IMG/VR virus record: IMGVR_UViG_3300005353_000006
Origin: a virus
Length of the DNA stretch: 21,368 nt
Direction: 5' to 3' (one strand)
Shown: piece after piece, positions 1 to 21,368 of the stretch
How the letters are laid out: every line of letters begins with the position of its first letter
Numbering within the stretch: position 1 is the first letter of the stretch
The notes under the pieces: model-generated
The model's input: only the letters and a program-made list of their open reading frames with translations
Told to the model about the DNA's origin: nothing
Databases searched by the model: none
Made by a program: the position numbers and the translations under genes

Positions 1-60
1 GCCTTCAGCGACGACGCCACCGAGAAGCTGGGCGACGCCACCGAGCGCGAGACCAACGAG
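1..60. repeat. Terminal direct repeat, copy 1 (identical to 21309-21368); circular-closure overlap
   Basis: Read directly: gccttcagcgacgacgccaccgagaagctgggcgacgccaccgagcgcgagaccaacgag occurs at both ends. Confidence 0.97.
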
Positions 61-177
61 CAGGCGGGCGAGGAGGACGGCAGCTCGCCCGACGAGCCGC
101 AGCCCGAGACGTTCCCGCCTGCCGACGACGAGGCCCCGGACGACGGCGGCGGCGACGACCCCGCGGCCGCGAGCTGA
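1..177 (+). CDS. Hyper-acidic small protein, 3' part (ORF starts at 21261 and crosses the circular junction; 74 aa in total)
   Basis: Frame 1 is open from nt 1 to TGA 175-177 and is in frame with GTG 21261 through the terminal repeat. High GC3. By hand count, 26 D/E versus 3 K/R. Confidence 0.7.
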   Translation, partial: AFSDDATEKLGDATERETNEQAGEEDGSSPDEPQPETFPPADDEAPDDGGGDDPAAAS

Positions 178-208
178 CGGGCGACAGCTCGCTGCTGACG
201 CGCGCCGG

Positions 209-397
209 GTGGTGGTGTTCCTGCTCGGCGTGCTGGTGATCCTGGACGCCCTGATCGGGGAGGGCAACGCGGTGCCCGAGCTGATCGTGGGCACGGTGCT
301 GGTCGGGGTGCTGCCGTTGGAGTACGTGGCCAAGGCGTGGCGCGGCCCGACCGTGCGGCCACGCCACCGGCGAGGCGGGGACGAGGACGATGCCTGA
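209..397 (+). CDS. Small 2-TM membrane protein with charged C-terminal tail (holin-like)
   Basis: GTG start. Hydrophobic segments VVFLLGVLVILDALIG and LIVGTVLVGVLPL, followed by the tail RPRHRRGGDEDDA. Its stop overlaps the HNH start (ATGCCTGA). Lies downstream of the lysin. Confidence 0.6.
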   Translation: MVVFLLGVLVILDALIGEGNAVPELIVGTVLVGVLPLEYVAKAWRGPTVRPRHRRGGDEDDA

Positions 398-734
398 GCC
401 GCGCAACACCCGGGCGTGGCGCAGGCTGCGCAAGCAGGTGCTGCTGCGCGACGGGTGGCGGTGCCGGTGGTGCGGCGGCCTGGCCGACACCGCCGACCAC
501 GTGGTGGCGCTGGCCGAGGGCGGCGCCCCGTTCGATCCGTCCAACCTGGTCGCGGCCTGCAGATCGTGCAACGCGCGGCGCGGCGCGCAGCTCGTGAACG
601 CACGCGTTTTTTACAACGGCGTGCCTCCGCCAGGCCGCAATCTTGGAATGGCCGGGAACACACCGCGCGGCGCCCGATCGCGCCGGATCCGAACGCGGGG
701 CGTGGTGCCCGGCGCGATCGACGCGGATGGCTGA
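390..734 (+). CDS. HNH endonuclease (terminase-associated position)
   Basis: Motifs CRWCG...DHVVALAEGG...NLVAACRSCN. Stop overlaps the TerL start (ATGGCTGA). The 3' third (about 598-665) has atypical codon usage and a T6 run. Confidence 0.88.
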   Translation: MPEPRNTRAWRRLRKQVLLRDGWRCRWCGGLADTADHVVALAEGGAPFDPSNLVAACRSCNARRGAQLVNARVFYNGVPPPGRNLGMAGNTPRGARSRRIRTRGVVPGAIDADG

Positions 735-2178
735 GGCGGCACCCGGCCCGGCGCACGGATCGCTGGTGTTCAAGGGCGCCCAGCGGCCGCTGCGGCTGAT
801 CGAACTGCCGCCGTGGACGGGCTGGCGCCACACCTCGGAGGCCAAGCGGGCCGAGCGGTTCCTGGAGACCTACCTGGTGGTGCCGACGGGCCACGGCGCG
901 GCCGGGCCGTTCCGGATAGCGGGCTTCCAGCGCGAGCTGCTGCGCGAGATCTACGACCACCTGGCCACGTTCGCCTCGCTGCCCGCCGCGAACGGGAAGA
1001 CCACGTTCCTGGCGGCGCTGGCGCTGGAGCGGATCGCCCGCGGCGACGACTACGTGGAGGTGGACGTGATCGCCACCAAGCAGGAACAGGCCGGGTTCCT
1101 GGTGGAGGCCGCGATGCGGATGGTGGAGTCCTCGCCGGTGCTGGTCGATCGGTGCCGGTGGCACAGCCGCGAGCAGATCCTGGAGTACCGGCCGACCGGA
1201 TCCAAGCTGCAGGCGCACCCGGCCAAGCTGTCCGCGATCCAGGGCCTGAACTTCTCGCTGGCGATCATCGATGAGATCGGCTTCGCCCACGATGAGACGG
1301 TGGAGTCGCTGATCGCCCGGCTGGGCAAGCGGCCCGACGCGCGGCTGGTCGGGATCGGCACGCCCGGGTTCCAGGCGAACATCCTGCAGCGGCTGCGCGG
1401 CGCGCACCTGGACGGCGAGCTGCCCGCCGGTGTCCGCTACCTGGAGTGGGCAGCCGATCCCGGCTCGGCATCGGACGACCGACGGGCGTGGCGCAAGGCT
1501 AACCCGGCGCTGCGGGCCGGGTTCCTGACACCGGCCGCGCTGGCCGTCCAGCAGGGCCTCCTGAGCGATCGCGAGTTCCGCACCTACCACCTCGGGCTGT
1601 GGGTGGACGAGGCGGCAGCGTGGCTGCCGGAGGGCGCCTGGCAGGCGTGCGCGATGCAGCCGCCGCCGCCGGACGGCGGCGAGGTGGTGCTGGCGGTGGA
1701 AGGCACGTTCCGGCGCTCGGCGGCGGTCGCCGGGGCGACGATGGACGGCGCGATCTTCCACGGCTGGTGGGCGGAGGTGGCGACCGACCGCGACCTGCAC
1801 GAGCAGCTGGCCAGGGCGCTGGAGCGGTGGGACGTGCGGGCGATCGTGCACAACCGCCGGATCCGGTCGCGGCTGTTCGCCGAGCTGCGCGACGAGGGCG
1901 CGCCGGTGGTGCCGTGGGACGGGTCGGCCGACTCGGAGACCACCTCGGCCAACGAGTTCTACCGGGCGATCGTGGGCGGCGAGCTGGCGCACGATCACGC
2001 GCCGGTGGTGGCCGAGCAGGTCGCCAACCTGCGCGCCCGGTTCGGCGTGGACGGGTCGCTGCGGCTGGCCAGGCCGGACGACCCGGCCCGGTTCGGCGAC
2101 GCGGCGCTGGCAGCTCGCGCGGCCTGGTGGGTGGCGATGGCCGAGGCGCAGCAGGGCGGCGCCCCGACGATCTACTAG
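727..2178 (+). CDS. terL: Terminase large subunit (Terminase_1/HK97-like)
   Basis: Walker A PAANGKTTF, Walker B LAIIDEIGF, and a C-terminal nuclease-type region. ATG 727 chosen over the upstream 643 start because of the ATGGCTGA coupling with HNH and poorer GC3 upstream. Confidence 0.92.
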   Translation: MAEAAPGPAHGSLVFKGAQRPLRLIELPPWTGWRHTSEAKRAERFLETYLVVPTGHGAAGPFRIAGFQRELLREIYDHLATFASLPAANGKTTFLAALALERIARGDDYVEVDVIATKQEQAGFLVEAAMRMVESSPVLVDRCRWHSREQILEYRPTGSKLQAHPAKLSAIQGLNFSLAIIDEIGFAHDETVESLIARLGKRPDARLVGIGTPGFQANILQRLRGAHLDGELPAGVRYLEWAADPGSASDDRRAWRKANPALRAGFLTPAALAVQQGLLSDREFRTYHLGLWVDEAAAWLPEGAWQACAMQPPPPDGGEVVLAVEGTFRRSAAVAGATMDGAIFHGWWAEVATDRDLHEQLARALERWDVRAIVHNRRIRSRLFAELRDEGAPVVPWDGSADSETTSANEFYRAIVGGELAHDHAPVVAEQVANLRARFGVDGSLRLARPDDPARFGDAALAARAAWWVAMAEAQQGGAPTIY

Positions 2179-2290
2179 GCTGGCGGCAGGGGGCGGCGAG
2201 ACACGGTACGGCGCCCGTTCCGGCCGGACGATCATCGAGGCGCCACGCTGGCCTGCGAACCGTGCTCCGGCCGCCGCCCCCCAGGACGAC

Positions 2291-2318
2291 CAACGGGCCG
2301 CCCGAGGGCGACCCGTTG
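2291..2318. terminator. GC-rich hairpin between convergent terL and the minus-strand gene (putative bidirectional terminator T_A)
   Basis: CAACGGG(c)CGCCC-ga-GGGCG(a)CCCGTTG. Preceded by ccaggacga, the same 9-mer that precedes hairpin T_B at 3301-3309. Confidence 0.5.
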
Positions 2319-2364
2319 ACCATGGCGTGAAGGCTGCGAGCACAGCAGCCCGGGAGACCGGAGC

Positions 2365-3252
2365 CTAGCGCCCGGCCTCCTCGGCCAGCACCTTGGCGAC
2401 CGTCGGGTGGGTGCACCCGGCGAGCACCGCGATCGCGCGGTGCGACAGCCCGGCGGCGGCCGCGTCCACGATCGCCTGGCGCCAGGCGCGATCGGCCGTC
2501 ACCTTGGCGGCGGCGACCGCCACCAGCGTGGCGCCGATCGCGTCCTGCCGCTCGGCGCGGTCGGCGGCGGCGGCCTGGCCCGCGGTCTCGGCGACCTGCG
2601 CCAGCTCGGGCGCGGCGGCCGCGACCTCGGCCAGCGTGGCGGCCTCGTTGGCCTCCACCTGGGCGACCAGCTCAGGGTCGATCTCGCGCAGGTTCTCGCG
2701 GGTCGGGGCGGCCTGCAGCTTGCCCATGGTGACCTCCTCGGTGACGGGCTGGGCCTTGGCAAGGATCTTGCCGTAGCGGGTGCGGGCCTTGGCCAGCTTG
2801 GCCAGCGTCTCGGCGTGGCGCCGCTCGGCCCAGGCGATCGTCTCGGCGTAGTCCTCGGCGCGATCCGGGTACTGCTCGGTGTACGCGCCGTACACCTTGC
2901 GGGTGCTGGCCAGCTGCTCGTTGGCGGCCTGCACCCCGCGGCCGTCCTCGGCCACGTACGCCACCGCGATCTCGGCGGCCTCGGCCTCGGTCAGGATCAC
3001 AAAGCCACGCTTGAGCTGGCGGGTGGTGGTCGCGAAGGGCATGTGGGCGGCCGCGAACTTGGGCGGGTAGGCGACGCCGTAGCCGCTCATGCTGCCGTCG
3101 GTGCCGATGATCTCGCGGCCGACCCGGTAGGTGCCGGGCACGTCCTTGGCCTGGTGCAGGCCGCGCGCCTCGCGGGCGGCGGCGATCACGGCGGCGGCGG
3201 CGCCGCGGACGTGGGCCTTGCGGCCGGTGGTGGTGTTCGTGTCGGTGTTCAT
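2365..3252 (-). CDS. Orphan 295-aa protein with C-terminal HTH-like motif (cassette A); candidate DNA-binding regulator
   Basis: Minus-strand ORF with high GC3. ATG at 3252 lies 7 nt downstream of a -10 hexamer. C-terminus AIVDAAAAGLSHRAIAVLAGCTHPTVAKVL fits a resolvase/sigma-r4-style HTH pattern. The N-terminal domain is not recognised. Confidence 0.8.
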   Translation of the reverse strand: MNTDTNTTTGRKAHVRGAAAAVIAAAREARGLHQAKDVPGTYRVGREIIGTDGSMSGYGVAYPPKFAAAHMPFATTTRQLKRGFVILTEAEAAEIAVAYVAEDGRGVQAANEQLASTRKVYGAYTEQYPDRAEDYAETIAWAERRHAETLAKLAKARTRYGKILAKAQPVTEEVTMGKLQAAPTRENLREIDPELVAQVEANEAATLAEVAAAAPELAQVAETAGQAAAADRAERQDAIGATLVAVAAAKVTADRAWRQAIVDAAAAGLSHRAIAVLAGCTHPTVAKVLAEEAGR

Positions 3253-3259
3253 GGAAACA

Positions 3260-3288
3260 AGCTTACCATGGATCCTGGGGGATGGCAA
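3260..3288 (-). promoter_or_regulatory. Putative promoter P_A driving a leaderless transcript of cassette A
   Basis: Minus strand reads TTGCCA-17 nt-(TGG)TAAGCT-7 nt-ATG. -35 at 3283-3288, -10 at 3260-3265, with an extended -10 TGn. Confidence 0.6.
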
Positions 3289-3299
3289 GCGACTTTCCA
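3283..3299. promoter_or_regulatory. 17-bp imperfect palindrome O1, TGGCAAG-CGA-CTTTCCA, overlapping the -35 of P_A (putative operator)
   Basis: Half-sites TGGCAAG and TGGAAAG. An identical copy lies at 3658-3674 and a one-mismatch copy at 19405-19421. Confidence 0.6.
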
Positions 3300-3309
3300 C
3301 CCAGGACGA

Positions 3310-3337
3310 GAACGGGCGCCCCGTGGGGCGCCCGTTC
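3310..3337 (-). terminator. Perfect GC-rich hairpin T_B downstream of cassette B, abutting P_A
   Basis: GAACGGGCGCCC(c-gt-g)GGGCGCCCGTTC, with 12-13 bp arms. Preceded on the + strand by ccaggacga, as for T_A. Confidence 0.6.
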
Positions 3338-3360
3338 GATCGGGTGGGTGGCGGCCGGGC

Positions 3361-3627
3361 CTAGCGGCCGCCGCGCAGCTGGCGGGCGGTGACCTCCCCA
3401 GCGCGCTCCAGGGCGCACCGGAGATCGTCGCGGTCAGCGTTCCCGTTGGCGATGTCCTCCACCAGGCCGGTGAGGCCGACGCCGTTCAGCTGCTCGGAGT
3501 AGTGGCTGGCGAGCTGGTAGGCGTCGTCGCCCAGGTTGGCCACGATCCAGCCGGGGCGCTTGCCCGCGTCCAGCAGGTCGATCGCGGTGCGGAGGTGCAG
3601 GTTGGTGGCGCGCGTGTCGGTGTTCAT
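3361..3627 (-). CDS. Orphan 88-aa protein (cassette B) with N-terminal HTH-like pattern
   Basis: Minus-strand ORF. ATG at 3627 lies 7 nt downstream of a -10 hexamer. Shares its first five codons (MNTDT) with cassette A. AIDLLDAGKRPGWIVANLGDDAYQLASHY fits a helix-turn-helix pattern. Confidence 0.75.
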   Translation of the reverse strand: MNTDTRATNLHLRTAIDLLDAGKRPGWIVANLGDDAYQLASHYSEQLNGVGLTGLVEDIANGNADRDDLRCALERAGEVTARQLRGGR

Positions 3628-3634
3628 GGAAAGA

Positions 3635-3663
3635 ACCTTACCACAGGATCCGGGGGATGGCAA
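3635..3663 (-). promoter_or_regulatory. Putative promoter P_B driving a leaderless transcript of cassette B
   Basis: Minus strand reads TTGCCA-17 nt-(TGG)TAAGGT-7 nt-ATG. Confidence 0.6.
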
Positions 3664-3674
3664 GCGACTTTCCA
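3658..3674. promoter_or_regulatory. 17-bp palindrome O2 (identical to O1) overlapping the -35 of P_B
   Basis: TGGCAAGCGACTTTCCA read directly. Confidence 0.6.
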
Positions 3675-3683
3675 CGCCGGCCG

Positions 3684-3698
3684 GTTAGGCAGCCTAAC
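3684..3698. promoter_or_regulatory. Perfect 7-1-7 palindrome GTTAGGC-A-GCCTAAC in the divergent region between cassette B and portal
   Basis: Read directly. AT-enriched for this genome. Overlaps the -35 position of the putative portal promoter. Confidence 0.5.
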
Positions 3699-3714
3699 GA
3701 TCGTGCGCTAGAGT
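3685..3714 (+). promoter_or_regulatory. Putative rightward promoter for portal and downstream genes (leaderless geometry)
   Basis: -10 TAGAGT at 3709-3714, followed by exactly 7 nt and then the portal GTG at 3722. The -35 (TTAGGC/TAGGCA) is weak. Confidence 0.4.
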
Positions 3715-3721
3715 CGGCCCC

Positions 3722-4936
3722 GTGGGTCTGCTGGATCGGCTGCTGGGACGATCCGCACCGCCGCCGCCGTCGGTGCTCGGCCTGCCGTCCGGGTTCGATC
3801 CCGAGCTGGCCGGGCTGTTCGCCGGGTGGGCGTCGCCGCAGCTCGCCGAGCGCGTCGGCACCGCCGTGCGCTGCCTGCAGCTGGTCTGCCAGCAGGTGGC
3901 CGCCATGCCGATCCGGTTCCGCGGCGACTCGCCGGTGCCGCTGTGGGTGGCCAACCCTGACCCGGTGTGGTTCCCGAACGGCGCCGCTGATGCGACGTTC
4001 GCCACGATGGCGTCGATCTACGGCTGGGGCGACGCGTTCCTGCTGGTGACCGACCGCTACGTGACCGGCTTCCCGAGGGCCTACACCGTGCTGGATCCGC
4101 AGCAGGTGACCGTCGGCACCGACCCGGACGGCCGCGGCCGCACGTACCGGGTGAAGCAGTACGACCTGCGCAGCGAGGACGTGCTGCAGATCTCGCGCGA
4201 TCCGAACGGGCAGCTGCGCGGCACCTCGGCGCTGCAGGGCTACTCGGCCAACGTCCAGGGCGCCTACTTCGCCGAGAAGTTCGCGACCGACTTCTACCAG
4301 CAGGGCGGCGTGCCGTGGGCGGTGCTGCAGTCCAGCCGCCGCCTGGAGGCCGACCAGGCCGCCGCGCTGCAGGCGCAGTGGACAGCTCGGGTCGGCCTGC
4401 GCGGCGGCGCCCCGGCGGTGCTGCCGCCCGATGTCACGTTCCAGCAGTTCAGCTTCGCGCCGCGCGACCTGCTGCTGCTGGAGACCCGCGAGTGGGACGC
4501 CAAGCAGATCGCCGCCGCCTACGGCGTGCCCGCGTTCATGCTGAACATGGAGCAGGCGGGCGGCCTGAACTACTCCAACCCGGAGATGCTGTTCGACACC
4601 TGGTGGCGCACCGAGCTGTACCCGACCGCGCGCCGGGTGGAGGCCGCGCTGTCCACGTGGCTGCCGCGCGGCAGCTGGGTGGAGTTCGATCCGTCGATCC
4701 TGCTGCGGCCCGATCTGAAGACCGCCAGCGAGGTGTGGCTGGCGCTGCTCGCGGCCAACGTGGTGACGGTGGACGAGTGCCGCGCGGCGGTGCTGGATCT
4801 GCCGCCGCTGGCCGACGGCGAGGCGCTGGAGCTGATCGACGAGCCGCCCGGCGCGAACGCCAGCGGCCCGACCCCGCCCGACCTGCCCGCGCCGCCACCG
4901 GCGGCCGCACCCCTGGAGGTGGTGGCAAGTGCCTGA
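3722..4936 (+). CDS. Portal protein (HK97 family)
   Basis: 404 aa in the position after terL. Typical portal core QGGVPWAVLQS...FQQFSFAPRDLLLLETREWDAKQIAAAYGVPAFML...YSNPE. Confidence 0.9.
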   Translation: MGLLDRLLGRSAPPPPSVLGLPSGFDPELAGLFAGWASPQLAERVGTAVRCLQLVCQQVAAMPIRFRGDSPVPLWVANPDPVWFPNGAADATFATMASIYGWGDAFLLVTDRYVTGFPRAYTVLDPQQVTVGTDPDGRGRTYRVKQYDLRSEDVLQISRDPNGQLRGTSALQGYSANVQGAYFAEKFATDFYQQGGVPWAVLQSSRRLEADQAAALQAQWTARVGLRGGAPAVLPPDVTFQQFSFAPRDLLLLETREWDAKQIAAAYGVPAFMLNMEQAGGLNYSNPEMLFDTWWRTELYPTARRVEAALSTWLPRGSWVEFDPSILLRPDLKTASEVWLALLAANVVTVDECRAAVLDLPPLADGEALELIDEPPGANASGPTPPDLPAPPPAAAPLEVVASA

Positions 4937-5540
4937 CCAGCCGATCCTGACCCGCGTGTTCCAGGTGGAGGACGTGCACGTCCGGGCCGCGATCGACGGC
5001 GGCCCGGTCGGCCGGATCCTGGATCTGCGGGTGGTGCCGTACAACGTGAGCGCCCAGGTGCGCGACGCGCCCGACGCCGAGCCGTACCTGGAGCAGTTCG
5101 CGCCGGGCGCGTTCGCTCGCGCGGTGCGGGCGCCCGATCGGGTGCAGTTCCGCTACCACCACGGCCAGGGCCTGGCCGACTGGATCGGCCGGGGCGTCCA
5201 GTTCGCGGAGGGCGACGGCGGCCTGGACGGCTCGGTGCGGGTGCTGCCGGGCGTGTTCGGCGACCAGGCCCTGACGCTGGTGGACGAGGGCATGCTGCGG
5301 GGCGTGTCGGTCGGCTTCCAGGATCTCGCCCGCCGCAACCGGCGCGCTGGAGACGGCGCGATCATCCGCGAGCGGTGCCACCTGGTGGAGGTGTCGCTGA
5401 CGCCGGAACCGGCCTACGCGGGCGCCGCCGTCACCGGCCGCCGATCGCGCACGCCCGATCCCGACTGGATCGACCTGGCCGTCCGGCCGGACACCGGCGA
5501 GCTGGACGCCCGGCTGCGCGCGGTCGGGATCGACGTGTAG
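4929..5540 (+). CDS. Prohead maturation protease (HK97/S78 family)
   Basis: GTG overlaps the portal stop (GTGCCTGA). Motifs FAPGAF...RYHHG...GLDGSVRV...GDQALTLVDEGMLRGVSVGF. Confidence 0.88.
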   Translation: MPDQPILTRVFQVEDVHVRAAIDGGPVGRILDLRVVPYNVSAQVRDAPDAEPYLEQFAPGAFARAVRAPDRVQFRYHHGQGLADWIGRGVQFAEGDGGLDGSVRVLPGVFGDQALTLVDEGMLRGVSVGFQDLARRNRRAGDGAIIRERCHLVEVSLTPEPAYAGAAVTGRRSRTPDPDWIDLAVRPDTGELDARLRAVGIDV

Positions 5541-5554
5541 CCCGGGACACTCGG

Positions 5555-5563
5555 TGCTAGGGT
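5555..5563 (+). promoter_or_regulatory. Candidate extended -10 element, TGC-TAGGGT, upstream of the extra gene
   Basis: Lies within the 11-mer ctcggtgctag, which recurs at 6449-6459 upstream of the capsid gene. Confidence 0.3.
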
Positions 5564-5601
5564 CTGTGGCCGTTGGTGATCACTCCTGCGAGGAGGTGCT
5601 A

Positions 5602-6279
5602 GTGATCACACCTGCACAGACCGACGTGGCCCTGAACCTGGAGGCGGCGGCGCTGCTGGTGGAGGCGGAGCCGGGCCTGAACGTGCTGGACGCGCTCCAC
5701 CGCACGTCCCAGCCGATCCAGCCGCAGGCCGCCCGCGACCAGCTGGTGGCCGACACCTACTACGCGCTGCTGGCGTACCTGCCGCCGCACGTGGAGTGGA
5801 TCGGCGCCTGGAGTGACGCCGAGACCGCCGACCGAGTGGCGACCAAGCTACGGCAGCTGGCGCGCACGATCCGCAAGGGCGGGTTCGCCCACGTGGACGG
5901 CGCGGTGCCGCCACTAGCAGACCCGTCGGACGTTGCGCTGACCAGCCGCGCCGCGACCGGCAACCGGCGCGGCGGGGTGCCGGGCAAGCGCAACTTCACG
6001 CCCGAGGGCAAGCTGCGGCTGCAGCGCGCGACCGCCCAGCGATGGCTCGGCGTCCAGCAGCGCAAGCCGCACCCGGACGCGCACAAGCTGACCGAGCTGG
6101 AGCTGCGGATCGCCGAGATCGACCGGCAGCTGGCCGAGCTGGAGGGCGAGGAGGAGGAGGGCGAGCGCGAGCTGGTGGCCGCGGGCAACGGCCACCGCGA
6201 CAGCGAGGCGCTGGCCCTGATCGAACAGTCCCAGCGGTTCCCGCTGGAGCGCCGCCCCACCACGCTGTCGGGCCTGTAG
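5602..6279 (+). CDS. Orphan 225-aa protein inserted between protease and capsid genes (sense-strand moron candidate)
   Basis: GTG 5602 lies 5 nt after GAGGAGG. High GC3. C-terminal coiled-coil/acidic stretch LELRIAEIDRQLAELEGEEEEGE. No family recognised. Confidence 0.8.
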   Translation: MITPAQTDVALNLEAAALLVEAEPGLNVLDALHRTSQPIQPQAARDQLVADTYYALLAYLPPHVEWIGAWSDAETADRVATKLRQLARTIRKGGFAHVDGAVPPLADPSDVALTSRAATGNRRGGVPGKRNFTPEGKLRLQRATAQRWLGVQQRKPHPDAHKLTELELRIAEIDRQLAELEGEEEEGERELVAAGNGHRDSEALALIEQSQRFPLERRPTTLSGL

Positions 6280-6307
6280 CATCCCCGCCAGCGCGAAGGG
6301 CGCACCG

Positions 6308-6333
6308 TCGGCCGTCCAGTACCCTGGGCGGCC
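6308..6333 (+). terminator. Candidate hairpin terminator after the extra gene
   Basis: CGGCCGTCCA-gtaccc-TGGGCGGCCG, 10 bp with one G-U pair. Starts 29 nt after the stop and is followed by tcggccgttgt. Confidence 0.35.
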
Positions 6334-6453
6334 GTCGGCCGTTGTAGGCTGACCAGGCCGCGACGGGCGGGCCGCGCCACCACCTCCCCGGCCGCACCTC
6401 GCAGGGCGGCACGGGCCGCGCCGCTGGGCCACCGTCGCGGCGCCTCTCCTCGG

Positions 6454-6462
6454 TGCTAGCCT
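6454..6462 (+). promoter_or_regulatory. Candidate extended -10 element, TGC-TAGCCT, upstream of the capsid gene
   Basis: Second copy of ctcggtgctag (6449-6459), about 100 nt upstream of ATG 6565. Confidence 0.25.
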
Positions 6463-6564
6463 TGGCGGCGACGGCACCCCGCACCGCGCCACCCGGCCAC
6501 TAGGGCCGCCCCACGCATCGCGGCACCCCGGATCACTGACCCGATCCCTGGAGGGGCCGTCGCC

Positions 6565-7803
6565 ATGCCGAACGTCGTACTGCAGCGTCTCGTGACCGAG
6601 CGCGAGCAGCTGCTGGACACCAACGATCAGATCCTGCAGCGCGCCGAGGAGGAGGAGCGCGACCCGTCGGAGGCCGAGCGCGAGCTGCTGCGCCGCAACC
6701 GCGAGCGCGCCACCCAGCTGGAGCCGCAGGTGGAGGAGCTGCTGGAGCTGGAGGAGACGCGCGCCCGCAGCGGCGAGCAGCGCGCCCGGATCACCCGCGC
6801 GATCGGCGCTCCGGCCCGCGAGGGCGGCGAGGCGCCCGCCGAGCGCGGCGACGCGCCCGGCGAGATCGTCTACCGGACGTTCGCGCAGTACGCCCGAGAC
6901 GCGCTGATCACCCGCGTGGAGCAGATCGGGAACATCGTCGGCCCCGAGCTGCGCCAGCGCGCCGCCGAGCGGCTGCAGCGCGCCGCCCAGGTGCACACCC
7001 TGACCAGCGACGTGCCGGGCCTGATCCCCGACCAGCACCTGGCGCAGATCTTCGAGGTGATCAACACCGCGCGGCCGGTGGTCGCCAGCTCGCGGCAGGT
7101 CGGCCTCACCTCGGGCAAGCTGACGTGGCCGTCCATCACCGCCCGCCCGACCGTCGCCAAGCAGGTCACGGAGAAGACCAACCCGGCCTACTCCAAGATG
7201 GCCGTGATCATGCGCGAGGTGGTGGCCGACACCTACCTGGGCGCGGGCAACCTGAGCTGGCAGACGATCCAGTGGTCTAGCCCGGACGCGCTGACGCTGT
7301 TCTTCGATCTGATGGCCGAGGCGTACGCCGAGCAGACCGAGAGCGCCGCCTGCACCGTGGTGGACACCGCCGCCGCCGCGGGCGGCACCGTCGCGTCGGA
7401 CGACCTGGCGGGCTGGATGGCCGCGATCGCGGCCGCCGCCGGGCAGGTGCGCGCCGCGGGTGGCCGCGCCAACGCGATCTACCTGGACGCGATCACCGGC
7501 TACAGCCTGCTGGGCCTGGTGACGGCGCAAAACCCGGTGTTCCTGACCGCTGGCCCCGGCTCGCTGGGCGACGCGTCCGGCAACCTGGGCGGGCTGCGGT
7601 TCATTGTCTCGGACGGGTTCGCCGCGTCCACCGCGATCGTGGGCGACAGCTCCAAGCTGCTGTGCGCCGAGACGCCCGGCGCGCCGGTGGAGATGCGCGC
7701 CGTGGAGCCGTCGATCGGCGGCCTGGAGGTGGGCGTGATCGGTGCGTTCGCGGCCGTCGCGGTGCTGCCCGGCGCGTTCGTCCAGCTGACCCCGCCGGTG
7801 TGA
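6565..7803 (+). CDS. Major capsid protein, HK97 fold, with N-terminal coiled-coil delta (scaffolding) domain
   Basis: ATG follows GGAGGGG. The N-terminal ~100 aa are a charged coiled coil, followed by a typical HK97 MCP core (DQHLAQIFEVINTARPV...KLTWP...). Confidence 0.92.
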   Translation: MPNVVLQRLVTEREQLLDTNDQILQRAEEEERDPSEAERELLRRNRERATQLEPQVEELLELEETRARSGEQRARITRAIGAPAREGGEAPAERGDAPGEIVYRTFAQYARDALITRVEQIGNIVGPELRQRAAERLQRAAQVHTLTSDVPGLIPDQHLAQIFEVINTARPVVASSRQVGLTSGKLTWPSITARPTVAKQVTEKTNPAYSKMAVIMREVVADTYLGAGNLSWQTIQWSSPDALTLFFDLMAEAYAEQTESAACTVVDTAAAAGGTVASDDLAGWMAAIAAAAGQVRAAGGRANAIYLDAITGYSLLGLVTAQNPVFLTAGPGSLGDASGNLGGLRFIVSDGFAASTAIVGDSSKLLCAETPGAPVEMRAVEPSIGGLEVGVIGAFAAVAVLPGAFVQLTPPV

Positions 7804-7805
7804 CC

Positions 7806-7988
7806 ATGACCCCGCACCGTGACCGGCTGCTGGCCGGAGACTACGACCCTGGCAAGTCCGCTACCACCGACCTGGATCAGATGACCAAGGCCGAGCTGCT
7901 GGAGCACGCCCAGCGGCTCGGCGTGGCCGTCGATCCGAGCGCCACCAAGGCCGAGGTGCGGGCCGCGATCGACGCGGCCGGGAGCTGA
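7806..7988 (+). CDS. Small 60-aa protein with Rho-N/SAP-like helix-extended-helix motif
   Basis: ATG lies 2 nt after the MCP stop. MTKAELLEHAQRLGVAVDPSATKAEVRAAIDAA. Confidence 0.75.
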   Translation: MTPHRDRLLAGDYDPGKSATTDLDQMTKAELLEHAQRLGVAVDPSATKAEVRAAIDAAGS

Positions 7989-7991
7989 CCC

Positions 7992-8321
7992 GTGGCGTAC
8001 GCCACGCCCGAGGAGCTGGCCGAGGCGCTGAACGTCCGGCTGACGCCCGCCAACACGGCTGCGATGCAGGCGTGCCTGGACGCGGCCGCCGCCGAGATCG
8101 ACCACGAGACCGACCGCCTGGACACCGATCCGATCGCGGACGGCGACCCGCTGGCCAACCGCGTCAACATCGTGCGGGCGGTGGAGTGGTGGAAGTCCAA
8201 CGCGGCCGCGTTCGGCGTGATCGGGTTCGATCAGACCGGCACCCTGACCGCGCCCCGCGACGGGTTCAGCAGGCACGCGTACGCCCTGACACCGCTCAAG
8301 CAGCAGTGGGGTATCGCGTGA
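7992..8321 (+). CDS. Head-tail connector/adaptor (gp6-like)
   Basis: The N-terminus YATPEELAEALNVRL...AAMQACLDAAAAEID is typical of gp6-like adaptors. Position after the MCP. Confidence 0.75.
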   Translation: MAYATPEELAEALNVRLTPANTAAMQACLDAAAAEIDHETDRLDTDPIADGDPLANRVNIVRAVEWWKSNAAAFGVIGFDQTGTLTAPRDGFSRHAYALTPLKQQWGIA

Positions 8322-8722
8322 GCGCCACCGGCACCCTCACGATCACCGGCGCCCGGGAGGCCGCAGCGGCCGCCCTGGCGCCGGTGCTGGACACCGACCC
8401 GGCGGTGCTGATCAACCTGGTGGACAGCCTGGATCCGCCCGCGATCATGCTGGGCTGGAGCGACCCGTGGCTGGAGCCGTCCGGCGTCTGCCGGTACGTG
8501 GCGCGGCTGCAGGTGCTGTGCGTGGCCGCGCGGCTGGAGCCGGGCGAGGGCGTGGCCGACCTGGAGGAGCTGGTCGCGTACGCGATCGGCCGCCTGCGCG
8601 CCGACCCGTACAGCTGGGGCCTGCCGGACGTGAGCGCGCCCGCGCCGTGGGCGATCGGCAACCTGGACTACCTGGCCGCTGCGCTGGTGTACGGCGTGCA
8701 CGTGACAACCGAGGAGGACTGA
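8318..8722 (+). CDS. Head-tail joining / neck protein (function inferred from position)
   Basis: GTGA overlap with the previous stop. High GC3. 134 aa. Confidence 0.6.
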   Translation: MSATGTLTITGAREAAAAALAPVLDTDPAVLINLVDSLDPPAIMLGWSDPWLEPSGVCRYVARLQVLCVAARLEPGEGVADLEELVAYAIGRLRADPYSWGLPDVSAPAPWAIGNLDYLAAALVYGVHVTTEED

Positions 8723-8726
8723 CCCG

Positions 8727-9263
8727 ATGCCGACGATCCCCAAGCCGCTGATCCTGGACAACGCCGATCTGCAGATCGGCGGCGACAGCCTGGCGTGCGT
8801 GGTGAACCACCTGGAGCTGACGCCCGACGTTTCGGTGATCACGCTGACCAGCCTGTGCGGCGAGATCGACTACCCGGGCACCGTCAAGTGGTCGCTGGTC
8901 GCGACGCTGTACCAGTCGTTCGATGCGGCCGCCACCGAGGAGGTGCTGTCGGCCGCCGTGGCCGGTGGCGTGCCGGTGGCGTTCGTGATCCAGGCGCGCC
9001 GCGACGACCCGATCTCGGACACCAACCCGGCCTGGTACGGCCAGGTGATCCCGCAGCCGTACAGCCCGATCAACGGCGACGCCGGGGCGGAGTCCACGAT
9101 CGACCTGGAGTGGTCGGTGGTCGGCGCGCCCACCAAGACCACCACCACGCTGCCGCCGCTGACCGTGATGGCGGGCATCGCACCGCCCGAGGGCGAGCTG
9201 CCGACCGAGCCGACCACCACCGGCGAGCCGGGCGCCGTGGTCGCCGAACCGGCGCCCGCCTAG
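8727..9263 (+). CDS. Major tail (tube) protein with Pro/Thr-rich C-terminal extension
   Basis: ATG lies 9 nt after GAGGAGGA. 178 aa. Size and position fit a tail tube protein, and the C-terminus is TTTTLPPL...PTEPTTTGEP. Confidence 0.65.
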   Translation: MPTIPKPLILDNADLQIGGDSLACVVNHLELTPDVSVITLTSLCGEIDYPGTVKWSLVATLYQSFDAAATEEVLSAAVAGGVPVAFVIQARRDDPISDTNPAWYGQVIPQPYSPINGDAGAESTIDLEWSVVGAPTKTTTTLPPLTVMAGIAPPEGELPTEPTTTGEPGAVVAEPAPA

Positions 9264-9266
9264 CGG

Positions 9267-9683
9267 ATGGCCCGCCGCAACACCACCCGCGTGCAGATCG
9301 TCGGGCTGGACGAGCTGATCCACGACGTGCCCGCGTTCGCCCACCGCGTCCAGGTGGCGGGCGACGAGGCCGCCGCCACCTCGGCCCGGCACGGCGGCGA
9401 GTCGGCCCGGTCGATCGTGCCGCGCGTCTCCGGCGCGCTGGCACGGTCGATCACGGCGCTGCCCGCAGCGGGCGTCGGGGAGGGCGCCAGGGCCACCATG
9501 GGCGGCGGCCTGCCCTACGCCGGGTGGATCGAGTTCGGCGGCTCGCGCGGCCGCCCGCAGGTCAAGCGGGGCCGCTACTTCGTGCCCACCCAGCGCCGCG
9601 AGCGCGGCCCGTTCCGCGACCTCGCCGAACGGCTCACCGAGACCGAGATCGAGAGGTTCCCATGGCCACACCCGAGAAGGTGA
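9267..9683 (+). CDS. HK97 gp10-family tail-completion/neck protein
   Basis: Pattern VQIVGLDEL...PRVSGALARSI...LPYAGWIEFGG...GRYFVP is typical of the HK97 gp10 family. Confidence 0.75.
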   Translation: MARRNTTRVQIVGLDELIHDVPAFAHRVQVAGDEAAATSARHGGESARSIVPRVSGALARSITALPAAGVGEGARATMGGGLPYAGWIEFGGSRGRPQVKRGRYFVPTQRRERGPFRDLAERLTETEIERFPWPHPRR

Positions 9684-9961
9684 CCGAGCTGCGACCGCTG
9701 CCCGCCACGGTGGCGATCTCGCAGTCCATGTCGCTGACGCCGAACGAGATGCGGCGGCTGAAGGCCGAGACCGGCCGCCCGCTGTCCGAGCTGCTCGGCG
9801 GCGGCGACGCCGAAGACCTGGACGCGGCGCCCGACCGGATCCAGGCGCTGGTCTGGATCCAGCTGCGCCGCGACGGGCACAGCCCGAGCTGGGACGAGGC
9901 GGGCGACGTGGCGCCCGACTTCACGCCGGAGGCCGTAGACCCTTCGAACGGCGGGCGCTAG
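9662..9961 (+). CDS. Tail assembly chaperone (gpG-like)
   Basis: ATG follows GAGAGG. 99 aa, acidic, immediately upstream of the tape measure gene. Confidence 0.65.
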   Translation: MATPEKVTELRPLPATVAISQSMSLTPNEMRRLKAETGRPLSELLGGGDAEDLDAAPDRIQALVWIQLRRDGHSPSWDEAGDVAPDFTPEAVDPSNGGR

Positions 9962-10101
9962 TGGGCCTGGTCAACTTCTGCCGGTTCTGGTCGATGACCC
10001 CGCGCGAGGTGGACGAGCTGACGCCCGCCGAGTACGACGAGATGACCCGCTACGCGGTGCGCGAGCAGGCCGAGCAGCGCCGCGCCAACCGGAGGCGGTG
10101 A
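9961..10101 (+). CDS. 46-aa ORF in the -1 frame relative to the chaperone (gpT-like segment or independent small gene)
   Basis: GTG overlaps the chaperone stop (TAGTG). The -1 frame stays open far upstream. VGLVNFCRFWSMTPREVDELTPAEYDEMTRYAVREQAEQRRANRRR. Confidence 0.5.
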   Translation: MGLVNFCRFWSMTPREVDELTPAEYDEMTRYAVREQAEQRRANRRR

Positions 10102-10104
10102 CCC

Positions 10105-11871
10105 GTGGCGGGTGGCGCCAGCGTCGTAGTCCGGTTCCTGGCCAACACCACCGACCTGGCCAAGGGCGCCAAGGACGTGGAGGCGCACGGCAGCCGCATG
10201 GGATCGGCCTTCAAGTCGATGGGCAAGGCCGCCGCGCTGGGCGCCGGAGCGGCCGGGATCGGCGCCGTCGTCGCCACCCTGAAGGTCGGCATTGACGAGT
10301 ACCAGGAAGCCTCCCAGGTGGCCGCGCAGACCAACGCCGTGATCAAGTCCACCGGCCAGGTGGCGGGCGTCTCGGCCGACCACGTGGGCGACCTCGCCGA
10401 GTCGCTGATGCGCAAGTCCGGGATCGACGACGAGGCGATCGCCTCGGGCGAGAACCTGCTGCTGCAGTTCACCAAGATCCGCAACGAGGCGGGCGCGGGC
10501 AACGACGTGTTCGATCGCACCACCAAGGCCATGACCGACATGGCCGCGCGCATGGGCACCGACCCGGCCGCCGCCGCCAAGGTGCTGGGCAAGGCCCTGA
10601 ACGATCCCGCCAAGGGCCTGACCAAGCTGGCCAAGCTGGGCGTGACGTTCACCGACGCCCAGCAGAAGCAGGTGAAGGCCATGACCGAGGCGGGCGACGT
10701 GGCGGGCGCGCAGAAGATCATCCTCGGCGAGGTGGAGAAGCGATACGGCGGCGCCGCCGAGGCCGCTGGTAAGACGCTTCCCGGGATGATCAACATTGCC
10801 AAGCAGTCGTTCAACAACCTGGCGGGCGAGCTGGTCGCCAAGATGATCCCGGCGCTGCTGGCGGTGGTCTCGTTCATCCGCGAACACTGGCCCGAGATCT
10901 CGCTGGTGATCGCCAAGGTGACCGCGACGGTCAAGCCGCTGCTGGTCGCGCTGGCGCAGCTGTTCCTGGAGATCGTGGACGTGATCGTCTCCGCCTGGCC
11001 GTCGATCCGGCCGGTGATCCTGGCGATCCTCCCGGCCCTGCAGGCCGCCGTCGCGGTGATCACCAACGTGGTGAAGCTGGTCACCGCGCTGCTGCGCGGC
11101 GACTGGAGCGCCGCCTGGACGGCGGCCAAGGCCATCGTGCTGAACATCGTCAAGCTGATCACCGCGCTGCTGCGGTTCGAAGTCACGATCTGGAAGACCG
11201 TCCTGAGCGCCGCCTGGACAGCGATCAAGGCCGCCACCAGCGCCGCCTGGAACGCGATCAAGGCGGCCGTCTCCAGCGCCGTCACCGCGATCGGCGGCGC
11301 GCTCGGTCAGATCCCCGCCAAGATCTCCAGCCTGGTGCACAGCGTCGCGACGCAGGCGGGCAAGCTGGGCAGCGCGATCAAGGACGGGATCGTGGACGGC
11401 GCCAAGGACGCGCTGCGCGCCGTCGGCGACGCGATCGGTGCGATCCCGGGCAAGATCTCCAGCCTGGTGCACGCCGTTGGCCGCGAGGCGGGCCGCGTCG
11501 CCAGCGCGATCAAGGATCCGATCAACGCGGTGATCCGGGCCTGGAACGGGATCGTCTTTCACGTGCCCAAGTTCACCGTCGGCGGCGGCTCGCACCTGGG
11601 CGTCGATATCCCCAAGTTCACGTTCGGCGGCCAGTCGATCGACTTCCCGAACCTGCCGACGCTGGCCCGCGGCGGGGTGCTGACCCGGCCCACGCTGTTC
11701 GTGGGCGGCGAGGCCGGGCGCGAGATCGTGGCGCCCGAGTCGCTGCTGCGGCAGCTGCTGCGCGAGGAGCACGGCGCCACCTACCAGCTGTTCCTGCAGC
11801 CGCGCACCGCCGACGCCCAGGACGTGGCGTACGCGTTCCGGCGGCTGGAGCTGCTGAGGACGGGCCGCTAG
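10105..11871 (+). CDS. Tape measure protein
   Basis: 588 aa, Ala/Gly/Lys-rich and helical with hydrophobic central segments. Lies directly before the Dit-like gene. Confidence 0.9.
   Translation: MAGGASVVVRFLANTTDLAKGAKDVEAHGSRMGSAFKSMGKAAALGAGAAGIGAVVATLKVGIDEYQEASQVAAQTNAVIKSTGQVAGVSADHVGDLAESLMRKSGIDDEAIASGENLLLQFTKIRNEAGAGNDVFDRTTKAMTDMAARMGTDPAAAAKVLGKALNDPAKGLTKLAKLGVTFTDAQQKQVKAMTEAGDVAGAQKIILGEVEKRYGGAAEAAGKTLPGMINIAKQSFNNLAGELVAKMIPALLAVVSFIREHWPEISLVIAKVTATVKPLLVALAQLFLEIVDVIVSAWPSIRPVILAILPALQAAVAVITNVVKLVTALLRGDWSAAWTAAKAIVLNIVKLITALLRFEVTIWKTVLSAAWTAIKAATSAAWNAIKAAVSSAVTAIGGALGQIPAKISSLVHSVATQAGKLGSAIKDGIVDGAKDALRAVGDAIGAIPGKISSLVHAVGREAGRVASAIKDPINAVIRAWNGIVFHVPKFTVGGGSHLGVDIPKFTFGGQSIDFPNLPTLARGGVLTRPTLFVGGEAGREIVAPESLLRQLLREEHGATYQLFLQPRTADAQDVAYAFRRLELLRTGR
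11320..11517 (+). repeat. In-frame 132-nt (44-aa) tandem duplication inside the tape measure gene
   Basis: Exact 21-mer aagatctccagcctggtgcac at 11320 and 11452. agcgcgatcaagga occurs at about 11371 and 11504. Confidence 0.85.
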
Positions 11872-12732
11872 ATGGCCGCCGGGAAGTGGGCGCCGTGGCC
11901 GGGCTGCGAGACGCTGGAGTACCGCAGCGCCGACGGCGACGCGATCCGGTTCCTGATGCTGGCCGGGGCCAAGGCCCGGATGATGCCGCCGGTTGCGCTG
12001 ACCATGCTGCCGGTGCCCGCCGCCAACGGGTCGCGGTTCCTGGGCGCCGCGCACGTGGAGCGGATCGTCTCCATGCCCGTCGCGTTCCCGGGATCGTTCG
12101 ATGGCCGCAGCGACCTGCGGCAGTGGGCGCGGGTGCTGGATCCGACCCGCGGGGAGGGCACGCTGACGGTGGTGGACGGCGCCAACCCGGGCCGGTTCCT
12201 GCGCTGCGCGTACGACTCCGGCCTGGACGACCTCGAGGAGCACCGCCCGGACGTGAACGTCGGCGCGCTGCTGTTCCGGGCCGGGTTCCCGTATTGGCTG
12301 GACGGCACCGAGCAGTCGATCGCGGTGGCGCAGGGCAGCGCCGTGCGGCGCTGGTTCCCGTTCCTGCCGCTGATCCTCGGCGCCTCCGACGCGTACGGGC
12401 TGTTCACGATCACCAACCTGGGCGACGCGCCCGCCTACCCGGTGCTGACGGTGCTGGGGCCAGGCACCGACGTGACCGCCCGCAACGTCACCACCGGCCA
12501 GGCGTGGACGGTCACCGGCCTGGTGCCGGACGGATCGACGCTGGTGGTGGACACCCGGCCGGGCCGCAAGGCGGTGCGGCTGGACGGCGCCAACGTGTTC
12601 AGTCGGCTGACCGCGCCGTCCCAGCTGTGGGCGCTGCAGCGGGGCGTGAACCAGGTGGAGCTGTCGATCGCGGCCACCTCGGCGGCGACGCTGGCGACGC
12701 TGACCTGGAGGCAGACGTGGCTGGCGGCGTAG
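11872..12732 (+). CDS. Distal tail protein (Dit; phage tail family protein)
   Basis: TAGATG junction with the TMP gene. 286 aa. Position and typical N-terminal pattern. Confidence 0.75.
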   Translation: MAAGKWAPWPGCETLEYRSADGDAIRFLMLAGAKARMMPPVALTMLPVPAANGSRFLGAAHVERIVSMPVAFPGSFDGRSDLRQWARVLDPTRGEGTLTVVDGANPGRFLRCAYDSGLDDLEEHRPDVNVGALLFRAGFPYWLDGTEQSIAVAQGSAVRRWFPFLPLILGASDAYGLFTITNLGDAPAYPVLTVLGPGTDVTARNVTTGQAWTVTGLVPDGSTLVVDTRPGRKAVRLDGANVFSRLTAPSQLWALQRGVNQVELSIAATSAATLATLTWRQTWLAA

Positions 12733-13841
12733 GGTTCCACGGCCCCACCGTGCGGCTGTGGGCGTGCGACTGGCAGACCCCGCTGGCCGAGATCGACACC
12801 TACGACCACGGCACGCTGATCGCCCGGTACAACGAGATCTCCACGTATGAGCTGGAGCTGCCCGCCGACACCGAGGCGGCGCAGCTGCTGCTCGCCGCCG
12901 ACCGCCCCAGGCTGCTGATCTTCACCGATGACGTGGTGTACCGATCGGGGCCGGTAACGCGGATCGAACGCACCCGCGACGCGACCAGCGACATGGTGAC
13001 CCTGAACGGCGTGGACGACCTGGTGTGGCTGGCGCGGCGGCTGGCGCACCCCGAGCCGGGCACCGCCGCGCCGCCCTACGCCACCAGCGCGTACGACACC
13101 CGCACCGGCGCCGCGTCGCAGGTGATCGCGGGCTACGTCGACCGCAACGCCGGGCCGTCGGCGATCGCGGCGCGGCAGGTGGCGGGCCTGACGGTGCCGA
13201 CCCCGGCCGCGTTCGGCGGCACGATCACCACCAGCGCCCGCTACCAGGGCCTGCTCGCGTTCCTGCAGCCGATCGCGGCCGCCGCCCGGCTCGGGATCCG
13301 CGTCCGGGATCTCGCGTTCGAAGTGTTCCAGCCGTCCGGCGCGGCGGTGTTCAACGTCGGCCTGGGCACGCTGGCCAGCTGGCAGTCGGCGCTGGAGGCG
13401 CCCGACCTGAACTACGTGTACGTGGCCGGGGCGGGCGTCGGCAGCGCGCGGCTGATCCGCGAGTACCAGGACACCGGCGCGGTGCTGCAGTGGGGCCGGG
13501 TGGAGACGTTCATCGACCGGCGCGACACCAGCGCCACCGCCGAGCTTGACCAGGCCGGGGCCGAGGCGCTGGCCGACGGGGTGCGGCCGATCATGGTGAC
13601 GCTGGAGGTGATGGACACCGACGGGCAGCAGTTCCTGCGCGACTGGAACGTGGGCGACCTGGCGACCGTGGTGGTCGGCGACCTGGTGACCACCGACGTG
13701 ATCGTGGAGGCGCAGATCGACCTGCTGCCGAACCGGCCGCTGCAGGTGCGCCCGACCGTCGGCGCCAGCTCGCTGACCCTGGCGCAGTGGCGGCTGGCGC
13801 AACGCCAGGCGCAACGACTCCGGCAGCTGGAAAGGATCTAA
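12717..13841 (+). CDS. Minor tail protein in the Tal position (Gp37-like)
   Basis: GTG 12717 overlaps the Dit 3' end. The long upstream extension of this ORF is a frame shadow of Dit. 374 aa. Confidence 0.7.
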   Translation: MAGGVGFHGPTVRLWACDWQTPLAEIDTYDHGTLIARYNEISTYELELPADTEAAQLLLAADRPRLLIFTDDVVYRSGPVTRIERTRDATSDMVTLNGVDDLVWLARRLAHPEPGTAAPPYATSAYDTRTGAASQVIAGYVDRNAGPSAIAARQVAGLTVPTPAAFGGTITTSARYQGLLAFLQPIAAAARLGIRVRDLAFEVFQPSGAAVFNVGLGTLASWQSALEAPDLNYVYVAGAGVGSARLIREYQDTGAVLQWGRVETFIDRRDTSATAELDQAGAEALADGVRPIMVTLEVMDTDGQQFLRDWNVGDLATVVVGDLVTTDVIVEAQIDLLPNRPLQVRPTVGASSLTLAQWRLAQRQAQRLRQLERI

Positions 13842-13844
13842 CCG

Positions 13845-14705
13845 ATGGCTGATCTTGCAGTGTGGCCGACCGACGGCGCCGACGGCAGCGTCTCCTCCGA
13901 GGCGCGATGGCGCAAGATGGCGCGGCTGTGGGTGCCGAGCGGCGTGGACGTGTCGCCGCTCGGTGTCGGCGGCGCGGGTGCGCTGGCGCCGACGCTGGTG
14001 GCTGGCCCGACGATCAACGTGGCGATCGGCGGCTGTTGGCTGGACGGCCACTACGCCGAGCTGACCACGCCCGCCAGCGTGCCCGCGACCGCCAACGGCC
14101 TGCTGGTGGTGCGGTTCACCCCGGCCGACAATCACGCCGAGCTGCTGTTCCGCGACGCGGCGGTGCTGCCGCCGACGCAGACCGCCGTGACCTGGGAGCT
14201 GGCGATCGCCAGCATGGCGGCGGGCGCGCTGACCGACCGCAGGATGCGCAACGGGTCGCCGCCGACGTTCCCCAACTACGCCACCCTGAAGGCGCTGTAC
14301 CCGACCGCGCCGGACGGGTTCCAGGCGGTGACGCTGGACGACGGCCGCACCTACACGTTCCGGGCGGCCGCGTTCACGTACACCCCGCCCGGCGTGGCCG
14401 CACCAGCCAACCGCTGGGAGACGATCGTGATGGCCTCGTTCGCGAAGACCACCGACGCGTCGGGCCTGATCAACGTGACCGCCGCCGACCTGGGCGTGGA
14501 CGGGATCATCCACGGCACCGGCCACGCGGGCTGGGACGCGTCGGCGCCGCCCGGCCGCAACTTCGGCGCGTTCGTGCGCTGGACGGCCGCCACCAACCTG
14601 CAGTTCTGCAGCTGGAAGATCTCCGCCACCTCGGCGGGCACGCTGACCCTGAACACCTCGGTGTCGCTGAACGTCACCGCCCACGCGCTGTGCTGGCGGA
14701 TCTGA
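13845..14705 (+). CDS. Minor tail / putative receptor-binding (fibre-like) protein
   Basis: ATG follows GGAAAGGA. 286 aa. Position after the Tal-position gene. Confidence 0.7.
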   Translation: MADLAVWPTDGADGSVSSEARWRKMARLWVPSGVDVSPLGVGGAGALAPTLVAGPTINVAIGGCWLDGHYAELTTPASVPATANGLLVVRFTPADNHAELLFRDAAVLPPTQTAVTWELAIASMAAGALTDRRMRNGSPPTFPNYATLKALYPTAPDGFQAVTLDDGRTYTFRAAAFTYTPPGVAAPANRWETIVMASFAKTTDASGLINVTAADLGVDGIIHGTGHAGWDASAPPGRNFGAFVRWTAATNLQFCSWKISATSAGTLTLNTSVSLNVTAHALCWRI

Positions 14706-14718
14706 GAAGGAGACGAGC

Positions 14719-15006
14719 ATGGGCTACCTGGAGATCGCGAACATGGCCGCCAGCGAGTCGCTGTCGCGCCGGATCACCGCCGCCGCCGCCAGCGAGGCGC
14801 ACGCCGGGGCGGTGCTGATCCCCGACCAGCCCGAGTCCTGGGCGGGCGTCAACCGCTGGGTGCTGTGCGCGGCGCCCGGCTGGGCTGACGCGTGGGCGAG
14901 CGCCGAGGCGGCCGACGTGGAGGATCCGGGCGCCGACCCGGGCGTGATCACCGACGGCATGATCCTGTCCGAGGTGCAGGCGGTGCTGGGCGGCGCACCG
15001 GCGTAG
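14719..15006 (+). CDS. Hypothetical 95-aa protein (last gene of the tail block)
   Basis: ATG follows GAAGGAG. High GC3. Confidence 0.7.
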   Translation: MGYLEIANMAASESLSRRITAAAASEAHAGAVLIPDQPESWAGVNRWVLCAAPGWADAWASAEAADVEDPGADPGVITDGMILSEVQAVLGGAPA

Positions 15007-15092
15007 ACCACCCTGGCGCAGTGGTGCGCGCACCCCGACGGGTGGGTGGTAGCCGCCACTGGACGGCTGGTGGAGCGGTCAACTAGATTGTG

Positions 15093-15129
15093 GGCCTGCT
15101 TCCAGGCCATCGGGGGCCGGTACGGCCCC
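15093..15129 (+). terminator. Two tandem perfect hairpins downstream of the late gene block
   Basis: GGCCTG-cttc-CAGGCC (15093-15108) and GGGGCCG-gta-CGGCCCC (15113-15129). Confidence 0.45.
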
Positions 15130-15310
15130 GTCTACGGCGGTGGCCTGGTCGGCGGAGGACAGCAGCGGGCGAGCCGGGCGCGGCACCCCGCCGTCGGTCT
15201 GAACCGGGCCGTTCGGAGGGGACGACCCTGACCTGCTAGGGGGGCGTCCCATGCCACGCATTCGCCGCAAATTGCGACACTTACGTGAGATCCGCAGACC
15301 CGCGCCAACG

Positions 15311-15350
15311 AGCGCGGGGAGGCGCGGGGATCCGCGGGGAGGCGCGGGCA
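15311..15350. repeat. Four tandem 10-bp repeats with core CGCGGG
   Basis: agcgcgggga / ggcgcgggga / tccgcgggga / ggcgcgggca. Equivalently, the 16-mer cgcggggaggcgcggg occurs at 15313 and 15333. Confidence 0.85.
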
Positions 15351-15408
15351 TGCGCAGCGGTCGCGCAGACCGCCGCAGGCTGTCGCACCTACGCGCAGGT
15401 TGGCCCGG

Positions 15409-15437
15409 TTGGCGGGCCGATCGTGCGGCGCTAGGTT
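15409..15437 (+). promoter_or_regulatory. Putative xis/int promoter
   Basis: TTGGCG-17 nt-TAGGTT, then 7 nt to ATG 15445. Those 7 nt also contain GGAGG, so a conventional leader is equally possible. Confidence 0.4.
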
Positions 15438-15444
15438 CGGAGGC

Positions 15445-15669
15445 ATGGCTGTGAGCGAGCACGAGCACCTGACCGAGACGGGCGACGAGCTGATCTCGTT
15501 CGCCGAGGCCGGGCGCCGGATCCCCAAGCGGAACGGCGCGCCGCGATCCGAGCGCACGATGCAGGACTGGGGCGCCCGCGGGCTGCTGCCCGTGGTCGCG
15601 GTCTCGGCCCACGTGCGGTGGGTGAACTGGTCGGAGTACCTGCGGCGTCTCCACCACAGCACCCGCTAG
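15445..15669 (+). CDS. xis: Excisionase-type (MerR-like) HTH DNA-binding protein
   Basis: 74 aa. LISFAEAGRRIP...TMQDWGARGLLPVV...VRWVNWSEYLRRL. Lies immediately upstream of the integrase. Confidence 0.7.
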   Translation: MAVSEHEHLTETGDELISFAEAGRRIPKRNGAPRSERTMQDWGARGLLPVVAVSAHVRWVNWSEYLRRLHHSTR

Positions 15670-15670
15670 G

Positions 15671-15687
15671 TGGAAACTGTGTTACCA
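15671..15687. promoter_or_regulatory. 17-bp palindrome TGGAAAC-TGT-GTTACCA at the xis/int junction (same TGGnAAn-N3-nTTnCCA skeleton as O1/O2)
   Basis: Read directly, with one mismatch between arms. AT-rich for this genome. Its last A is the A of the alternative int start, ATG 15687. Confidence 0.45.
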
Positions 15688-15734
15688 TGGGGCTGCTGGG
15701 CGATGATCGCCCGCACCGACACGAGGAGCCGACG

Positions 15735-16931
15735 GTGACCGACACCACCGCCACCCGCACGTTCGCCCAGCACGTTGACCAGCCCGGCGGCCCCGGCACG
15801 CAGTACCGGGTGCGCCTCCGGTTCCCGGGCATGGCCACGATCTACACCGAGTGGCACAGCGACCTGGACGTGGCCAACGCCCGCGCCTCGGAGCTGCGCG
15901 CGATCCGCAAGCGCGGCGAAGGCCCCAGCGACGGCGCCCGGTTCGTGACCCTCGGCGACATGGCCCGCGAGGTGCTGGCCGCCAAGGGTATCGCCGGGCT
16001 GACCGAGGGCGGCCTGGAGTGGTGGGCGCGGATCCTGCGGCCGCTGATCGACGGGCCGCACGCGGCCACGCCGGTGCACCTGCTGCCCGTCGCCAAGATC
16101 CGCACCGCCCACCTGGAGCGCGCCGCCAAGCATCCCAAGGCCGCCAACGACGAGCGGATCGGCCTGGAGGCCGTGCTGCGCGCCGCGCAGGCCGACGGCG
16201 CCAAGGTGCCGGGCGCGCTGCTGGAGCTGCCGACGCCGGTGTGGGAGACCCGCGAGCGCGTCACGATCCACCGCGACGGCGAGCTGGCCGCGTTCGCGCT
16301 CGGCGCGCCCGACCGCTACGCGCGGCTGGTGCTGCTCCAGGGCATGGTCGGCTGTCGCATCGGCGAGCTGCTGCAGCTGCGCCGCGACTGGATCGACCTG
16401 GCCGAGGGCACCATCACGATCCCGCCCGCCGCGCACAAGTCGGGCAAGCGGATCGGCGCCAAGATCATCCCGCTGCTGCCCGAGGAGATCGCGCTGCTGA
16501 CCGAGCAGCTGGCCACCCTGCGCGTGGCGGGCGCCACGCCCACCTCGCACCTGCCCGGCACCCCGGCCGAGTCGGAGCTGGTGTGGCCGATGCCGGACGG
16601 CTCGGCCTGGCCGATGATCCACGGCCGCGTGGCGCACAGCTACTTCAATCGCCACGTCTGGCAGCCGACGCTGGCCGCCGCCGGGCGCGACGATCTCACC
16701 TCGCACGATCTGCGCGCCACCGCCGTCACGATCATGCGCGACCGCGGGATCTCCGAGGAGACCTGCCAGCTGCGGGTCGGCCACGCCGACGCCAAGCTGA
16801 TCCGCTCGGTCTACGACAAGGGCAGCCGCCTGGCGCGGGCGCAGCGCGAGCTGGTGGCGATCGCGGCGGCAGAGGTGGCGACCGTCACCGACACGATTCC
16901 GGCCGCCACCGCCGAGGAGGCTACCCGATGA
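15735..16931 (+). CDS. int: Tyrosine integrase
   Basis: Catalytic pattern: R in CRIGELLQLR, HDLRATAV (H-x-x-R), VGHAD, and Y in IRSVYDKG. GTG 15735 lies 6 nt after GAGGAG. Alternative start is ATG 15687. Confidence 0.9.
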   Translation: MTDTTATRTFAQHVDQPGGPGTQYRVRLRFPGMATIYTEWHSDLDVANARASELRAIRKRGEGPSDGARFVTLGDMAREVLAAKGIAGLTEGGLEWWARILRPLIDGPHAATPVHLLPVAKIRTAHLERAAKHPKAANDERIGLEAVLRAAQADGAKVPGALLELPTPVWETRERVTIHRDGELAAFALGAPDRYARLVLLQGMVGCRIGELLQLRRDWIDLAEGTITIPPAAHKSGKRIGAKIIPLLPEEIALLTEQLATLRVAGATPTSHLPGTPAESELVWPMPDGSAWPMIHGRVAHSYFNRHVWQPTLAAAGRDDLTSHDLRATAVTIMRDRGISEETCQLRVGHADAKLIRSVYDKGSRLARAQRELVAIAAAEVATVTDTIPAATAEEATR

Positions 16932-17128
16932 CGCGCTCGGCCCTGAGCACCGTCCTGCTCGCCGCCGCCGCCCACGCGGCGGCGGTGGAGCAGCTGGCCG
17001 ACCAGCCGTTCCAGCTGCTGTCCGAACGGGAGGCGCCGGATCGGGTCGCCGCCTGGGTGGCGCGGCAGCGCGAGCTGGCCGCCGAGATCCGGGCCGCGAT
17101 CGCCGAGCTGGCGGAGCACCCGCTGTGA
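16928..17128 (+). CDS. Hypothetical 66-aa protein
   Basis: ATGA overlap with the int stop. High GC3. Confidence 0.7.
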   Translation: MTRSALSTVLLAAAAHAAAVEQLADQPFQLLSEREAPDRVAAWVARQRELAAEIRAAIAELAEHPL

Positions 17129-17137
17129 GCGCGCCCG

Positions 17138-17156
17138 GTGTCAATTCTGTGTCAAC
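17138..17156 (+). repeat. 19-bp direct repeat, copy 1: GTGTCAATTCTGTGTCAAC (two GTGTCA boxes 11 bp apart)
   Basis: 18 of 19 nt match 17345-17363. Confidence 0.9.
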
Positions 17157-17170
17157 CCTGACCGCGGCCA

Positions 17171-17207
17171 ACGGCCCGATCCCTGCAGCCATGCGGGATC
17201 GGGCCGT
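17171..17207. repeat. Perfect 13-bp inverted repeat with an 11-nt loop
   Basis: ACGGCCCGATCCC-tgcagccatgc-GGGATCGGGCCGT. Confidence 0.9.
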
Positions 17208-17209
17208 TC

Positions 17210-17236
17210 CCGTTCCGGTGTCTGACACCGAAACGG
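17210..17236. repeat. 13-1-13 palindrome with one mismatch, centred on GGTGTC-T-GACACC
   Basis: CCGTTCCGGTGTC-t-GACACCGAAACGG. Confidence 0.85.
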
Positions 17237-17315
17237 CCCCGCGCGTGTCTGCGGCCGTCGGCGGGATTCCGCGTAACCATGCGGGTTCGCGTGGTCTAGG
17301 CCGCGTGACCCTGCG

Positions 17316-17654
17316 GTGCCCTGCGGGTGTCTGCGCGGGCCTGCGTGTCAGTTCTGTGTCAACGCGGCGGCCCTGGTGACCCGCGCCGACCGCACCCCGC
17401 CCGCGCCCGCCGGGCGGCTCAGCACCGCCCAGGTCGGCGCCGTGCTGACCGCCCTGGCCCGCGCCGCCAGCACCGCCGACGACCGCGCCGCGGTGGTCGC
17501 GCTGCGTGACTGCCAGCTGTGGCTGAACACCACCACCGCCCTGGCCCGCGCCGCCGAGCGCCGCCAGCTGGTGCGCTGCCCGAGCTGCCGCGAACCGCTG
17601 CCCGAGCTGGGCGAGCTTCACGACCTGCTGCACCGGCTGGCGGTGGAGCTGTGA
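17316..17654 (+). CDS. Hypothetical early protein with possible split zinc-ribbon cysteines
   Basis: Good GC3 from about 17376 onward. CQFC near the N-terminus and CPSC near the C-terminus. Start uncertain (GTG 17316 or GTG 17376). The 5' end overlaps the second 19-bp repeat. Confidence 0.6.
   Translation: MPCGCLRGPACQFCVNAAALVTRADRTPPAPAGRLSTAQVGAVLTALARAASTADDRAAVVALRDCQLWLNTTTALARAAERRQLVRCPSCREPLPELGELHDLLHRLAVEL
17345..17363 (+). repeat. 19-bp direct repeat, copy 2: GTGTCAGTTCTGTGTCAAC
   Basis: See copy 1. The two copies are 207 bp apart. Confidence 0.9.
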
Positions 17655-17809
17655 CCCGAGGCGCTGTCGGCTGGGCGCTGTTCGTGCTGCTCGCGCAGCT
17701 CGCGCGGGCGTCGCGGTGGATCGCCGGGCCGGGCGAGATCGAACGGCGGCTAGCAGACCGGGCGTGGCTGGAGCACCGCCCGGCCGATCACGAGAGGAGG
17801 CCCTGGTGA
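17651..17809 (+). CDS. Small 52-aa protein with one hydrophobic segment
   Basis: GTGA overlap with the previous stop. GAVGWALFVLLAQLA. Confidence 0.55.
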   Translation: MTRGAVGWALFVLLAQLARASRWIAGPGEIERRLADRAWLEHRPADHERRPW

Positions 17810-17922
17810 ACTATCCGAGGAGCTACCGCTGGTGGCAGGACGGCCTGGTCTGGAGCTGCCTGGGCCTGGTCGCGTTCGGCATCCTGATCGGCGTGGCCGT
17901 GACCACGGTGGTGGCCTGGTGA
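17806..17922 (+). CDS. 38-aa single-pass membrane peptide
   Basis: GTGA overlap. GAGAGGAGG lies 5 nt upstream. TM segment LVWSCLGLVAFGILIGVAVTTVVAW. Confidence 0.6.
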   Translation: MNYPRSYRWWQDGLVWSCLGLVAFGILIGVAVTTVVAW

Positions 17923-18128
17923 CCGCGCCACAGCTGACGCTGGAGGAGCAGATCGCCACCGAGGTGGCGCTGCGCGACTACCTGGCCAGCGAGGCCGCCT
18001 ACTACCGGCGCCGCGCCGAGACCGGGCACGACCGCCAGCACGCGATCCAGCTGGAGGACTGGGTGACCCAGCTGGACGCCGTGATCTCCAACCGTCGGAT
18101 GGCGCGGCGTGCCGACGCTGTGCCGTGA
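17919..18128 (+). CDS. Hypothetical 69-aa protein
   Basis: GTGA overlap. High GC3. Confidence 0.65.
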   Translation: MTAPQLTLEEQIATEVALRDYLASEAAYYRRRAETGHDRQHAIQLEDWVTQLDAVISNRRMARRADAVP

Positions 18129-19050
18129 GTGCGGCCGGGTGGTGGCGGCGCAGCTGGTGCCCGGCGCGTGGCTGTGCGAGACCTGCAACCGAGGAGGACG
18201 ACCCGTGAGCACTCCCGCTGAGCACGGCGGCGCCGCCCCGCCGCCCGAGAAGCCCCCTGAAACGCCCGCTGAGGCGATCCCGCCGTCCGAGGCCGAGGGT
18301 ACGGCCGAGGTGCTGGACGCGCCGGAGACGCCCGCTACGACGCCCGCACGTGGAAGCGGGCCTTCCACGCGGACGATCGATCCGCCCCGTGCCCTGCCTG
18401 CTCGCCGCGGGGTTCAGCTGGTCACCCGGCCGGAGCCGTCCTGGCGCGAGCTGGGCTGGTGGCTGTCGCTGGCCGAGTCGGGCCAGGAGACCGCCCAGGC
18501 CCGCGGCGGCCGCGCCGCGCTGCGCCTCTACTACGTGACCCAGCTGGGCCTGCCGCTGTGGGCGGCCAGCCACCTGTCGGTGATCAACGGCCGCCTGGTG
18601 GTGTCCTCGGAGCTGCTGCGCGCGATCGCGGCCCGCGCCGGGTACGACGTGGCGCCCGAGGACTGGACAGACGACAGCTGCACCGCCTACGTGGTGCGCC
18701 GCGCCGACGGCGAGGTGATCGGCCGGTACACGTTCACGATCGCCGACGCCCAGCGGGCCGAGCTGATCCGGCCCCGGTCGGCCTGGGTGACGCACCCGCG
18801 CCGGATGCTGTGGGCGCGAGCGGCCGCGTTCGCGCTGCGCGACGCGATCCCGGAGGTGGTGCTGGGCTTCCAGACCACCGACGAGCAGGCCGAGATCTAC
18901 GGCCGCGAGGCGGAGCCGATCGGCGTGGACGCGCCGTACGAGTACGGCCCCGCCGAGCGAGACGAGGACATCCCGTTCCGGTGGCGCGACCCGTGGCTGA
19001 CCGGGGAGGTGAACGTCGATGGCGCGGCCGACCACCTGCGACTGCGGTAG
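18109..19050 (+). CDS. RecT-family single-strand annealing protein with N-terminal CxxC-x14-CxxC zinc ribbon and Pro-rich linker
   Basis: The C-terminal part aligns by eye with RecT (YVTQLGLPL...; AWVTHPRRMLWARAAAFALRDAIP versus E. coli RecT PWVTHWEEMAKKTAIRRLFKYLP). Alternative start is GTG 18205, after GAGGAGGAC. Confidence 0.8.
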   Translation: MPTLCRECGRVVAAQLVPGAWLCETCNRGGRPVSTPAEHGGAAPPPEKPPETPAEAIPPSEAEGTAEVLDAPETPATTPARGSGPSTRTIDPPRALPARRGVQLVTRPEPSWRELGWWLSLAESGQETAQARGGRAALRLYYVTQLGLPLWAASHLSVINGRLVVSSELLRAIAARAGYDVAPEDWTDDSCTAYVVRRADGEVIGRYTFTIADAQRAELIRPRSAWVTHPRRMLWARAAAFALRDAIPEVVLGFQTTDEQAEIYGREAEPIGVDAPYEYGPAERDEDIPFRWRDPWLTGEVNVDGAADHLRLR

Positions 19051-19399
19051 CTGTGCGACCTGCCGCCATCGGGTCTACATGCGCCGATGGCAGGCCGCGC
19101 ACCCCGGCTACGCGGCAGCCGCGGTGCGGCGCCGCAGGGCCGAGCATCCCGAGGAGCTGCGCGAGTACGACCGCGACCGCTGGCACCATGACCGTGAGTT
19201 TCGGCGGCGCAAGCGGGCGCGGAATCGGGTCTCCACGGCCTTGGCCCGAGGCGAGCTGGTGCGGGCTGATGCCTGCGAGTCCTGCGGGGCCGAGCGGTTC
19301 TGCGAGGCGCACCACGCCGACTACAGCCGCCCGCTGGACGTGACGTGGCTGTGCAGGGACTGCCATCACGCCGTGCACGTGCCGGAGGCGCTGATCTAG
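19019..19399 (+). CDS. Second HNH-type endonuclease
   Basis: CESCG...CEAHHADYSRPLDVTWLCRDCHHAVH. N-terminal Cys cluster CDCGSCATC. More T-ending codons than neighbouring genes. Confidence 0.8.
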   Translation: MARPTTCDCGSCATCRHRVYMRRWQAAHPGYAAAAVRRRRAEHPEELREYDRDRWHHDREFRRRKRARNRVSTALARGELVRADACESCGAERFCEAHHADYSRPLDVTWLCRDCHHAVHVPEALI

Positions 19400-19403
19400 G
19401 GCC

Positions 19404-19931
19404 GTGGCAAGCGACCTTCCACCGAGGCCCGCCTGGCGGCGCCGCTGTGCCCTGGCCGCCGTCTCGCCCGGCGCCAAGGCCGTCGTGCTGGCGCTGGACA
19501 CCTACATGGACGCGGCCTGCCGCGCGCAGGTCTCGCGCGGCAGGCTGGCGGCCGATCTCGGCGTGACGGCGCGCACCGCGCTGCGGTGGATTCACGAGCT
19601 GGAGGCGGCCGAGCTGCTGGGCGTCGATCGCACGATCGGGCACCACGTGAACCGCTACCAGGGCCGTCCCTACGGTGACACCCGCGACACCGTGACGGTG
19701 ACACGGGCGTCACGGTCTACGGTGACAGCTGAGACCGCCGACGGTGACAGCTCACGACCACTGACGGTGACACGGGTGTCACCCGAACTAGAAGGTCAGA
19801 AGGACAACGGCGCGGGCGCGCGCGGCGACGGTCAAGCCCGCGGCGAGGGCTACGGCAGCGCCTCGGGCGCGCAGCTCGCGCGGGAGGCGGCGGCGGCAGC
19901 CCGGCGGAGGATCCTGGAGGGCGGCGCGTGA
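19404..19931 (+). CDS. Winged-helix DNA-binding protein, candidate replication initiator (lambda O-like arrangement)
   Basis: KAVVLALDTYMDAACRAQVSRGRLAADLGVTARTALRWIHELEAAELLGV is a typical wHTH pattern. The iteron array lies inside its own coding sequence. Confidence 0.75.
   Translation: MASDLPPRPAWRRRCALAAVSPGAKAVVLALDTYMDAACRAQVSRGRLAADLGVTARTALRWIHELEAAELLGVDRTIGHHVNRYQGRPYGDTRDTVTVTRASRSTVTAETADGDSSRPLTVTRVSPELEGQKDNGAGARGDGQARGEGYGSASGAQLAREAAAAARRRILEGGA
19405..19421. promoter_or_regulatory. 17-bp palindrome O3, TGGCAAG-CGA-CCTTCCA, over the start codon of the initiator-like gene
   Basis: 16 of 17 nt identical to O1/O2. No -10 lies at the position used in P_A/P_B. Confidence 0.55.
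19672..19772 (+). repeat. Five direct iterons ACGGTGACA at spacings of 23, 24, 22 and 23 bp (candidate origin iterons)
   Basis: Copies at 19672, 19695, 19719, 19741 and 19764. Copies 2 and 5 extend to GGTGACACGGGYGTCAC. Confidence 0.85.
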
Positions 19932-20038
19932 TCGCGGTGGACGCCAGCCTGGGCCTGACGGGCGGCGAGCTGCGGCTGCTCGGCGTGCTGGTGCTCGTGA
20001 TCGCGCTGGTGGCGCTGTTCGCGTCGCCACCACGGTGA
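19928..20038 (+). CDS. 36-aa single-pass membrane peptide upstream of the lysin
   Basis: GTGA overlaps at both ends. LRLLGVLVLVIALVALFA. Confidence 0.55.
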   Translation: MIAVDASLGLTGGELRLLGVLVLVIALVALFASPPR

Positions 20039-21243
20039 ACGGGCTGGAGGCGCTGGGCGTGATGGCGCTGATCCTGGTGGCGATCGGGCTGGCGGGCCGG
20101 GTAGTTCGGCTGCCGAACGATCGCGCTAGGATCGACGGCATGGCCGACGCGTACAGCTACCTGACCGACTCGGAGCGGGTGACCTTCAACGAGACCTCGC
20201 GCCTCATGCAGCTGACCGACTGGGCGGGCTGGGACGCCACCCTGCAAGCCCAGTTCGACACCACCCAGCAGTGGATCCGCGATCGGCGCGCCTATATCAG
20301 CGACCTGGCCACCGGCGAGGTGGAGTCAAGCAACGGGCCGGGCTGGGACGTGGCGCACCGCCGCGAGCGGTACGACTACCTGCACAAGGCGAACCACAGC
20401 GACGCGGCGCCGCGGGTGCTGTGCCAGCTGCCGACCGAGGGCGGCACCGACGCCGAGAAGGTCTACACGTCACAGCGCGAGCTGTGGTGGCGCGAACCGA
20501 AGGGCGCCTACTCCGAGCAGTCGGCGCGGCGCCAGGCGATCACCGATTGGCTGGTGGAGCGCCGCCAGTACGTGTGGCGCCTCGCCGAGGGCCAGGTGCC
20601 CGGCGAGACGCCCGGCTGGGATCACGCCAACCGTCGCCAGCGGTACTCCAACCTGCAGGTCGCGACCAAGCACGGCAGCGCCTACGACAGCTGGTGCAAG
20701 TCCCACAACACCACCACCGGCGAGCCGAAGGGCGACGGCAGCAGCTCCTCGGGTGGAAGCGGATCTACCAGCGCTCGAGATCGCGCGCTCAGCTGGATGG
20801 CGCAGCATCGCGGCCTGAACGAGCAGCCGGGCGGATCCAACTGCGACAGCCGCTCGGACGGGATCCGCACCGCGCAGGATCGCTGCGTGGCCATGGGCAG
20901 CTCGGGCACGTGGCTGCGCTACCAGCCGTGGTGCGGGGTCTGGTGCGCGAACGCCATGCAAGCCGCGGGCGTGAAGGGCCTGACCTACGACCTGGCCAGC
21001 GTGGAGTGGATCGAGGCCCGCGCGAAGGCGGGCAAGGCGCCCTTCACCGGCTGGACGACCGACCCGAGCAGGGTACGGCCCGGCGACCTGGTGACGCTGT
21101 TCTCACCCGGCCAGCACGTGGCCATGGTGCGCACGCCCGGCACCAACCCGGTGACCGAGGAGGGCAACACGTCCGACACCTCGGCGCAGCGCACGCGATC
21201 CAAGGGCGACGTGGTGGGCTACGCGCTGGTGGCGTACCCGTGA
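20035..21243 (+). CDS. Cell-wall hydrolase/endolysin with N-terminal TM anchor, two ~39-aa internal repeats and a C-terminal CHAP/NlpC-P60-type domain
   Basis: TM LEALGVMALILVAIGLAG. Catalytic-type motifs PWCGVWCANAM, GDLVTLFSPGQHVAMV and EEGNTS. Confidence 0.85.
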   Translation: MNGLEALGVMALILVAIGLAGRVVRLPNDRARIDGMADAYSYLTDSERVTFNETSRLMQLTDWAGWDATLQAQFDTTQQWIRDRRAYISDLATGEVESSNGPGWDVAHRRERYDYLHKANHSDAAPRVLCQLPTEGGTDAEKVYTSQRELWWREPKGAYSEQSARRQAITDWLVERRQYVWRLAEGQVPGETPGWDHANRRQRYSNLQVATKHGSAYDSWCKSHNTTTGEPKGDGSSSSGGSGSTSARDRALSWMAQHRGLNEQPGGSNCDSRSDGIRTAQDRCVAMGSSGTWLRYQPWCGVWCANAMQAAGVKGLTYDLASVEWIEARAKAGKAPFTGWTTDPSRVRPGDLVTLFSPGQHVAMVRTPGTNPVTEEGNTSDTSAQRTRSKGDVVGYALVAYP

Positions 21244-21260
21244 CCAACGAGGAGGAGCAC

Positions 21261-21368
21261 GTGACCGACCAGGCCGAGGCGCCGGACACCGAGCGCACCG
21301 ATGACGCTGCCTTCAGCGACGACGCCACCGAGAAGCTGGGCGACGCCACCGAGCGCGAGACCAACGAG
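21261..21368 (+). CDS. Hyper-acidic small protein, 5' part (continues at nt 1 across the circular junction)
   Basis: GTG 21261 lies 3 nt after GGAGGAG (21251-21257). In frame with nt 1-177 through the terminal repeat. Confidence 0.7.
   Translation, partial: MTDQAEAPDTERTDDAAFSDDATEKLGDATERETNE
21309..21368. repeat. Terminal direct repeat, copy 2
   Basis: Identical to nt 1-60. Confidence 0.97.

Follow-up and report, generated by a model that had tools for sequence, protein, structure and literature searches.

[quoted passage not shown] Insertions between the genes for the large terminase (terL) and the portal are common in actinophages and the described ones are co-oriented (PMC7302621, PMC5513430), so that a first-pass annotation of the DNA analyzed here, in which the two genes were taken to be normally adjacent, overstated the case. 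The idea that Cluster EE Microbacterium phages have reverse genes at this place is not supported by the description of that cluster. In the CI/Cro switches, as in lambda PRM/PR, an HTH gene that runs opposite to most of the genome is divergent from a lytic promoter with a palindrome between them; the operator is tripartite and the early genes are the target. Cluster N mycobacteriophages carry prophage-mediated defence loci that are lysogenically expressed, variable and located next to the integrase and repressor genes in the genome centre.

We analyzed a stretch of 21,368 nucleotides (hereafter the window) from an uncultured soil phage, IMG/VR record IMGVR_UViG_3300005353_000006. The two ends of the window overlap by 60 nt, indicating that the genome is circular; it is the complete 21.3-kb circle of a temperate siphophage with 73% GC, and the host group is probably actinobacterial. 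The temperate lifestyle is supported by an integrase gene and by an Xis-like gene, judged as such by eye, which has its own predicted leaderless promoter (P_xis). Between terL (643/727-2178, plus strand; PHROG 9 at 1e-52) and the portal gene (3722-4936, plus strand, GTG start; Pfam Phage_portal at 1.7e-46, PHROG 12 at 8e-53) lie two minus-strand genes, gpA (2365-3252, 295 aa, ATG at 3252) and gpB (3361-3627, 88 aa, ATG at 3627). All other credible genes in the whole genome are on the plus strand. An antisense pair at this place had been claimed in the first-pass annotation, and the identities of the flanking genes and the coding signatures of both ORFs confirmed it. The GC content at codon positions 1/2/3 is 0.74/0.53/0.98 in gpA and 0.73/0.46/0.97 in gpB, with similar values in terL and the portal gene. 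A plus-strand ORF of 434 aa that spans gpA and gpB has values of 0.93/0.54/0.72, which is a shadow pattern, and each of the remaining minus-strand ORFs with high GC3 is nested within some plus-strand gene. Scans for tRNA and Rfam families gave no match. Unlike classical morons, the island shows no GC anomaly: the GC content is 0.69-0.77 over positions 2000-3750 versus 0.67-0.77 genome-wide, and GC3 equals that of the adjoining genes.

On balance, and with confidence slightly above even, we read the terL-portal interval as a hot-spot of exchangeable, independently transcribed morons that would be expressed from the prophage, with gpA repressing the structural operon via a palindrome.

Both genes are preceded by a near-identical predicted module, TTGCCA-17-TGnTAnnnT-7-ATG, with leaderless geometry. 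The putative module of gpA, P_A (GTGGAAAGTCGC; 3253-3300, minus strand), has no Shine-Dalgarno sequence and comprises a -35 element TTGCCA (3288-3283), a 17-nt spacer that includes GGATCC, an extended -10 element TGG-TAAGCT (3268-3260, TAAGCT at 3265-3260) and 7 nt before the ATG. In P_B, upstream of gpB, TTGCCA (3663-3658) is followed by 17 nt, TGG and then TAAGGT (3640-3635), again 7 nt before the ATG. Promoters of the type TGNTANNNT form the strongest class in M. tuberculosis, a species in which leaderless starts are frequent (PMC3898074). The actinobacterial pattern TTGnnn-16..18-TAnnnT-5..9-RTG was found three times in the genome, with 0.09 occurrences expected, and its TGn-containing form twice, with 0.003 expected. 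These counts, and the presence of the module before both genes, favour the earlier claim that each gene has its own promoter and a leaderless start. An E. coli-type promoter/terminator scanner gave zero sites at P_A and P_B because TAAGCT agrees with TATAAT at three of six positions; the promoter call is therefore based on the actinobacterial consensus. When metagenomes were scanned with the promoter pattern, the same family was recovered, plus unrelated matches in low-GC contigs.

Each module belongs to one copy of an 81-nt direct repeat (family D1), located on the minus strand at 3228-3308 and, with P_B, at 3603-3683. The copies are 83% identical, span the promoter and the 5′ end of the coding sequence, and take in the five codons for MNTDT with which both gpA and gpB open. 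An exact 24-mer contained in both copies occurs twice genome-wide. The first-pass annotation had not remarked on the repeat or on the common MNTDT start.

The GC-rich hairpins that had been claimed to follow each gene are strong, conserved stems (z about -3.7), though without a U-tract at either. The hairpin 3′ of the gpA stop codon (2286-2323, minus strand) has a 17-bp stem and a tetraloop. Its folding energy is -52 kcal/mol on the minus strand versus -40 kcal/mol on the plus strand (z = -3.6), as G-U pairs make the stem stronger in the minus-strand RNA; it is kept in relatives, L006 having compensatory changes. The hairpin 3′ of the gpB stop codon (3310-3337, minus strand) has a 12-bp core stem and a tetraloop (-42.4 kcal/mol, z = -3.8) and is also kept in relatives, with differences confined to the loop. 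In Actinobacteria, termination can plausibly occur at a hairpin that has no U-tract. The first structure could be a factor-independent terminator, and the second a terminator which would insulate gpB from gpA.

The first-pass annotation had suggested that the terL-portal junction be compared across related phages. This comparison, in which all relatives were genome-length metagenomic contigs, revealed a site occupied by varying combinations of cassettes with a common promoter module. The combinations found were gpB with gpA; an 84-aa gene (gp84) with gpA; gpB, gpA and a gene for a 106-aa secreted protein; gpA with the latter gene; P0014 with a gene for a 107-aa protein; gpA alone; and P0019 alone. 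The proteins P0014 and P0019 differ from gpA in the N-terminal domain and have the same linker and HTH. Either gpA or such a domain-swapped HTH paralogue is present in every relative. The 106-aa protein carries a signal peptide and was found in L004, L010 and L012 only; the 84-aa protein of L009 aligned weakly with the gpA HTH (probability 14%). The gpB cassette, consisting of hairpin, gpB and promoter module, is a 375-bp unit (3301-3675, minus strand) with an exact direct repeat of 24 nt at its bounds. The unit is missing, with an exact junction, in L041 and L014. Apart from the lack of 3301-3675, L041 aligns with the window without gaps and has three mismatches, all within gpA.

The island is the most diverged portion of a left arm that is otherwise near-identical. 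In amino acid sequence, the portal, capsid and protease show 100% identity to those of L001 and L009, gpA is 85% and 78% identical, respectively, and nucleotide identity drops to 45-88% only in 2100-3700. The dN/dS values are 0.4-1.0 for the cassettes versus 0-0.29 for the structural genes. Self-contained antisense orphan cassettes, each with a predicted promoter, a leaderless start and a hairpin, which are present, absent or swapped in near-identical relatives, are consistent with the moron signature that had been proposed from the sequence of the window. As in lambdoid morons, these are extra late-region genes, each with its own predicted promoter; the hairpin after each is a putative terminator. 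They differ from lambdoid morons in that one portable leaderless promoter module, including five codons, is common to all cassettes and in that an HTH regulator, and not a host-benefit gene, is the constant occupant.

The moron-like architecture, the combinatorial turnover, the signal-peptide protein of some relatives and the dN/dS raised above that of structural genes could also be explained if the cassettes were cargo for lysogenic conversion, superinfection exclusion or anti-phage activity, gpA regulating genes of the host or of an incoming phage while the envelope or rival phages are the targets of gpB and of the 106-aa secreted protein. We consider this explanation unlikely. The high dN/dS derives mostly from replacement of the linker and from low dS under extreme GC3, and the constant presence of gpA or its paralogue suggests a core phage function and not optional cargo. 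The idea of a defence pair, raised in the first-pass annotation, lost ground when neither gpA nor gpB matched a family of PADLOC-DB v2 at E <= 1 and no defence domain was found in Pfam or NCBIfam. The Cluster N loci resemble the island in the probable actinobacterial host, the sigma-A-type promoters and the position of a variable island in similar temperate genomes. The island differs from them in its location between terL and the portal gene and has no protein homology to them by tblastn against 50,697 phage records.

Both proteins were said in the first-pass annotation to belong to no recognizable family, and this agrees with searches of Pfam, PHROG, NCBIfam and PADLOC, in which a weak C-terminal HTH of gpA was the only match. 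Three parts can be distinguished in gpA. The N-terminal part (about residues 17-168) is a conserved, novel domain of alpha/beta type to which a helical hairpin is added; a variable linker helix rich in Ala and Glu follows at about 170-240, and the C-terminus, at about 255-294, is a helix-turn-helix. The C-terminus (residues 253-291) matched PHROG 5497 at 5e-5 and Pfam HTH_23 at 6.6e-4, the latter under the gathering score. A profile search with it gave about 80 HTH proteins of 60-100 aa. The last ~60 residues of gpA, which comprise the long helix and the HTH, resemble PHROG 5497/HTH_23-like proteins of Gordonia, Microbacterium and Arthrobacter phages (30-34% identity), and in Foldseek they matched small HTH proteins of Gordonia and Microbacterium phages with a TM-score of 0.8. 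Those proteins stand alone at 60-80 aa, whereas gpA adds a novel N-domain of 170 residues and a coiled linker. Structure prediction followed by Foldseek, as had been advised, thus placed the HTH portion of gpA and matched neither its N-domain nor gpB to anything: the AlphaFold2 (AF2) model of gpA (pLDDT 78.7) had nothing significant in PDB and BFVD, and that of gpB had no fold match in PDB. A PDB sequence-profile search with the gpA family gave GrpE at E = 0.77 only, which we attribute to chance. Fourteen homologues of gpA were found, every one metagenomic, and the N-domain is represented by only four clusters among 1.84 billion proteins.

gpB is an orphan five-helix protein (AF2 pLDDT 89.3) with only four homologues in 5.8 billion proteins and no family in Pfam, PHROG, NCBIfam or PADLOC. 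Of the HTH patterns that had been noticed in both proteins, the one in the C-terminus of gpA stands by PHROG 5497 and Foldseek, with HTH_23 below threshold, and the one in gpB was found by none of Pfam, PHROG, Foldseek and hhalign. The alignment of gpB with gpA by hhalign was limited to the common MNTDT and did not support our by-eye idea that gpB has, at residues 10-48, an HTH that is a paralogue of the one in the gpA C-terminus. gpB is dispensable, several relatives being without its cassette. A toxin-antitoxin reading of the pair was rejected, gpA and gpB being in separate transcription units and gpB dispensable.

No TerS was recognized in the genome, upstream of terL included, and gpA has an HTH together with an oligomerising helix; gpA might then be a displaced small terminase. 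A Foldseek match to the small terminase from one uncultured phage (E = 0.38, TM 0.33) points the same way but is not significant, and gpA has no terminase match in Pfam or PHROG. The HTH of TerS is usually N-terminal, whereas that of gpA is C-terminal. Moreover, gpA is antisense and downstream of terL, has a predicted housekeeping-type promoter and a predicted terminator, and in relatives its N-domain is replaced by an unrelated one. Taken together, this makes a terminase function very improbable.

Similarity to isolated phages was found neither by megablast of the whole window nor by tblastn of gpA, gpB, P0014 and P0020 against 50,697 phage records. The search for an integrated copy was negative, gpA patterns having no relative among 185,579 species genomes. 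A search with the portal gave a single, distant relative at 64% identity, in a MAG that had been binned as Thermomicrobiales; on its contig terL and the portal gene are divergent and the cassette is absent.

The palindrome which had been suggested in the control region is present as a perfect 15-bp sequence, GTTAGGC-A-GCCTAAC, at 3684-3698 and is a candidate operator. It lies between P_B and a divergent, putative leaderless promoter of the portal gene, overlapping the -35 and spacer of the latter. This promoter (3709-3724, plus strand) has a -10 element TAGAGT (3709-3714) and 7 nt before the GTG at 3722, without a Shine-Dalgarno sequence, a geometry of -10 and start that matches P_A, P_B and P_xis. 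TAGAGT or TAGCAT is found at an unchanged distance in L001, L004, L006 and L012, and TAGTGT stands 8 nt before the GTG in L026. The palindrome is also kept in relatives: its outermost pair is altered symmetrically in L006, and L021 and L022 have imperfect versions. The more distant relative L026 has kept the promoter and an HTH gene and lacks the TTAGG palindrome, and the pairing of HTH with palindrome is therefore weakened. The region shows no excess folding (z = 0.1), and the 1-nt loop precludes an RNA hairpin. A separate candidate, CGATCGTGCG as an operator common to the portal and xis promoters, was discarded, the stretch not being conserved at P_xis of relatives.

TTAGG/CCTAA is absent elsewhere in the genome, and a genome-wide search found no copies of the palindrome near the early/replication genes or P_xis. 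The early/replication intergenic region (17129-17376) carries different repeats, unrelated 19-mers at 17138 and 17345. Since the palindrome is single-copy, its binder cannot also control that region. This bears on the proposal that the locus is the immunity system of the phage, in which gpA would be a true CI-like repressor, the island with its palindrome a displaced master switch and gpB a Cro-like or antirepressor-like co-regulator. As had been claimed, no other CI/Cro-type regulator was evident: Pfam and PHROG gave only an HTH_36 protein of replication-initiator type, and the Xis-like protein was seen by eye. Thus gpA is the sole HTH protein resembling a transcription regulator besides the replication initiator; it belongs to the only antisense gene set of the genome, is transcribed away from a putative leaderless promoter of sigma-A type that has the palindrome at its -35, and lies in the most variable locus of the left arm, as is often the case for immunity regions. 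Immunity specificity normally varies between relatives. In the alignment of the 14 homologues (45-98% identical), however, the recognition helix THPTVAKV is nearly invariant, as it is over relatives of 45-100% identity, and the variation is in the linker and in N-domain replacement. Furthermore, no S24 or other induction-sensing domain was recognized, and relatives do without gpB. The likeness to CI/Cro switches thus extends to the divergent arrangement, the intervening palindrome and the antisense orientation, whereas a single candidate operator replaces the tripartite one, the target would be portal, head and tail genes, and gpA has a C-terminal HTH, no peptidase domain and an unrelated location and sequence. 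The immunity proposal is weakened by the unique palindrome and the almost invariant HTH, and we hold it as a possibility of roughly one in four.

Promoter spacers can normally drift, whereas here even L026 has kept both the spacer with GGATCC and the GTGGAAAG box. The spacer and upstream box could be an operator by which a repressor shuts off the cassettes in lysogens, in which case the cassettes would be early lytic genes, with gpA, for example, activating the structural operon at the palindrome. Regulators in which the C-terminal HTH comes after a dimerisation helix include late activators, Mu Mor and C for example, and the -35 of the portal promoter is poor. On the other hand, the palindrome is at about -38 to -24, a position of repressor type, whereas activators are typically at -41.5 or -61.5. 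Lytic regulators are not typically antisense genes between putative terminators, nor typically co-transcribed with a gene for a secreted protein, as in relatives, and a candidate repressor of the module was not found. We consider this explanation improbable.

If the preferred reading, prophage-expressed morons with gpA as repressor of the structural operon, is correct, each cassette would be driven by a strong housekeeping-sigma promoter of actinobacterial type, TTGCCA-17-TGnTAnnnT, with transcription starting at or beside the ATG to give a leaderless mRNA, and the first five codons (MNTDT) would be part of the portable module. A GC hairpin would close each cassette and therefore insulate it from the converging terL transcript and from the neighbouring cassette. 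Cassettes may be gained, lost or exchanged via recombination between copies of the module. The constant occupant, here gpA, would be a regulator with a variable N-terminal domain, a coiled linker and a conserved C-terminal HTH. Dimers of gpA, formed through the long helix, could bind the palindrome just upstream of the island and occlude the leaderless portal promoter, keeping the structural operon off in the lysogen; gpA possibly tunes the leftward promoters too. gpB and, in relatives, the alternative HTH-like protein of 84 aa and the secreted one of 106 aa would be accessory cargo, either a modulator or a factor for host benefit or exclusion.

A more speculative extension, to which we give only a small chance, is that this lineage of ~21-kb phages runs its dormancy switch at the terL-portal junction, with a regulator of a new family, in which exchangeable sensor-like N-domains sit on one conserved C-terminal HTH, directly gating the leaderless promoter of the portal and structural operon at a single palindrome. 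In that case the junction would also be an integron-like acceptor of cassettes, the leaderless promoter and five codons serving both as expression signal and as recombination joint.

The N-domain of gpA and gpB are new protein families, and the island is a clear case of a tiny temperate phage gaining and losing genes that are predicted to be independently expressed. As we propose, the recombination joint consists of promoter and first codons, and an incoming ORF would therefore be expressed at once from a leaderless mRNA. If the gating by gpA proves false, what is left is still a well-documented hot-spot of morons, carrying orphan cargo, in a lineage of uncultured phages. In practical terms, the locus could be the source of a compact, strong and repressible promoter/operator pair for use in high-GC Actinobacteria. 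If gpA does gate the structural operon, the phage would represent a minimal temperate design of 21 kb, in which late genes are repressed directly and no early-gene cascade is involved.

Bases 1-60 of the window are identical to bases 21309-21368, which shows that the assembly closes into a circle and that the window represents a complete phage genome of 21,308 bp (GC 73%), a size that is small for a temperate siphophage. The genome encodes an HNH endonuclease, TerL, portal, S78 protease, HK97-type capsid, tape measure, Dit and Gp37-like tail proteins, a tyrosine integrase, a RecT-like protein and an HTH_36 replication initiator. By eye, a 74-aa Xis-like gene (start at 15445) was located 5′ of the integrase gene, and a probable CHAP-type endolysin was recognized. 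No similar genomes were found among 50,697 deposited phage genomes; the best portal match (~32% identity) was to mycobacteriophages, and the near relatives were all metagenomic contigs of genome length (~21-22 kb). Based on GC content, phage-protein affinities and promoter type, the host is probably one of the Actinomycetota. A distant relative (L028, 6345-9086; portal 64% identical) lies on a contig in a MAG binned as Thermomicrobiales, and this placement might reflect a host outside the actinobacteria or a binning artefact. In L028 the terL and portal genes are divergent, separated by 90 nt that hold no cassette, indicating that rearrangement has occurred at this junction within the wider group.

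Two further regions may be mentioned. Lysis genes (20035-21243, with small ORFs at 19928-20038 and 209-397) are apparently located just 5′ of HNH and terL, not after the tail genes; by eye, a 402-aa protein there has a CHAP-like Cys/His motif at its C-terminus and small transmembrane-looking ORFs on either side, and a Pfam scan of this protein region gave no match. A conserved 286-nt gap between a 241-aa gene and the capsid gene (6280-6564) contains no convincing ORF, is of equal size in relatives L001, L006 and L004, carries several GC-rich inverted repeats and gave no match in an Rfam scan.

The terL gene extends to 2178, and the portal gene begins at 3722. Codon-position GC content identified exactly two genuine minus-strand genes in the window, both in this interval: gpA (2365-3252, 295 aa; GC1/2/3 of 0.74/0.53/0.98) and gpB (3361-3627, 88 aa; 0.73/0.46/0.97). 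A 434-aa plus-strand ORF across them is their shadow (0.93/0.54/0.72). Both genes are kept in relatives, and the two antisense genes reported by the first-pass annotation are therefore real and were correctly observed. Actinophages often carry insertions between terL and portal, among them Microbacterium clusters EC, EF and EI, phage Hendrix and Arthrobacter cluster AL (PMC7302621, PMC5513430), so that adjacency of the two genes is not a strong prior. However, the insertions described in those studies run in the direction of the structural genes, and none is a self-contained antisense unit like the one described here.

Homologue alignment and structure modelling of gpA revealed a highly conserved N-terminal part (approximately residues 17-168, pLDDT 85-92) with the order helix, four short strands, helix and helical hairpin, then a helical linker that is rich in Ala and Glu, varies between homologues and is partly disordered, and finally a conserved long helix and HTH at the C-terminal end (pLDDT 88-96). 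The N-domain had no match in Pfam, PHROG, NCBIfam, PADLOC, PDB sequence search or Foldseek; elsewhere it was found in only three representative proteins (P0020, P0030 and P0053), of which P0020 and P0053 are encoded on phage-like contigs in forward orientation. The HTH was detected by Pfam HTH_23 (6.6e-4, below the gathering score), by PHROG 5497 (5e-5), by a profile search of 1.84 billion representatives, which recovered ~80 small HTH proteins, and by Foldseek (TM 0.8 to HTH proteins, 63-74 aa long, from Gordonia and Microbacterium phages). That gpA could be TerS is very unlikely. An HTH-like pattern had been assigned to both proteins, and this holds for gpA but not for gpB: the latter was modelled with confidence (pLDDT 89) as five helices and had no match in family or structure searches, and in profile comparison only its MNTDT start aligned with gpA.

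The putative promoters P_A and P_B of these genes share the minus-strand layout GTGGAAAGTCGC-TTGCCA-(17 nt, with GGATCC)-TGG-TAAGCT/TAAGGT-(7 nt)-ATG, with no Shine-Dalgarno sequence 5′ of either ATG. A promoter scanner trained on E. coli found no sites in the two upstream regions. It is known that TAnnnT is the actinobacterial -10 and that TGnTAnnnT forms the strongest promoter class in M. tuberculosis, where leaderless mRNAs are abundant (PMC3898074). The pattern TTGnnn-16..18-TAnnnT-5..9-RTG matched the genome three times (0.09 expected), at P_A, P_B and the start of the Xis-like gene. The putative promoter of the latter, P_xis (15409-15447; TTGGCG-17-TAGGTT-7-ATG), has the same leaderless geometry, and its -10 and start are conserved in L001, L004, L006 and L012. 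In the 440-nt non-coding gap 5′ of this gene, three tandem 10-mers (CGCGGGGAGG, CGCGGGGATC and CGCGGGGAGG; 15313-15352) could represent arm-type sites for the integrase or belong to attP.

P_A and P_B lie in an 81-nt direct repeat (3228-3308 and 3603-3683, 83% identical) containing an exact 24-mer with no other copies in the genome. The repeat extends into coding sequence, which is why the unrelated gpA and gpB both start with MNTDT. This module was not found outside the phage lineage in IMG/VR and JGI metagenomes. Its spacer and upstream box are unusually conserved, as would suit early lytic regulators, a role that the two cassettes could have with low probability. Each gene is followed by a strong GC hairpin (2286-2323, -52 kcal/mol for gpA; 3310-3337, -42 kcal/mol for gpB; z about -3.7 for both) with the common flanks AACGGGC...GCCCGTT and CGTCCTGG. 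Neither has a U-tract; as putative terminators they are conserved in relatives, where compensatory changes occur.

Comparison of the relatives showed that cassettes at this site are always antisense, with the same promoter module and an MNTDT/MTTD start. The order gpB-gpA of the window recurs in L001 and L006; gpB is replaced in L009 by an 84-aa protein with a weakly HTH-like C-terminus, L010 has gpB, gpA and a 106-aa protein with a signal peptide, L004 has gpA and the 106-aa protein, and L014, L041 and L022 have gpA alone. L012 carries P0014 with a 107-aa protein, and the more distant phage L026 carries P0019 alone. P0014 (L012, 10001-10630) and P0019 (L026, 6001-6528) match gpA at the end of the linker and in the C-terminal HTH and have an unrelated, beta-rich N-terminal domain; by sequence, one domain has been swapped for another at this locus. 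The genes for the 106-107-aa proteins (L004 9980-10300, L010 10966-11286, L012 10627-10950), absent from the window, overlap the HTH-gene stop codon with their start and encode a typical Sec signal peptide (...AAPAAQA/ATARQ), and the product is predicted to be secreted accessory cargo. Defence or lysogenic conversion is a possible role of gpB and the remaining cargo, but a PADLOC search gave no homology in favour of it.

L041 equals the window minus exactly 3301-3675 in a gapless alignment with only three mismatches, all in gpA. This 375-bp unit is bounded by the 24-nt repeat, indicating that the promoter module is where recombination inserts or removes cassettes. In comparison with L001 and L009, the structural proteins portal and capsid and the protease are 100% identical (dS 0.006-0.075), whereas gpA is 85% and 78% identical (dS 0.10-0.17; dN/dS ~0.9-1.0 overall, ~0.55 in the N-domain), and the fall in nucleotide identity to 45-88% is confined to ~2100-3700. 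Another strongly diverged block relative to the nearest relatives (~68% identity or unalignable) covers the genes for HNH (126 aa) and the HTH_36 replication initiator (18979-19930). An HTH regulator, gpA or its domain-swapped paralogue, is present in every cassette arrangement above, while gpB and other cargo are optional, which points to a regulatory function that is core to the phage.

A perfect 15-bp palindrome, GTTAGGC-A-GCCTAAC (3684-3698), is located between P_B and portal and is kept in all close relatives; in L006 its outermost pair is changed symmetrically (ATTAGG...CCTAAT), and L021 and L022 have imperfect versions. RNA folding of the region showed no excess, and with a 1-nt centre an RNA hairpin cannot form. 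Eleven bases 3′ of the palindrome is TAGAGT, followed by 7 nt and the portal GTG, which lacks a preceding Shine-Dalgarno sequence. The leaderless geometry of this putative plus-strand promoter is shared with P_A, P_B and P_xis and conserved in L001, L004, L006 and L012; L026 has TAGTGT 8 nt before the portal GTG. At least four genes, including portal, look leaderless. Relative to the putative portal promoter, the palindrome covers positions from about -38 to -24, as expected for a repressor site, and it is centred near -64 of P_B. The most economical mechanism is that a gpA dimer would bind this adjacent unique palindrome and would repress the putative leaderless structural-operon promoter in the lysogen; such single-operator control is plausible.

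We did not accept the island as the whole immunity system. The palindrome is present once only (TTAGG and CCTAA are absent from the rest of the genome), the DNA-reading helix of gpA is nearly invariant among relatives, and L026 retains the promoter and HTH gene without the TTAGG palindrome. Moreover, the early intergenic region 17129-17376 bears different repeats (GTGTCARTTCTGTGTCAAC, twice). These repeats, which follow the genes for the integrase and a 66-aa protein, are copies of the 19-mer GTGTCA(A/G)TTCTGTGTCAAC, found at 17138 and 17345 and nowhere else, nor does TGTCAA occur elsewhere in the genome; the copies flank a perfect 14-bp-stem hairpin (17170-17208) and a second palindrome (17210-17236). 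They may serve as the operator of an early promoter, as iterons of an origin or as arm sites of attP.

The island fits the moron concept (PMC3594210) in that each gene has a putative promoter and a candidate terminator to itself and in that the DNA is additional when compared with relatives; it differs from morons in having no GC anomaly. Judged on sequence, it is best described as a fresh variation on the moron or prophage-expressed island theme. Its distinctive features are a portable, apparently leaderless promoter-plus-five-codon module that is also the recombination joint, two orphan protein families (gpA and gpB), and a putative single operator plausibly controlling an apparently leaderless structural operon.

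Follow-up and report, generated by a model that had tools for sequence, protein, structure and literature searches.

A putative portable leaderless expression module bracketing exchangeable reading frames in the terL-portal gap of a small temperate phage lineage

The locus described here, which lies between the large terminase (terL) and portal genes of a 21,368-nt stretch of phage DNA that was analysed at its full length (hereafter, the window), has its closest known counterparts in the PeSLs, terminator-promoter repeats found in T4-like phages, and in the "morons" of lambdoid phages. Morons of lambdoid phages are said to have been described by Juhala et al. and Hendrix et al. in 2000. Like a moron, a unit at the window locus is a gene with its own putative promoter and terminator, variably present between two late genes; these genes (terL and portal) are adjacent in relatives, and transcription independent of them is predicted. 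Unlike morons, the flanks in the window are repeated and common to different cargo, a constant HTH module is always there, and the operator motif of the promoter recurs across the phage genome.

In T4-type phages, the PeSLs (promoter-early stem-loops) are short repeats, each a composite of terminator and promoter, with non-essential ORFans of a hyperplastic region lying between them (Arbiol et al. 2010, PMC2839356; Comeau et al. 2014, PMC4122927), and the window locus resembles them in both respects. In both systems, insertions, deletions, and replacements between close relatives are bounded by the repeats, the inferred mechanism is homologous recombination between repeats, and a promoter lies directly downstream of a stem-loop terminator, an arrangement that is predicted in the present case. 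PeSL phages are lytic myoviruses of 170-250 kb with many copies dispersed in their hyperplastic regions, whereas the window is a small (21 kb), uncultured, temperate, siphovirus-like phage element of ~73% GC, with at most two copies of the full unit at one locus. Recombination between PeSL repeats also yields excised mini-circles. Unlike in PeSLs, the promoter in the window is of a predicted leaderless type, is made of two operator-like palindromes, and belongs to a repeat that runs into the first 5-11 codons, such that exchange would create N-terminal fusions. The window system is an analogue of PeSLs and not a member of them.

Two regulatory systems also offer partial parallels. Stoperators of Cluster A mycobacteriophages (L5/Bxb1/TipsytheTRex) are an actinophage-type element which, like the window palindromes, place a short motif at the promoter -35 and have further sites scattered genome-wide, including in and between late genes (PMC9283540, PMC6550527). 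Stoperators are asymmetric, 13-14 bp long, bound by a monomer, and present at 20-30 per genome with an orientation bias (PMC9283540, PMC6550527), whereas the window sites are 17-bp palindromes, 10 in number and two per promoter; unlike the Cluster A repressor, the gene for the candidate binding protein lies in the terL-portal gap. Stoperators are oriented with transcription and the repressor bound to them blocks elongation, whereas for the window lineage the corresponding observation is a co-occurrence of HTH type with site geometry. Lambda PRM-cI (PMC10491246) combines a leftward regulator gene, a leaderless mRNA, and a promoter overlapped by dyad-symmetric operators, each of which is predicted in the window. 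The two share no sequence or fold relationship and differ in genome location and, unlike in lambda PRM-cI, the window promoter is duplicated, its partner ORFs are swappable, and a repressor role is only proposed.

The terL-portal locus and its repeated elements

A search for similarity to cultured-phage DNA gave no match, and the lineage is known only from metagenomes. Among cultured phages, actinophages have the portals closest to that of the window (at most 32% identity), and the phage lineage is probably actinobacterial; a genome collection scanned with the portal profile returned three MAG contigs only. Rhizosphere-type samples from which IMG contigs came (3300005545, 3300005354, and 3300025927) are candidate sources of a host. 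Two minus-strand genes (geneA and geneB) sit between the terminase and portal genes, facing backward (Table 1), and their GC3 values are the signature of real genes. A divergent portal promoter is kept in relatives, cassette-free ones included. Rfam searches gave nothing significant across 2100-3800, a long-range stem at 2179-2290 was no better than shuffled sequence (z = -0.8), and the phage genome is without a recognisable cI-type repressor.

Table 1. Features of the window, with coordinates, strand, and supporting details.
Feature	Coordinates	Strand	Details
Large terminase gene (terL)	643-2178	+	Weak TerL_ATPase and Terminase_6N matches; left hotspot boundary
Outer terminator (putative)	2281-2323	-	CCAGGACGA flank and hairpin AACGGGTCGCCC/GGGCGGCCCGTT; predicted end of geneA transcript
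geneA, 295 aa	2365-3252	-	GC3 0.95; HTH matches phrog_5497 and HTH_23
Operator-like palindrome in geneA	2757-2773		TGGCAAGGATCTTGCCG; encodes conserved YGKILAK; same position in relatives
Repeat copy A, putative geneA expression module	3238-3300	-	-35 TTGCCA 3283-3288; 17-nt spacer; TGG 3266-3268; -10 TAAGCT 3260-3265; 7 nt after -10, ATG 3250-3252; then codons 2-5 AAC ACC GAC ACG
O(-10/+1), copy A	3252-3268		TGGAAACAAGCTTACCA; 0 mismatches; last base is A of ATG
O(-35), copy A	3283-3299		TGGCAAGCGACTTTCCA; 0 mismatches; centre 31 bp from O(-10/+1) centre
Inner terminator (putative)	3301-3337	-	CCAGGACGA flank and perfect 13-bp hairpin GAACGGGCGCCCC-ACG-GGGGCGCCCGTTC; predicted end of geneB transcript
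geneB, 88 aa, helical-bundle ORFan	3361-3627	-	GC3 0.90; AF2 pLDDT 89
Repeat copy B, putative geneB expression module	3613-3675	-	-35 TTGCCA 3658-3663; -10 TAAGGT 3635-3640; ATG 3625-3627
O(-10/+1), copy B	3627-3643		Palindrome scan
O(-35), copy B	3658-3674		Palindrome scan
Divergent portal promoter (putative)	3684-3721	+	15-bp palindrome GTTAGGCAGCCTAAC; -10 TAGAGT at 3709-3714; 7 nt to GTG at 3722
Portal gene	3722-4936	+	Phage_portal, E = 1.7e-46; right hotspot boundary
Operator-like palindrome, portal stop/protease start junction	4923-4939		Syntenic in relatives
Operator-like palindrome 3' of capsid gene	7850-7866		Palindrome scan and relatives
Operator-like palindrome in tape-measure gene	10767-10783		Palindrome scan and relatives
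Operator-like palindrome, xis-like stop (15669) to integrase ATG	15671-15687		Last base is A of ATG
RecT-like single-strand annealing protein	18109-19050	+	phrog_561, E = 2e-18
Operator-like palindrome, third 18-mer copy, HNH stop/rep-like start	19405-19421		Equivalents in L011 and L045

A sequence-only reading had proposed that promoter, start codon, and first five codons are duplicated, and the comparison of the two 63-nt blocks (3238-3300 and 3613-3675) bears this out: they are ~90% identical (55/63 ungapped, ~58/64 with one indel) and form direct repeats 375 nt apart, in a repeat family of 81 nt (83% ungapped). Identical between the copies are the first 24 minus-strand nucleotides (GTGGAAAGTCGCTTGCCATCCCCC) and the last 22 (TTTCCATGAACACCGACACG...), and the 18-mer core of the block occurs three times in the window against 0.01 expected. 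The promoter content read there earlier (-35, extended -10, 7-nt spacer, ATG, and codons MNTDT) is present in both copies. On the minus strand, -35 TTGCCA is followed by 17 nt, TGG-TAAGCT or TGG-TAAGGT (the extended -10), 7 nt, and ATG AAC ACC GAC ACG, a layout consistent with a leaderless promoter type. As had been noticed, the coding sequences diverge after codon 5 (MNTDT-NTTTGRKAHV... vs MNTDT-RATNLHLRT...). An E. coli-type consensus scan calls no promoter and no terminator at the locus, and the -10 of the block fits only the actinobacterial TANNNT form. In all variants, 6-7 nt separate the ATG from a TANNNT -10 that is itself preceded by TGG, and the space is too short for a Shine-Dalgarno sequence.

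The two terminators, which had been described as related, share the flank CCAGGACGA (2281-2289 and 3301-3309) followed by AACGG...CCGTT hairpins (2292-2317 and 3310-3337). As minus-strand RNA, the 66-nt segments around the outer and inner terminators fold at -39.5 kcal/mol (z = -2.9) and -42.4 kcal/mol (z = -4.3), respectively, compared with -30.7 kcal/mol for the outer one as plus-strand RNA, in which a G-U pair of the minus-strand stem becomes a C-A mismatch. Both GC-rich hairpins are without a U tract. The outer terminator is kept in at least eight relatives with compensatory stem changes, the inner one is found only in two-unit relatives, and nine terminator variants all fold (-29 to -37 kcal/mol) although their stem interiors differ. 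The inner terminator and copy A make up a composite terminator-promoter unit, with the hairpin (3310-3337) followed on the minus strand, within 9 nt, by the block (3300-3238); this inner junction of terminator, promoter, and leader repeats the outer elements. A "partial terminator arm" reported at 2210-2220 proved to be at chance level (9 matches with at most 2 mismatches vs 11.8 expected).

Unit loss, replacement, and copy number among relatives

Related portals are encoded at 36 loci, where terL and portal are separated by anything between 14 and about 1540 nt and the content of the gap varies; identity of the window TerL to TerL of related loci is 57-99%. About 30 related ~21-kb metagenomic phage contigs carry 0, 1, or 2 units in this gap, the terL-portal distance being 14-126 nt in L015, L016, L020, L023, L027, and L032 vs ~1540 nt in the window. 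An integrase-based search for more complete relatives returned close relatives only.

The sequence-only reading had suggested cassette duplication or exchange by recombination, at an array-like hotspot, and had raised the questions of whether the blocks are unique to this genome, whether different ORFs sit between the same flanks, and whether cassette number varies. Many related contigs carry the blocks, which are thus not confined to the window genome, and the number of units does vary (0, 1, or 2). In one relative (L058), geneB is replaced by an unrelated 84-aa ORFan (F) with the same promoter and inner terminator; F is a singleton ORFan, with flanks that are identical 5' to approximately codon 11 and 3' from just past the stop codon. 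Overall, the promoter and M(N/T/H)TDT start are found in fusion with four sequences that are unrelated to one another (A, B, D, and F). A second relative (L009) is 95-100% identical to the window and is without exactly one 375-nt unit (3280-3640). Its sole promoter combines the upstream flank of copy B with the body of copy A and, given this chimeric structure, the crossover can be placed in the 24-nt identical stretch. The unit loss, the swap, and the variation in copy number support duplication and exchange by recombination and, with them, the hotspot; the array is limited in extent, and two promoter units are the most that the data show.

What is exchanged is just as often a protein domain fused to a constant C-terminal HTH module as it is a whole gene. 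These comparisons mark the terL-portal gap as a recombination hotspot, the principle of which is familiar from other phages. We consider it probable that a portable leaderless expression module (the 63-nt block) and a GC-rich hairpin terminator bracket exchangeable ORFs in this gap.

One relative without the cassette (L073) is temperate. That cassette-free relatives are non-temperate was considered and ruled out, as L073 carries xis and an integrase, and the cassette consequently cannot be the only lysogeny control of the family. This relative weakens, without overturning, a master-repressor reading of the cassette, which is taken up below.

The cassette HTH module and operator-like palindromes

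The geneA product starts with a disordered leader (residues 1-13) and the N-terminal domain 'A', which a variable linker and then a long helix connect to the C-terminal HTH; its AF2 model has a mean pLDDT of 80, with residues 1-13 disordered. In the relative L012, a 100-aa protein has the HTH only. Homologues are few, with only 14 found for geneA among 5.8e9 proteins and only 4 for geneB, and a profile search of 1.8e9 representatives detected wide relatives for the C-terminal helix and HTH only. Searches of A, B, D, E, and F against Pfam, PHROGs, NCBIfam, and PADLOC returned generic HTH matches only and no defence family, and Foldseek against the PDB gave nothing at E<=0.001 for the AF2 models of A or B (the two modelled). 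The recognition-helix motif of the cassette HTH, HPTVAK, is invariant. Gene E, whose 106-aa product has a signal-peptide-like N-terminus, occurs in some loci and not in others, the flank on its 3' side being the same in both cases.

Newly observed here is that a promoter copy is built from two imperfect palindromes (TGGNAA-N5-TTNCCA) that belong to a genome-wide set. There are 10 such palindromes in the genome against 0.04 expected, four in the promoter copies and six elsewhere; in a promoter copy, one spans the -35 while the other spans the -10 and the A of the ATG. Three of the latter (at 2757, 7850, and 10767) are within coding sequence, and protein constraint could account for part of their maintenance. 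In L045, the equivalent of the site at 15671 is located just upstream of the integrase gene. Palindromes occur at syntenic positions in relatives carrying a type-1 HTH, give way to an N4-spaced version where the HTH is of type 2, and are absent from 13 of the 14 cassette-free related loci scanned, the exception being a single 1-mismatch site in L023. As the palindromes occur only with one cassette HTH type, autoregulation by the cassette HTH protein is suggested. This apparent HTH-operator link is a correlation, and phylogeny confounds it, as the cassette-free relatives are also more distant.

Possible, if on balance doubtful, is that these units are ordinary morons, that is, accessory cargo genes expressed from the prophage (e.g. 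for superinfection exclusion or host modulation), each under a promoter and terminator of its own and placed between late genes; the repeats would then reflect a shared regulator only, and the HTH protein would not control the phage. Units that carry their own promoter and terminator, run opposite to the late genes, and vary in presence from one relative to another would be expected of morons, as would a cargo of ORFans and of a small protein whose N-terminus is signal-peptide-like, and a temperate relative without the cassette. However, the HTH module is found in every variant carrying the cassette while its partners alone change, no defence family was matched, and further palindromes, at the starts of the integrase and rep-like genes and elsewhere in the phage, point to a phage-regulatory role.

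Leader codons, recombination, and proposed mechanism

Next to the ATG come 4-10 codons that are CA-rich and poor in G (MNTDT...). Over its first 50 nt, the mRNA folds with an MFE of -8.3, -7.3, and -4.9 kcal/mol for A, B, and D, respectively, vs a genome mean of -18.9 +/- 5.0 kcal/mol, and these mRNA 5' ends are among the weakest-folding ~1% of genome windows. The shared first codons thus give an unusually unstructured mRNA 5' end, a feature that is newly observed here. Leaderless translation is favoured by start-codon accessibility together with downstream CA-rich sequence (PMC8459731; PMC4611024), and leaderless mRNAs are common in Actinobacteria (PMC5741613). The leader is not strictly tied to leaderless initiation, as an internal gene start without a promoter in L017 keeps the leader codons (20/24).

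An unlikely reading, in our judgement, is that the shared MNTDT is a functional peptide (a degron, modification site, or interaction tag) selected as protein. While its amino acids are conserved with some codon variation (MNTDT, MHTDT, MTTDT), the N-terminus is disordered and exposed in the AF2 model, and a similar VDTATYTT is kept at the internal promoterless start, the nucleotides are mostly identical, third positions included, and the segment stands at an extreme in having so little RNA structure and so little G, which a peptide signal does not need.

We regard it as quite improbable that the likeness of the blocks is kept only by selection on promoter and operator, for coordinate regulation, and that ORF variation stems from unrelated illegitimate events. 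The blocks do coincide with a functional-looking -35, -10, start codon, and palindromes, and the spacer between the two palindromes is their least conserved part. Such selection sits poorly, however, with the loss in L009 of exactly one repeat period with a B/A chimeric junction, with the replacement of B by F, in which both breakpoints fall at conserved flanks, and with codons 2-5, whose synonymous positions are conserved across unrelated ORFs.

Integrons likewise have exchangeable ORFs in arrays with hairpin-forming repeats between them, but they use an IntI-type integrase and promoterless cassettes that end in attC and recombine at the attC core. It is very improbable that the AACGG...CCGTT hairpins are attC-like sites used by the phage tyrosine recombinase in an integron-like site-specific system: although the phage encodes such a recombinase (its integrase), conserved hairpin bases loosely resemble inverse-core/core motifs (GGTCAAC...GTTGGTC), and a third related hairpin, 3' of the integrase gene, falls in what is probably the attP region, the integrase is not of IntI type (15.7 bits vs a cutoff of 265 for the integron-integrase model TIGR02249), every cassette has its own promoter, breakpoints lie in the promoter/leader and just past stop codons, outside the hairpin, and the hairpins are ~40 nt long with no evident extrahelical-base architecture. 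The integron hypothesis was rejected on the integrase score together with where the breakpoints fall.

The mechanism that we propose is inferred from metagenomic sequence. The A of the ATG would be the first base transcribed, which makes the mRNA leaderless, and the first codons may be conserved both because they keep the 5' end unstructured for ribosomes and because they supply homology for recombination. Homologous recombination between the short repeats would create, delete, and swap units, with the RecT-like annealase of the phage as possibly the enzyme that catalyses it. The invariant cassette HTH module is envisaged as binding the palindromes as a dimer; the HTH protein would autoregulate both promoters and act at approximately six more sites, including the integrase and rep-like gene starts. 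The locus would then be a leftward, prophage-expressed regulatory module of the phage rather than passive cargo.

A more far-reaching reading, which we put forward tentatively and consider rather unlikely as it stands, is that the lineage has its master regulatory (immunity) module in the terL-portal locus, where a dimeric repressor with a constant C-terminal HTH would act on TGGNAA-N5-TTNCCA palindromes at its own duplicated promoter and at int, rep, and late sites, with an exchangeable N-terminal 'sensor' and a small partner. Plug-and-play exchange of sensor and partner would follow from promoter, start, and first codons being one portable, recombination-prone, translation-optimised leaderless module.

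The findings suggest that the shuffling of modules bounded by promoter and terminator, as described for large lytic T4-like phages, extends to a very small temperate lineage. With genes that are predicted to be leaderless, the portable regulatory module reaches into coding sequence, and recombination would thereby fuse N-termini in frame and swap domains while the DNA-binding module stays constant. The putative promoter and leader (~60 nt) and terminator (~40 nt) make up a compact natural 'expression cassette' that is a candidate part for high-GC hosts. A defined 17-bp motif and a candidate binding protein together offer a handle on how a 21-kb temperate phage may control itself and, if the locus is indeed a master regulatory module, the hotspot would diversify lysogeny control and not merely cargo.

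A duplicated promoter block and its terminators

Bases 1-60 of the window recur unchanged as bases 21309-21368, so that it represents a whole genome, circularly permuted or terminally redundant, with a length of 21,308 bp and 73% GC. It comes from an unusually small temperate tailed phage with an xis-like ORF and a tyrosine integrase. All convincing genes lie on the plus strand except geneA and geneB, located in the gap between the large terminase (terL) and portal genes. Cultured-phage DNA gave no match to the window, and the nearest cultured relatives of the portal are Mycobacterium and Microbacterium phages (≤32% identity). Genome collections scanned with a portal profile yielded just three MAG contigs and no host.

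Features of the phage genome, including sites of the form TGGNAA-N5-TTNCCA
Feature	Position	Strand	Remarks
Large terminase (terL)	643-2178	+	
Outer terminator	2281-2323	-	after geneA
geneA	2365-3252	-	295 aa; GC3 0.95
Palindrome	2757		inside geneA
Promoter block, copy A	3238-3300	-	
Palindrome	3252-3268		copy A; over -10 and A of ATG
Palindrome	3283-3299		copy A; over -35
Inner terminator	3301-3337	-	after geneB
geneB	3361-3627	-	88 aa; GC3 0.90
Promoter block, copy B	3613-3675	-	
Palindrome	3627-3643		copy B; over -10 and A of ATG
Palindrome	3658-3674		copy B; over -35
Portal	3722-4936	+	
Palindrome	4923		portal stop/protease start
S78-type protease, capsid protein, tape measure, tail genes		+	
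Palindrome	7850		
Palindrome	10767		in tape-measure gene
Excisionase (xis)-like ORF	15400-15669	+	
Palindrome	15671		between xis-like stop and integrase ATG; ends on A of ATG
Tyrosine integrase	15687-16931	+	
RecT-like protein	18109-19050	+	
HNH endonuclease		+	stop codon at rep-like start
Rep-like winged-helix protein	19404-19931	+	
Palindrome	19405		HNH stop/rep-like start
Lysin-like protein		+	

Both minus-strand ORFs are gene-like, and each begins in one of two 63-nt direct repeats 375 nt apart, exactly where the sequence-only reading had placed a duplication of promoter, start codon and first five codons. The copies are identical at 55/63 positions ungapped (about 91% allowing one indel), including a 24-nt stretch free of differences at their upstream end, and the coding sequences are unlike each other past codon 5, as had also been claimed. 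On the minus strand the block reads GTGGAAAGTCGC, TTGCCA, a 17-nt spacer, TGG, TAAGCT (copy A) or TAAGGT (copy B), 7 nt, and ATG AAC ACC GAC ACG; its -10 has the TANNNT form characteristic of Actinobacteria. A simple scan with the E. coli consensus called neither promoter nor terminator here. The block is dyad-symmetric (single-strand fold -21.3 kcal/mol, z = -3.3), and its 18-mer core has three copies in the window, where 0.01 would be expected; the third is at 19405-19422.

The two terminators are related as previously described, with CCAGGACGA at 2281-2289 and 3301-3309 adjoining an AACGG...CCGTT hairpin at each site. Matches to the proposed partial terminator arm at 2210-2220 are at chance level. 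The 66-nt segments containing the terminators fold, as minus-strand RNA, at -39.5 (z -2.9) and -42.4 kcal/mol (z -4.3). The outer hairpin is more stable on the minus than on the plus strand, a minus-strand G-U pair corresponding to a plus-strand C-A mismatch, consistent with termination of geneA transcription there. It is kept in all cassette-bearing relatives with compensating changes within the stem, and nine variants all fold at -29 to -37 kcal/mol. The cassette hairpins are without U tracts. About 100 nt of extra sequence separates the terL stop from the outer terminator in the window (2179-2280) and in L009 (~830-925), and is missing from L010, L012, L014, and L017, in which the terminator abuts the terL stop; a long-range stem in this stretch of the window was no better than in shuffled sequence (z = -0.8).

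An AACGG...CCGTT base common to both cassette terminators is also found in a hairpin with a 14-bp stem (17170-17208) in the non-coding region directly past the small ORF that follows the integrase gene (17130-17365). This region carries direct repeats GTGTCA(A/G)TTCTGTGTCAAC at 17138 and 17345 and several GTGTCTG motifs, and probably combines attP and integrase arm sites with a terminator. Towards the 3' end of the rep-like ORF, at 19670-19783, the iteron-like ACGGTGACA(C/G) is present in five or six copies, some of them in inverted pairs, which mark a probable replication origin.

Cassette number and content among relatives

A portal search of IMG/VR yielded 36 loci (51-100% identity), mostly contigs of about 21 kb; further loci came from DNA-pattern scans of IMG/VR and JGI metagenomes and from contigs encoding geneA homologues. 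The distance from terL stop to portal start ranges from 14 nt up to about 1540 nt.

Arrangement of the terL-portal gap (A, B, D, and F, unrelated coding sequences behind the same promoter and leader; -HTH, with C-terminal HTH)
Promoter units	Content	Loci
None	no cassette	L015, L016, L020, L023, L027, L032
One	A-HTH, then translationally coupled E	L005, L006, L008, L009, L059
One	A-HTH + E (E translation with same hydrophobic N-terminus)	L045
One	D-HTH + E	L011, L063
One	D-HTH	L013
One	A-HTH, other HTH subtypes	L014, L053
One	B + 100-aa linker+HTH protein, stop/start codons overlapping	L012
One	B + D-HTH, single operon	L017, L060, L065
Two	B, then A	window, L002/L022, L010
Two	B, then A + E	L047, L048, L064
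Two	F, then A	L058

The sequence-only reading had suggested cassette exchange by recombination, to be checked by looking for different ORFs between the same flanks and for varying cassette number. Relatives show both, carrying 0, 1 or 2 units with breakpoints at the repeats, and exchange is thereby supported. Any ORF behind the promoter starts with M(N/T/H)TDT and continues into unrelated sequence from codon 6-12 on, with no mutual similarity between A, B, D, and F. The 3' flank of the last gene, GCTC(C/G)GGTCTCCCGGGCTGCTG... followed by the terminator, is shared by loci in which A comes last and those in which E does.

Two loci are decisive. L009, which matches the window at 95-100% identity in terL, geneA, and portal, has lost one unit: it is without window positions ~3280-3640, exactly one repeat period, and since its single promoter joins the upstream flank of copy B to the body of copy A, the exchange fell inside the identical 24-mer. 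In L058, the ORFan F has replaced B at the place of geneB; this locus equals the window from the portal promoter to about codon 11, and again from just past the stop codon through the inner terminator and second promoter.

Among 5.8 billion proteins, A has 14 homologues and B has 4, and F is a singleton. E (106 aa) has a signal-peptide-like N-terminus. Family searches with A, B, D, E, and F gave no match except generic HTH, Foldseek on A and B (the two modelled) gave no significant fold match, and a profile search from geneA and its homologues found wide relatives for the C-terminal helix and HTH only.

Other rearrangements were seen in the wider family. On a more distant branch (L024, L025, L029, L030, L034-L036, L038; portal 62-67% identical) the terminase gene is flipped, so that it and the portal gene are read outward from one intergenic region. 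The terL-portal gap of L018 (portal 75% identity) holds a plus-strand gene for a 100-aa linker+HTH protein (5646-5948; ...ASIAAIARAAQVSRPTVYTWIRQ...), which may be the same HTH module in opposite orientation. A second variable region, from protease/scaffold to capsid (L045 6238-7192; L073 6507-7222; L023 3527-5337), contains small ORFs that differ by relative, HTH-like ones included; in the window it is only a 286-nt gap (6279-6565).

Shared first codons and operator-like palindromes

Messages A, B, and D have unusually little structure in their first 50 nt (-8.3, -7.3, and -4.9 kcal/mol), falling within the weakest ~1% of random 50-nt segments of this genome (-18.9 +/- 5.0 kcal/mol), and this part of them contains 17-20% G, where the genome averages 37%. 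Actinobacteria have many leaderless mRNAs (PMC5741613), translation of such mRNAs depends largely on how accessible the start codon is (PMC8459731), and downstream CA-rich sequence boosts expression of leadered and leaderless mRNAs alike (PMC4611024). Based on these properties and published results, ATG-AAC-ACC-GAC-ACG-(AAC-ACC-ACC) is read as part of an expression module, whose codons would be kept for translation and would also supply homology for recombination. The AF2 model of geneA shows disorder at residues 1-13. The module reading is complicated by L017, in which the second operon gene lacks a separate promoter yet starts with GTGGACACCGCCACGTACACCACC, matching the leader at 20/24 positions; this start may be left over from an earlier state with two promoters, or the peptide itself may have a role. 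The integrase N-terminus (15732-15755; TVTDTTAT, ACGGTGACCGACACCACCGCCACC) matches the leader at 17/24 positions, probably a low-complexity coincidence.

Each block comprises two 17-bp palindromes with centres 31 bp apart, about three helical turns. Allowing ≤1 mismatch, the window has 10 such sites versus 0.04 expected, and syntenic sites recur in relatives with the cassette-protein HTH 'GLSHRAIA..AGCTHPTVAKVL'; in the more distant L045, which has the same HTH, they lie at the starts of the rep-like and integrase genes. Thirteen of 14 scanned loci without this cassette are site-free, and L023 has one 1-mismatch site. Loci with a second HTH subtype ('GLTNRAISRASGLSHPTVAKIL') carry an N4-spaced version instead, also two per promoter. 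The HPTVAK motif of the predicted recognition helix is invariant, and in the AF2 model of geneA the HTH ends a helix of about 70 residues. From the co-occurrence of sites, synteny, and spacing with HTH type, which is partly confounded by phylogeny, we infer that the cassette HTH protein binds the palindromes and autoregulates.

A different 15-bp palindrome is common to the plus-strand promoters of the portal (3684-3721, GTTAGGCAGCCTAAC) and lysin-like (20104-20140, GTTCGGCTGCCGAAC) genes, followed by AACGATCG..GCGCTAG; in both, the start codon comes 7 nt after the -10 (TAGAGT and TAGGAT, respectively). The two promoters thus form another leaderless-looking class, which has an operator different from that of the cassettes, and the portal copy is kept even in relatives without cassettes.

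A portable module and its possible roles

We are confident that the locus is a hotspot at which cassettes recombine, built on a portable leaderless module. Transcription would start at the ATG and end at hairpins lacking a U tract, units would be exchanged by homologous recombination, possibly by the RecT-like protein, and the HTH protein would bind the palindromes.

The closest described system is that of the PeSLs of T4-type phages, repeats combining a stem-loop with a promoter, at which indels and replacements in hyperplastic regions begin and end (PMC2839356, PMC4122927). The locus works in a similar way without belonging to that class: it is found in another type of phage, only one or two units occupy a single locus, the promoter is predicted to be leaderless, and the repeat reaches into coding sequence and doubles as paired operator-like sites. 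Cluster A mycobacteriophage stoperators (PMC9283540) resemble it solely in having a promoter motif scattered through the genome, being asymmetric and far more numerous, and lambda PRM-cI (PMC10491246) in having a leaderless regulator gene under dyad operators, here candidates from sequence.

That the locus is an accessory moron is a tentative reading; it fits the definition, under which the cassette genes would also be expressed from the prophage. A role as the lysogeny or master regulator of the phage is likewise tentative. In its favour, geneA and geneB are the only leftward genes, the genome has no other recognisable repressor, and the int and rep-like genes have operator-like sites at their starts; against it, the temperate relative L073 has xis and integrase without a cassette, so that not every member of the family carries one. 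An integron model is rejected because there is no IntI-type integrase, the cassettes have their own promoters, and breakpoints fall outside the hairpins.

The locus makes two additions of moderate interest to known phage genome plasticity, namely a leaderless module that includes coding sequence and a genome-wide set of palindromes linked to the cassette HTH.

Follow-up and report, generated by a model that had tools for sequence, protein, structure and literature searches.

What is the role of two identical 17-bp palindromes that overlap the -35 elements of two antisense promoters, in a phage genome whose other genes all run clockwise? The first-pass annotation read them as putative operators of an autoregulated repressor, a layout that it took to be present twice. 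The window, i.e., the whole stretch of 21,368 nucleotides that was analysed (IMG/VR record IMGVR_UViG_3300005353_000006), has identical first and last 60 nt and is hence a contig that closes into a circle of 21,308 bp (73% G+C); it is the complete circular genome (21.3 kb) of an uncultivated temperate phage with high G+C. On the plus strand it encodes an HNH endonuclease, large terminase, portal, S78 protease, capsid and tape-measure protein, followed by a tyrosine integrase, a RecT-like protein, a second endonuclease and an HTH_36 replication-initiator-like protein. The only antisense genes are those of cassettes A and B, located between the terminase and portal genes. As the portal protein shares no more than 32% identity with those of Mycobacterium and Microbacterium phages, and the DNA of positions 2300–3800 gave no match in a distant-mode search of 50,697 phage records, the genome is best described as that of an uncultivated temperate phage resembling actinophages, and the host group is probably actinobacterial. 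A collection of genomes from 185,579 species contained no match to the protein A alignment or to the DNA pattern of the dual operators that would point to a host. A tRNA scan for an att site gave none. The small ORF upstream of the integrase gene is a possible excisionase gene, without family match, and the replication protein has candidate iterons of its own.

The sequence match underlying the earlier reading was borne out. The 17-mer TGGCAAGCGACTTTCCA is found in two exact copies on the plus strand (3283–3299 and 3658–3674), and the TTGCCA hexamer assigned as -35 is indeed contained in both, as each copy read on the minus strand ends in these letters. It is an imperfect palindrome with arms TGGCAAG and TGGAAAG that pair at 6/7 positions around a 3-nt centre. 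Allowing up to three mismatches, a search with TGGCAAGCGACTTTCCA returned three occurrences against 0.03 expected, the third being 19405–19421 with one mismatch, and chance does not account for the copies. On the minus strand the order of elements is TTGCCA, 17 bp, TGG-TAAGCT, 7 nt and ATG in cassette A, and TTGCCA, 17 bp, TGG-TAAGGT, 7 nt and ATG in cassette B. A second, related palindrome is found downstream of the first at both promoters. The features of the locus are as follows.

2365–3252, minus strand: cassette A gene, 295 aa, candidate repressor, putatively expressed from a leaderless mRNA.
3252–3268, minus strand: candidate operator site 2 of cassette A, reading TGGTAAGCTTGTTTCCA, with one mismatch to TGGNAAG-N3-CTTNCCA.
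3283–3299, minus strand: candidate operator site 1 of cassette A, reading TGGAAAGTCGCTTGCCA, an exact match, with the -35 TTGCCA at 3283–3288.
3310–3337, minus strand: GC-rich hairpin with a 12-bp stem and a 4-nt loop, between the stop of cassette B and the promoter of cassette A.
3361–3627, minus strand: cassette B gene, 88 aa, variable cargo, putatively expressed from the duplicated promoter module.
3627–3643, minus strand: candidate operator site 2 of cassette B, reading TGGTAAGGTTCTTTCCA, with no mismatch to the degenerate palindrome.
3658–3674, minus strand: candidate operator site 1 of cassette B, same as that of cassette A, with TTGCCA at 3658–3663.

Site 2 of cassette A extends from the extended -10 (TGG plus TAAGCT, 3260–3265) to the A of the ATG (3252). 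The arrangement in cassette B is the same, with the -10 TAAGGT at 3635–3640 and the A of the ATG (3627) as the final base of the site. In each promoter the starts of sites 1 and 2 are 31 bp apart, i.e., three helical turns. Site 2 of cassette B has the top score genome-wide with a position weight matrix, a ranking that is circular as the matrix was built from the sites scored. Part of site 2 (TGG-TA...T) is explained equally well as an extended -10 element, which is a weak point of reading it as an operator.

A -10 of the form TANNNT is located 6–7 nt 5' of the ATG in 14 of 14 distinct promoter versions, without a Shine-Dalgarno sequence, and an upstream in-frame GTG as start codon is ruled out by a 1-nt spacer indel in L014. 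The layout is that of a putative actinobacterial extended -10 promoter producing leaderless mRNA, and the transcripts of both cassettes would accordingly be expected to start at the A of the ATG. A generic scan for E. coli-type sigma-70 promoters between 2100 and 3800 was blank, and these -10s match TATAAT at 3/6 positions. Their assignment as promoters is therefore based on the TANNNT of actinobacterial type, the leaderless layout and conservation. Generic terminator scanning likewise returned none; both kinds of scan are uninformative for leaderless promoters and for U-less terminators at high G+C. The hairpin at 3310–3337 is contained in a 67-nt stretch (3296–3362) that folds at -45.1 kcal/mol (z = -4.4), and it is kept in relatives. 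It probably serves as an intrinsic terminator lacking a U-tract, by which the two cassettes are insulated from each other. Another palindrome in the neighbourhood, TTAGGCAGCCTAA, is single-copy and does not belong to the operator family.

Both 17-mers are parts of a larger repeated unit.

3228–3308 (copy 1) and 3603–3683 (copy 2), minus strand: duplicated module of promoter, operator and start (family D5).

The module is an 81-nt direct repeat with 83% identity and a 24-nt identical core, and it takes in both promoter elements together with 14 nt at the beginning of the coding sequence (first five codons, MNTDT). Cassette B is present in some relatives and absent from others as a clean 375-bp difference, and in four loci (L004, L005, L006, and L023) the sequence flanking cassette B on the portal side continues straight into the cassette A spacer and gene. 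As the 375-bp junction falls inside the repeat, the two copies of the 17-mer reflect duplication of the module or its loss by recombination. The identity of the copies is therefore weak evidence, as it stems from a segmental duplication or recombination module and not from independent selection. It could even be argued that the identical copies are a by-product of a recent duplication of the promoter module and that the palindrome is incidental and has no operator function; given the 81-nt repeat and the clean 375-bp indel between repeats, identity alone is to be expected. The cargo behind the module varies and may be gene A, a 209-aa variant of A (P0014), gene B, a gene for an unrelated 84-aa protein (L018), or nothing. 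This variation, the deletion junction inside the repeat and the location of several sites at gene boundaries would also suit repeats that serve as module boundaries or recombination sequences driving cassette exchange and have no part in transcription control. It should however be kept in mind that any repeat can recombine as a side effect.

The palindrome is not confined to the module. With the degenerate form TGGNAAG-N3-CTTNCCA, 8 sites are found genome-wide at up to one mismatch where 0.01 are expected, and 11 at up to two mismatches where 0.13 are expected; they start at 2757, 3252, 3283, 3627, 3658, 4923, 7850, 10767, 13828, 15671, and 19405. The excess is specific for the 3-nt centre: palindromes with centres of 1, 2, 4, or 5 nt gave no new sites, the sole match being an offset reading of the site at 19405. 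The sites located away from the two promoters, to which no strand is assigned, are listed here.

2757–2773: operator-like site in the coding sequence of gene A, about 480 bp downstream of the gene start, TGGCAAGGATCTTGCCG.
4923–4939: operator-like site spanning the portal stop and protease start codons, TGGCAAGTGCCTGACCA.
7850–7866: operator-like site in a 60-aa ORF just after the major capsid gene, TGGCAAGTCCGCTACCA.
10767–10783: operator-like site in the tape-measure gene, TGGTAAGACGCTTCCCG.
13828–13844: operator-like site at a tail-gene stop/start junction, TGGAAAGGATCTAACCG, with the TAA stop inside and an ATG at 13845.
15671–15687: operator-like site between the stop of a small ORF and the integrase start region, TGGAAACTGTGTTACCA.
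19405–19421: third near-exact copy, at the junction where the endonuclease gene stops and the replication-initiator-like gene starts, TGGCAAGCGACCTTCCA.

Four of these (4923, 13828, 15671, and 19405) are at stop/start junctions and three (2757, 7850, and 10767) are inside genes. The spacing of about 3 kb is more even than that of random points (CV 0.35, P ~0.003–0.008), in a test that was chosen post hoc. The probable early control or attP region at 17129–17315 contained no site. The palindromes thus make up a family of at least 11 conserved candidate sites around the genome, which are most likely operators. The earlier picture of autoregulation, present twice, is partly supported but incomplete, in that a second operator at each promoter and at least seven further sites had been missed; with these included the system is larger than local autoregulation.

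The non-promoter sites are found at syntenic positions in genomes whose protein A is 67–73% identical to that of the window. The site at 10767 is syntenic in g10, L014, L016, L018, L009, and L006, and that at 4923 in g10, L019, L016, L018, L009, and L006. The near-exact copy at 19405, which has no promoter context, is syntenic in g10, L014, and L019; the site at 7850 in L014 and L019; and those at 2757, 13828, and 15671 in g10 and L014. The same excess of sites is observed in two diverged relatives, a complete 20,855-bp IMG/VR genome (assembled from L010 and L020) and the MAG contig L014, again at syntenic positions. The sites in coding sequence make use of rare AT-ending codons. At 10767 this concerns 3/7 of the overlapped codons (P = 0.005 with a genome AT3 of 5.6%) and at 7850 2/7, while the site at 2757 uses the rare CTT codon.

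At the promoters conservation was assessed column by column in 11 distinct promoter versions with canonical spacing, a set that does not include L014 with its 13-nt spacer. In site 1, 16 of 17 columns are invariant. The sole variable column adjoins the centre and has three bases in the set, L014 carrying the fourth. The 14-nt spacer has 1/14 invariant columns and the 28-nt upstream flank 0/28. Site 2 is invariant in 11 of 17 columns, with TGGTA..T..TTCCA unchanged in relatives. In L012 site 1 is shifted 14 bp upstream with the palindrome intact, and in L013, which also has an altered HTH, sites 1 and 2 are both 16-mers. The operator reading thereby gains a footprint of 17 bp that is far wider than the -35 hexamer, in addition to the second palindrome over -10/+1, the promoter-free third copy, an enrichment restricted to N3 and an HTH protein encoded directly downstream.

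These observations bear on the explanations given above. If the palindrome were an incidental passenger of a duplication, one would have to account for the third copy and at least six further sites outside the repeat, for the conservation of the whole 17-bp site across diverged promoters in which spacer and flank are not conserved, and for the site 1 of L012 that was displaced and is still palindromic; such an origin is quite improbable. Sequences devoted to cassette exchange are improbable as well, in that the sites in the tape-measure gene, in gene A and in the 60-aa ORF are away from module boundaries, and palindromic symmetry, a fixed N3 and 31-bp phasing over -35 and -10 are features of protein recognition. 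It is also conceivable that inverted repeats act as RNA or DNA hairpins, for example as terminators, processing sites or cruciforms, and one orientation does fold at -8 kcal/mol. However, folding of three of the four constructs is not superior to that of shuffled sequence, the bases at positions 4 and 14 do not complement each other in 10/11 sites and show no co-variation, and site 1 is located upstream of the transcription start on the strand that it would control, all of which makes hairpins a most improbable explanation. Operators bound by a protein thus remain the preferred reading of the palindromes.

The question is then which protein binds them. Protein B is a poor candidate. Its AF2 model is a five-helix bundle (pLDDT 89) without fold match and the protein has no DNA-binding signature; the gene is replaced by one for an unrelated 84-aa protein in L018 and is absent from L004, L005, L006, and L023, protein B being dispensable among relatives. 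It is unlikely to be a DNA-binding partner, and cassette A is for these reasons left as the sole credible source of the binder. The C-terminus of protein A has a weak match to HTH_23 (19.9 bits compared to a Pfam gathering score of 24.6) and matches phrog_5497, 'HTH DNA binding protein', a generic HTH family that is its only PHROG match. The AF2 model (mean pLDDT 75) consists of a novel alpha/beta domain in the N-terminal part, long helices at 105–167, a disordered linker, a long helix at 216–266 and a three-helix HTH at 271–294. In Foldseek comparison of this model with the PDB the C-terminal HTH alone finds matches (LuxR-type, Pax paired and SIRV1 ORF55 HTHs), and apart from these short matches nothing significant was obtained for the A and B models. 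Searches of PDB sequences with A and B gave chance-level matches only; tblastn of protein A against the 50,697 phage records, Lomovskayavirus included, gave no match at E ≤ 0.01; the C-terminal module searched alone gave nothing at E ≤ 0.001; and no S24 peptidase or other Pfam or NCBIfam domain was found in protein A. PADLOC and NCBIfam searches with A, B, P0014 and two neighbouring cargo proteins returned nothing. At 90% identity the protein A family falls into 14 clusters, and all members are encoded on metagenomic contigs, of which the long ones are 15.8–25.8 kb. The small phages of this lineage are uncultivated and have so far been encountered in metagenome assemblies of 20.9–25.8 kb, whose sources include soil samples.

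A natural swap of domains is informative in this respect. In P0014 (209 aa; loci L019 and L026) an unrelated domain takes the place of the N-terminal one, and long helix, HTH, promoter and dispersed sites are still present. As the HTH and the sites persist despite the swap, the HTH module is the constant partner of the operators. Protein A is therefore most likely the binder of the sites, by means of its C-terminal HTH, an assignment that we infer from sequence and predicted structure.

The operators could be real and yet be bound by another protein, either a lytic-phase phage protein or a host regulator. A lytic-phase binder would silence the antisense cassettes, leaving late transcription from terminase to portal unopposed. 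This is in keeping with the strongest sites being on the antisense promoters themselves and with the weakness of the HTH assignment of protein A. Furthermore, site 1 of cassette B is at about -45 to -61 relative to a putative leaderless portal promoter (TAGAGT at 3709–3714, 7 nt, GTG at 3722), which adjoins the cassette B copy only, and a protein bound there could favour late transcription. On the other hand domain searches of the genome revealed no further unassigned DNA-binding domain, and only the A-type HTH module accompanies the sites in every relative, even after the N-terminal swap. With respect to a host regulator, the motif is not known to fit any actinobacterial regulator box (LexA, IdeR, Zur, CRP/GlxR, HrcA, and others). 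A binder other than protein A is on balance unlikely.

If protein A is taken as the binder, the following mechanism can be proposed. Each antisense promoter would be of the sigma-70 type, with operator 1 over the -35 and operator 2 over the -10 to +1. A dimer of protein A, or a higher oligomer formed through the long helices, would bind the sites by the C-terminal HTH, and dimers on sites 1 and 2, on one face of the DNA, would exclude RNA polymerase. Because of this exclusion protein A would repress both its own gene and the cargo gene next to it, so that A would be negatively autoregulated and the cargo cassette co-regulated with it. Protein A probably also occupies at least seven further sites, about 3 kb apart and including the start of the replication gene. 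These would act as roadblocks or anchoring points by which the plus-strand lytic genes are kept silent in the lysogen. The joint explanation, i.e., operators, binding by protein A, self-repression and dispersed silencing together, is given a probability of roughly 0.6. Its weak points include the low score of the HTH assignment, the absence of a site from 17129–17315 and the location of the strongest sites at the promoters of protein A itself, for which reason a classical immunity repressor would silence its own synthesis before the weaker distal sites are filled, unless binding is cooperative.

Should protein A bind these sites, the locus would provide a DNA-binding family that is new to the field and has a clearly defined 17-bp target, and a worked example of a promoter-operator module whose copies recombine and thereby move cargo genes (morons) in and out. 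The motif can serve directly as a signature by which such prophages are detected and grouped by immunity type, and both promoters are candidate parts for tightly auto-repressed leaderless expression in actinobacteria.

Several known systems are related in design. In Cluster A mycobacteriophages (L5 gp71, TipsytheTRex) a single HTH repressor binds many dispersed sites at promoters and in short gene gaps (PMC9283540), and in the Streptomyces phage R4 repressor sites are also dispersed across the genome (PMC10276819). Such sites have been proposed to block both initiation and elongation of transcription (PMC9283540; PMC10276819). The candidate sites described here are similarly dispersed and are also found in short gene gaps, four of them on stop/start junctions. 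The sites of L5 are however 13 bp long, lack symmetry, depend on orientation and are recognised by a monomer that carries two DNA-binding domains (PMC9283540), whereas the 17-mers of the present phage are symmetric around a fixed 3-nt centre, implying a dimeric binder, and they number 11–13 compared to more than 20 in L5. Furthermore, protein A has no detectable homology to gp71 and no match in the 50,697 phage records, and its gene, unlike that of the L5 repressor, is antisense between the terminase and portal genes.

The promoter-proximal arrangement resembles that of lambda cI at OR, where tandem 17-bp pseudo-palindromic operators cover the -35 and -10 of the promoter from which the repressor itself is expressed, on one helix face, and are bound by a dimeric HTH protein (PMC9283540). 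At both promoters here, pseudo-palindromes of about 17 bp likewise cover the -35 and -10, with starts 31 bp apart. The differences are that there are two sites per promoter and not three, that extra sites are located far from the promoters and that no cro-like divergent partner was found. In addition CI has an N-terminal HTH and a C-terminal S24/oligomerisation domain, while the HTH of protein A is C-terminal and an S24 (LexA-like) domain is lacking.

The repressor sites of phiC31 are 17-bp inverted repeats. This temperate phage of Streptomyces has 18–30 dispersed repressor sites and a repressor gene that is located outside a divergent pair of the cI/cro type (PMC4557955). Multiple inverted-repeat candidate operators dispersed across the genome are thus shared with phiC31 and its gene c repressor, but the sequence of the sites differs and protein A has no tblastn match in a collection that holds Lomovskayavirus records. 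It is tempting to speculate, albeit with considerable doubt, that the phage has a third, independently evolved form of genome-wide immunity, in which a coiled-coil HTH protein without known relatives uses symmetric 17-bp sites about 3 kb apart as roadblocks or looping anchors, and in which a portable module of promoter, operator and leaderless start (with invariant MNTDT codons) captures and expresses interchangeable cargo genes and interchangeable sensor domains of the repressor itself. Were protein A to bind the sites, dispersed-operator silencing would be recurrent among high-G+C phages, beyond these two groups. By analogy, the system appears to function in the manner of the dispersed-site repression of L5 and phiC31, yet to be a member of neither family, and if protein A does bind the sites this lineage would provide a parallel to the stoperator and phiC31 strategies that is both compact and symmetric.

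The first 60 nt (1-60) and the last 60 nt (21309-21368) of the window are identical, which means that the contig represents a complete genome of 21,308 bp, assembled either as a circle or with terminal redundancy. Around this circle the operator-like sites (2757-19421), i.e., predicted binding sites of the 17-bp palindrome family, lie about 3 kb apart, which is more even than expected for random points (CV 0.35, P about 0.003-0.008 in a test of even spacing that was chosen post hoc, with the data already seen). The largest gaps between them are filled by two weaker palindromes, located at 18351 (TGGAAGCGGGCCTTCCA) and 20754.

Several further elements may be involved in replication, integration or control of gene expression. 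Within the 3' part of a replication-initiator-like gene (19404-19931), the sequence ACGGTGACA is found as five exact direct repeats spaced by 22-24 bp (19672-19772), and these are probably iterons or a replication origin. Two other regions are:

17129-17315: non-coding stretch on the 3' side of the integrase gene and of the short ORF that follows it
3709-3714: TAGAGT, -10 element of a putative leaderless portal promoter, 7 nt ahead of the GTG at 3722, with TTAGGCAGCCTAA at the -35 position

The non-coding stretch carries two copies of GTGTCAA and the palindrome GGTGTCTGACACC, no member of the operator family is present between 17129 and 17315, and the stretch is a candidate for attP or for an early control region. 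The 13-bp palindrome TTAGGCAGCCTAA, located in the 3685-3722 region, is single-copy. In relatives its arms are conserved together with the -10 pattern TANNNT while the centre of the palindrome varies, and late genes may be controlled separately through this site.

In the antisense region some relatives carry an additional gene of 106 aa that is absent from the window and is located immediately 3' of the counterpart of gene A, the candidate HTH repressor gene:

L014, 9980-10300: 106-aa gene in one relative
L016, 10966-11286: 106-aa gene in a second relative

Its product has no family match in PADLOC or NCBIfam, and the gene adds to the evidence for the antisense region being a slot for variable cargo. 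The terminase gene and gene A converge on a gap (2179-2364) that contains a GC-rich stem of 17 bp. This stem probably serves as a terminator in both directions, although the folding of the entire region is not better than that of shuffled sequence.

In both cassettes the transcript starts with the 14 nucleotides ATGAACACCGACAC (+1 to +14, minus strand, at 3239-3252 and 3614-3627), encoding MNTDT. The same sequence is found in almost all cassettes, the exceptions being the relative's locus L013 (ATGACC) and the protein P0017 (MHTDT), each of which deviates by a single base or residue. That ATGAACACCGACAC is nearly constant irrespective of which protein follows suggests a role at the level of DNA or RNA. 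It may act as a CA-rich enhancer of leaderless translation. Another possibility is that it simply belongs to the mobile module.

What the first reader, a model, noticed from the sequence alone, without database searches (positions are those of the whole stretch)
3628..3721. 94-nt divergent control region: back-to-back leaderless promoters with two different palindromes
Leftward P_B (with O2) and a rightward candidate promoter face away from each other. The rightward promoter has -10 TAGAGT at 3709-3714, then exactly 7 nt, then the portal GTG. The perfect palindrome GTTAGGC-A-GCCTAAC (3684-3698) lies over the rightward -35 position. This resembles a compact genetic switch, but it would control the portal-to-tail structural operon rather than early genes. 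It also explains how portal and downstream genes can be transcribed when the hairpins and antisense cassettes interrupt read-through from terL.
Basis: partly seen in the sequence, partly recalled or inferred. Interest (0 to 1): 0.65.

Follow-up and report, generated by a model that had tools for sequence, protein, structure and literature searches.

The report
Back-to-back leaderless phage promoters
The 94-base gap in front of the portal gene of a small, uncultivated, high-GC temperate phage very probably holds two outward-facing promoters whose transcripts begin at the start codon; the portal one is an old, conserved late-gene promoter that shares its palindrome with the lysin gene's promoter, and the other belongs to a portable antisense gene cassette inserted next to it.

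Summary
Comparison with about 50 related contigs shows it is not chance.

**Setting.** The window is a complete circular 21,308-bp phage genome. Its only antisense genes, A and B, lie between terL and portal.

**Five matching promoters.** Five genes (portal, lysin, a small gene before the integrase, A and B) each have TANNNT, exactly 7 nt, then ATG or GTG. None has a Shine-Dalgarno sequence, and all have C at -1. This is the actinobacterial leaderless signature.

**Portal -10 element.** It persists in relatives down to about 60% portal identity, including those with no cassettes.

**The palindrome.** GTTAGGC-A-GCCTAAC recurs as GTTCGGC-T-GCCGAAC at the same position in the lysin promoter. All 32 occurrences of this dyad in 618 kb of related DNA lie in front of portal or lysin. 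It is therefore the shared cis-element of a late-gene regulon.

**The leftward promoter.** It carries two copies of a different 17-bp dyad, one over -35 and one over -10/+1.

**The switch reading.** It is only partly supported. The two promoters have separate operators at variable spacing, and the cassette is a self-contained module that varies between near-identical genomes. Which protein binds is unknown, and no transcript data exist.

The parts
3627..3643 (-). Type-1 dyad TGGTAAG-GTT-CTTTCCA over the -10 and +1 of P_B. It includes the A of the gene B start codon (3627).
   Evidence: The same element lies at 3252-3268 in P_A.
3635..3640 (-). P_B -10 hexamer TAAGGT, followed by 7 nt and then ATG at 3627. 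C at -1 and no SD.
3658..3674 (-). Type-1 dyad TGGAAAG-TCG-CTTGCCA. Its right arm contains the P_B -35 hexamer TTGCCA (3663-3658), which is 17 nt from the -10.
   Evidence: 3 matches against 0.03 expected. Also. In relatives the arms are conserved and the centre varies.
3684..3698 (+). Type-2 dyad GTTAGGC-A-GCCTAAC, centred at -31 of P_portal. Its left arm covers the -35 position (TTAGGC 3685-3690, 18-nt spacer).
   Evidence: As RNA it is no more stable than shuffled sequence (z = 0.03).
3709..3714 (+). P_portal -10 hexamer TAGAGT.
   Evidence: TANNNT lies 6-9 nt before the portal start in 19 of 27 loci examined.
3722..4936 (+). Portal gene. GTG 3722 is the predicted +1 of a leaderless mRNA.
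   Evidence: Pfam Phage_portal E = 1.7e-46. No SD, whereas neighbouring genes have GGAGG. C at -1.
3361..3627 (-). Gene B, 88 aa, orphan five-helix protein. It is optional among genomes with an identical portal.
3310..3337 (.). Perfect 12-bp GC hairpin after gene B. It is the cassette terminator and is equally stable on both strands.
   Evidence: -40.3 kcal/mol, z = -5.7 on the minus strand; -39.1 kcal/mol, z = -4.9 on the plus strand.
3252..3299 (-). P_A, a second copy of the same promoter module: -35 TTGCCA, 17 nt, TAAGCT, 7 nt, ATG 3252. Both type-1 dyads are present.
   Evidence: family D5 (81-nt repeat, 83% identity).
2365..3252 (-). Gene A, 295 aa: a small beta/alpha N-domain, a long coiled coil and a C-terminal HTH. 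It is the candidate regulator.
   Evidence: HTH_23 E = 6.6e-4, below the Pfam cut-off; phrog_5497 E = 5e-5. Also.
2291..2318 (-). Hairpin after gene A. It is strong only on the minus strand because it contains G-U pairs, which marks it as the terminator of the antisense unit.
   Evidence: -38.9 kcal/mol, z = -3.2 on the minus strand; -26.2 kcal/mol, z = -1.6 on the plus strand.
20104..20142 (+). P_lys, the sister promoter: type-2 dyad GTTCGGC-T-GCCGAAC (20104-20118), GATCGCGC, TAGGAT (20127-20132), 7 nt, ATG 20140 of the lysin gene.
   Evidence: the N-terminus is conserved from this ATG while the upstream sequence is not; homologues carry CHAP and PG_binding_1 domains.
15432..15447 (+). Third rightward leaderless promoter: TAGGTT, 7 nt, ATG 15445 of the 74-aa gene before the integrase. 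It shares the GATCGTGCGGCGC -10-proximal segment but not the type-2 dyad.
15671..15687 (-). Solitary type-1 dyad TGGTAACACAGTTTCCA between the 74-aa gene and the integrase gene.
19405..19421 (+). Solitary type-1 dyad TGGCAAGCGACCTTCCA in the gap before the Rep-like HTH_36 gene.

Best explanation
Positions 3628-3721 hold two independent promoter modules placed back to back. Each produces an mRNA that begins at its start codon.

**P_portal** (dyad 3684-3698, -10 at 3709-3714, +1 at G3722) is the conserved start of the head-tail late operon. Together with P_lys, which drives lysin, a holin-like gene, HNH and terL, it forms a small late regulon. The regulon is defined by the dyad RTTMGG-N3-CCKAAY centred at about -30. 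I infer that a dimeric phage DNA-binding protein sits on this dyad and blocks RNA polymerase, keeping the late genes silent in the lysogen or early in infection.

**P_B** is a near-consensus promoter: TTGCCA, 17 nt, TAAGGT, 7 nt, ATG. It belongs to a portable promoter-gene-terminator cassette inserted antisense at the pre-existing terL|portal operon boundary. A second dyad, TGGwAAG-N3-CTTkCCA, controls it and is present over both its -35 and its -10/+1.

**Shown:**
- the sequence anatomy;
- its statistics;
- its conservation;
- the modular presence and absence of cassettes.

**Inferred:**
- the transcription start sites;
- that the dyads are protein operators;
- the direction of regulation (repression);
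- that the regulator may be the A-family HTH protein.
For: **1. Five promoters of one design.** All five TANNNT-N7-RTG sites in the genome are gene starts, and other spacers are nearly empty. All five lack an SD, while neighbouring genes have GGAGG. All five have C at -1. Shell et al. 2015 (PMC4633059) report that in mycobacteria:
- a -10 hexamer or an SD, never both, precedes the start codon;
- C at -1 is preferred.

**2. Conservation of the portal -10.** TAGAGT, TAGACT, TAGGCT, TACACT, TAAGAT, TATGAT, TAGCGT, TAACCT, TAGCAT or TACGCT lies 6-9 nt before the portal start in 19 of 27 loci examined, down to about 59% portal identity. The surrounding sequence is unalignable. This includes cassette-free genomes.

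**3. The type-2 dyad is specific to late promoters.**
- It occurs twice in the genome, at portal and lysin.
- In related loci, 32 of 32 occurrences are at those two promoters.
- The arms are conserved and the central 3 nt vary.
- L015/L056 carry a symmetric G>A / C>T change (ATTAGGTCGCCTAAT) that keeps the dyad.
- The L025/L054 clade has a different dyad, GTTkCCGGCAAC, at the same place in three late promoters: lysin, HNH-terL and portal.
- As RNA the dyads are no more stable than shuffles.

**4. The second operon is a late one.** Homologues of the lysin carry CHAP and PG_binding_1 domains.

**5. The cassettes are modular.**
- Genomes with an identical portal protein carry 295+88, 294+88, 275+106, 322+106+88 or 298+84 aa cassettes.
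- The junction TTTCCAC|GCCGGCCGG is invariant.
- Each unit has its own promoter and a 12-bp GC hairpin.
- In the L054 clade the homologous unit lies elsewhere and on the sense strand.

**6. Precedent.** The mycobacteriophage BPs repressor gp33 binds one 12-bp palindrome at PR, where it lies between the -35 and -10, and at three more intergenic promoters (P6, P27, P55). All are down-regulated in a lysogen (PMC4557955).
Against: - No transcript, TSS or binding data exist for this uncultivated phage, so every functional step is inferred.
- The host is unknown. Applying mycobacterial leaderless rules rests on 73% GC and on actinophage-like portal hits of at most 32% identity.
- The strict sigma-70 scan finds no promoter.
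- P_portal's -35 is weak: TTAGGC, or TAGGCA at 4 of 6.
- Some relatives break the pattern. L020 has TAGTGT 12 nt before ATG, and L029, L032, L034, L036 and L046 show no TANNNT at the predicted start.
- In L056 the portal dyad changed but the lysin dyad did not, so there is no concerted change.
- A dyad at -30 could also serve a MerR-like or other activator.
- No protein could be tied to either dyad. Genes A and B have only 14 and 4 homologues, all within this phage group, and no significant fold match.
Confidence: 0.62

Rival explanations
1. This is a true lysogeny switch. The antisense cassette encodes the prophage repressor, which would be the A-family coiled-coil HTH protein. The repressor autoregulates at the type-1 dyads and directly represses P_portal and P_lys at the type-2 dyads. 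The 94-nt region would then be the phage's immunity region, displaced into the late genes.
For: - By the gene calls on related contigs, A and B are the only antisense genes in the genome.
- Their promoters are near-consensus and carry double operators, and each unit has its own terminator. This is what a lysogeny-expressed gene looks like.
- A has a confident C-terminal HTH behind a long coiled coil, which suits binding to dyads.
- An A-type HTH gene lies next to a late promoter in three clades: W (antisense, before portal), L050 (sense, before portal) and L054 (sense, before the lysin promoter).
- No other repressor candidate was recognised.
- In L054 the two dyad types share the half-site GTTkCC, so one protein could bind both.
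Against: - In the window clade the two dyads have unrelated half-sites (CTTkCCA and GTTmGGC), which a single HTH is unlikely to read.
- In L050 the HTH gene follows terL on the sense strand with its own SD, and no cassette-type promoter is visible. That looks like late expression, not lysogenic expression.
- The spacing between the two operator sets is not conserved.
- The portal promoter exists in genomes with no adjacent regulator (L028, L037, L042, L048).
- There are no binding data.
Confidence: 0.28
2. The type-2 dyad is the binding site of a late-gene activator. P_portal and P_lys would be weak promoters that fire only when a phage activator, made from early genes, binds at about -30. The mechanism could be MerR-like spacer remodelling or replacement of the -35 contact.
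For: - Both promoters lack a good -35 and head late operons.
- Several late promoters sharing one dyad is the layout of Mu C-dependent and P2 Ogr-dependent late promoters (my own knowledge, not checked here).
- In L054 the HTH gene lies immediately upstream of the first late promoter, much as lambda Q lies before PR' (the lambda comparison is from my own knowledge).
Against: - The dyad centre lies at -26 to -31, inside the polymerase footprint. Class I and II activators, Mu C and Ogr bind further upstream (my own knowledge).
- Actinobacterial promoters often work with a -10 alone, so no activator is needed to explain them.
- No activator gene was identified.
Confidence: 0.2
3. There is no portal promoter. 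Portal would be translated from terL read-through transcripts, with antitermination through the cassettes. The TANNNT motif would be conserved for another reason, for example as a relic of the terL stop-codon context or as a translation re-initiation signal.
For: - In L028 the hexamer overlaps the terL stop codon. In L058 the lysin -10 overlaps the stop codon of the upstream methylase gene.
- The hairpins lack U-tracts, so they may terminate poorly.
Against: - In L037, L038, L042, L048 and L025 the hexamer is separate from the terL stop codon by 18-100 nt, yet keeps its distance to the portal start.
- The same design occurs at four other gene starts, two of them on the opposite strand.
- Portal has no SD although its neighbours do.
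- Read-through would have to cross two convergent transcription units and a -39 kcal/mol plus-strand hairpin.
Confidence: 0.1
4. The A-family HTH proteins are the missing small terminase subunit. One of the dyads would then be a packaging recognition site rather than a transcriptional operator.
For: - No terS was recognised anywhere in the genome.
- A-type HTH genes lie next to terL in two clades.
- An HTH joined to an oligomerising coiled coil is a terS-like composition (my own knowledge).
Against: - The gene is antisense with its own operator-laden promoter and terminator.
- Its domain order is the reverse of typical terS.
- Its N-domain is swapped between close relatives.
- In L054 it lies far from terL.
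- The dyads sit exactly at promoter positions.
Confidence: 0.05

Closest known systems
Mycobacteriophage BPs (cluster G) gp33 repressor regulon: PR/Prep divergent region plus P6, P27 and P55
   Same: - It is a temperate actinophage.
- Two divergent promoters lie in one short intergenic region.
- The same short palindrome lies between or over the -35 and -10 of several promoters spread along the genome, in small intergenic gaps.
- Those promoters are repressed in the lysogen (PMC4557955).
   Different: - There is no sequence or protein similarity.
- Here the dyad-bearing promoters head the late lysis/packaging and head/tail operons.
- The divergent partner is a variable antisense cassette between terL and portal, not a repressor facing early lytic genes.
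- The binder is unknown.
- The integration-dependent control described for BPs was not examined here.
Morons of lambdoid phages (HK97/HK022 type): autonomous promoter-gene-terminator units in late operons
   Same: - The unit is self-contained, with its own promoter and hairpin terminator.
- It lies between two genes that are adjacent in relatives.
- It shows presence/absence polymorphism among otherwise identical genomes.
   Different: - The cassettes do not differ in composition from the rest of the genome (GC3 0.97-0.98 against 0.95).
- They are antisense.
- They carry double operators.
- They encode an HTH protein, so they look regulatory rather than purely accessory.
- All cassette ORFs share the first five codons (MNTDT).
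Leaderless genes of mycobacteria and other Actinobacteria
   Same: - A -10 TANNNT lies a fixed short distance before an ATG or GTG at +1.
- There is no SD.
- C is at -1 (PMC4633059).
   Different: The host is unidentified, and nothing has been mapped experimentally here.
Lambda PRM/PR (OR) switch
   Same: Back-to-back divergent promoters, dyad operators, and a leaderless leftward transcript (PRM-cI; PMC10491246 abstract).
   Different: - In lambda one set of operators is shared by both promoters, and the rightward operon begins with cro and the early genes (my own knowledge).
- Here each promoter has its own unrelated dyad.
- The rightward operon begins with portal.
Mu (C protein) and P2/P4 (Ogr/delta) late promoters
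   Same: Several late operons, including lysis and head genes, each begin with a promoter that has a poor -35 and a shared dyad (my own knowledge).
   Different: The dyad here is centred at about -30 rather than -40 to -55, and no activator gene was found. P2's divergent late promoters both drive structural genes.

Membership tests
Actinobacterial leaderless promoter/gene | -10 hexamer TANNNT about 6-8 nt upstream of the start codon | tested here: met
   TAGAGT at 3709-3714, then 7 nt, then GTG 3722. All five such sites in the genome are gene starts.
Actinobacterial leaderless promoter/gene | No Shine-Dalgarno sequence before the start codon; start codon is ATG or GTG | tested here: met
   Portal, lysin, the 74-aa gene, A and B lack GGAGG, while most other genes have it. 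All five start with ATG or GTG.
Actinobacterial leaderless promoter/gene | Primary transcript 5' end coincides with the start codon | not testable with these tools
   No RNA data exist for this metagenomic phage.
CI/Cro-type lysis-lysogeny switch | Divergent promoters in one intergenic region | tested here: met
   P_B and P_portal have start codons 94 nt apart and -35 elements 21 bp apart.
CI/Cro-type lysis-lysogeny switch | One set of operators shared by, or overlapping, both promoters | tested here: not met
   The type-1 dyads lie only in P_B and the type-2 dyad only in P_portal. They are 9 bp apart here and 8-12 bp apart in relatives.
CI/Cro-type lysis-lysogeny switch | The rightward promoter drives early lytic genes, starting with a second regulator | tested here: not met
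   The first rightward gene is portal, followed by protease, capsid and tail genes.
CI/Cro-type lysis-lysogeny switch | The leftward gene encodes the DNA-binding repressor that recognises the operators | tested here: inconclusive
   B is a five-helix bundle with no DNA-binding match and is optional. A has a C-terminal HTH, but its target is unknown.
Moron (autonomous insert in a late operon) | Own promoter and own terminator | tested here: met
   TTGCCA-17-TAAGGT. 12-bp GC hairpins with z = -3.2 and -5.7. The simple terminator scan finds none because there is no U-tract.
Moron (autonomous insert in a late operon) | Lies between genes that are adjacent in related phages; presence/absence polymorphism | tested here: met
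   terL abuts portal in L028, L037, L038, L042 and L048. Five cassette layouts occur with an identical portal protein.
Moron (autonomous insert in a late operon) | Base composition deviating from the surrounding genome | tested here: not met
   A: GC 0.751, GC3 0.98. B: GC 0.719, GC3 0.966. Genome GC 0.732.
Multi-promoter repressor regulon (BPs gp33-like) | The same palindrome at two or more promoters, overlapping the -35/spacer | tested here: met
   Dyads at 3684-3698 and 20104-20118, centred at -31 and -29. 32 of 32 occurrences in relatives are at these promoters.
Multi-promoter repressor regulon (BPs gp33-like) | Repressor binding, and down-regulation in the lysogen | not testable with these tools
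   Needs EMSA or footprinting, and reporters in a lysogen.
Activator-dependent late promoters (Mu C / P2 Ogr type) | Shared dyad centred upstream of the -35 (about -40 to -55) | tested here: not met
   Centres are at -31 and -29 in the window and at -26.5 to -28.5 in the L025 clade, calculated.
Activator-dependent late promoters (Mu C / P2 Ogr type) | An identifiable late activator gene | tested here: inconclusive
   No Pfam, PHROG or NCBIfam hit to a known late activator. The A-family HTH has unknown function.

The most novel reading that the evidence does not exclude
The phage's immunity module has been relocated into the middle of the virion gene cluster. An orphan coiled-coil HTH protein (the A family), expressed from an antisense, doubly operated, leaderless cassette between terL and portal, maintains lysogeny. 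It would do so by directly repressing leaderless late promoters (portal and lysin) rather than an early promoter. The promoter plus its first five codons (MNTDT) would act as a portable recombination module that lets different regulators or accessory genes be swapped in at operon boundaries.
Probability: 0.2. Interest if true: 0.7.

Novelty: new variant of a known kind. Interest (0 to 1): 0.5.

Why it matters
- **A transcription map from sequence alone.** It gives a concrete, testable map for a widespread but uncultivated group of about 21-kb temperate phages found in soil and rhizosphere metagenomes:
  - late genes split into two or three operons;
  - each operon begins with a leaderless promoter;
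  - the promoters are tied together by one dyad.
- **Where accessory cassettes can land.** Antisense cassettes can sit inside a 'structural operon' without breaking it when they land on a pre-existing operon boundary.
- **Annotation.** The rule 'TANNNT, 7 nt, then ATG/GTG' corrects the public gene calls for portal and lysin starts on several related contigs (for example portal in L049 and L056, and the 402-aa lysin call).
- **If a cassette protein proves to be the regulator.** Repression of late promoters from within the virion genes would be an unusual place and target for phage immunity.

Tried and rejected
- **Generic sigma-70 and terminator scan.** It found 0 promoters and 0 terminators. 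Its rules are too strict for high-GC promoters and for terminators without U-tracts, so I did not take this as evidence of absence.
- **Near-identity search of phage GenBank records.** No match. The protein search gives at most 32% identity to mycobacteriophage portals, so there is no annotated relative to lean on.
- **Rfam and tRNA scan.** Nothing found. Folding the dyads as RNA gave z of about 0, so I rejected a riboregulator or terminator role for the palindrome.
- **Gene A.** Pfam, PHROG and NCBIfam give only a weak HTH. A PDB profile search found nothing. The AF2 model (pLDDT 76) searched with Foldseek gave no hit at E<=0.001.
- **Gene B.** It has 4 homologues. A good AF2 model (pLDDT 89) gave no fold match. 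Its function stays unknown.
- **Link between A's recognition helix and a dyad.** In L015/L056 the helix has A>S and the portal dyad changed, but the lysin dyad did not. This is inconclusive.
- **Host flanks.** I considered that the 25.8-kb NCBI contig (L049) might give them. Its gene order wraps the whole circle, so it looks like a concatemer assembly.
- **GATC as a regulatory signal.** GATC occurs in the spacer of all five promoters. It is very common genome-wide (13.5 per kb) and is missing from some relatives, so I left it as a side note.
- **Palindrome rarity.** It is not an argument on its own: the genome has 35 perfect palindromes with arms of at least 7 bp.
Full report
**What the window is**

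Bases 1-60 repeat exactly at 21309-21368 (family D1). The window is therefore a complete circular or terminally redundant genome of 21,308 bp, with 73% GC.

Recognised genes:
- HNH endonuclease, terL (727-2178), portal (3722-4936, Pfam E = 1.7e-46), S78 protease, capsid, tape measure, Dit and Sipho_Gp37 tail proteins.
- An integrase (15735-16931), a RecT-like protein, an endonuclease and a Rep-like HTH_36 protein.

By the gene calls attached to related contigs, every gene is on the plus strand except two. These are gene A (2365-3252, 295 aa) and gene B (3361-3627, 88 aa), which lie between terL and portal. No sequenced phage is close. Nucleotide search finds nothing, and the best portal hits are mycobacteriophages at no more than 32% identity. 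Many near-identical and more distant copies exist in soil metagenomes and IMG/VR.

**Checking the observation**

- GTTAGGC-A-GCCTAAC at 3684-3698.
- TAGAGT at 3709-3714, then seven bases, then GTG at 3722.
- An in-frame TAA at 3695-3697 excludes a longer portal ORF.
- The portal N-terminus (VGLLDRLLGR) is conserved from its first residue in relatives.

On the other strand, gene B is preceded by TTGCCA, 17 nt, TAAGGT, 7 nt, ATG.

**Is it more than chance?**

TANNNT-N7-(A/G)TG occurs five times in the genome, on both strands combined, and all five are gene starts:
- portal;
- the gene at 20140;
- the 74-aa gene before the integrase (15445);
- gene A;
- gene B.

Spacers of 3-6 and 8-12 nt give 0,0,0,0 and 1,0,0,0,2 matches. 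First-order Markov shuffles give about 1.5 per spacer.

None of the five genes has a Shine-Dalgarno sequence, whereas most other genes show GGAGG 6-12 nt upstream. All five have C at -1.

These are the marks of leaderless genes established in mycobacteria (Shell et al. 2015, PMC4633059, read):
- either a -10 hexamer or a Shine-Dalgarno sequence precedes the start codon, never both;
- ATG or GTG at +1 is necessary and sufficient;
- C at -1 is preferred.

The simple E. coli-style scan finds no promoter. That reflects its strict consensus rules.

**Comparative evidence for the portal promoter**

I looked upstream of portal in 27 loci spanning 51-100% portal identity. In 19 of them a TANNNT hexamer lies 6-9 nt before the start codon, while the rest of the upstream sequence cannot be aligned:

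| Hexamer and spacing | Loci |
|---|---|
| TAGAGT-7/8 | window clade |
| TAGCAT-7 | L049 (not among the 27) |
| TAGACT-6 | L023, L024, L025 |
| TAGGCT-6 | L026 |
| TAGACT-7 | L028 |
| TAGCGT-8 | L037 |
| TATGAT-6, TAAGAT-6 | L039-L041 |
| TACACT-7 | L044, L045 |
| TAACCT-8 | L048 |
| TACGCT-9 | L038, L042 |

This includes genomes without any antisense genes, where terL ends 10-100 nt upstream. In L028 the terL stop codon TAG forms the first three bases of the hexamer.

Exceptions are L020 (TAGTGT, 12 nt, ATG) and L029, L032, L034, L036 and L046, where I saw no hexamer at the predicted start.

The promoter in front of portal is therefore an old feature of this phage group, and the cassettes were inserted at an existing operon boundary. 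With two convergent antisense units and two 12-bp GC hairpins in the way, portal needs its own promoter and has one. The hairpins are:
- 3310-3337: -39 to -40 kcal/mol on either strand.
- 2291-2318: strong only on the minus strand.

**The palindrome is a regulon mark**

Within three mismatches, the only other match to the palindrome in the genome is GTTCGGC-T-GCCGAAC at 20104-20118. It has the same layout:
- 20104: dyad, GATCGCGC, TAGGAT, 7 nt, ATG 20140.
- 3684: dyad, GATCGTGCGC, TAGAGT, 7 nt, GTG 3722.

ATG 20140 is the true start of its gene. The protein is conserved from MADAYSYL onward in L016, L020, L023 and L025, while the upstream sequence differs. In L025 a terminator-like hairpin with a T-run lies just before the promoter.

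Homologues of this 367-aa protein carry CHAP (PF05257) and PG_binding_1 (PF01471) domains, so it is the lysin (weak TIGR02594 hit). It is followed by an acidic 81-aa protein, a two-TM 62-aa protein, HNH and terL.

The dyad thus marks the two late operons: lysis/packaging and head/tail. Supporting points:
- Across 617,729 nt of fetched relatives, RTTMGG-N3-CCKAAY occurs 32 times, always 7-10 nt upstream of the -10 of portal (left arm GTTAGG or ATTAGG) or lysin (GTTCGG).
- The arms are conserved and the three central bases vary.
- L015/L056 carry ATTAGG-TCG-CCTAAT, a symmetric double change that preserves the dyad. The lysin dyad of the same genome is unchanged.
- The more distant L025/L054 clade has another dyad, GTTkCCGGCAAC, at the same position in three late promoters: lysin, HNH-terL and portal.
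- Folded as RNA, the dyads are no more stable than shuffles (z = 0.03 and -0.64).

A double-stranded DNA site for a dimeric protein is the natural reading. The centre lies at -31 for portal and -29 for lysin, and at -26.5 to -28.5 in the L025 clade. That is inside the polymerase footprint and over the -35/spacer.

**The leftward promoter and the cassettes**

P_B and P_A are 83%-identical copies of an 81-nt module (family D5). Each holds two 17-bp dyads of consensus TGGwAAG-N3-CTTkCCA:
- one contains the -35 hexamer (3658-3674 and 3283-3299);
- one covers the -10 and +1 (3627-3643 and 3252-3268), 31 bp away.

Two solitary copies lie in other intergenic gaps, at 15671-15687 before the integrase and at 19405-19421 before the Rep-like gene. 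In the L017-L019 clade both dyads change together, to TTACCA arms and a shorter centre.

Genomes encoding an identical portal protein carry different cassette sets: 295+88, 294+88, 275+106, 322+106+88 or 298+84 aa. The sequence to the right of TTTCCAC|GCCGGCCGG is invariant.

Gene A:
- Its proteins share a C-terminal HTH. Linkers vary, and the N-domain is replaced in L016 and L018.
- The family has only 14 members in 5.8 billion proteins, all from this phage group.
- The AF2 model (pLDDT 76) shows a small beta/alpha domain, a long coiled coil and a confident three-helix HTH. No PDB fold match is significant.

Gene B has four homologues. It gives a confident five-helix model with no match.

All cassette ORFs begin MNTDT (or MTTDT, MHTDT), even when unrelated. 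The cassettes do not differ in composition from the rest of the genome.

In the L054 clade the equivalent unit lies on the sense strand just upstream of the lysin promoter. It has a double-dyad promoter, a 92-aa gene, a 79-aa stand-alone A-type HTH and a terminator. In L050 a 74-aa A-type HTH gene lies on the sense strand between terL and portal.

**Interpretation**

The best-supported reading is two independent modules placed back to back. One is a conserved late promoter with a regulon-wide operator. The other is the promoter of an inserted, self-contained antisense cassette with its own double operator.

I favour repression at the type-2 dyad for three reasons:
- its position is inside the polymerase footprint;
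- -10-only promoters are common in Actinobacteria, and a lysogen must keep lysin and virion genes off;
- the BPs repressor gp33 binds one palindrome at PR, where it lies between the -35 and -10, and at three further intergenic promoters that are shut down in the lysogen (PMC4557955).

An activator cannot be excluded.

The classical switch reading fails three defining tests:
- the operators are not shared by the two promoters;
- the rightward operon is late, not early;
- the adjacent gene B shows no DNA-binding fold and is dispensable.

The weaker claim remains open: that a cassette protein, the A-type HTH, controls the late promoters. The repeated placement of A-type HTH genes next to late promoters in three clades hints at it.

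**Limits**

- Everything functional is inferred from sequence, and no RNA or binding data exist.
- The host is unknown. The two MAG assignments, Thermomicrobiales and Acidimicrobiales, are for distant relatives on short contigs.
- Relatives are not independent samples. The argument rests on the contrast between the conserved hexamer and dyad and the unalignable surroundings.

**Verdict**

- The element is a new variant of known kinds: leaderless actinophage promoters, multi-promoter operator regulons and moron-like cassettes.
- Interest is moderate.

Noticed in passing
window 1-60 and 21309-21368: The two ends are identical over 60 nt. The window is therefore a complete circular or terminally redundant 21,308-bp phage genome. 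Its only antisense genes are A and B.
   Followed up: partly
window 3613-3627 and 3238-3252; also L008, L016, L017-L019, L022: Every cassette ORF starts with MNTDT (ATGAACACCGACACG) or MTTDT/MHTDT, whether or not the proteins are related. The promoter and the first five codons travel together as one module. Genomes lacking B look like products of recombination between the 81-nt P_A and P_B repeats.
   Followed up: partly
window 19670-19790: A cluster of GGTGACA/TGTCACC repeats, including the perfect palindrome GTGACACGGGTGTCAC at 19767, lies inside the 3' part of the Rep-like HTH_36 gene. It looks like an iteron-type replication origin.
   Followed up: no
window 17129-17375: This is a 247-nt non-coding stretch after the integrase region. 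It is flanked by near-identical 19-mers GTGTCAAYTCTGTGTCAAC (17139 and 17347) and contains the palindrome CGGTGTCTGACACCG (17216). It may be the early control region or attP.
   Followed up: no
window 15007-15444: This is a 440-nt non-coding region before the 74-aa gene and the integrase, with short GCGGGGAGGCGCGGG repeats around 15300-15350. No tRNA gene was found anywhere in the genome.
   Followed up: no
window 20035-20140: The lysin ORF stays open in frame upstream to GTG 20035. That start would give 402 aa, which is how several public gene calls annotate it. The extension would add a hydrophobic segment, and GTG 20035 overlaps the stop codon of a 36-aa TM ORF (GTGA). Either there are two starts or the annotation is wrong; conservation begins only at ATG 20140.
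   Followed up: partly
window 21240-734: No small terminase subunit could be recognised. The genes between lysin and HNH encode a very acidic 81-aa protein and a 62-aa two-TM, holin-like protein, and HNH overlaps terL directly.
   Followed up: partly
window 3646-3651, 3271-3276, 3699-3702, 15419-15422, 20119-20122: All five leaderless promoters have a GATC in the spacer, between -18 and -26. GATC is very frequent genome-wide (288 sites, 13.5 per kb). The relative L058 encodes an MT-A70 methyltransferase immediately upstream of its lysin gene.
   Followed up: partly
L028 1582-1597; L058 8192-8207: In two relatives the -10 hexamer of a leaderless late promoter overlaps the stop codon of the upstream gene. 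In L028 TAGACT overlaps the terL stop, and in L058 TAGTGT overlaps the methylase stop. The promoter therefore lies inside the end of the preceding coding sequence.
   Followed up: partly
L002 3340-3660; L004 1692-2012; L049 13540-13860: Some cassette variants carry an extra 106-aa protein with an N-terminal signal-peptide-like sequence. It is translationally coupled downstream of gene A and may be an accessory or exclusion function.
   Followed up: no
window 6280-6564: There is an unusually long 285-nt gap between the scaffold-like gene and the major capsid gene. In L049 the corresponding region holds three extra plus-strand genes, one with a weak HTH_23 hit, so it may be another insertion hotspot.
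   Followed up: no

Follow-up and report, generated by a model that had tools for sequence, protein, structure and literature searches.

A repeat-dense non-coding region downstream of a tyrosine integrase gene is the probable attachment site of a very small temperate phage family

What function is served by the 247 bases (positions 17129-17375) that lie between the end of one gene at 17128 and the GTG start codon of the next at 17376 in the window, the 21,368-nucleotide stretch of viral DNA analyzed here (IMG/VR record IMGVR_UViG_3300005353_000006)? The initial annotation, made from the letters alone, had proposed three possibilities for this repeat-dense region: a phage attachment site (attP), a second replication origin, or an early control region. 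Our analyses indicate that the region is probably the attP of a xis-int module. Since no integrated copy of the phage was found, we infer the attP from the anatomy of the region, its linkage to int, covariation among relatives, and analogy with known systems.

The phage genome and the anatomy of the region

The first 60 bases of the window (1-60) recur identically at its end (21309-21368), indicating that it is a complete circular assembly of ~21.3 kb; the contigs of its relatives, which were found in soil metagenomes and in IMG/VR, measure 20.8-22.4 kb, and no close relatives were found among GenBank phages. The genome (~73% G+C) encodes a terminase, portal, prohead protease, tape measure, and Dit protein, followed 3' by a tyrosine integrase, a RecT-like protein, an endonuclease, and a replication initiator, with all genes on the plus strand except for one pair at 2365-3675. 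Taken together, the gene content and the complete circular genome point to a very small temperate siphovirus-like phage. The two minus-strand genes are located between the terminase and portal genes, and one of them encodes a 311-aa protein with a helix-turn-helix at its C terminus that could be a repressor or an inserted element. A separate feature of this genome is a ~95-bp repeat within the tape measure gene (11291-11384 and 11423-11516), which produces cross-matches in BLAST comparisons against the relatives.

An open reading frame (17125-17379) spans the region, but its G+C content is 0.71, 0.69, and 0.69 at codon positions 1, 2, and 3, respectively, whereas the neighboring genes have values of 0.92-0.97 at position 3. 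Because its codon-position G+C is flat in comparison, we consider 17129-17375 to be non-coding, as had been annotated. At its outer edges, the region carries a 19-bp direct repeat (GTGTCAATTCTGTGTCAAC at 17138 and GTGTCAGTTCTGTGTCAAC at 17345) that is identical at 18 of 19 positions, with each copy containing two GTGTCA boxes 11 bp apart. The left copy (17138-17156, plus strand) consists of two direct GTGTCAA boxes that we designate a putative P arm, and the right copy (17345-17363, plus strand), a putative P' arm, has two direct GTGTCA boxes oriented like the left pair and stops 13 bp short of the next gene. GTGTCT boxes are present at 17218, 17245, and 17327 as originally listed; the box at 17327 already varies among close relatives, and the one at 17245 is not retained beyond them.

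Between these arms, two inverted repeats had been described, and both descriptions needed correction. The first is perfect as claimed, although its arms are 14 bp rather than 13 bp long (17170-17183 and 17195-17208), such that it forms a hairpin with a 14-bp stem and an 11-nt loop (hairpin 1, 17170-17208, plus strand) whose pairing is kept in relatives. The second, a 13-1-13 palindrome, is present at 17210-17236, but only 12 of its 13 positions are complementary owing to one C.A mismatch. This 27-bp palindrome, centered on 17223, can also be written in a 10-7-10 arrangement as CCGTTCCGGT-GTCTGAC-ACCGAAACGG, and its conservation makes it the candidate core of the site. Between the palindrome and the right arm, four YCTGCG boxes in exact 10-bp phase (17310, 17320, 17330, and 17340; plus strand) occupy 17310-17345 and abut the right arm boxes.

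A 13-nt direct repeat, CCATGCGGG(A/T)TCG, was also found where it had been reported, at 17189 and 17277. The first copy, CCATGCGGGATCG (17189-17201, plus strand), holds the heptamer ATGCGGG at 17192-17198; this heptamer lies at -32 from the palindrome center in the window and in L290, L007, L297, and L135, and at +56 in the window, L290, and L007. The second copy, CCATGCGGGTTCG (17277-17289, plus strand), is invariant in the close family. The -32 spacing is held even where hairpin 1 is absent, and the heptamer is inverted in L296. The motif may be a site for a further, accessory protein.

These repeats exceed what chance would produce by three measures. When up to two mismatches are allowed, the paired-box pattern occurs at only two places in the genome, 17138 and 17345, compared with 0.22 expected. 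While GTGTCW is not enriched genome-wide (15 occurrences versus 16.3 expected), 8 of the 15 fall inside the 247-bp region. Lastly, the fold energy of the region differs from that of shuffled sequences with z = -5.2 on the plus strand and -4.5 on the minus strand.

Linkage to the integrase and conservation among relatives

The gene at 15735-16931 (plus strand), whose start codon was inferred from 398-aa homologues, encodes a lambda-type tyrosine integrase with a predicted arm-binding N-terminal domain, as judged from Pfam (PF00589), AlphaFold, and Foldseek. Its candidate catalytic residues (R208, K243, H324, R327, H350, and Y360) are invariant in 13 relatives. In the AlphaFold model (pLDDT 87), the N terminus is predicted to form a three-strand sheet and a helix (strands 14-15, 24-28, and 37-41; helix 44-59; pLDDT 88-90), which is the form of arm-binding domains. 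The best Foldseek matches were the Tn1549 Int and full-length lambda Int, with the alignment to the latter extending over 370-389 columns and apparently including the N-terminal domain.

Directly upstream of int is a gene (15445-15669, plus strand) that appears to encode an excisionase-like protein, or recombination directionality factor (RDF), based on its homology to the pre-int genes of relatives: tblastn matched its product to genes located just upstream of int in L134, L135, L137, L007, and L013 with E values of 1e-5 to 1e-27. The pre-int proteins of L134, L135, and L289 match Pfam HTH_17 above the cut-off and those of L137 and L195 match below it, while the window's own protein had no Pfam match. 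The gap that precedes this gene (15007-15444) contains, in its conserved portion, three exact CGCGGGGA boxes and a variant, CGCGGGCA, arranged in exact 10-bp phase (15313-15352). This box type also occurs upstream of xis in L135 and inside the att regions of L297, L298, and L135, so a single protein may recognize sites in the xis upstream gap as well as in the att region.

Across ~20 relatives, the region is 90-100% conserved, is always accompanied by an excisionase-like gene and a lambda-type tyrosine integrase gene, and is better conserved than the flanking coding DNA in every case. In the five closest relatives, ~17135-17375 is near-invariant. This conservation is the strongest evidence that the repeat pattern is real.

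The genes on either side behave differently. In the five closest relatives, the small gene just 3' of int (16928-17128, plus strand, GC3 0.96) is swapped for unrelated sequences of differing lengths: L001-L004 carry unrelated sequence in its place, and L007 and L290 carry two other small genes. L134, L135, L195, and L197 do not have this gene, and the gap directly follows int. The position thus looks like a hot spot for cargo genes. On the other side, the downstream gene is replaced in L002, with the similarity breaking at 17380, and in L261 an extra ~170 bp (~1200-1366) separates the right arm boxes from the first early gene. Since the neighbors on both sides have been exchanged while the region has stayed constant, we conclude that it is a discrete module that stays with int.

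We also read the gap following int in eight more distant lineages (L007, L197, L296, L195, L134, L297, L298, and L135), whose integrases are 44-78% identical to that of the window. Two direct boxes 11 bp apart were found at either end of a 240-280-bp gap in all eight. In total, ten lineages of the same integrase family share this plan, with direct box pairs ~11 bp apart and the pairs separated by 207-240 bp, although the box sequence itself differs by lineage (GTGTCAA, GGGTGCAG, TGGTGCAA, TGGTGTC, TTGKCAC, GAGTGCG, TTGGAGC, TTGGAAC, and GTGGTCC). Where the integrase is 44-56% identical, the arm box sequence has changed while the palindrome has been retained. Boxes that vary with the integrase around a constant center are what would be expected of arm-type sites flanking a core that is fixed by an outside partner. 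Similarly, related mycobacteriophage integrases have a core in common with differing arm sequences, and the attP sites of actinophages and mycobacteriophages contain arm-site pairs as well as a stem-loop between the core and the arm sites (PMC3203893). In L289 and L300, whose integrases are ~35% identical, the GTGGTCC pairs flank not a palindrome but a minus-strand fragment resembling a tRNA 3' end, which was called by eye; ARAGORN and Rfam do not call partial tRNAs.

In the right half of the gap, each of these lineages has its own set of short boxes repeated with a 10-11-bp phase, as exemplified by CTGCGG at 5789, 5799, 5809, and 5819 in L007. The YCTGCG boxes at 17310-17345 are putative excisionase (RDF) sites; the excisionase of mycobacteriophage L5 likewise uses several tandem sites between the core and one arm pair.

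Hairpin 1 is conserved in a different manner. All 14 of its pairs are paired in 9 distinct sequences, with six pairs changed on both sides, and its wobbles (three G.U pairs) occur as such on the plus strand only. This covariation, together with the strand of the wobbles, fits a plus-strand RNA hairpin that ends the int transcript. We therefore suggest that hairpin 1 probably terminates the xis-int transcript or has an architectural role as a palindrome, although a cruciform or a symmetric protein site is also possible. If hairpins 1 and 2 were instead parts of a small RNA or leader, this would account for the folding being stronger than in shuffled sequences (z ~ -5) as well as for the six pairs with compensatory changes. 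We consider such a structured non-coding RNA very unlikely, since the covariation is confined to one hairpin and the proposal would explain hairpin 1 alone; the second palindrome has plus-strand C.A mismatches in the window, L004, L007, and L290; and the direct repeats, 10- and 11-bp phasing, and lineage-specific boxes are features of protein-binding DNA. The region also has no promoter by scan and no Rfam match above noise: in searches of the whole window and of the region at E values up to 10, the top hit scored 21 bits, where the thresholds are 41-123 bits. ARAGORN found no tRNA or tmRNA in the window, and a T-loop-like piece noticed by eye on the minus strand (17255-17275) was dropped as it falls in the most variable stretch of the region.

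An early control region, the third of the proposed functions, could exist beside an attP. The box pairs and palindrome would then be repressor or Cro-like operators, perhaps with looping, around a promoter for the genes from 17376 onward, and the hairpins would be insulating terminators. The site is indeed placed exactly where the int module gives way to the first early gene, with all of these genes on one strand, hairpin 1 behaves as a plus-strand RNA hairpin, and CGCGGGGA boxes are found both in the L297, L298, and L135 sites and upstream of xis in the window and L135. A consensus scan of the region, however, detected neither a sigma-70-type promoter nor an intrinsic terminator, and, by eye, TA occurs just twice in the region and TANNNT is absent from both strands. 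(A TTGACA that can be read from the boxes on the minus strand was rejected as a promoter element since, by eye, no -10 element lies 16-18 bp away.) Furthermore, the region is linked to int rather than to the early genes, as the L002 swap at 17380 illustrates, and a palindrome that remains constant while the boxes change does not fit a single co-evolving repressor. Early control in place of attachment is thus unlikely.

If the region is an attP, integrated copies might be expected, and we searched for them. No attL or attR junction or prophage was found in genome collections, protein collections, or metagenome contigs, which may lack the host, and a peptide-pattern scan of 185,579 species genomes found no relatives of the integrase. 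The homologues of the integrase form 17 clusters, all metagenomic, on contigs of at most ~26.6 kb. Scanning metagenome contigs for the arm boxes yielded nine family contigs, all nine unintegrated, and the family contigs that were read have a circular-phage arrangement. A contig carrying a more distant integrase (P0016, 38% identical) has host-like flanking genes.

That every contig was found unintegrated would also suit a plasmid-like prophage that does not enter the chromosome, for which the region would be a second origin or a partition or dimer-resolution site. The repeated boxes are iteron-like, the phage has its own initiator, and the palindrome, with its 13-bp arms, is reminiscent of lox or dif sites. 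The initial annotation had listed a second origin among its options, noting that a sequence in the region differs by one base from an iteron core and might be bound by the initiator. The phage's iterons, five copies of ACGGTGACA spaced 22-24 bp apart (19672-19782), are located inside the initiator gene (19404-19931); the last of them forms a palindrome, GTGACACGGGTGTCAC, and the corresponding position in relatives holds iterons of their own, of the GACAC/GTGTC type. This array is likely to be the origin. The true iterons are thus elsewhere and of another sequence than the arm boxes, and those of relatives, including L135 and L007, do not follow the arm boxes as these change, so binding of the initiator to the region, which had been suggested by a one-base resemblance, finds no support in the comparison. 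The region also lacks an A+T-rich stretch (G+C is ~0.70 at all three codon positions), and an excisionase-like gene with arm-type sites typifies integrative rather than simple resolution systems. On these grounds, a second origin is not supported, and this group of explanations is highly improbable.

The palindrome as candidate core and its copies in candidate host genomes

All relatives with integrases 44-100% identical to that of the window have retained the palindrome, GGTGTC(A/T)GACACCGAAACG, though with slight divergence in some, and its distance from the left pair is similar across lineages. It can be read as 10-bp inverted half-sites around a 7-bp GTC(A/T)GAC. From these properties of its sequence we assign it as the putative core, and we lean slightly toward its being the crossover site. 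A near-perfect 27-bp palindrome is unusual as a core, which we counted against the attP reading.

We scanned genomes for GGTGTCWGACACCGAAACG and found 57 places, with exact matches to the phage of 19-27 nt; a uniform-composition estimate puts the chance expectation at ~9. Most of these places are in Gaiellaceae, Thermoleophilia, and unnamed Actinomycetes metagenome-assembled genomes (MAGs), with several per genome, and those examined were intergenic and often doublets. In one MAG, five copies agree with the phage palindrome at 25-26 of its 27 bases. No homologues of window proteins or of the integrase were found near the 57 palindromes (within ~4 kb, in 8-kb pieces). The copies in MAGs suggest that the hosts are Thermoleophilia and that the palindrome is either a multi-copy attB or a sequence bound by a host protein and copied by the phage.

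The genomic element, GGTGTCWGACACC, is itself a multi-copy intergenic palindrome (L138-L194, e.g. L142, L145, L155, L181, L183, L187, and L166) that, in the Gaiellaceae and Thermoleophilia MAGs, often forms doublets or flanks elements of 100-170 bp; arrays of it also occur in Bordetella and Achromobacter. Candidate explanations for this element are a REP-like element, a small mobile element, or a regulator site.

The central base of the phage palindrome is polymorphic. At position 17223, the window, L270, L004, and L267 have T, whereas their nearest relatives L225, L290, L001, and L003 have A; the base has flipped in four sublineages, always from A to T or from T to A, and it is the sole difference between L009 and L011 over 2000 bp. 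A change restricted to A and T is what inverting the center of a palindrome would give. In addition, all four combinations of the flanking markers 17209 and 17306 are present, implying exchange inside the 97-bp interval that holds the palindrome, although ordinary homologous recombination could also have generated these combinations. The flip was considered as an assembly artefact and rejected: the perfectly complementary arms of 7-13 bp are far below assembler k-mer sizes, and the neighboring asymmetric sequence fixes the orientation. The flip could arise through recombination if a palindromic partner were aligned in reverse, which would leave a mismatch at the center of the overlap. Alternatively, the flip could be unrelated to integration and result from hairpin-loop inversion by template switching, a process known from plastid DNA.

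These observations raise the possibility that attB is the multi-copy, REP-like palindrome of Thermoleophilia and Gaiellales (GGTGTCWGACACC, with GAAACG flanks) and that the phage integrates at many sites and in either orientation. Since only the central base pair of the overlap would be asymmetric, integration in either orientation would be possible, and cycles of wrong-way integration would leave a mismatch at the center and flip A and T, such that both states would appear in otherwise identical genomes. We offer this multi-site attB only tentatively, as a doubtful extension of the attP assignment.

Shared plan with other elements and known attachment sites

Viral contigs were scanned for GTGTCA-N5-GTGTCAAC. 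Most matches were due to chance, but ~11 unrelated families with G+C contents of 29%-73% had a second pair 150-300 bp away, and in 7 of the ~11 a tyrosine integrase gene lies beside the pair (by BLAST against the L017 integrase, where detectable). In L017, L038, and L099, GTGTCAA-N4-GTGTCAA pairs surround a tRNA 3' fragment with an integrase gene adjoining. Six metagenome contigs (L210, L214, L242, L246, L265, and L274) carry a complete tRNA gene, a hairpin, and then a box pair 40-70 bp further on, an arrangement that, by its sequence, has the form of an attL junction. Repressor operators, as early control would have them, would not explain box pairs around tRNA cores beside integrases in unrelated elements. 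GTGTCAA-N4-GTGTCAA thus recurs in apparent attP arms or tRNA-side junctions in L017, L038, L099, L123, L210, L214, L242, L246, L265, and L274. The integrases of these elements have very different N-termini (SAM_3, P2, and P4 types), a finding that we counted against the attP model. Our literature search found nothing on GTGTCAA as an arm-type site.

One of the closest known parallels is the annotated attP of coliphage P2 (NC_001895), which is ordered as a terminator, a P arm with two direct TGTGGNCA boxes, the core, Cox sites, and a P' arm with two direct boxes. As in the window, the Int boxes are ~11 bp apart within each arm and in one orientation, the arms are ~180-210 bp apart, the left arm is short and the right arm long, and a hairpin is present at the left edge. 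The P2 box TGTGGNCA is related to GTGTCAA and GTGGTCC, and the Cox sites abut the right-arm Int boxes, the same position that the YCTGCG boxes occupy in the window. The two sites differ in that P2 has an asymmetric core of ~27 bp adjoined by an IHF site, while the window has a near-perfect palindrome and no IHF-like site was seen. Furthermore, P2 int extends into the P' arm and is oriented toward the site, whereas int in the window is upstream with a variable gene in between, and the directionality factor is Cox in P2 but an HTH_17-related protein in the window phage.

Mycobacteriophages L5, Giles, and those of Cluster K (CrimD and Pixie), which like the window phage would be phages of actinobacteria, also have pairs of 11-bp arm-type repeats around a common core. 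Their hosts are known, their cores overlap tRNA or tmRNA genes of those hosts, and their integration is experimentally established, in contrast with the window core, which is not tRNA-like and was identified from sequence alone. The attP of lambda likewise holds arm sites, core, and Xis sites within ~240 bp, but it has five arm sites, IHF and Fis sites, an asymmetric 7-bp overlap, and unrelated boxes. For the core itself, a partial likeness is found in IS1397 and ISKpn1, insertion sequences that target REP palindromes, in that the core candidate of the window phage matches a multi-copy, short intergenic palindrome. These elements rely on transposases rather than phage integrases, however, and no insertion of the window phage into such a palindrome was seen.

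Thus, of the functions originally suggested, an attP with arm-type sites ~207 bp apart is the best supported, with relatives, elements with tRNA cores, and P2 all agreeing with it, even though an integrated copy was not found. In the mechanism that we propose, the N-terminal domain of the integrase would bind the four GTGTCA(A) boxes, two per arm, while its core-binding and catalytic domains would occupy the palindrome's two 10-bp half-sites, and strand exchange would span the 7-bp center, GTC(A/T)GAC. The excisionase-like protein would bend the DNA at the four phased YCTGCG boxes for excision, and hairpin 1 would either halt transcription leaving the int operon or help the left arm to fold. 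The plan of this site is classical; its palindromic, host-repeated, and flipping center is not.

If the site is a plain attP with a single target, it would be an ordinary new member of a well-known class. The heptamer pair GTGTCAA-N4-GTGTCAA could help to locate att sites automatically. If the assignment is correct, it would define the attachment site, integrase, and excisionase of a very small (~21 kb) temperate phage family whose likely hosts, the Thermoleophilia/Gaiellales, are Actinobacteria that abound in soil and for which almost no genetic tools exist. For a lambda-type integrase, a near-perfect palindromic, host-repeated core would be an uncommon target and would provide a testable case of one asymmetric base pair setting the direction of recombination.

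Follow-up and report, generated by a model that had tools for sequence, protein, structure and literature searches.

The closest known cases to the sites described here are the stoperators of phage L5 and the 17-bp dyad repeats of the Cluster O mycobacteriophages. In Cluster A (e.g., L5 gp71 or the TipsytheTRex repressor), one repressor has sites at promoters and, in addition, many more elsewhere in the genome; the stoperators are asymmetric 13-mers, and those outside of promoters typically lie in short intergenic gaps, where the repressor is suggested to halt RNA polymerase during elongation (PMC9283540). Their binder is a monomer that carries two DNA-binding domains, and a genome of ~50 kb has more than 20 of them. 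The Cluster O repeat TGTTCGGNNNCCGAACA is a dyad of 7-bp inverted repeats with a 3-bp separation that occurs in intergenic regions, at gene 5' ends and in gene interiors, that is lost from individual sites by single changes and that is associated with insertions and deletions; its authors read the repeats as sites of a dimeric regulator of unknown function (PMC4351075).

Here, we analysed a stretch of viral DNA of 21,368 nucleotides (IMG/VR record IMGVR_UViG_3300005353_000006), in the following called the window. It carries a palindrome that shares features with both systems. Like Cluster A stoperators, the sites are found at promoters (four, at P_A and P_B) as well as dispersed over the genome (seven, four of them touching start codons), but they are 17-bp dyads, 11 per 21 kb, instead of asymmetric 13-bp elements. 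With the Cluster O repeats they share the 7-3-7 architecture, the placement in intergenic gaps, gene 5' ends and gene interiors, the loss of single sites by individual changes and the association with insertions and deletions. On the other hand, the sequence is different, the half-sites are degenerate whereas the Cluster O repeat is invariant, and there are 11 copies compared to 34. Furthermore, the motif of the window is tied to a specific gene, with paired copies over the -35 and -10 elements of the promoters of an HTH protein, while most Cluster O copies are located away from promoters and proposals for their binder lack any specificity; here, the link to the promoter of gA offers a candidate. 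The capsid protein of the window phage shows distant similarity to Cluster O capsids (34% identity over 28% of its length).

A third related layout is known from the Streptomyces phage phiC31, an actinobacterial temperate phage whose repressor binds many conserved inverted repeats (CIRs) of ~17 bp scattered through the genome. The window would resemble it in combining one repressor with many repeats. The CIRs, however, are mostly found upstream of early genes, and position and family of the repressor gene differ from those of the window.

With regard to the earlier note, which focused on one palindrome copy (O3) at the start of a replication-initiator-like gene (g19404), we propose a different reading: O3 would be one of the phage-wide 17-bp dyad sites of a dimeric HTH regulator encoded by the phage, most probably of gA type. 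We give this reading a probability of about 0.5.

Copies of the palindrome in the window

The window begins and ends with the same 60 nt, i.e., the map is that of a circular phage genome of 21,308 bp. The phage is small, uncultured and temperate. No near-identical cultured phage was found, profile scans of 185,579 species genomes with g19404 and gA alignments revealed no host or prophage relatives, and neither a tRNA nor an attP clue to the host was found.

The motif is the 7-3-7 palindrome TGGNAAG-N3-CTTNCCA (17 bp). Allowing for at most one mismatch, the window holds 8 copies compared to 0.01 expected; for at most two mismatches, 11 copies are observed and 0.13 expected. In a weight matrix, which is partly circular since it was built from the same 11 sites, all sites score at least 18.5 while the next best position reaches 13.7. 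Exact 17-mer matches in the AT-rich viral contigs L003, L004 and L008 are unrelated chance hits.

Four of the copies form two pairs at the antisense promoters P_A and P_B of the cassettes, with a distance of 31 bp in each pair:

2365-3252, minus strand: gA, 295 aa, candidate binder
3252-3268: putative proximal operator of P_A, over the -10 element TAAGCT (3260-3265, minus strand); reaches as far as the A of the gA ATG
3283-3299: putative distal operator of P_A (O1); its last six bases on the minus strand, TTGCCA (3283-3288), are the -35 element
3361-3627, minus strand: gB, 88 aa, second cassette gene, with a copy of the same promoter/operator module; no family match
3627-3643: putative proximal operator of P_B, over the -10 element TAAGGT (3635-3640, minus strand); reaches as far as the A of the gB ATG
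3658-3674: putative distal operator of P_B (O2), with the -35 element TTGCCA at 3658-3663, minus strand

The other seven copies are found outside of promoters:

2757-2773: TGGCAAGGATCTTGCCG, inside gA
4923-4939: TGGCAAGTGCCTGACCA, over the stop codon of the portal gene and the protease GTG at 4929
7850-7866: two mismatches, inside the head gene 7806-7988
10767-10783: TGGTAAGACGCTTCCCG, inside the tape-measure gene
13828-13844: two mismatches, at a tail-gene junction; covers the stop codon 13839-13841 and abuts the ATG at 13845
15671-15687: two mismatches, in the gap of 17 nt ahead of the integrase gene; its last base is the A of the ATG at 15687
19405-19421, plus strand: O3, TGGCAAGCGACCTTCCA (TGGCAAG-CGA-CCTTCCA), on codons 1-6 of g19404

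Among relatives of the window, the site at 4923 is absent from L026, the one at 13828 has a single mismatch in L002, and the one at 15671 is retained with changes in L026 as TGGAAAGCGTGCTACCA. A start codon is touched by 4/7 non-promoter sites compared to 2.9% of all positions (P = 2e-5). Shuffling synonymous codons yields on average 0.04 coding sites while 4 are observed, such that the coding sites are not accounted for by protein sequence and codon usage.

The gene that carries O3 and its upstream neighbour are

19019-19399, plus strand: HNH endonuclease gene, inserted after the last codon of RecT (..EDIPF) and ahead of the TAG that precedes O3
19404-19931, plus strand: g19404, 175 aa; winged helix (residues 10-90), disordered region (91-152) and C-terminal helix

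The 17-mer of O3 is identical to O1 and to O2 at 16/17 positions each, as the earlier note had stated; even when allowing for up to three mismatches, 3283-3299 and 3658-3674 (one difference each) are its only other matches in the window, compared to 0.01 matches expected from dinucleotide shuffles. The frame analysis also agrees with the placement on codons 1-6: GTG 19404 is the sole start codon upstream of codon 28, the frame is open from after the TGA at 19392-19394, and its GC3 climbs to ~0.95 from 19405, so that the site begins at the second base of codon 1 and stops at the third base of codon 6. The palindrome search likewise places O3 in the motif family of the cassette operators. It is, however, not the third copy but one among 8 to 11. 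Its surroundings had been called unrelated, which holds in so far as no flank extension is common to the sites; still, O3 matches O1 at 28/35 positions. The separation of about 16 kb between O3 and the cassettes does not hold, since it arises only when the circular contig is drawn as a linear map; on the circle, O3 and O1 are 5,186 bp (5.2 kb) apart by the short arc.

That O3 is no third promoter copy is borne out. On the minus strand it shows CTCCGG where P_A and P_B have TAAGCT and TAAGGT, respectively, and no second site is found 31 bp away; lacking both -10 element and proximal partner, it is ruled out as a promoter of this kind. A generic sigma-70 scan had no hits in either region and is uninformative here, since P_A and P_B escape it as well.

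Since four of the dispersed sites touch start codons of plus-strand genes, including g19404, we also considered an RNA hairpin, i.e., a target of a translational repressor or a structure that sequesters the start codon. GGGCC/GGCCC arms are indeed found on either side of O3, but in the window alone. Folds of the O3 region from four genomes are no better than those of shuffled sequences (z = -1.0, +1.2, -0.25 and -0.04) and the structures differ between the genomes. The stem would close a loop of 3 nt only, and positions N4 and N14 could pair in only 1/11 sites, which rather supports a protein site. Finally, the P_A and P_B copies would not be part of the gA and gB mRNAs because they are located upstream of the presumably leaderless transcription starts. 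We thus reject the hairpin as very improbable.

Conservation and codon choice at O3

Five diverged g19404 alleles retain O3, always at identical codons, while two have lost it. The site is present in L001/L023, L002, L022/L037 and L026. Throughout, codon 2 stays GCA (2.4% of Ala codons) and codon 6 stays CCA (2.5% of Pro codons), while the Leu codon is CTT, CTA or TTA, which make up 1.2%, 0.8% and 0/595 of the Leu codons, respectively. The Pro codon 7, just beyond the motif, varies freely between CCG, CCA, CCT and CCC. Alleles without O3 use GCC, CTG and CCG.

Third positions are A or T in 19% of the cases within codons 2-6 of all genes compared to 5% elsewhere, and an argument from A/T third positions alone was discarded as weak for this reason. 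The case for O3 rests on the usage of the individual codons and on the contrast between codons 6 and 7. An excess of A/T-ending codons is also seen inside the sites; this observation is partly circular and was not counted as evidence.

We further compared the sites with those of the full genome that has diverged most. Identity is found at 116/120 specified motif positions, at 39/50 N positions and at 1047/1156 flanking positions (P = 3e-4 and 0.026). For L026, the comparison of specified positions with flanks gives P = 0.055. Because the relatives are close (85-95% DNA identity), conservation adds only modest weight. Together with the codon usage, the comparison supports a constraint on O3 at the DNA level.

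This constraint has to be weighed against the trivial explanation that O3 resembles the operators by chance or as a by-product of the peptide V-A-S-D-L-P that it encodes. The N-terminal region is indeed constrained itself, with L5, P6, P9, A10, W11 and R12 being invariant in six homologues. Still, the L020 and L021 types, known from contigs of 1.6-4.3 kb with no longer ones obtained in a metagenome scan, encode the same N-terminal peptide with common codons and without the motif. This, the chance expectation of 0.01 matches and the synonymous-codon shuffles (0.04 vs 4 coding sites) refute the explanation, and we consider it practically negligible. One detail of O3 is counted against the reading as a regulator site: its right half, CCTTCCA, deviates from CTTNCCA, although encoding Leu as TTG would allow for a perfect one.

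Another explanation is based on the position of O3 at a mosaic boundary. When comparing L001 with L022, identity is 93% over the 150 nt upstream but 68% over the 150 nt downstream. The HNH gene, present at this point in this genome only, is inserted exactly ahead of the TAG that precedes O3, and the cassette promoters, where the motif recurs, border units whose presence varies between genomes. Cluster O dyad repeats flank insertions and deletions, too (PMC4351075). O3 could accordingly have been kept chiefly as a short conserved junction where modules swap or insert, irrespective of any binder, i.e., as a recombination linker and not a regulatory site of g19404. Such a linker leaves unexplained why paired sites are placed exactly over the -35 and -10 elements of an HTH gene and why conservation is higher at the specified than at the N positions, and we consider it quite unlikely. 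It is nevertheless compatible with a phage-wide regulator site, because a binding site under conservation would secondarily offer a patch for recombination.

Candidate binding proteins

The suggestion of a cassette-encoded HTH protein as binder finds its best candidate in gA. The protein starts with an alpha/beta domain, followed by a linker that varies and by a long helix leading into a conserved C-terminal HTH. The residues G279, H282, P283, T284, V285 and K287 of its recognition helix are invariant in 14 homologues, among them the L001 type whose N-terminal domain differs. The cassettes vary among genomes, which have one or two of them and in some cases a swapped N-terminal domain of gA. 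In the structure model, a 74-residue helix (193-266) leads into the HTH, a predicted arrangement that suits a dimer on a palindrome. Foldseek searches with this model gave local HTH matches only. For gA, gB and g19404, no family or defence assignment was found in Pfam (above cut-off), NCBIfam, PADLOC or PDB sequences. Based on these comparisons, we consider the C-terminal HTH of gA, acting as a dimer, the most likely binder.

Both putative operators of each cassette promoter are kept across relatives in their 31-bp distance over the -35 and -10 elements. Given this arrangement, gA resembles lambda CI in several respects: the regulator gene is antisense to the lytic genes, tandem operators with whole-turn spacing seem to be located on its own promoter, and the distant extra sites could support looping. 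In contrast to lambda, there is no operator at an early lytic promoter, the regulator gene is placed between terminase and portal genes, the HTH is C-terminal, and no peptidase or RecA-sensitive domain was detected in the regulator. gA also differs from gp71, which combines an N-terminal HTH with a stoperator domain, in having a single C-terminal HTH after a long helix; proteins of the window show no Pfam, PHROG, NCBIfam or PDB-sequence match to gp71-type repressors, and gA shows no fold match to them.

Counted against gA is the lack of clean covariation between HTH and operator: the recognition helix is canonical in P0016 and P0017, yet their distal sites are of TGGTAGC type at a distance of 45 bp. 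An extra HTH_23 protein of L026 was discarded as alternative binder, as it has no relationship to gA and the window lacks it.

The gene g19404 had been described as replication-initiator-like. This finds no support; all that connects the gene with replication initiators is a weak match to phrog_270 that covers positions 41-128 of the 383 in the profile and is confined to the winged helix. The score for HTH_36 (21.6 bits) is below the Pfam cut-off of 25. In the structure model (mean pLDDT 61), only residues 10-90 are folded, and their nearest folds, with E-values of at least 0.01, are transcription regulators (CodY C-domain, ArsR/SmtB, MarR) besides plasmid centromere-binding proteins. Beyond the DNA-binding winged helix, no replication-initiator architecture was found. 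Likewise, no iterons, i.e., clustered direct repeats beside an A+T-rich stretch, were found and there is no tandem array at O3; unlike iterons, the motif copies are single inverted repeats dispersed over the genome. g19404 is thus a generic winged-helix protein with a disordered tail and not a demonstrated replication initiator.

Such a protein could itself be the binder. It would then bind its own start region for autoregulation as well as the -35/-10 sites of P_A and P_B for a Cro-like shut-off of the cassettes, possibly sharing the operators with gA. The structures nearest to its modelled winged helix are dimeric regulators that bind palindromes. A site on the start codon of a regulator's own gene is a common autoregulatory layout, to which O3 conforms. 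Moreover, every full-length genome recovered with the motif has a g19404 homologue, but the same is true for gA, so that presence and absence cannot separate the two. The predicted recognition helix of g19404 differs strongly, with RTALRWIHELE in the window type and STVKRAVHRLE in the L002/L022 type. The motif core is unchanged between them although the proteins are only 48-49% identical, which argues for gA. There is also no promoter at O3 that g19404 could autoregulate, and the E-values and mean pLDDT given above weaken the structural argument. Overall, we consider g19404 an unlikely binder.

A possible roadblock function

Returning to a gA-type regulator, its primary operators would be the paired sites over -35 and -10/+1 of the duplicated, putatively leaderless promoters P_A and P_B, where the 31-bp spacing, i.e., three helical turns, would allow for negative autoregulation. 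A protein on O3 would cover the initial 18 coding nt of g19404, starting 4 nt past the upstream stop codon. There it may obstruct RNA polymerase that arrives from the upstream early genes on its way into g19404, lysin and terminase genes, similar to a stoperator roadblock. Alternatively, it might loop to the cassette operators 5.2 kb away.

The earlier note saw in O3 a link from the cassettes to the replication/early module, as expected for an immunity repressor. A special link of this kind is not supported, since the same palindrome is found in the portal/protease, head, tape-measure, tail, integrase and gA places. Furthermore, a classical immunity repressor should have its targets in the non-coding early regions 15007-15444 and 17129-17315; these carry other motifs, and a weight-matrix scan gave no site above background in either. 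This is counted against our reading; if the protein is an immunity repressor, it does not act at these obvious control regions. The practical result is a correction, i.e., the site is real, while its role looks like genome-wide silencing and not like a dedicated switch on a replication gene.

Taken further, the whole prophage of these uncultured 21-kb phages of high-G+C hosts might be silenced via palindromic roadblocks, written in rare codons, at start codons and within coding sequence, by a dimeric regulator that is unusual in being encoded between terminase and portal genes; the strong half-site would always point towards incoming rightward transcription. It would be a second stoperator system that evolved independently on a dyad. 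We regard this extension as tentative and rather doubtful. If true, it could explain the 7-3-7 repeats of Cluster O, and the link of the motif to the promoter of one HTH gene offers a concrete candidate binder for such dispersed repeats. Should the sites serve as roadblocks of a dimeric repressor, prophage silencing at the level of elongation would not be peculiar to Cluster A mycobacteriophages but would have evolved a second time with an ordinary HTH that binds palindromes, in contrast to the monomeric two-domain repressor of Cluster A. For the annotation of high-G+C phages, clusters of very rare codons at a gene start can mark overlapping DNA sites.

The half-sites of the seven non-promoter copies differ in quality, with 1 mismatch in the left halves and 9 in the right ones. 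The consensus half-site is upstream relative to rightward transcription in 6/7 of them. The dyad itself has no intrinsic direction, and with seven sites this is no more than suggestive of an orientation tied to transcription.

The O3 site and its setting

TGGCAAGCGACCTTCCA is located at 19405-19421 (O3) and differs at one position from the distal sites of the cassette promoters at 3283 and 3658 (O1 and O2), with a chance expectation of 0.01 matches. The 16/17 match reported by the earlier note is thus borne out, as is the position of O3 on the start of the wHTH gene g19404, i.e., GTG 19404 is the sole available start before codon 28 and the coding signal starts there. This start is also indicated by the conserved N-terminal peptide, in which L5, P6, P9, A10, W11 and R12 are invariant among six homologues. 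Gene callers picked later starts in two relatives; the public call P0001 (148 aa) begins at codon 28 and so omits the O3-bearing part (19404-19485).

O3 lies 4 nt past the upstream gene's stop codon, within a long rightward transcription unit. There is no promoter at O3: on the minus strand, CTCCGG stands in place of the -10 element of P_A and P_B (the duplicated promoters of cassette genes gA and gB) and a partner site is absent, such that O3 is indeed no third promoter copy.

The 60-nt ends of the window are identical (1-60 = 21309-21368), which implies a contig closed into a circle of 21,308 bp (73% G+C). The previously noted distance of about 16 kb between cassettes and O3 is thus an artefact of the linear map and shrinks to 5.2 kb on the circle. 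Judged by frame-specific GC3 and family scans, the window is a compact temperate siphophage-like genome.

Genes of the window
390-734, HNH gene
643-2178, large terminase
2365-3252, minus strand, gA
3361-3627, minus strand, gB
3722-4936, portal, followed by protease
6565-7803, capsid, followed by tail genes
10105-11871, tape-measure gene
15687-16931, integrase
18109-19050, RecT-like gene
19019-19399, second HNH gene
19404-19931, g19404
20035-21243, lysin-like gene

A further gene from near 21244 crosses the circle junction and stops at 177. The annotated TTG start of the large terminase falls ~90 nt inside the first HNH gene, and the true start probably lies downstream of it. At the DNA level, the window has no close relative among cultured phages, and the capsid protein shows only distant similarity to capsids of Cluster O mycobacteriophages. 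Relatives come solely from soil and rhizosphere metagenomes plus one MAG contig; none turned up in two scans of 185,579 species genomes.

Eleven dispersed copies of a predicted cassette operator

In gA/gB direction, the cassette promoter reads TGGAAAGTCGC-TTGCCA, 17 nt, TAAGCT or TAAGGT, 7 nt, ATG. P_A and P_B are thus predicted leaderless promoters whose -35 element is formed by the end of the 17-mer. In each, a second dyad copy 31 bp downstream spans the -10 element, its last base being the A of the ATG. That is, two dyads three helical turns apart would cover -35 and -10/+1, a pairing and spacing that imply cooperative autorepression.

The symmetric core of the motif is TGGNAAG-N3-CTTNCCA. 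The window holds 8 copies at ≤1 mismatch (0.01 expected) and 11 at ≤2 mismatches (0.13 expected). A weight matrix scores these 11 sites at ≥18.5 and everything else at ≤13.7, which is partly circular since it was built from the same sites. O3 is therefore one of eleven dispersed copies, seven of which are outside the promoters.

Non-promoter sites
2757, inside gA
4923, portal stop codon and protease start codon
7850, inside head gene
10767, inside tape-measure gene
13828, stop/start junction of tail genes
15671, ends on integrase ATG
19405, O3

Four of these seven touch a start codon, compared to 2.9% of genome positions (P = 2e-5). Within coding sequence, 4 sites at ≤1 mismatch are observed vs. 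0.04 in synonymous-codon shuffles that preserve every protein and per-gene codon usage. Mismatches of the seven sites are found once in the left half-site (upstream for rightward transcription) and nine times in the right one.

Two variant dyads, TGGAAGC GGG CCTTCCA (18351-18367) and TGGAAGC GGA TCTACCA (20754-20770), resemble distal operators of two diverged relatives, L016 and L033 (TGGTAGC..GCTTCCA), and may be weak or ancestral sites.

The duplicated promoter module spans 81 nt (3228-3308 and 3603-3683) and includes the first five codons, such that MNTDT opens gA and gB as well as the unrelated cassette proteins found in relatives. Cassette number (one or two) and the N-terminal domain of gA vary among relatives, the promoter module being constant; from sequence, the cassettes appear to behave like a promoter-plus-leader cassette system. 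Between gB and P_A, at 3310-3337, is a strong hairpin rich in G+C, GAACGGGCGCC..GGCGCCCGTTC; it is kept in relatives and is probably the gB terminator, w/o U-tract.

Selection on O3

Five diverged g19404 alleles retain the site at identical codons.

O3 in the window and its relatives
Window, TGGCAAG CGA CCTTCCA
L001/L023, TGGCAAG CGA CCTACCA
L002, TGGCAAG CGC GCTACCA
L022/L037, TGGCAAG CAG CCTTCCA
L026, TGGCAGG TGC GTTACCA (14583-14599, minus strand; NCBI GCA_037024475.1, JBAIGQ010000648.1)

All O3-bearing alleles use GCA at codon 2 and CCA at codon 6 (2.4% of the genome's Ala and 2.5% of its Pro codons). The Leu codon is CTT, CTA or, in L026, TTA, which account for 1.2%, 0.8% and 0 of the 595 Leu codons in the window's genes. 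The Pro codon just beyond the motif varies (CCG, CCG, CCA, CCT, CCC), and amino-acid changes within O3 map to its central N3, with D, A or S as the residue. In two alleles the site is gone and common codons are found instead, i.e., GCC..CTG (L021/L036) and GCC GGG CTG CCG (L020/L034). Over all sites, identity to the most diverged full genome is highest at specified positions (116/120), compared to 39/50 at N positions and 1047/1156 in flanks; for L026, specified positions vs. flanks give P = 0.055. As the compared relatives are close, this conservation carries moderate weight only. Taken as a DNA sequence, O3 is a genuine, selected copy of the predicted cassette operator.

In a competing or complementary reading, O3, which is also a mosaic boundary, would serve as a recombination patch. 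Around O3, L001 and L022 share 93% identity upstream and 68% downstream; the cassettes flanked by promoter modules differ in number and content; and dyad copies in Cluster O flank insertions and deletions (PMC4351075). Moreover, an HNH gene is inserted directly ahead of O3. This second HNH gene (19019-19399) is found in this genome only, with the last RecT codon (..EDIPF) on one side and the TAG preceding O3 on the other; RecT adjoins O3 directly, with no HNH gene between, in L001 (1400-1440) and L002 (9960-10005). It resembles a free-standing homing endonuclease inserted beside a conserved site. Since conserved binding sites would make natural recombination patches, the regulatory and the mosaic reading are compatible.

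An RNA hairpin is a disfavoured alternative. Positions N4 and N14 are complementary in 1/11 sites, and RNA folds of the O3 region from four genomes are no better than shuffles and mutually unlike. The promoter copies are upstream of leaderless starts and thus absent from the gA and gB mRNAs. The economical reading of the sequences is a site for a dimeric DNA-binding protein.

Candidate binder and possible action

Recognisable DNA-binding domains are found only in gA and g19404. The paired dyads sit in gA's own promoter, and the recognition helix ..G-C-T-H-P-T-V-A-K.. is invariant in all 14 gA homologues, including the L001 type, where the N-terminal domain is replaced. In the gA model, a 74-residue helix leads into an HTH of three helices that locally matches NarL/LuxR-type HTH domains. 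For g19404, the predicted recognition helix differs greatly among allele groups whose genomes share the same motif core. This favours gA as candidate binder, with g19404, or both, as alternatives. Covariation of HTH and operator is not clean: in the related proteins P0016 and P0017 the canonical helix is paired with distal sites of the TGGTAGC type, at 45 bp.

The labelling of g19404 as replication initiator is not substantiated: its model has a generic winged helix at residues 10-90 and then ~60 disordered residues, with CodY C-domain, ArsR/SmtB and MarR regulators and plasmid centromere-binding proteins as nearest folds (E-values ≥0.01). Non-coding early regions contain no motif copies, such that a classical immunity repressor role of the binder is unsupported. 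Overall, the observation is borne out and its interpretation supported in part: O3 stands as a cassette-operator copy, while a dedicated link to a replication gene falls, given that O3 is 1/11 dispersed copies.

A dimer on O3 would face polymerase arriving from the RecT and HNH genes, and a block there would fall before g19404 and the genes for lysin and terminase. DNA looping over the 5.2 kb between O3 and the cassette operators may be an alternative or additional role. The bias towards a consensus left half at non-promoter sites recalls the orientation rule of stoperators (PMC9283540), the dispersed repressor sites of Cluster A mycobacteriophages; their defining features, i.e., asymmetric sites and a gp71-type repressor, are absent in the window. 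By analogy, the motif set would work like a stoperator system, being outside that family by definition. Cluster O mycobacteriophages carry 34 copies of a 7-3-7 dyad (PMC4351075); the window motif shares this architecture and kind of distribution. The window set is a variant of an already-known kind of system, dispersed phage regulator sites.

The early region contains a leaderless promoter, TTGGCG (15409-15414), 17 nt, TAGGTT (15432-15437), 7 nt, ATG 15445; this promoter (15409-15447) serves a 74-aa gene that precedes the integrase gene. The 430-nt non-coding stretch 15007-15444 probably includes attP; no tRNA was detected in the window. A second repeat family has two copies of GTGTCARTTCTGTGTCAAC at 17138 and 17345, namely GTGTCAATTCTGTGTCAAC (17138-17156) and GTGTCAGTTCTGTGTCAAC (17345-17363), 207 bp apart, with one exact copy each in L002, L022, L026 and L037. 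They may be bound by a further regulator, or belong to an origin.

At 3684-3722, we observe a rightward leaderless-type portal promoter (TTAGGC, 18 nt, TAGAGT at 3709-3714, 7 nt, GTG 3722). Its -35 element is covered by the palindrome GTTAGGC-A-GCCTAAC (3684-3698), which is unlike the TGGNAAG dyad and whose symmetry is mostly kept in the L014 counterpart (ATTAGGT-C-GCCTAAT). Together with P_B, this predicts a divergent promoter region with two operator types.

Follow-up and report, generated by a model that had tools for sequence, protein, structure and literature searches.

A candidate lambda-type replication origin within a putative initiator gene of a small high-GC temperate phage

The replication origin of bacteriophage lambda sits in the middle of gene O (PMC7466680); the same study applied synonymous recoding to Stx phages. 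The annotated ori-lambda comprises four 18-bp iterons with spacings of 20, 24, and 23, starting at codon 117 of O, and a purine-rich AT tract follows the iterons. That an origin can lie within the gene for its cognate initiator is a textbook principle, which the locus described here mostly extends. In oriL of SPP1, located in gene 38, and in rep of TP901-1, direct repeats bound by the initiator also lie within the initiator's own gene; such phages additionally encode a helicase and a loader (G39P and G40P in SPP1) or larger Rep proteins. O-like proteins with an HTH_36 domain, a group that includes protein O of the lambdoid phage mEp013 and the HTH_36 proteins of Eru-type Stx phages, are treated as putative initiators (PMC8951638), the function of the mEp013 protein being annotated only. 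The lytic origins of actinobacterial phages are almost unmapped, and one relevant study could only guess that the origin lay within or beside repA (PMC7157519).

The DNA analyzed here (hereafter, the window) is the whole stretch of 21,368 nt, which represents essentially the entire, near-complete genome of a small temperate siphovirus-like soil phage. Its GC content was computed as 73.2%, in line with the preliminary description, which had placed it above 70%. The window encodes a terminase (positions 643-2178), a portal (3722-4936), capsid proteins, a tape measure protein (10105-11871), Dit, a Gp37-like tail protein in the region from 12729 onwards, an integrase (15618-16931), a RecT-like protein (18109-19050), and an HNH-like ORF (19019-19399). 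The next gene (19404-19931, + strand) encodes a 175-aa protein that was identified as initiator-like using the ORF list, PHROG, HTH_36, and hhalign, and it is followed by a 36-aa membrane ORF (19928-20038) and a 402-aa ORF. The homologues of the 402-aa product carry CHAP and PG_binding_1 domains; it was thus assigned as a CHAP-type lysin, and the idea that it might be an unrecognized replication protein was abandoned. Among the ORFs scanned across the window, none recognizably encodes a helicase, loader, primase, or polymerase, and neither tRNA genes nor Rfam families were found in the window. Judging from sequence, the 175-aa product is the only candidate replication initiator of the genome. 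The RecT-like protein could support recombination-dependent replication without the need for an origin of the kind considered below.

Related contigs were all approximately 21 kb in length and came from soil and rhizosphere metagenomes. The portal protein was at most 32% identical to the portals of Mycobacterium and Microbacterium phages, which makes a host from the Actinomycetota probable. A scan of genome contigs by protein pattern returned no relatives and did not find the host, and a scan by DNA motif returned only chance matches, in low-GC organisms.

The structure of the 175-aa protein was predicted with AF2 using an alignment of 72 sequences (mean pLDDT 78.5). Residues 1-89 (19404-19670, + strand), which include the recognition helix RTALRWIHELE, were predicted to form a wHTH DNA-binding domain with a pLDDT above 90 over residues 11-89, comprising helices at residues 7-17, 22-32, 45-52, and 56-68 and wing strands at residues 72-75 and 84-87. 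This was the single wHTH of the AF2 model, in which no second winged-helix domain of the O-like or RepA-like type was present. Residues 90-152 (19671-19859, + strand) form a linker, also recognizable by a drop in GC3, and its residues 90-150, with a pLDDT of about 46-54, are predicted to be disordered. The iterons and the patch described below encode this part of the protein, and all of them lie inside the ORF, which agrees with their earlier placement in the linker of a wHTH protein. Residues 153-171 (19860-19916, + strand; GAQLAREAAAAARRRILEG) form a conserved C-terminal helix (pLDDT 84-95), which in the model is a candidate oligomerization or host-recruitment module. The C-terminal pattern GEGYG...AQLAREAAAAARR.ILEGG was conserved across lineages, and 14 of the 163 members of the family have a G[YFW][GSA][DSN][PASE] motif. 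With residue 175 the protein is complete, and the C-terminal domain of approximately 200 aa that is typical of HTH_36 O-like initiators such as mEp013 O and KellEzio gp40 is absent.

In homology searches, the N-terminal 100 residues matched PHROG 270/6643, annotated as "replication initiation protein" (E 8e-7), with the match covering only positions 41-128 of the 383 positions of the profile. HTH_36 (PF13730) was the sole match in a Pfam scan of the window protein, which gave no Rep_3-type match; the score of 21.6 bits was under the cut-off of 25, and the same domain was matched by 66 of the 72 sampled aligned family members. NCBIfam gave zero matches, and neither DNA nor protein searches of a phage collection with the window locus, including tblastn, gave any. 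A sequence search against solved structures and structural searches of PDB and BFVD returned generic wHTH regulators, mainly repressors, and lambda gpO-like proteins appeared far down the structural-search list, which neither supports nor excludes an initiator. The 175-aa protein has few close relatives, and a profile search with E-values up to 1e-3 retrieved 1,673 representative clusters, mostly of 150-200 aa. Gene calls of 148 aa were regarded as truncated because the N-terminal PAWR is conserved.

Within the linker-coding region, ACGGTGACA was found in five exact copies on the + strand, at positions 19672, 19695, 19719, 19741, and 19764 (range 19672-19772), with spacings of 23, 24, 22, and 23, and there was no further exact copy in the window. 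Five copies in one orientation at 22-24 bp spacing had been noticed before, as had the extension of two of them into inverted repeats, and both observations were reproduced exactly, the inverted repeats being GGTGACACGGGCGTCAC (19697-19713) and GGTGACACGGGTGTCAC (19766-19782). The most suitable description of a unit is a 22-bp site arranged as 9-4-9. Its left half is constant; the right half matches the inverted left half well in site 5 and imperfectly in sites 1 and 2, and in sites 3 and 4 it is degenerate. On the + strand, iteron 1 (19672-19693, ACGGTGACA-cccg-CGACACCGT) is an imperfect 9-4-9 palindrome that also forms an inverted pair with iteron 5, and iteron 2 (19695-19716, ACGGTGACA-cggg-CGTCACGGT) is likewise an imperfect palindrome. 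Iterons 3 (19719-19740) and 4 (19741-19762) consist of ACGGTGACA followed by a degenerate right half, and the best palindrome is iteron 5 (19764-19783, ACGGTGACA-cggg-TGTCACC). All of the sites are located 268-380 nt inside the coding region of the 175-aa protein, the array starting at codon 90. The GC skew showed no switch at the array site and was uninformative.

The array stood out clearly from the background of the window. ACGGTGACA was the sole 9-mer with at least four non-overlapping copies per 120 nt, and four copies were reached in none of 300 dinucleotide-preserving shuffles. The heptamer GGTGACA occurred six times in the window, each time inside the array. The array region of the ORF encodes ...YGDTRDTVTVTRASRSTVTAETADGDSSRPLTVTRVSPELEG..., the odd TVT-type peptide that the iterons had been proposed to force; translation of the five copies uses two different frames (YGDT/DGDS and TVT), and GC3 in the ORF frame was 0.91 for the wHTH part, only 0.66 for positions 19671-19811, and 0.92 again thereafter. 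Because of the two reading frames and the collapse of codon bias over the array, the repeat is selected at the DNA level rather than as a peptide. Repeated tetrapeptides directly after the wHTH were detected in 93 of 163 homologues, compared with 22 +/- 4 in shuffled tails, and their spacing peaked at 7-8, 11, 15, 18-19, 22, and 26 aa, corresponding to multiples of approximately 11 nt.

A low-GC, purine-rich patch, gaactagaaggtcagaaggacaac (19785-19808, + strand), adjoins the array and is a candidate unwinding or loading element on the basis of its GC content, codon choice, and conservation. Its GC content was 11/24 (45.8%; about 46% by the earlier count), its top strand is 75% purine, and AGAAGG occurs in it twice, as had been stated. 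Only 69 of 21345 24-nt windows (0.3%), in about 5-6 places of the window, had a GC content that low, and within the gene, the 30-nt window with the least GC begins at 19777. The peptide ELEG within the patch is written GAA CTA GAA GGT, codons whose usage in 17 genes of the window was 6%, 1.1%, 6%, and 4.8%, respectively, giving a joint probability of approximately 2e-6. The core of the patch, TAGAAGGTC (19789-19797), was present in seven of eight loci, once in each except for L009, which has a tandem pair. It was kept in L049 although the peptide there is KVEG, not ELEG, and in L046 (peptide ERKG) its place is taken by the variant GTAAAGGTC, likewise written in rare codons; AAA for lysine is not used at all in the window's genes. 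In the relatives, the same patch comes approximately 20 nt after the last repeat. The lowest-GC 30-nt window was located at most 15 nt from the last iteron in 10 of 11 HTH_36 loci, as it is in lambda. Of the earlier term "AT-rich patch", the low GC content next to the array was thus borne out, but not a broad tract; the element is better described as a conserved motif of 9-13 nt (TAGAAGGTC) held by rare codons. Such strict conservation could mark a protein-binding (host-factor) site rather than an unwinding element.

Three other signals in or near the patch were discarded. TAGAAG was considered as a -10 promoter element and rejected, as its final T is missing and no -35 partner was found. With TTGTCCACA as the DnaA-box consensus of Actinobacteria, inspection of the patch by eye gave only a partial TTGTCC on the reverse strand that is not shared with the relatives, and this candidate was dropped. 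A GC-rich palindrome at 19810-19823, a terminator-like match on the minus strand, was left out of the element because it is missing from three lineages.

Eight related metagenomic lineages carry an array at the same place in the gene, directly after the wHTH (starting at codons 85-97), followed by the low-GC patch. Their spacing is helically phased at about 22, 33, or 44 nt; with these multiples of approximately 11 nt, the sites all face the same side of the helix. ACGGTGACA itself is found in L001/L010 (five copies; 23, 24, 22, 23), and ACGGTGAC, which belongs to the ACGGTGACA class, in L008/L037 (four forward copies, spaced 23, 46, 23, and one inverted). Five copies of GGGGGCT are present in L049 with the same spacing as in the window (23, 24, 22, 23). 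Four copies spaced 33, 34, and 22 were found both in L004 (ACGGGGGCT) and in L007/L040 (GGGGGCT), and three exact copies of the 10-mer CAACGGGGGC (58, 22) in L046; L004, L007, and L046 fall into the class (A)CGGGGGCT. L009/L039 have three forward copies of GGGGGTCT (34, 22) and an inverted copy upstream. Two distant members that were checked at the DNA level, L043 and L044, carry AACCGCGCA iterons (spacing 34, 22, 22 in L043), the first of which is palindromic, and a lower-GC stretch follows. L043 originates from a Gaiella sp. MAG, in which it belongs to a small island consisting of a small-terminase gene, HTH_17, HTH_36, HTH_17, and an integrase, with adjoining BREX genes.

Among the lineages with ACGGTGACA, the half-sites are constant, whereas the 4 nt at their center vary (cggg, cccg, ccag). 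Across the lineages, a change of iteron class went along with a change of the protein's recognition helix. The helices RTALRWIHELE and RTVVRWIQELE go with ACGGTGACA iterons, S(T/S)(V/I)KRAVHRLE (for example, STVKRAVHRLE) with GGGGGCT iterons, and TAVKRAVRRLE with GGGGGTCT iterons, and a fourth helix, RxVDRAxDQLE, also goes with its own iteron class. Such co-variation is what a protein and the sites to which it binds should show.

Taken together, the array and the patch are likely to constitute the replication origin of this phage, an ori-lambda-like element lying inside the gene that encodes its initiator. At least four dyad-containing repeats, an adjacent region of low stability, and an intragenic location in a flexible linker were found, as in the lambda-type architecture; the adjoining helicase-loader gene of that architecture was not found among the ORFs scanned across the window. 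The preliminary description had proposed a lambda O/ori-like origin, and this proposal is sustained by the gene-internal architecture, the relatives, and the homology to HTH_36 O-like proteins. The analogy with lambda does not include detectable homology to lambda O, a P-like loader, or an O-like C-terminal domain. We infer the following course of initiation. The 175-aa protein would bind the five phased 22-bp iterons through its N-terminal wHTH, probably as dimers. With five sites two helical turns apart, the bound DNA could be wrapped into a nucleoprotein complex resembling the lambda O-some, which would strain the adjacent least-stable patch (19785-19808, with its TAGAAGGTC core) and open the duplex. 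Since genes for a helicase, loader, primase, or polymerase are absent from the phage, replication would depend on recruitment of the replicative helicase and the replisome of the host, either directly or through the conserved C-terminal helix.

Two of the alternatives also involve binding of a protein to the array. The wHTH protein may be a transcription regulator and the repeats an intragenic operator array, serving autoregulation or acting as a roadblock on the lysis genes. The wHTH/HTH_36 fold alone is not origin-specific, as it is also common in transcription regulators and resembles MarR-, GntR-, ArsR-, and CodY-type repressors; palindromic sites fit dimeric regulators, and occupancy of the array could gate late expression of the small membrane ORF and the lysin downstream. 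We nevertheless consider an operator array unlikely. No site is intergenic or at a promoter, the six heptamers of the array all being intragenic, and no promoter-like site was found in 17000-21368. In addition, the same layout occurs in lambdoid O-position proteins and in annotated O-like initiators, and a conserved low-GC element beside the array is not expected for an operator. Phased direct repeats are also typical of centromere-like and terminase-binding sites, so that the array could serve in packaging (pac/cos) or partition, with the wHTH protein or a small terminase as the protein that binds it. A pNOB8 centromere-binding protein was among the weak structural matches, and a small-terminase gene is found close to L043 and L044, both of them distant relatives. 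Such a function is, however, very improbable here: the phage encodes an integrase, and a partition site would be without its partner because no ParA-type ATPase was found in the ORFs scanned. The HNH-terminase pair is situated approximately 2 kb away, at the opposite end of the window, and the repeats change in step with the wHTH recognition helix encoded by their own gene and not with the terminase.

The repeats might also have no function as DNA and simply reflect a low-complexity or repetitive peptide linker, or chance, since short repeats are abundant in GC-rich genomes and a linker predicted to be disordered would tolerate changes in sequence. This is contradicted by the two reading frames and by the shuffled sequences, which never reached four copies. 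Moreover, the spacing is set in nucleotides (multiples of about 11) and not in codons, the half-sites are conserved while the 4-nt centers and the flanks vary, and the codon choice in the patch is both strongly atypical and conserved. The frame and co-variation data effectively refute a by-product or chance origin of the repeats, and hardly any credence is left for it.

If the origin reading holds for the window, it may extend to other members of the family, although we put this forward only tentatively and regard it as rather doubtful. The large family of very small initiators would then represent loader-less lambda-type initiators with two-module origins, each protein consisting of a wHTH, a disordered linker housing the origin, and one helix, in phages of high-GC Actinomycetota and in small integrative islands. 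One module, composed of the iterons and the recognition helix, would determine specificity and swap fast while the geometry stays frozen, as exemplified by the window and L049. The other, the conserved TAGAAGGTC module, would recruit the host helicase and replisome directly, in bacteria without DnaC-type loaders.

Beyond the known principle, the locus adds a putative minimal, loader-less initiator and a short conserved motif that seems to replace the long AT tract in a genome of 73% GC. Sequence comparison further points to the same arrangement across a large uncharacterized family of small HTH_36 proteins from high-GC mobile elements. The locus provides a precise and testable candidate origin of approximately 140 bp together with its initiator, accompanied by natural variants in which specificity is swapped and the geometry is identical. 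If functional, it could yield minimal replicons for high-GC bacteria and a system to ask how a loader-less initiator engages the host helicase. It could also provide a rule for finding origins in metagenomic phages, namely, phased repeats after an HTH_36 domain and then the lowest-GC spot of the gene.

In both lambda and the window, phased dyad repeats lie inside the initiator gene after an N-terminal DNA-binding domain (from codon 117 and codon 90, respectively), and the least-stable stretch adjoins the array. However, lambda O is 299 aa in length, compared with 175 aa here, and its type of C-terminal domain is absent from the window protein. No lambda P-like loader gene follows the initiator-like gene, its place being taken by the 36-aa membrane ORF and the CHAP lysin. 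The AT tract of lambda is approximately 40 bp long, and its counterpart of approximately 24 nt at 46% GC is much weaker. The window protein did not match PF04492 (Phage_rep_O), which lambda O itself matches at 5.7e-36, and hhalign of the family profile against lambda O gave a probability of 1.9%. The protein is thus an analogue of lambda O and not a detectable homologue, the resemblance being architectural.

Closer relationships were found with HTH_36 O-like proteins. The family member P0014 matched "DNA replication protein O" of the lambdoid E. coli phages mEp013, mEp044, and mEp010, and hhalign of the family profile against mEp013 O gave a probability of 97.6% (E 4.6e-12). Gene 15 (O) of mEp013 occupies the lambdoid O position, after cI and two small ORFs, and contains four GGTAGTGTCAC-N4-GTCACC iterons, approximately 22-23 nt apart, directly after the wHTH, followed by a tract of 20-30% GC. 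Its half-site, GTGACA/TGTCAC, resembles that of the window, and a similar TVT peptide results. The mEp013 protein differs in its length of 329 aa with a large C-terminal part and in its host, a low-GC proteobacterium. Among isolated actinophages, the nearest relative found for the family was Arthrobacter phage KellEzio, to which the family member P0015 led; its gp40 is annotated as "replication initiation O-like" and has a wHTH homologous to that of the window protein. Directly after this wHTH, gp40 has four GAC(A/C)CCCCGTCA repeats and then a lower-GC stretch; it is 323 aa long, in a genome of 58.9 kb, for which an origin annotation is absent. Iteron plasmids of the RepA, pi, and TrfA types also combine phased iterons beside an unwinding element with a winged-helix initiator. 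Their Rep proteins carry a tandem pair of WH domains, the iterons are located outside the gene, and DnaA boxes are usually present, whereas the window combines a single wHTH with iterons inside the gene that encodes it.

The iteron array and low-GC patch of the window (19672-19797) were compared with those of L049 (L049:9497-9620), a metagenomic locus carrying a related initiator gene. The iteron spacing of 23, 24, 22, and 23 was identical in the two lineages and the TAGAAGGTC patch was common to both, whereas the repeat core was completely different (GGGGGCT in L049 and ACGGTGACA in the window), as were the recognition helices of the two initiators. Read from the sequences, this pair of arrays is a fixed scaffold on which the putative specificity has been swapped naturally.

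The 5' region of the initiator gene (window 19404-19484) is missed by public gene calls, which place the start 27 codons too late and give proteins of 148-149 aa (P0001 and P0002). The PAWR... helix upstream of the called start is kept in all lineages and showed a confident fold in the structure model. In some family members (proteins P0007, P0008, and P0136; L008:1300-1480 and L049:9660-9800), the patch and the C-terminal GYGDP helix are separated by a conserved extra segment, PEGW(V/I)PEDD...IA......RE, which could serve as a second protein-interaction motif.

The RecT-like gene is separated from the initiator by an HNH-like endonuclease ORF of 126 aa (window 19019-19399; PHROG 2340). In relatives, for example L001, L004, and L049, this ORF is missing and the two genes adjoin each other. 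The ORF looks like a mobile nuclease gene inserted in one lineage. On the other side, the initiator stop is overlapped (GTGA) by a 36-aa single-pass membrane ORF (window 19928-20038), which is kept in all lineages and is followed by a 402-aa ORF (window 20035-21243). Homologues of the latter carry CHAP and PG_binding_1 domains, and a lysis cassette is therefore located directly 3' of the putative replication gene. Because these homologues cover only 91% of the length of the 402-aa ORF, translation probably begins at the ATG near 20140.

Two genes on the minus strand (window 2365-3300 and 3361-3675) are situated between the terminase and portal genes, a position kept in L001 and L049. The product of one of them ends in an HTH_23 motif, and the GC content of the genome is lowest at two spots within the pair (3234-3251 and 3617-3626). 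The two genes may form a cassette for immunity or one that is expressed in the lysogen. Another low-GC spot (15268-15292), immediately 5' of the integrase gene, could represent attP or a promoter region. The early region also contains a 24-nt tandem repeat in three copies (17420-17491).

A distant family member was located in a small island of a Gaiella sp. MAG (L043:4700-8060; GCA_046160185.1). The island is made up of genes for a small terminase, HTH_17, HTH_36 (with iterons inside this gene), HTH_17, and an integrase, and is directly adjoined by the BREX genes PglZ and BrxL. The whole resembles a phage satellite or PICI-like element with a replicon of the same type as that of the window.
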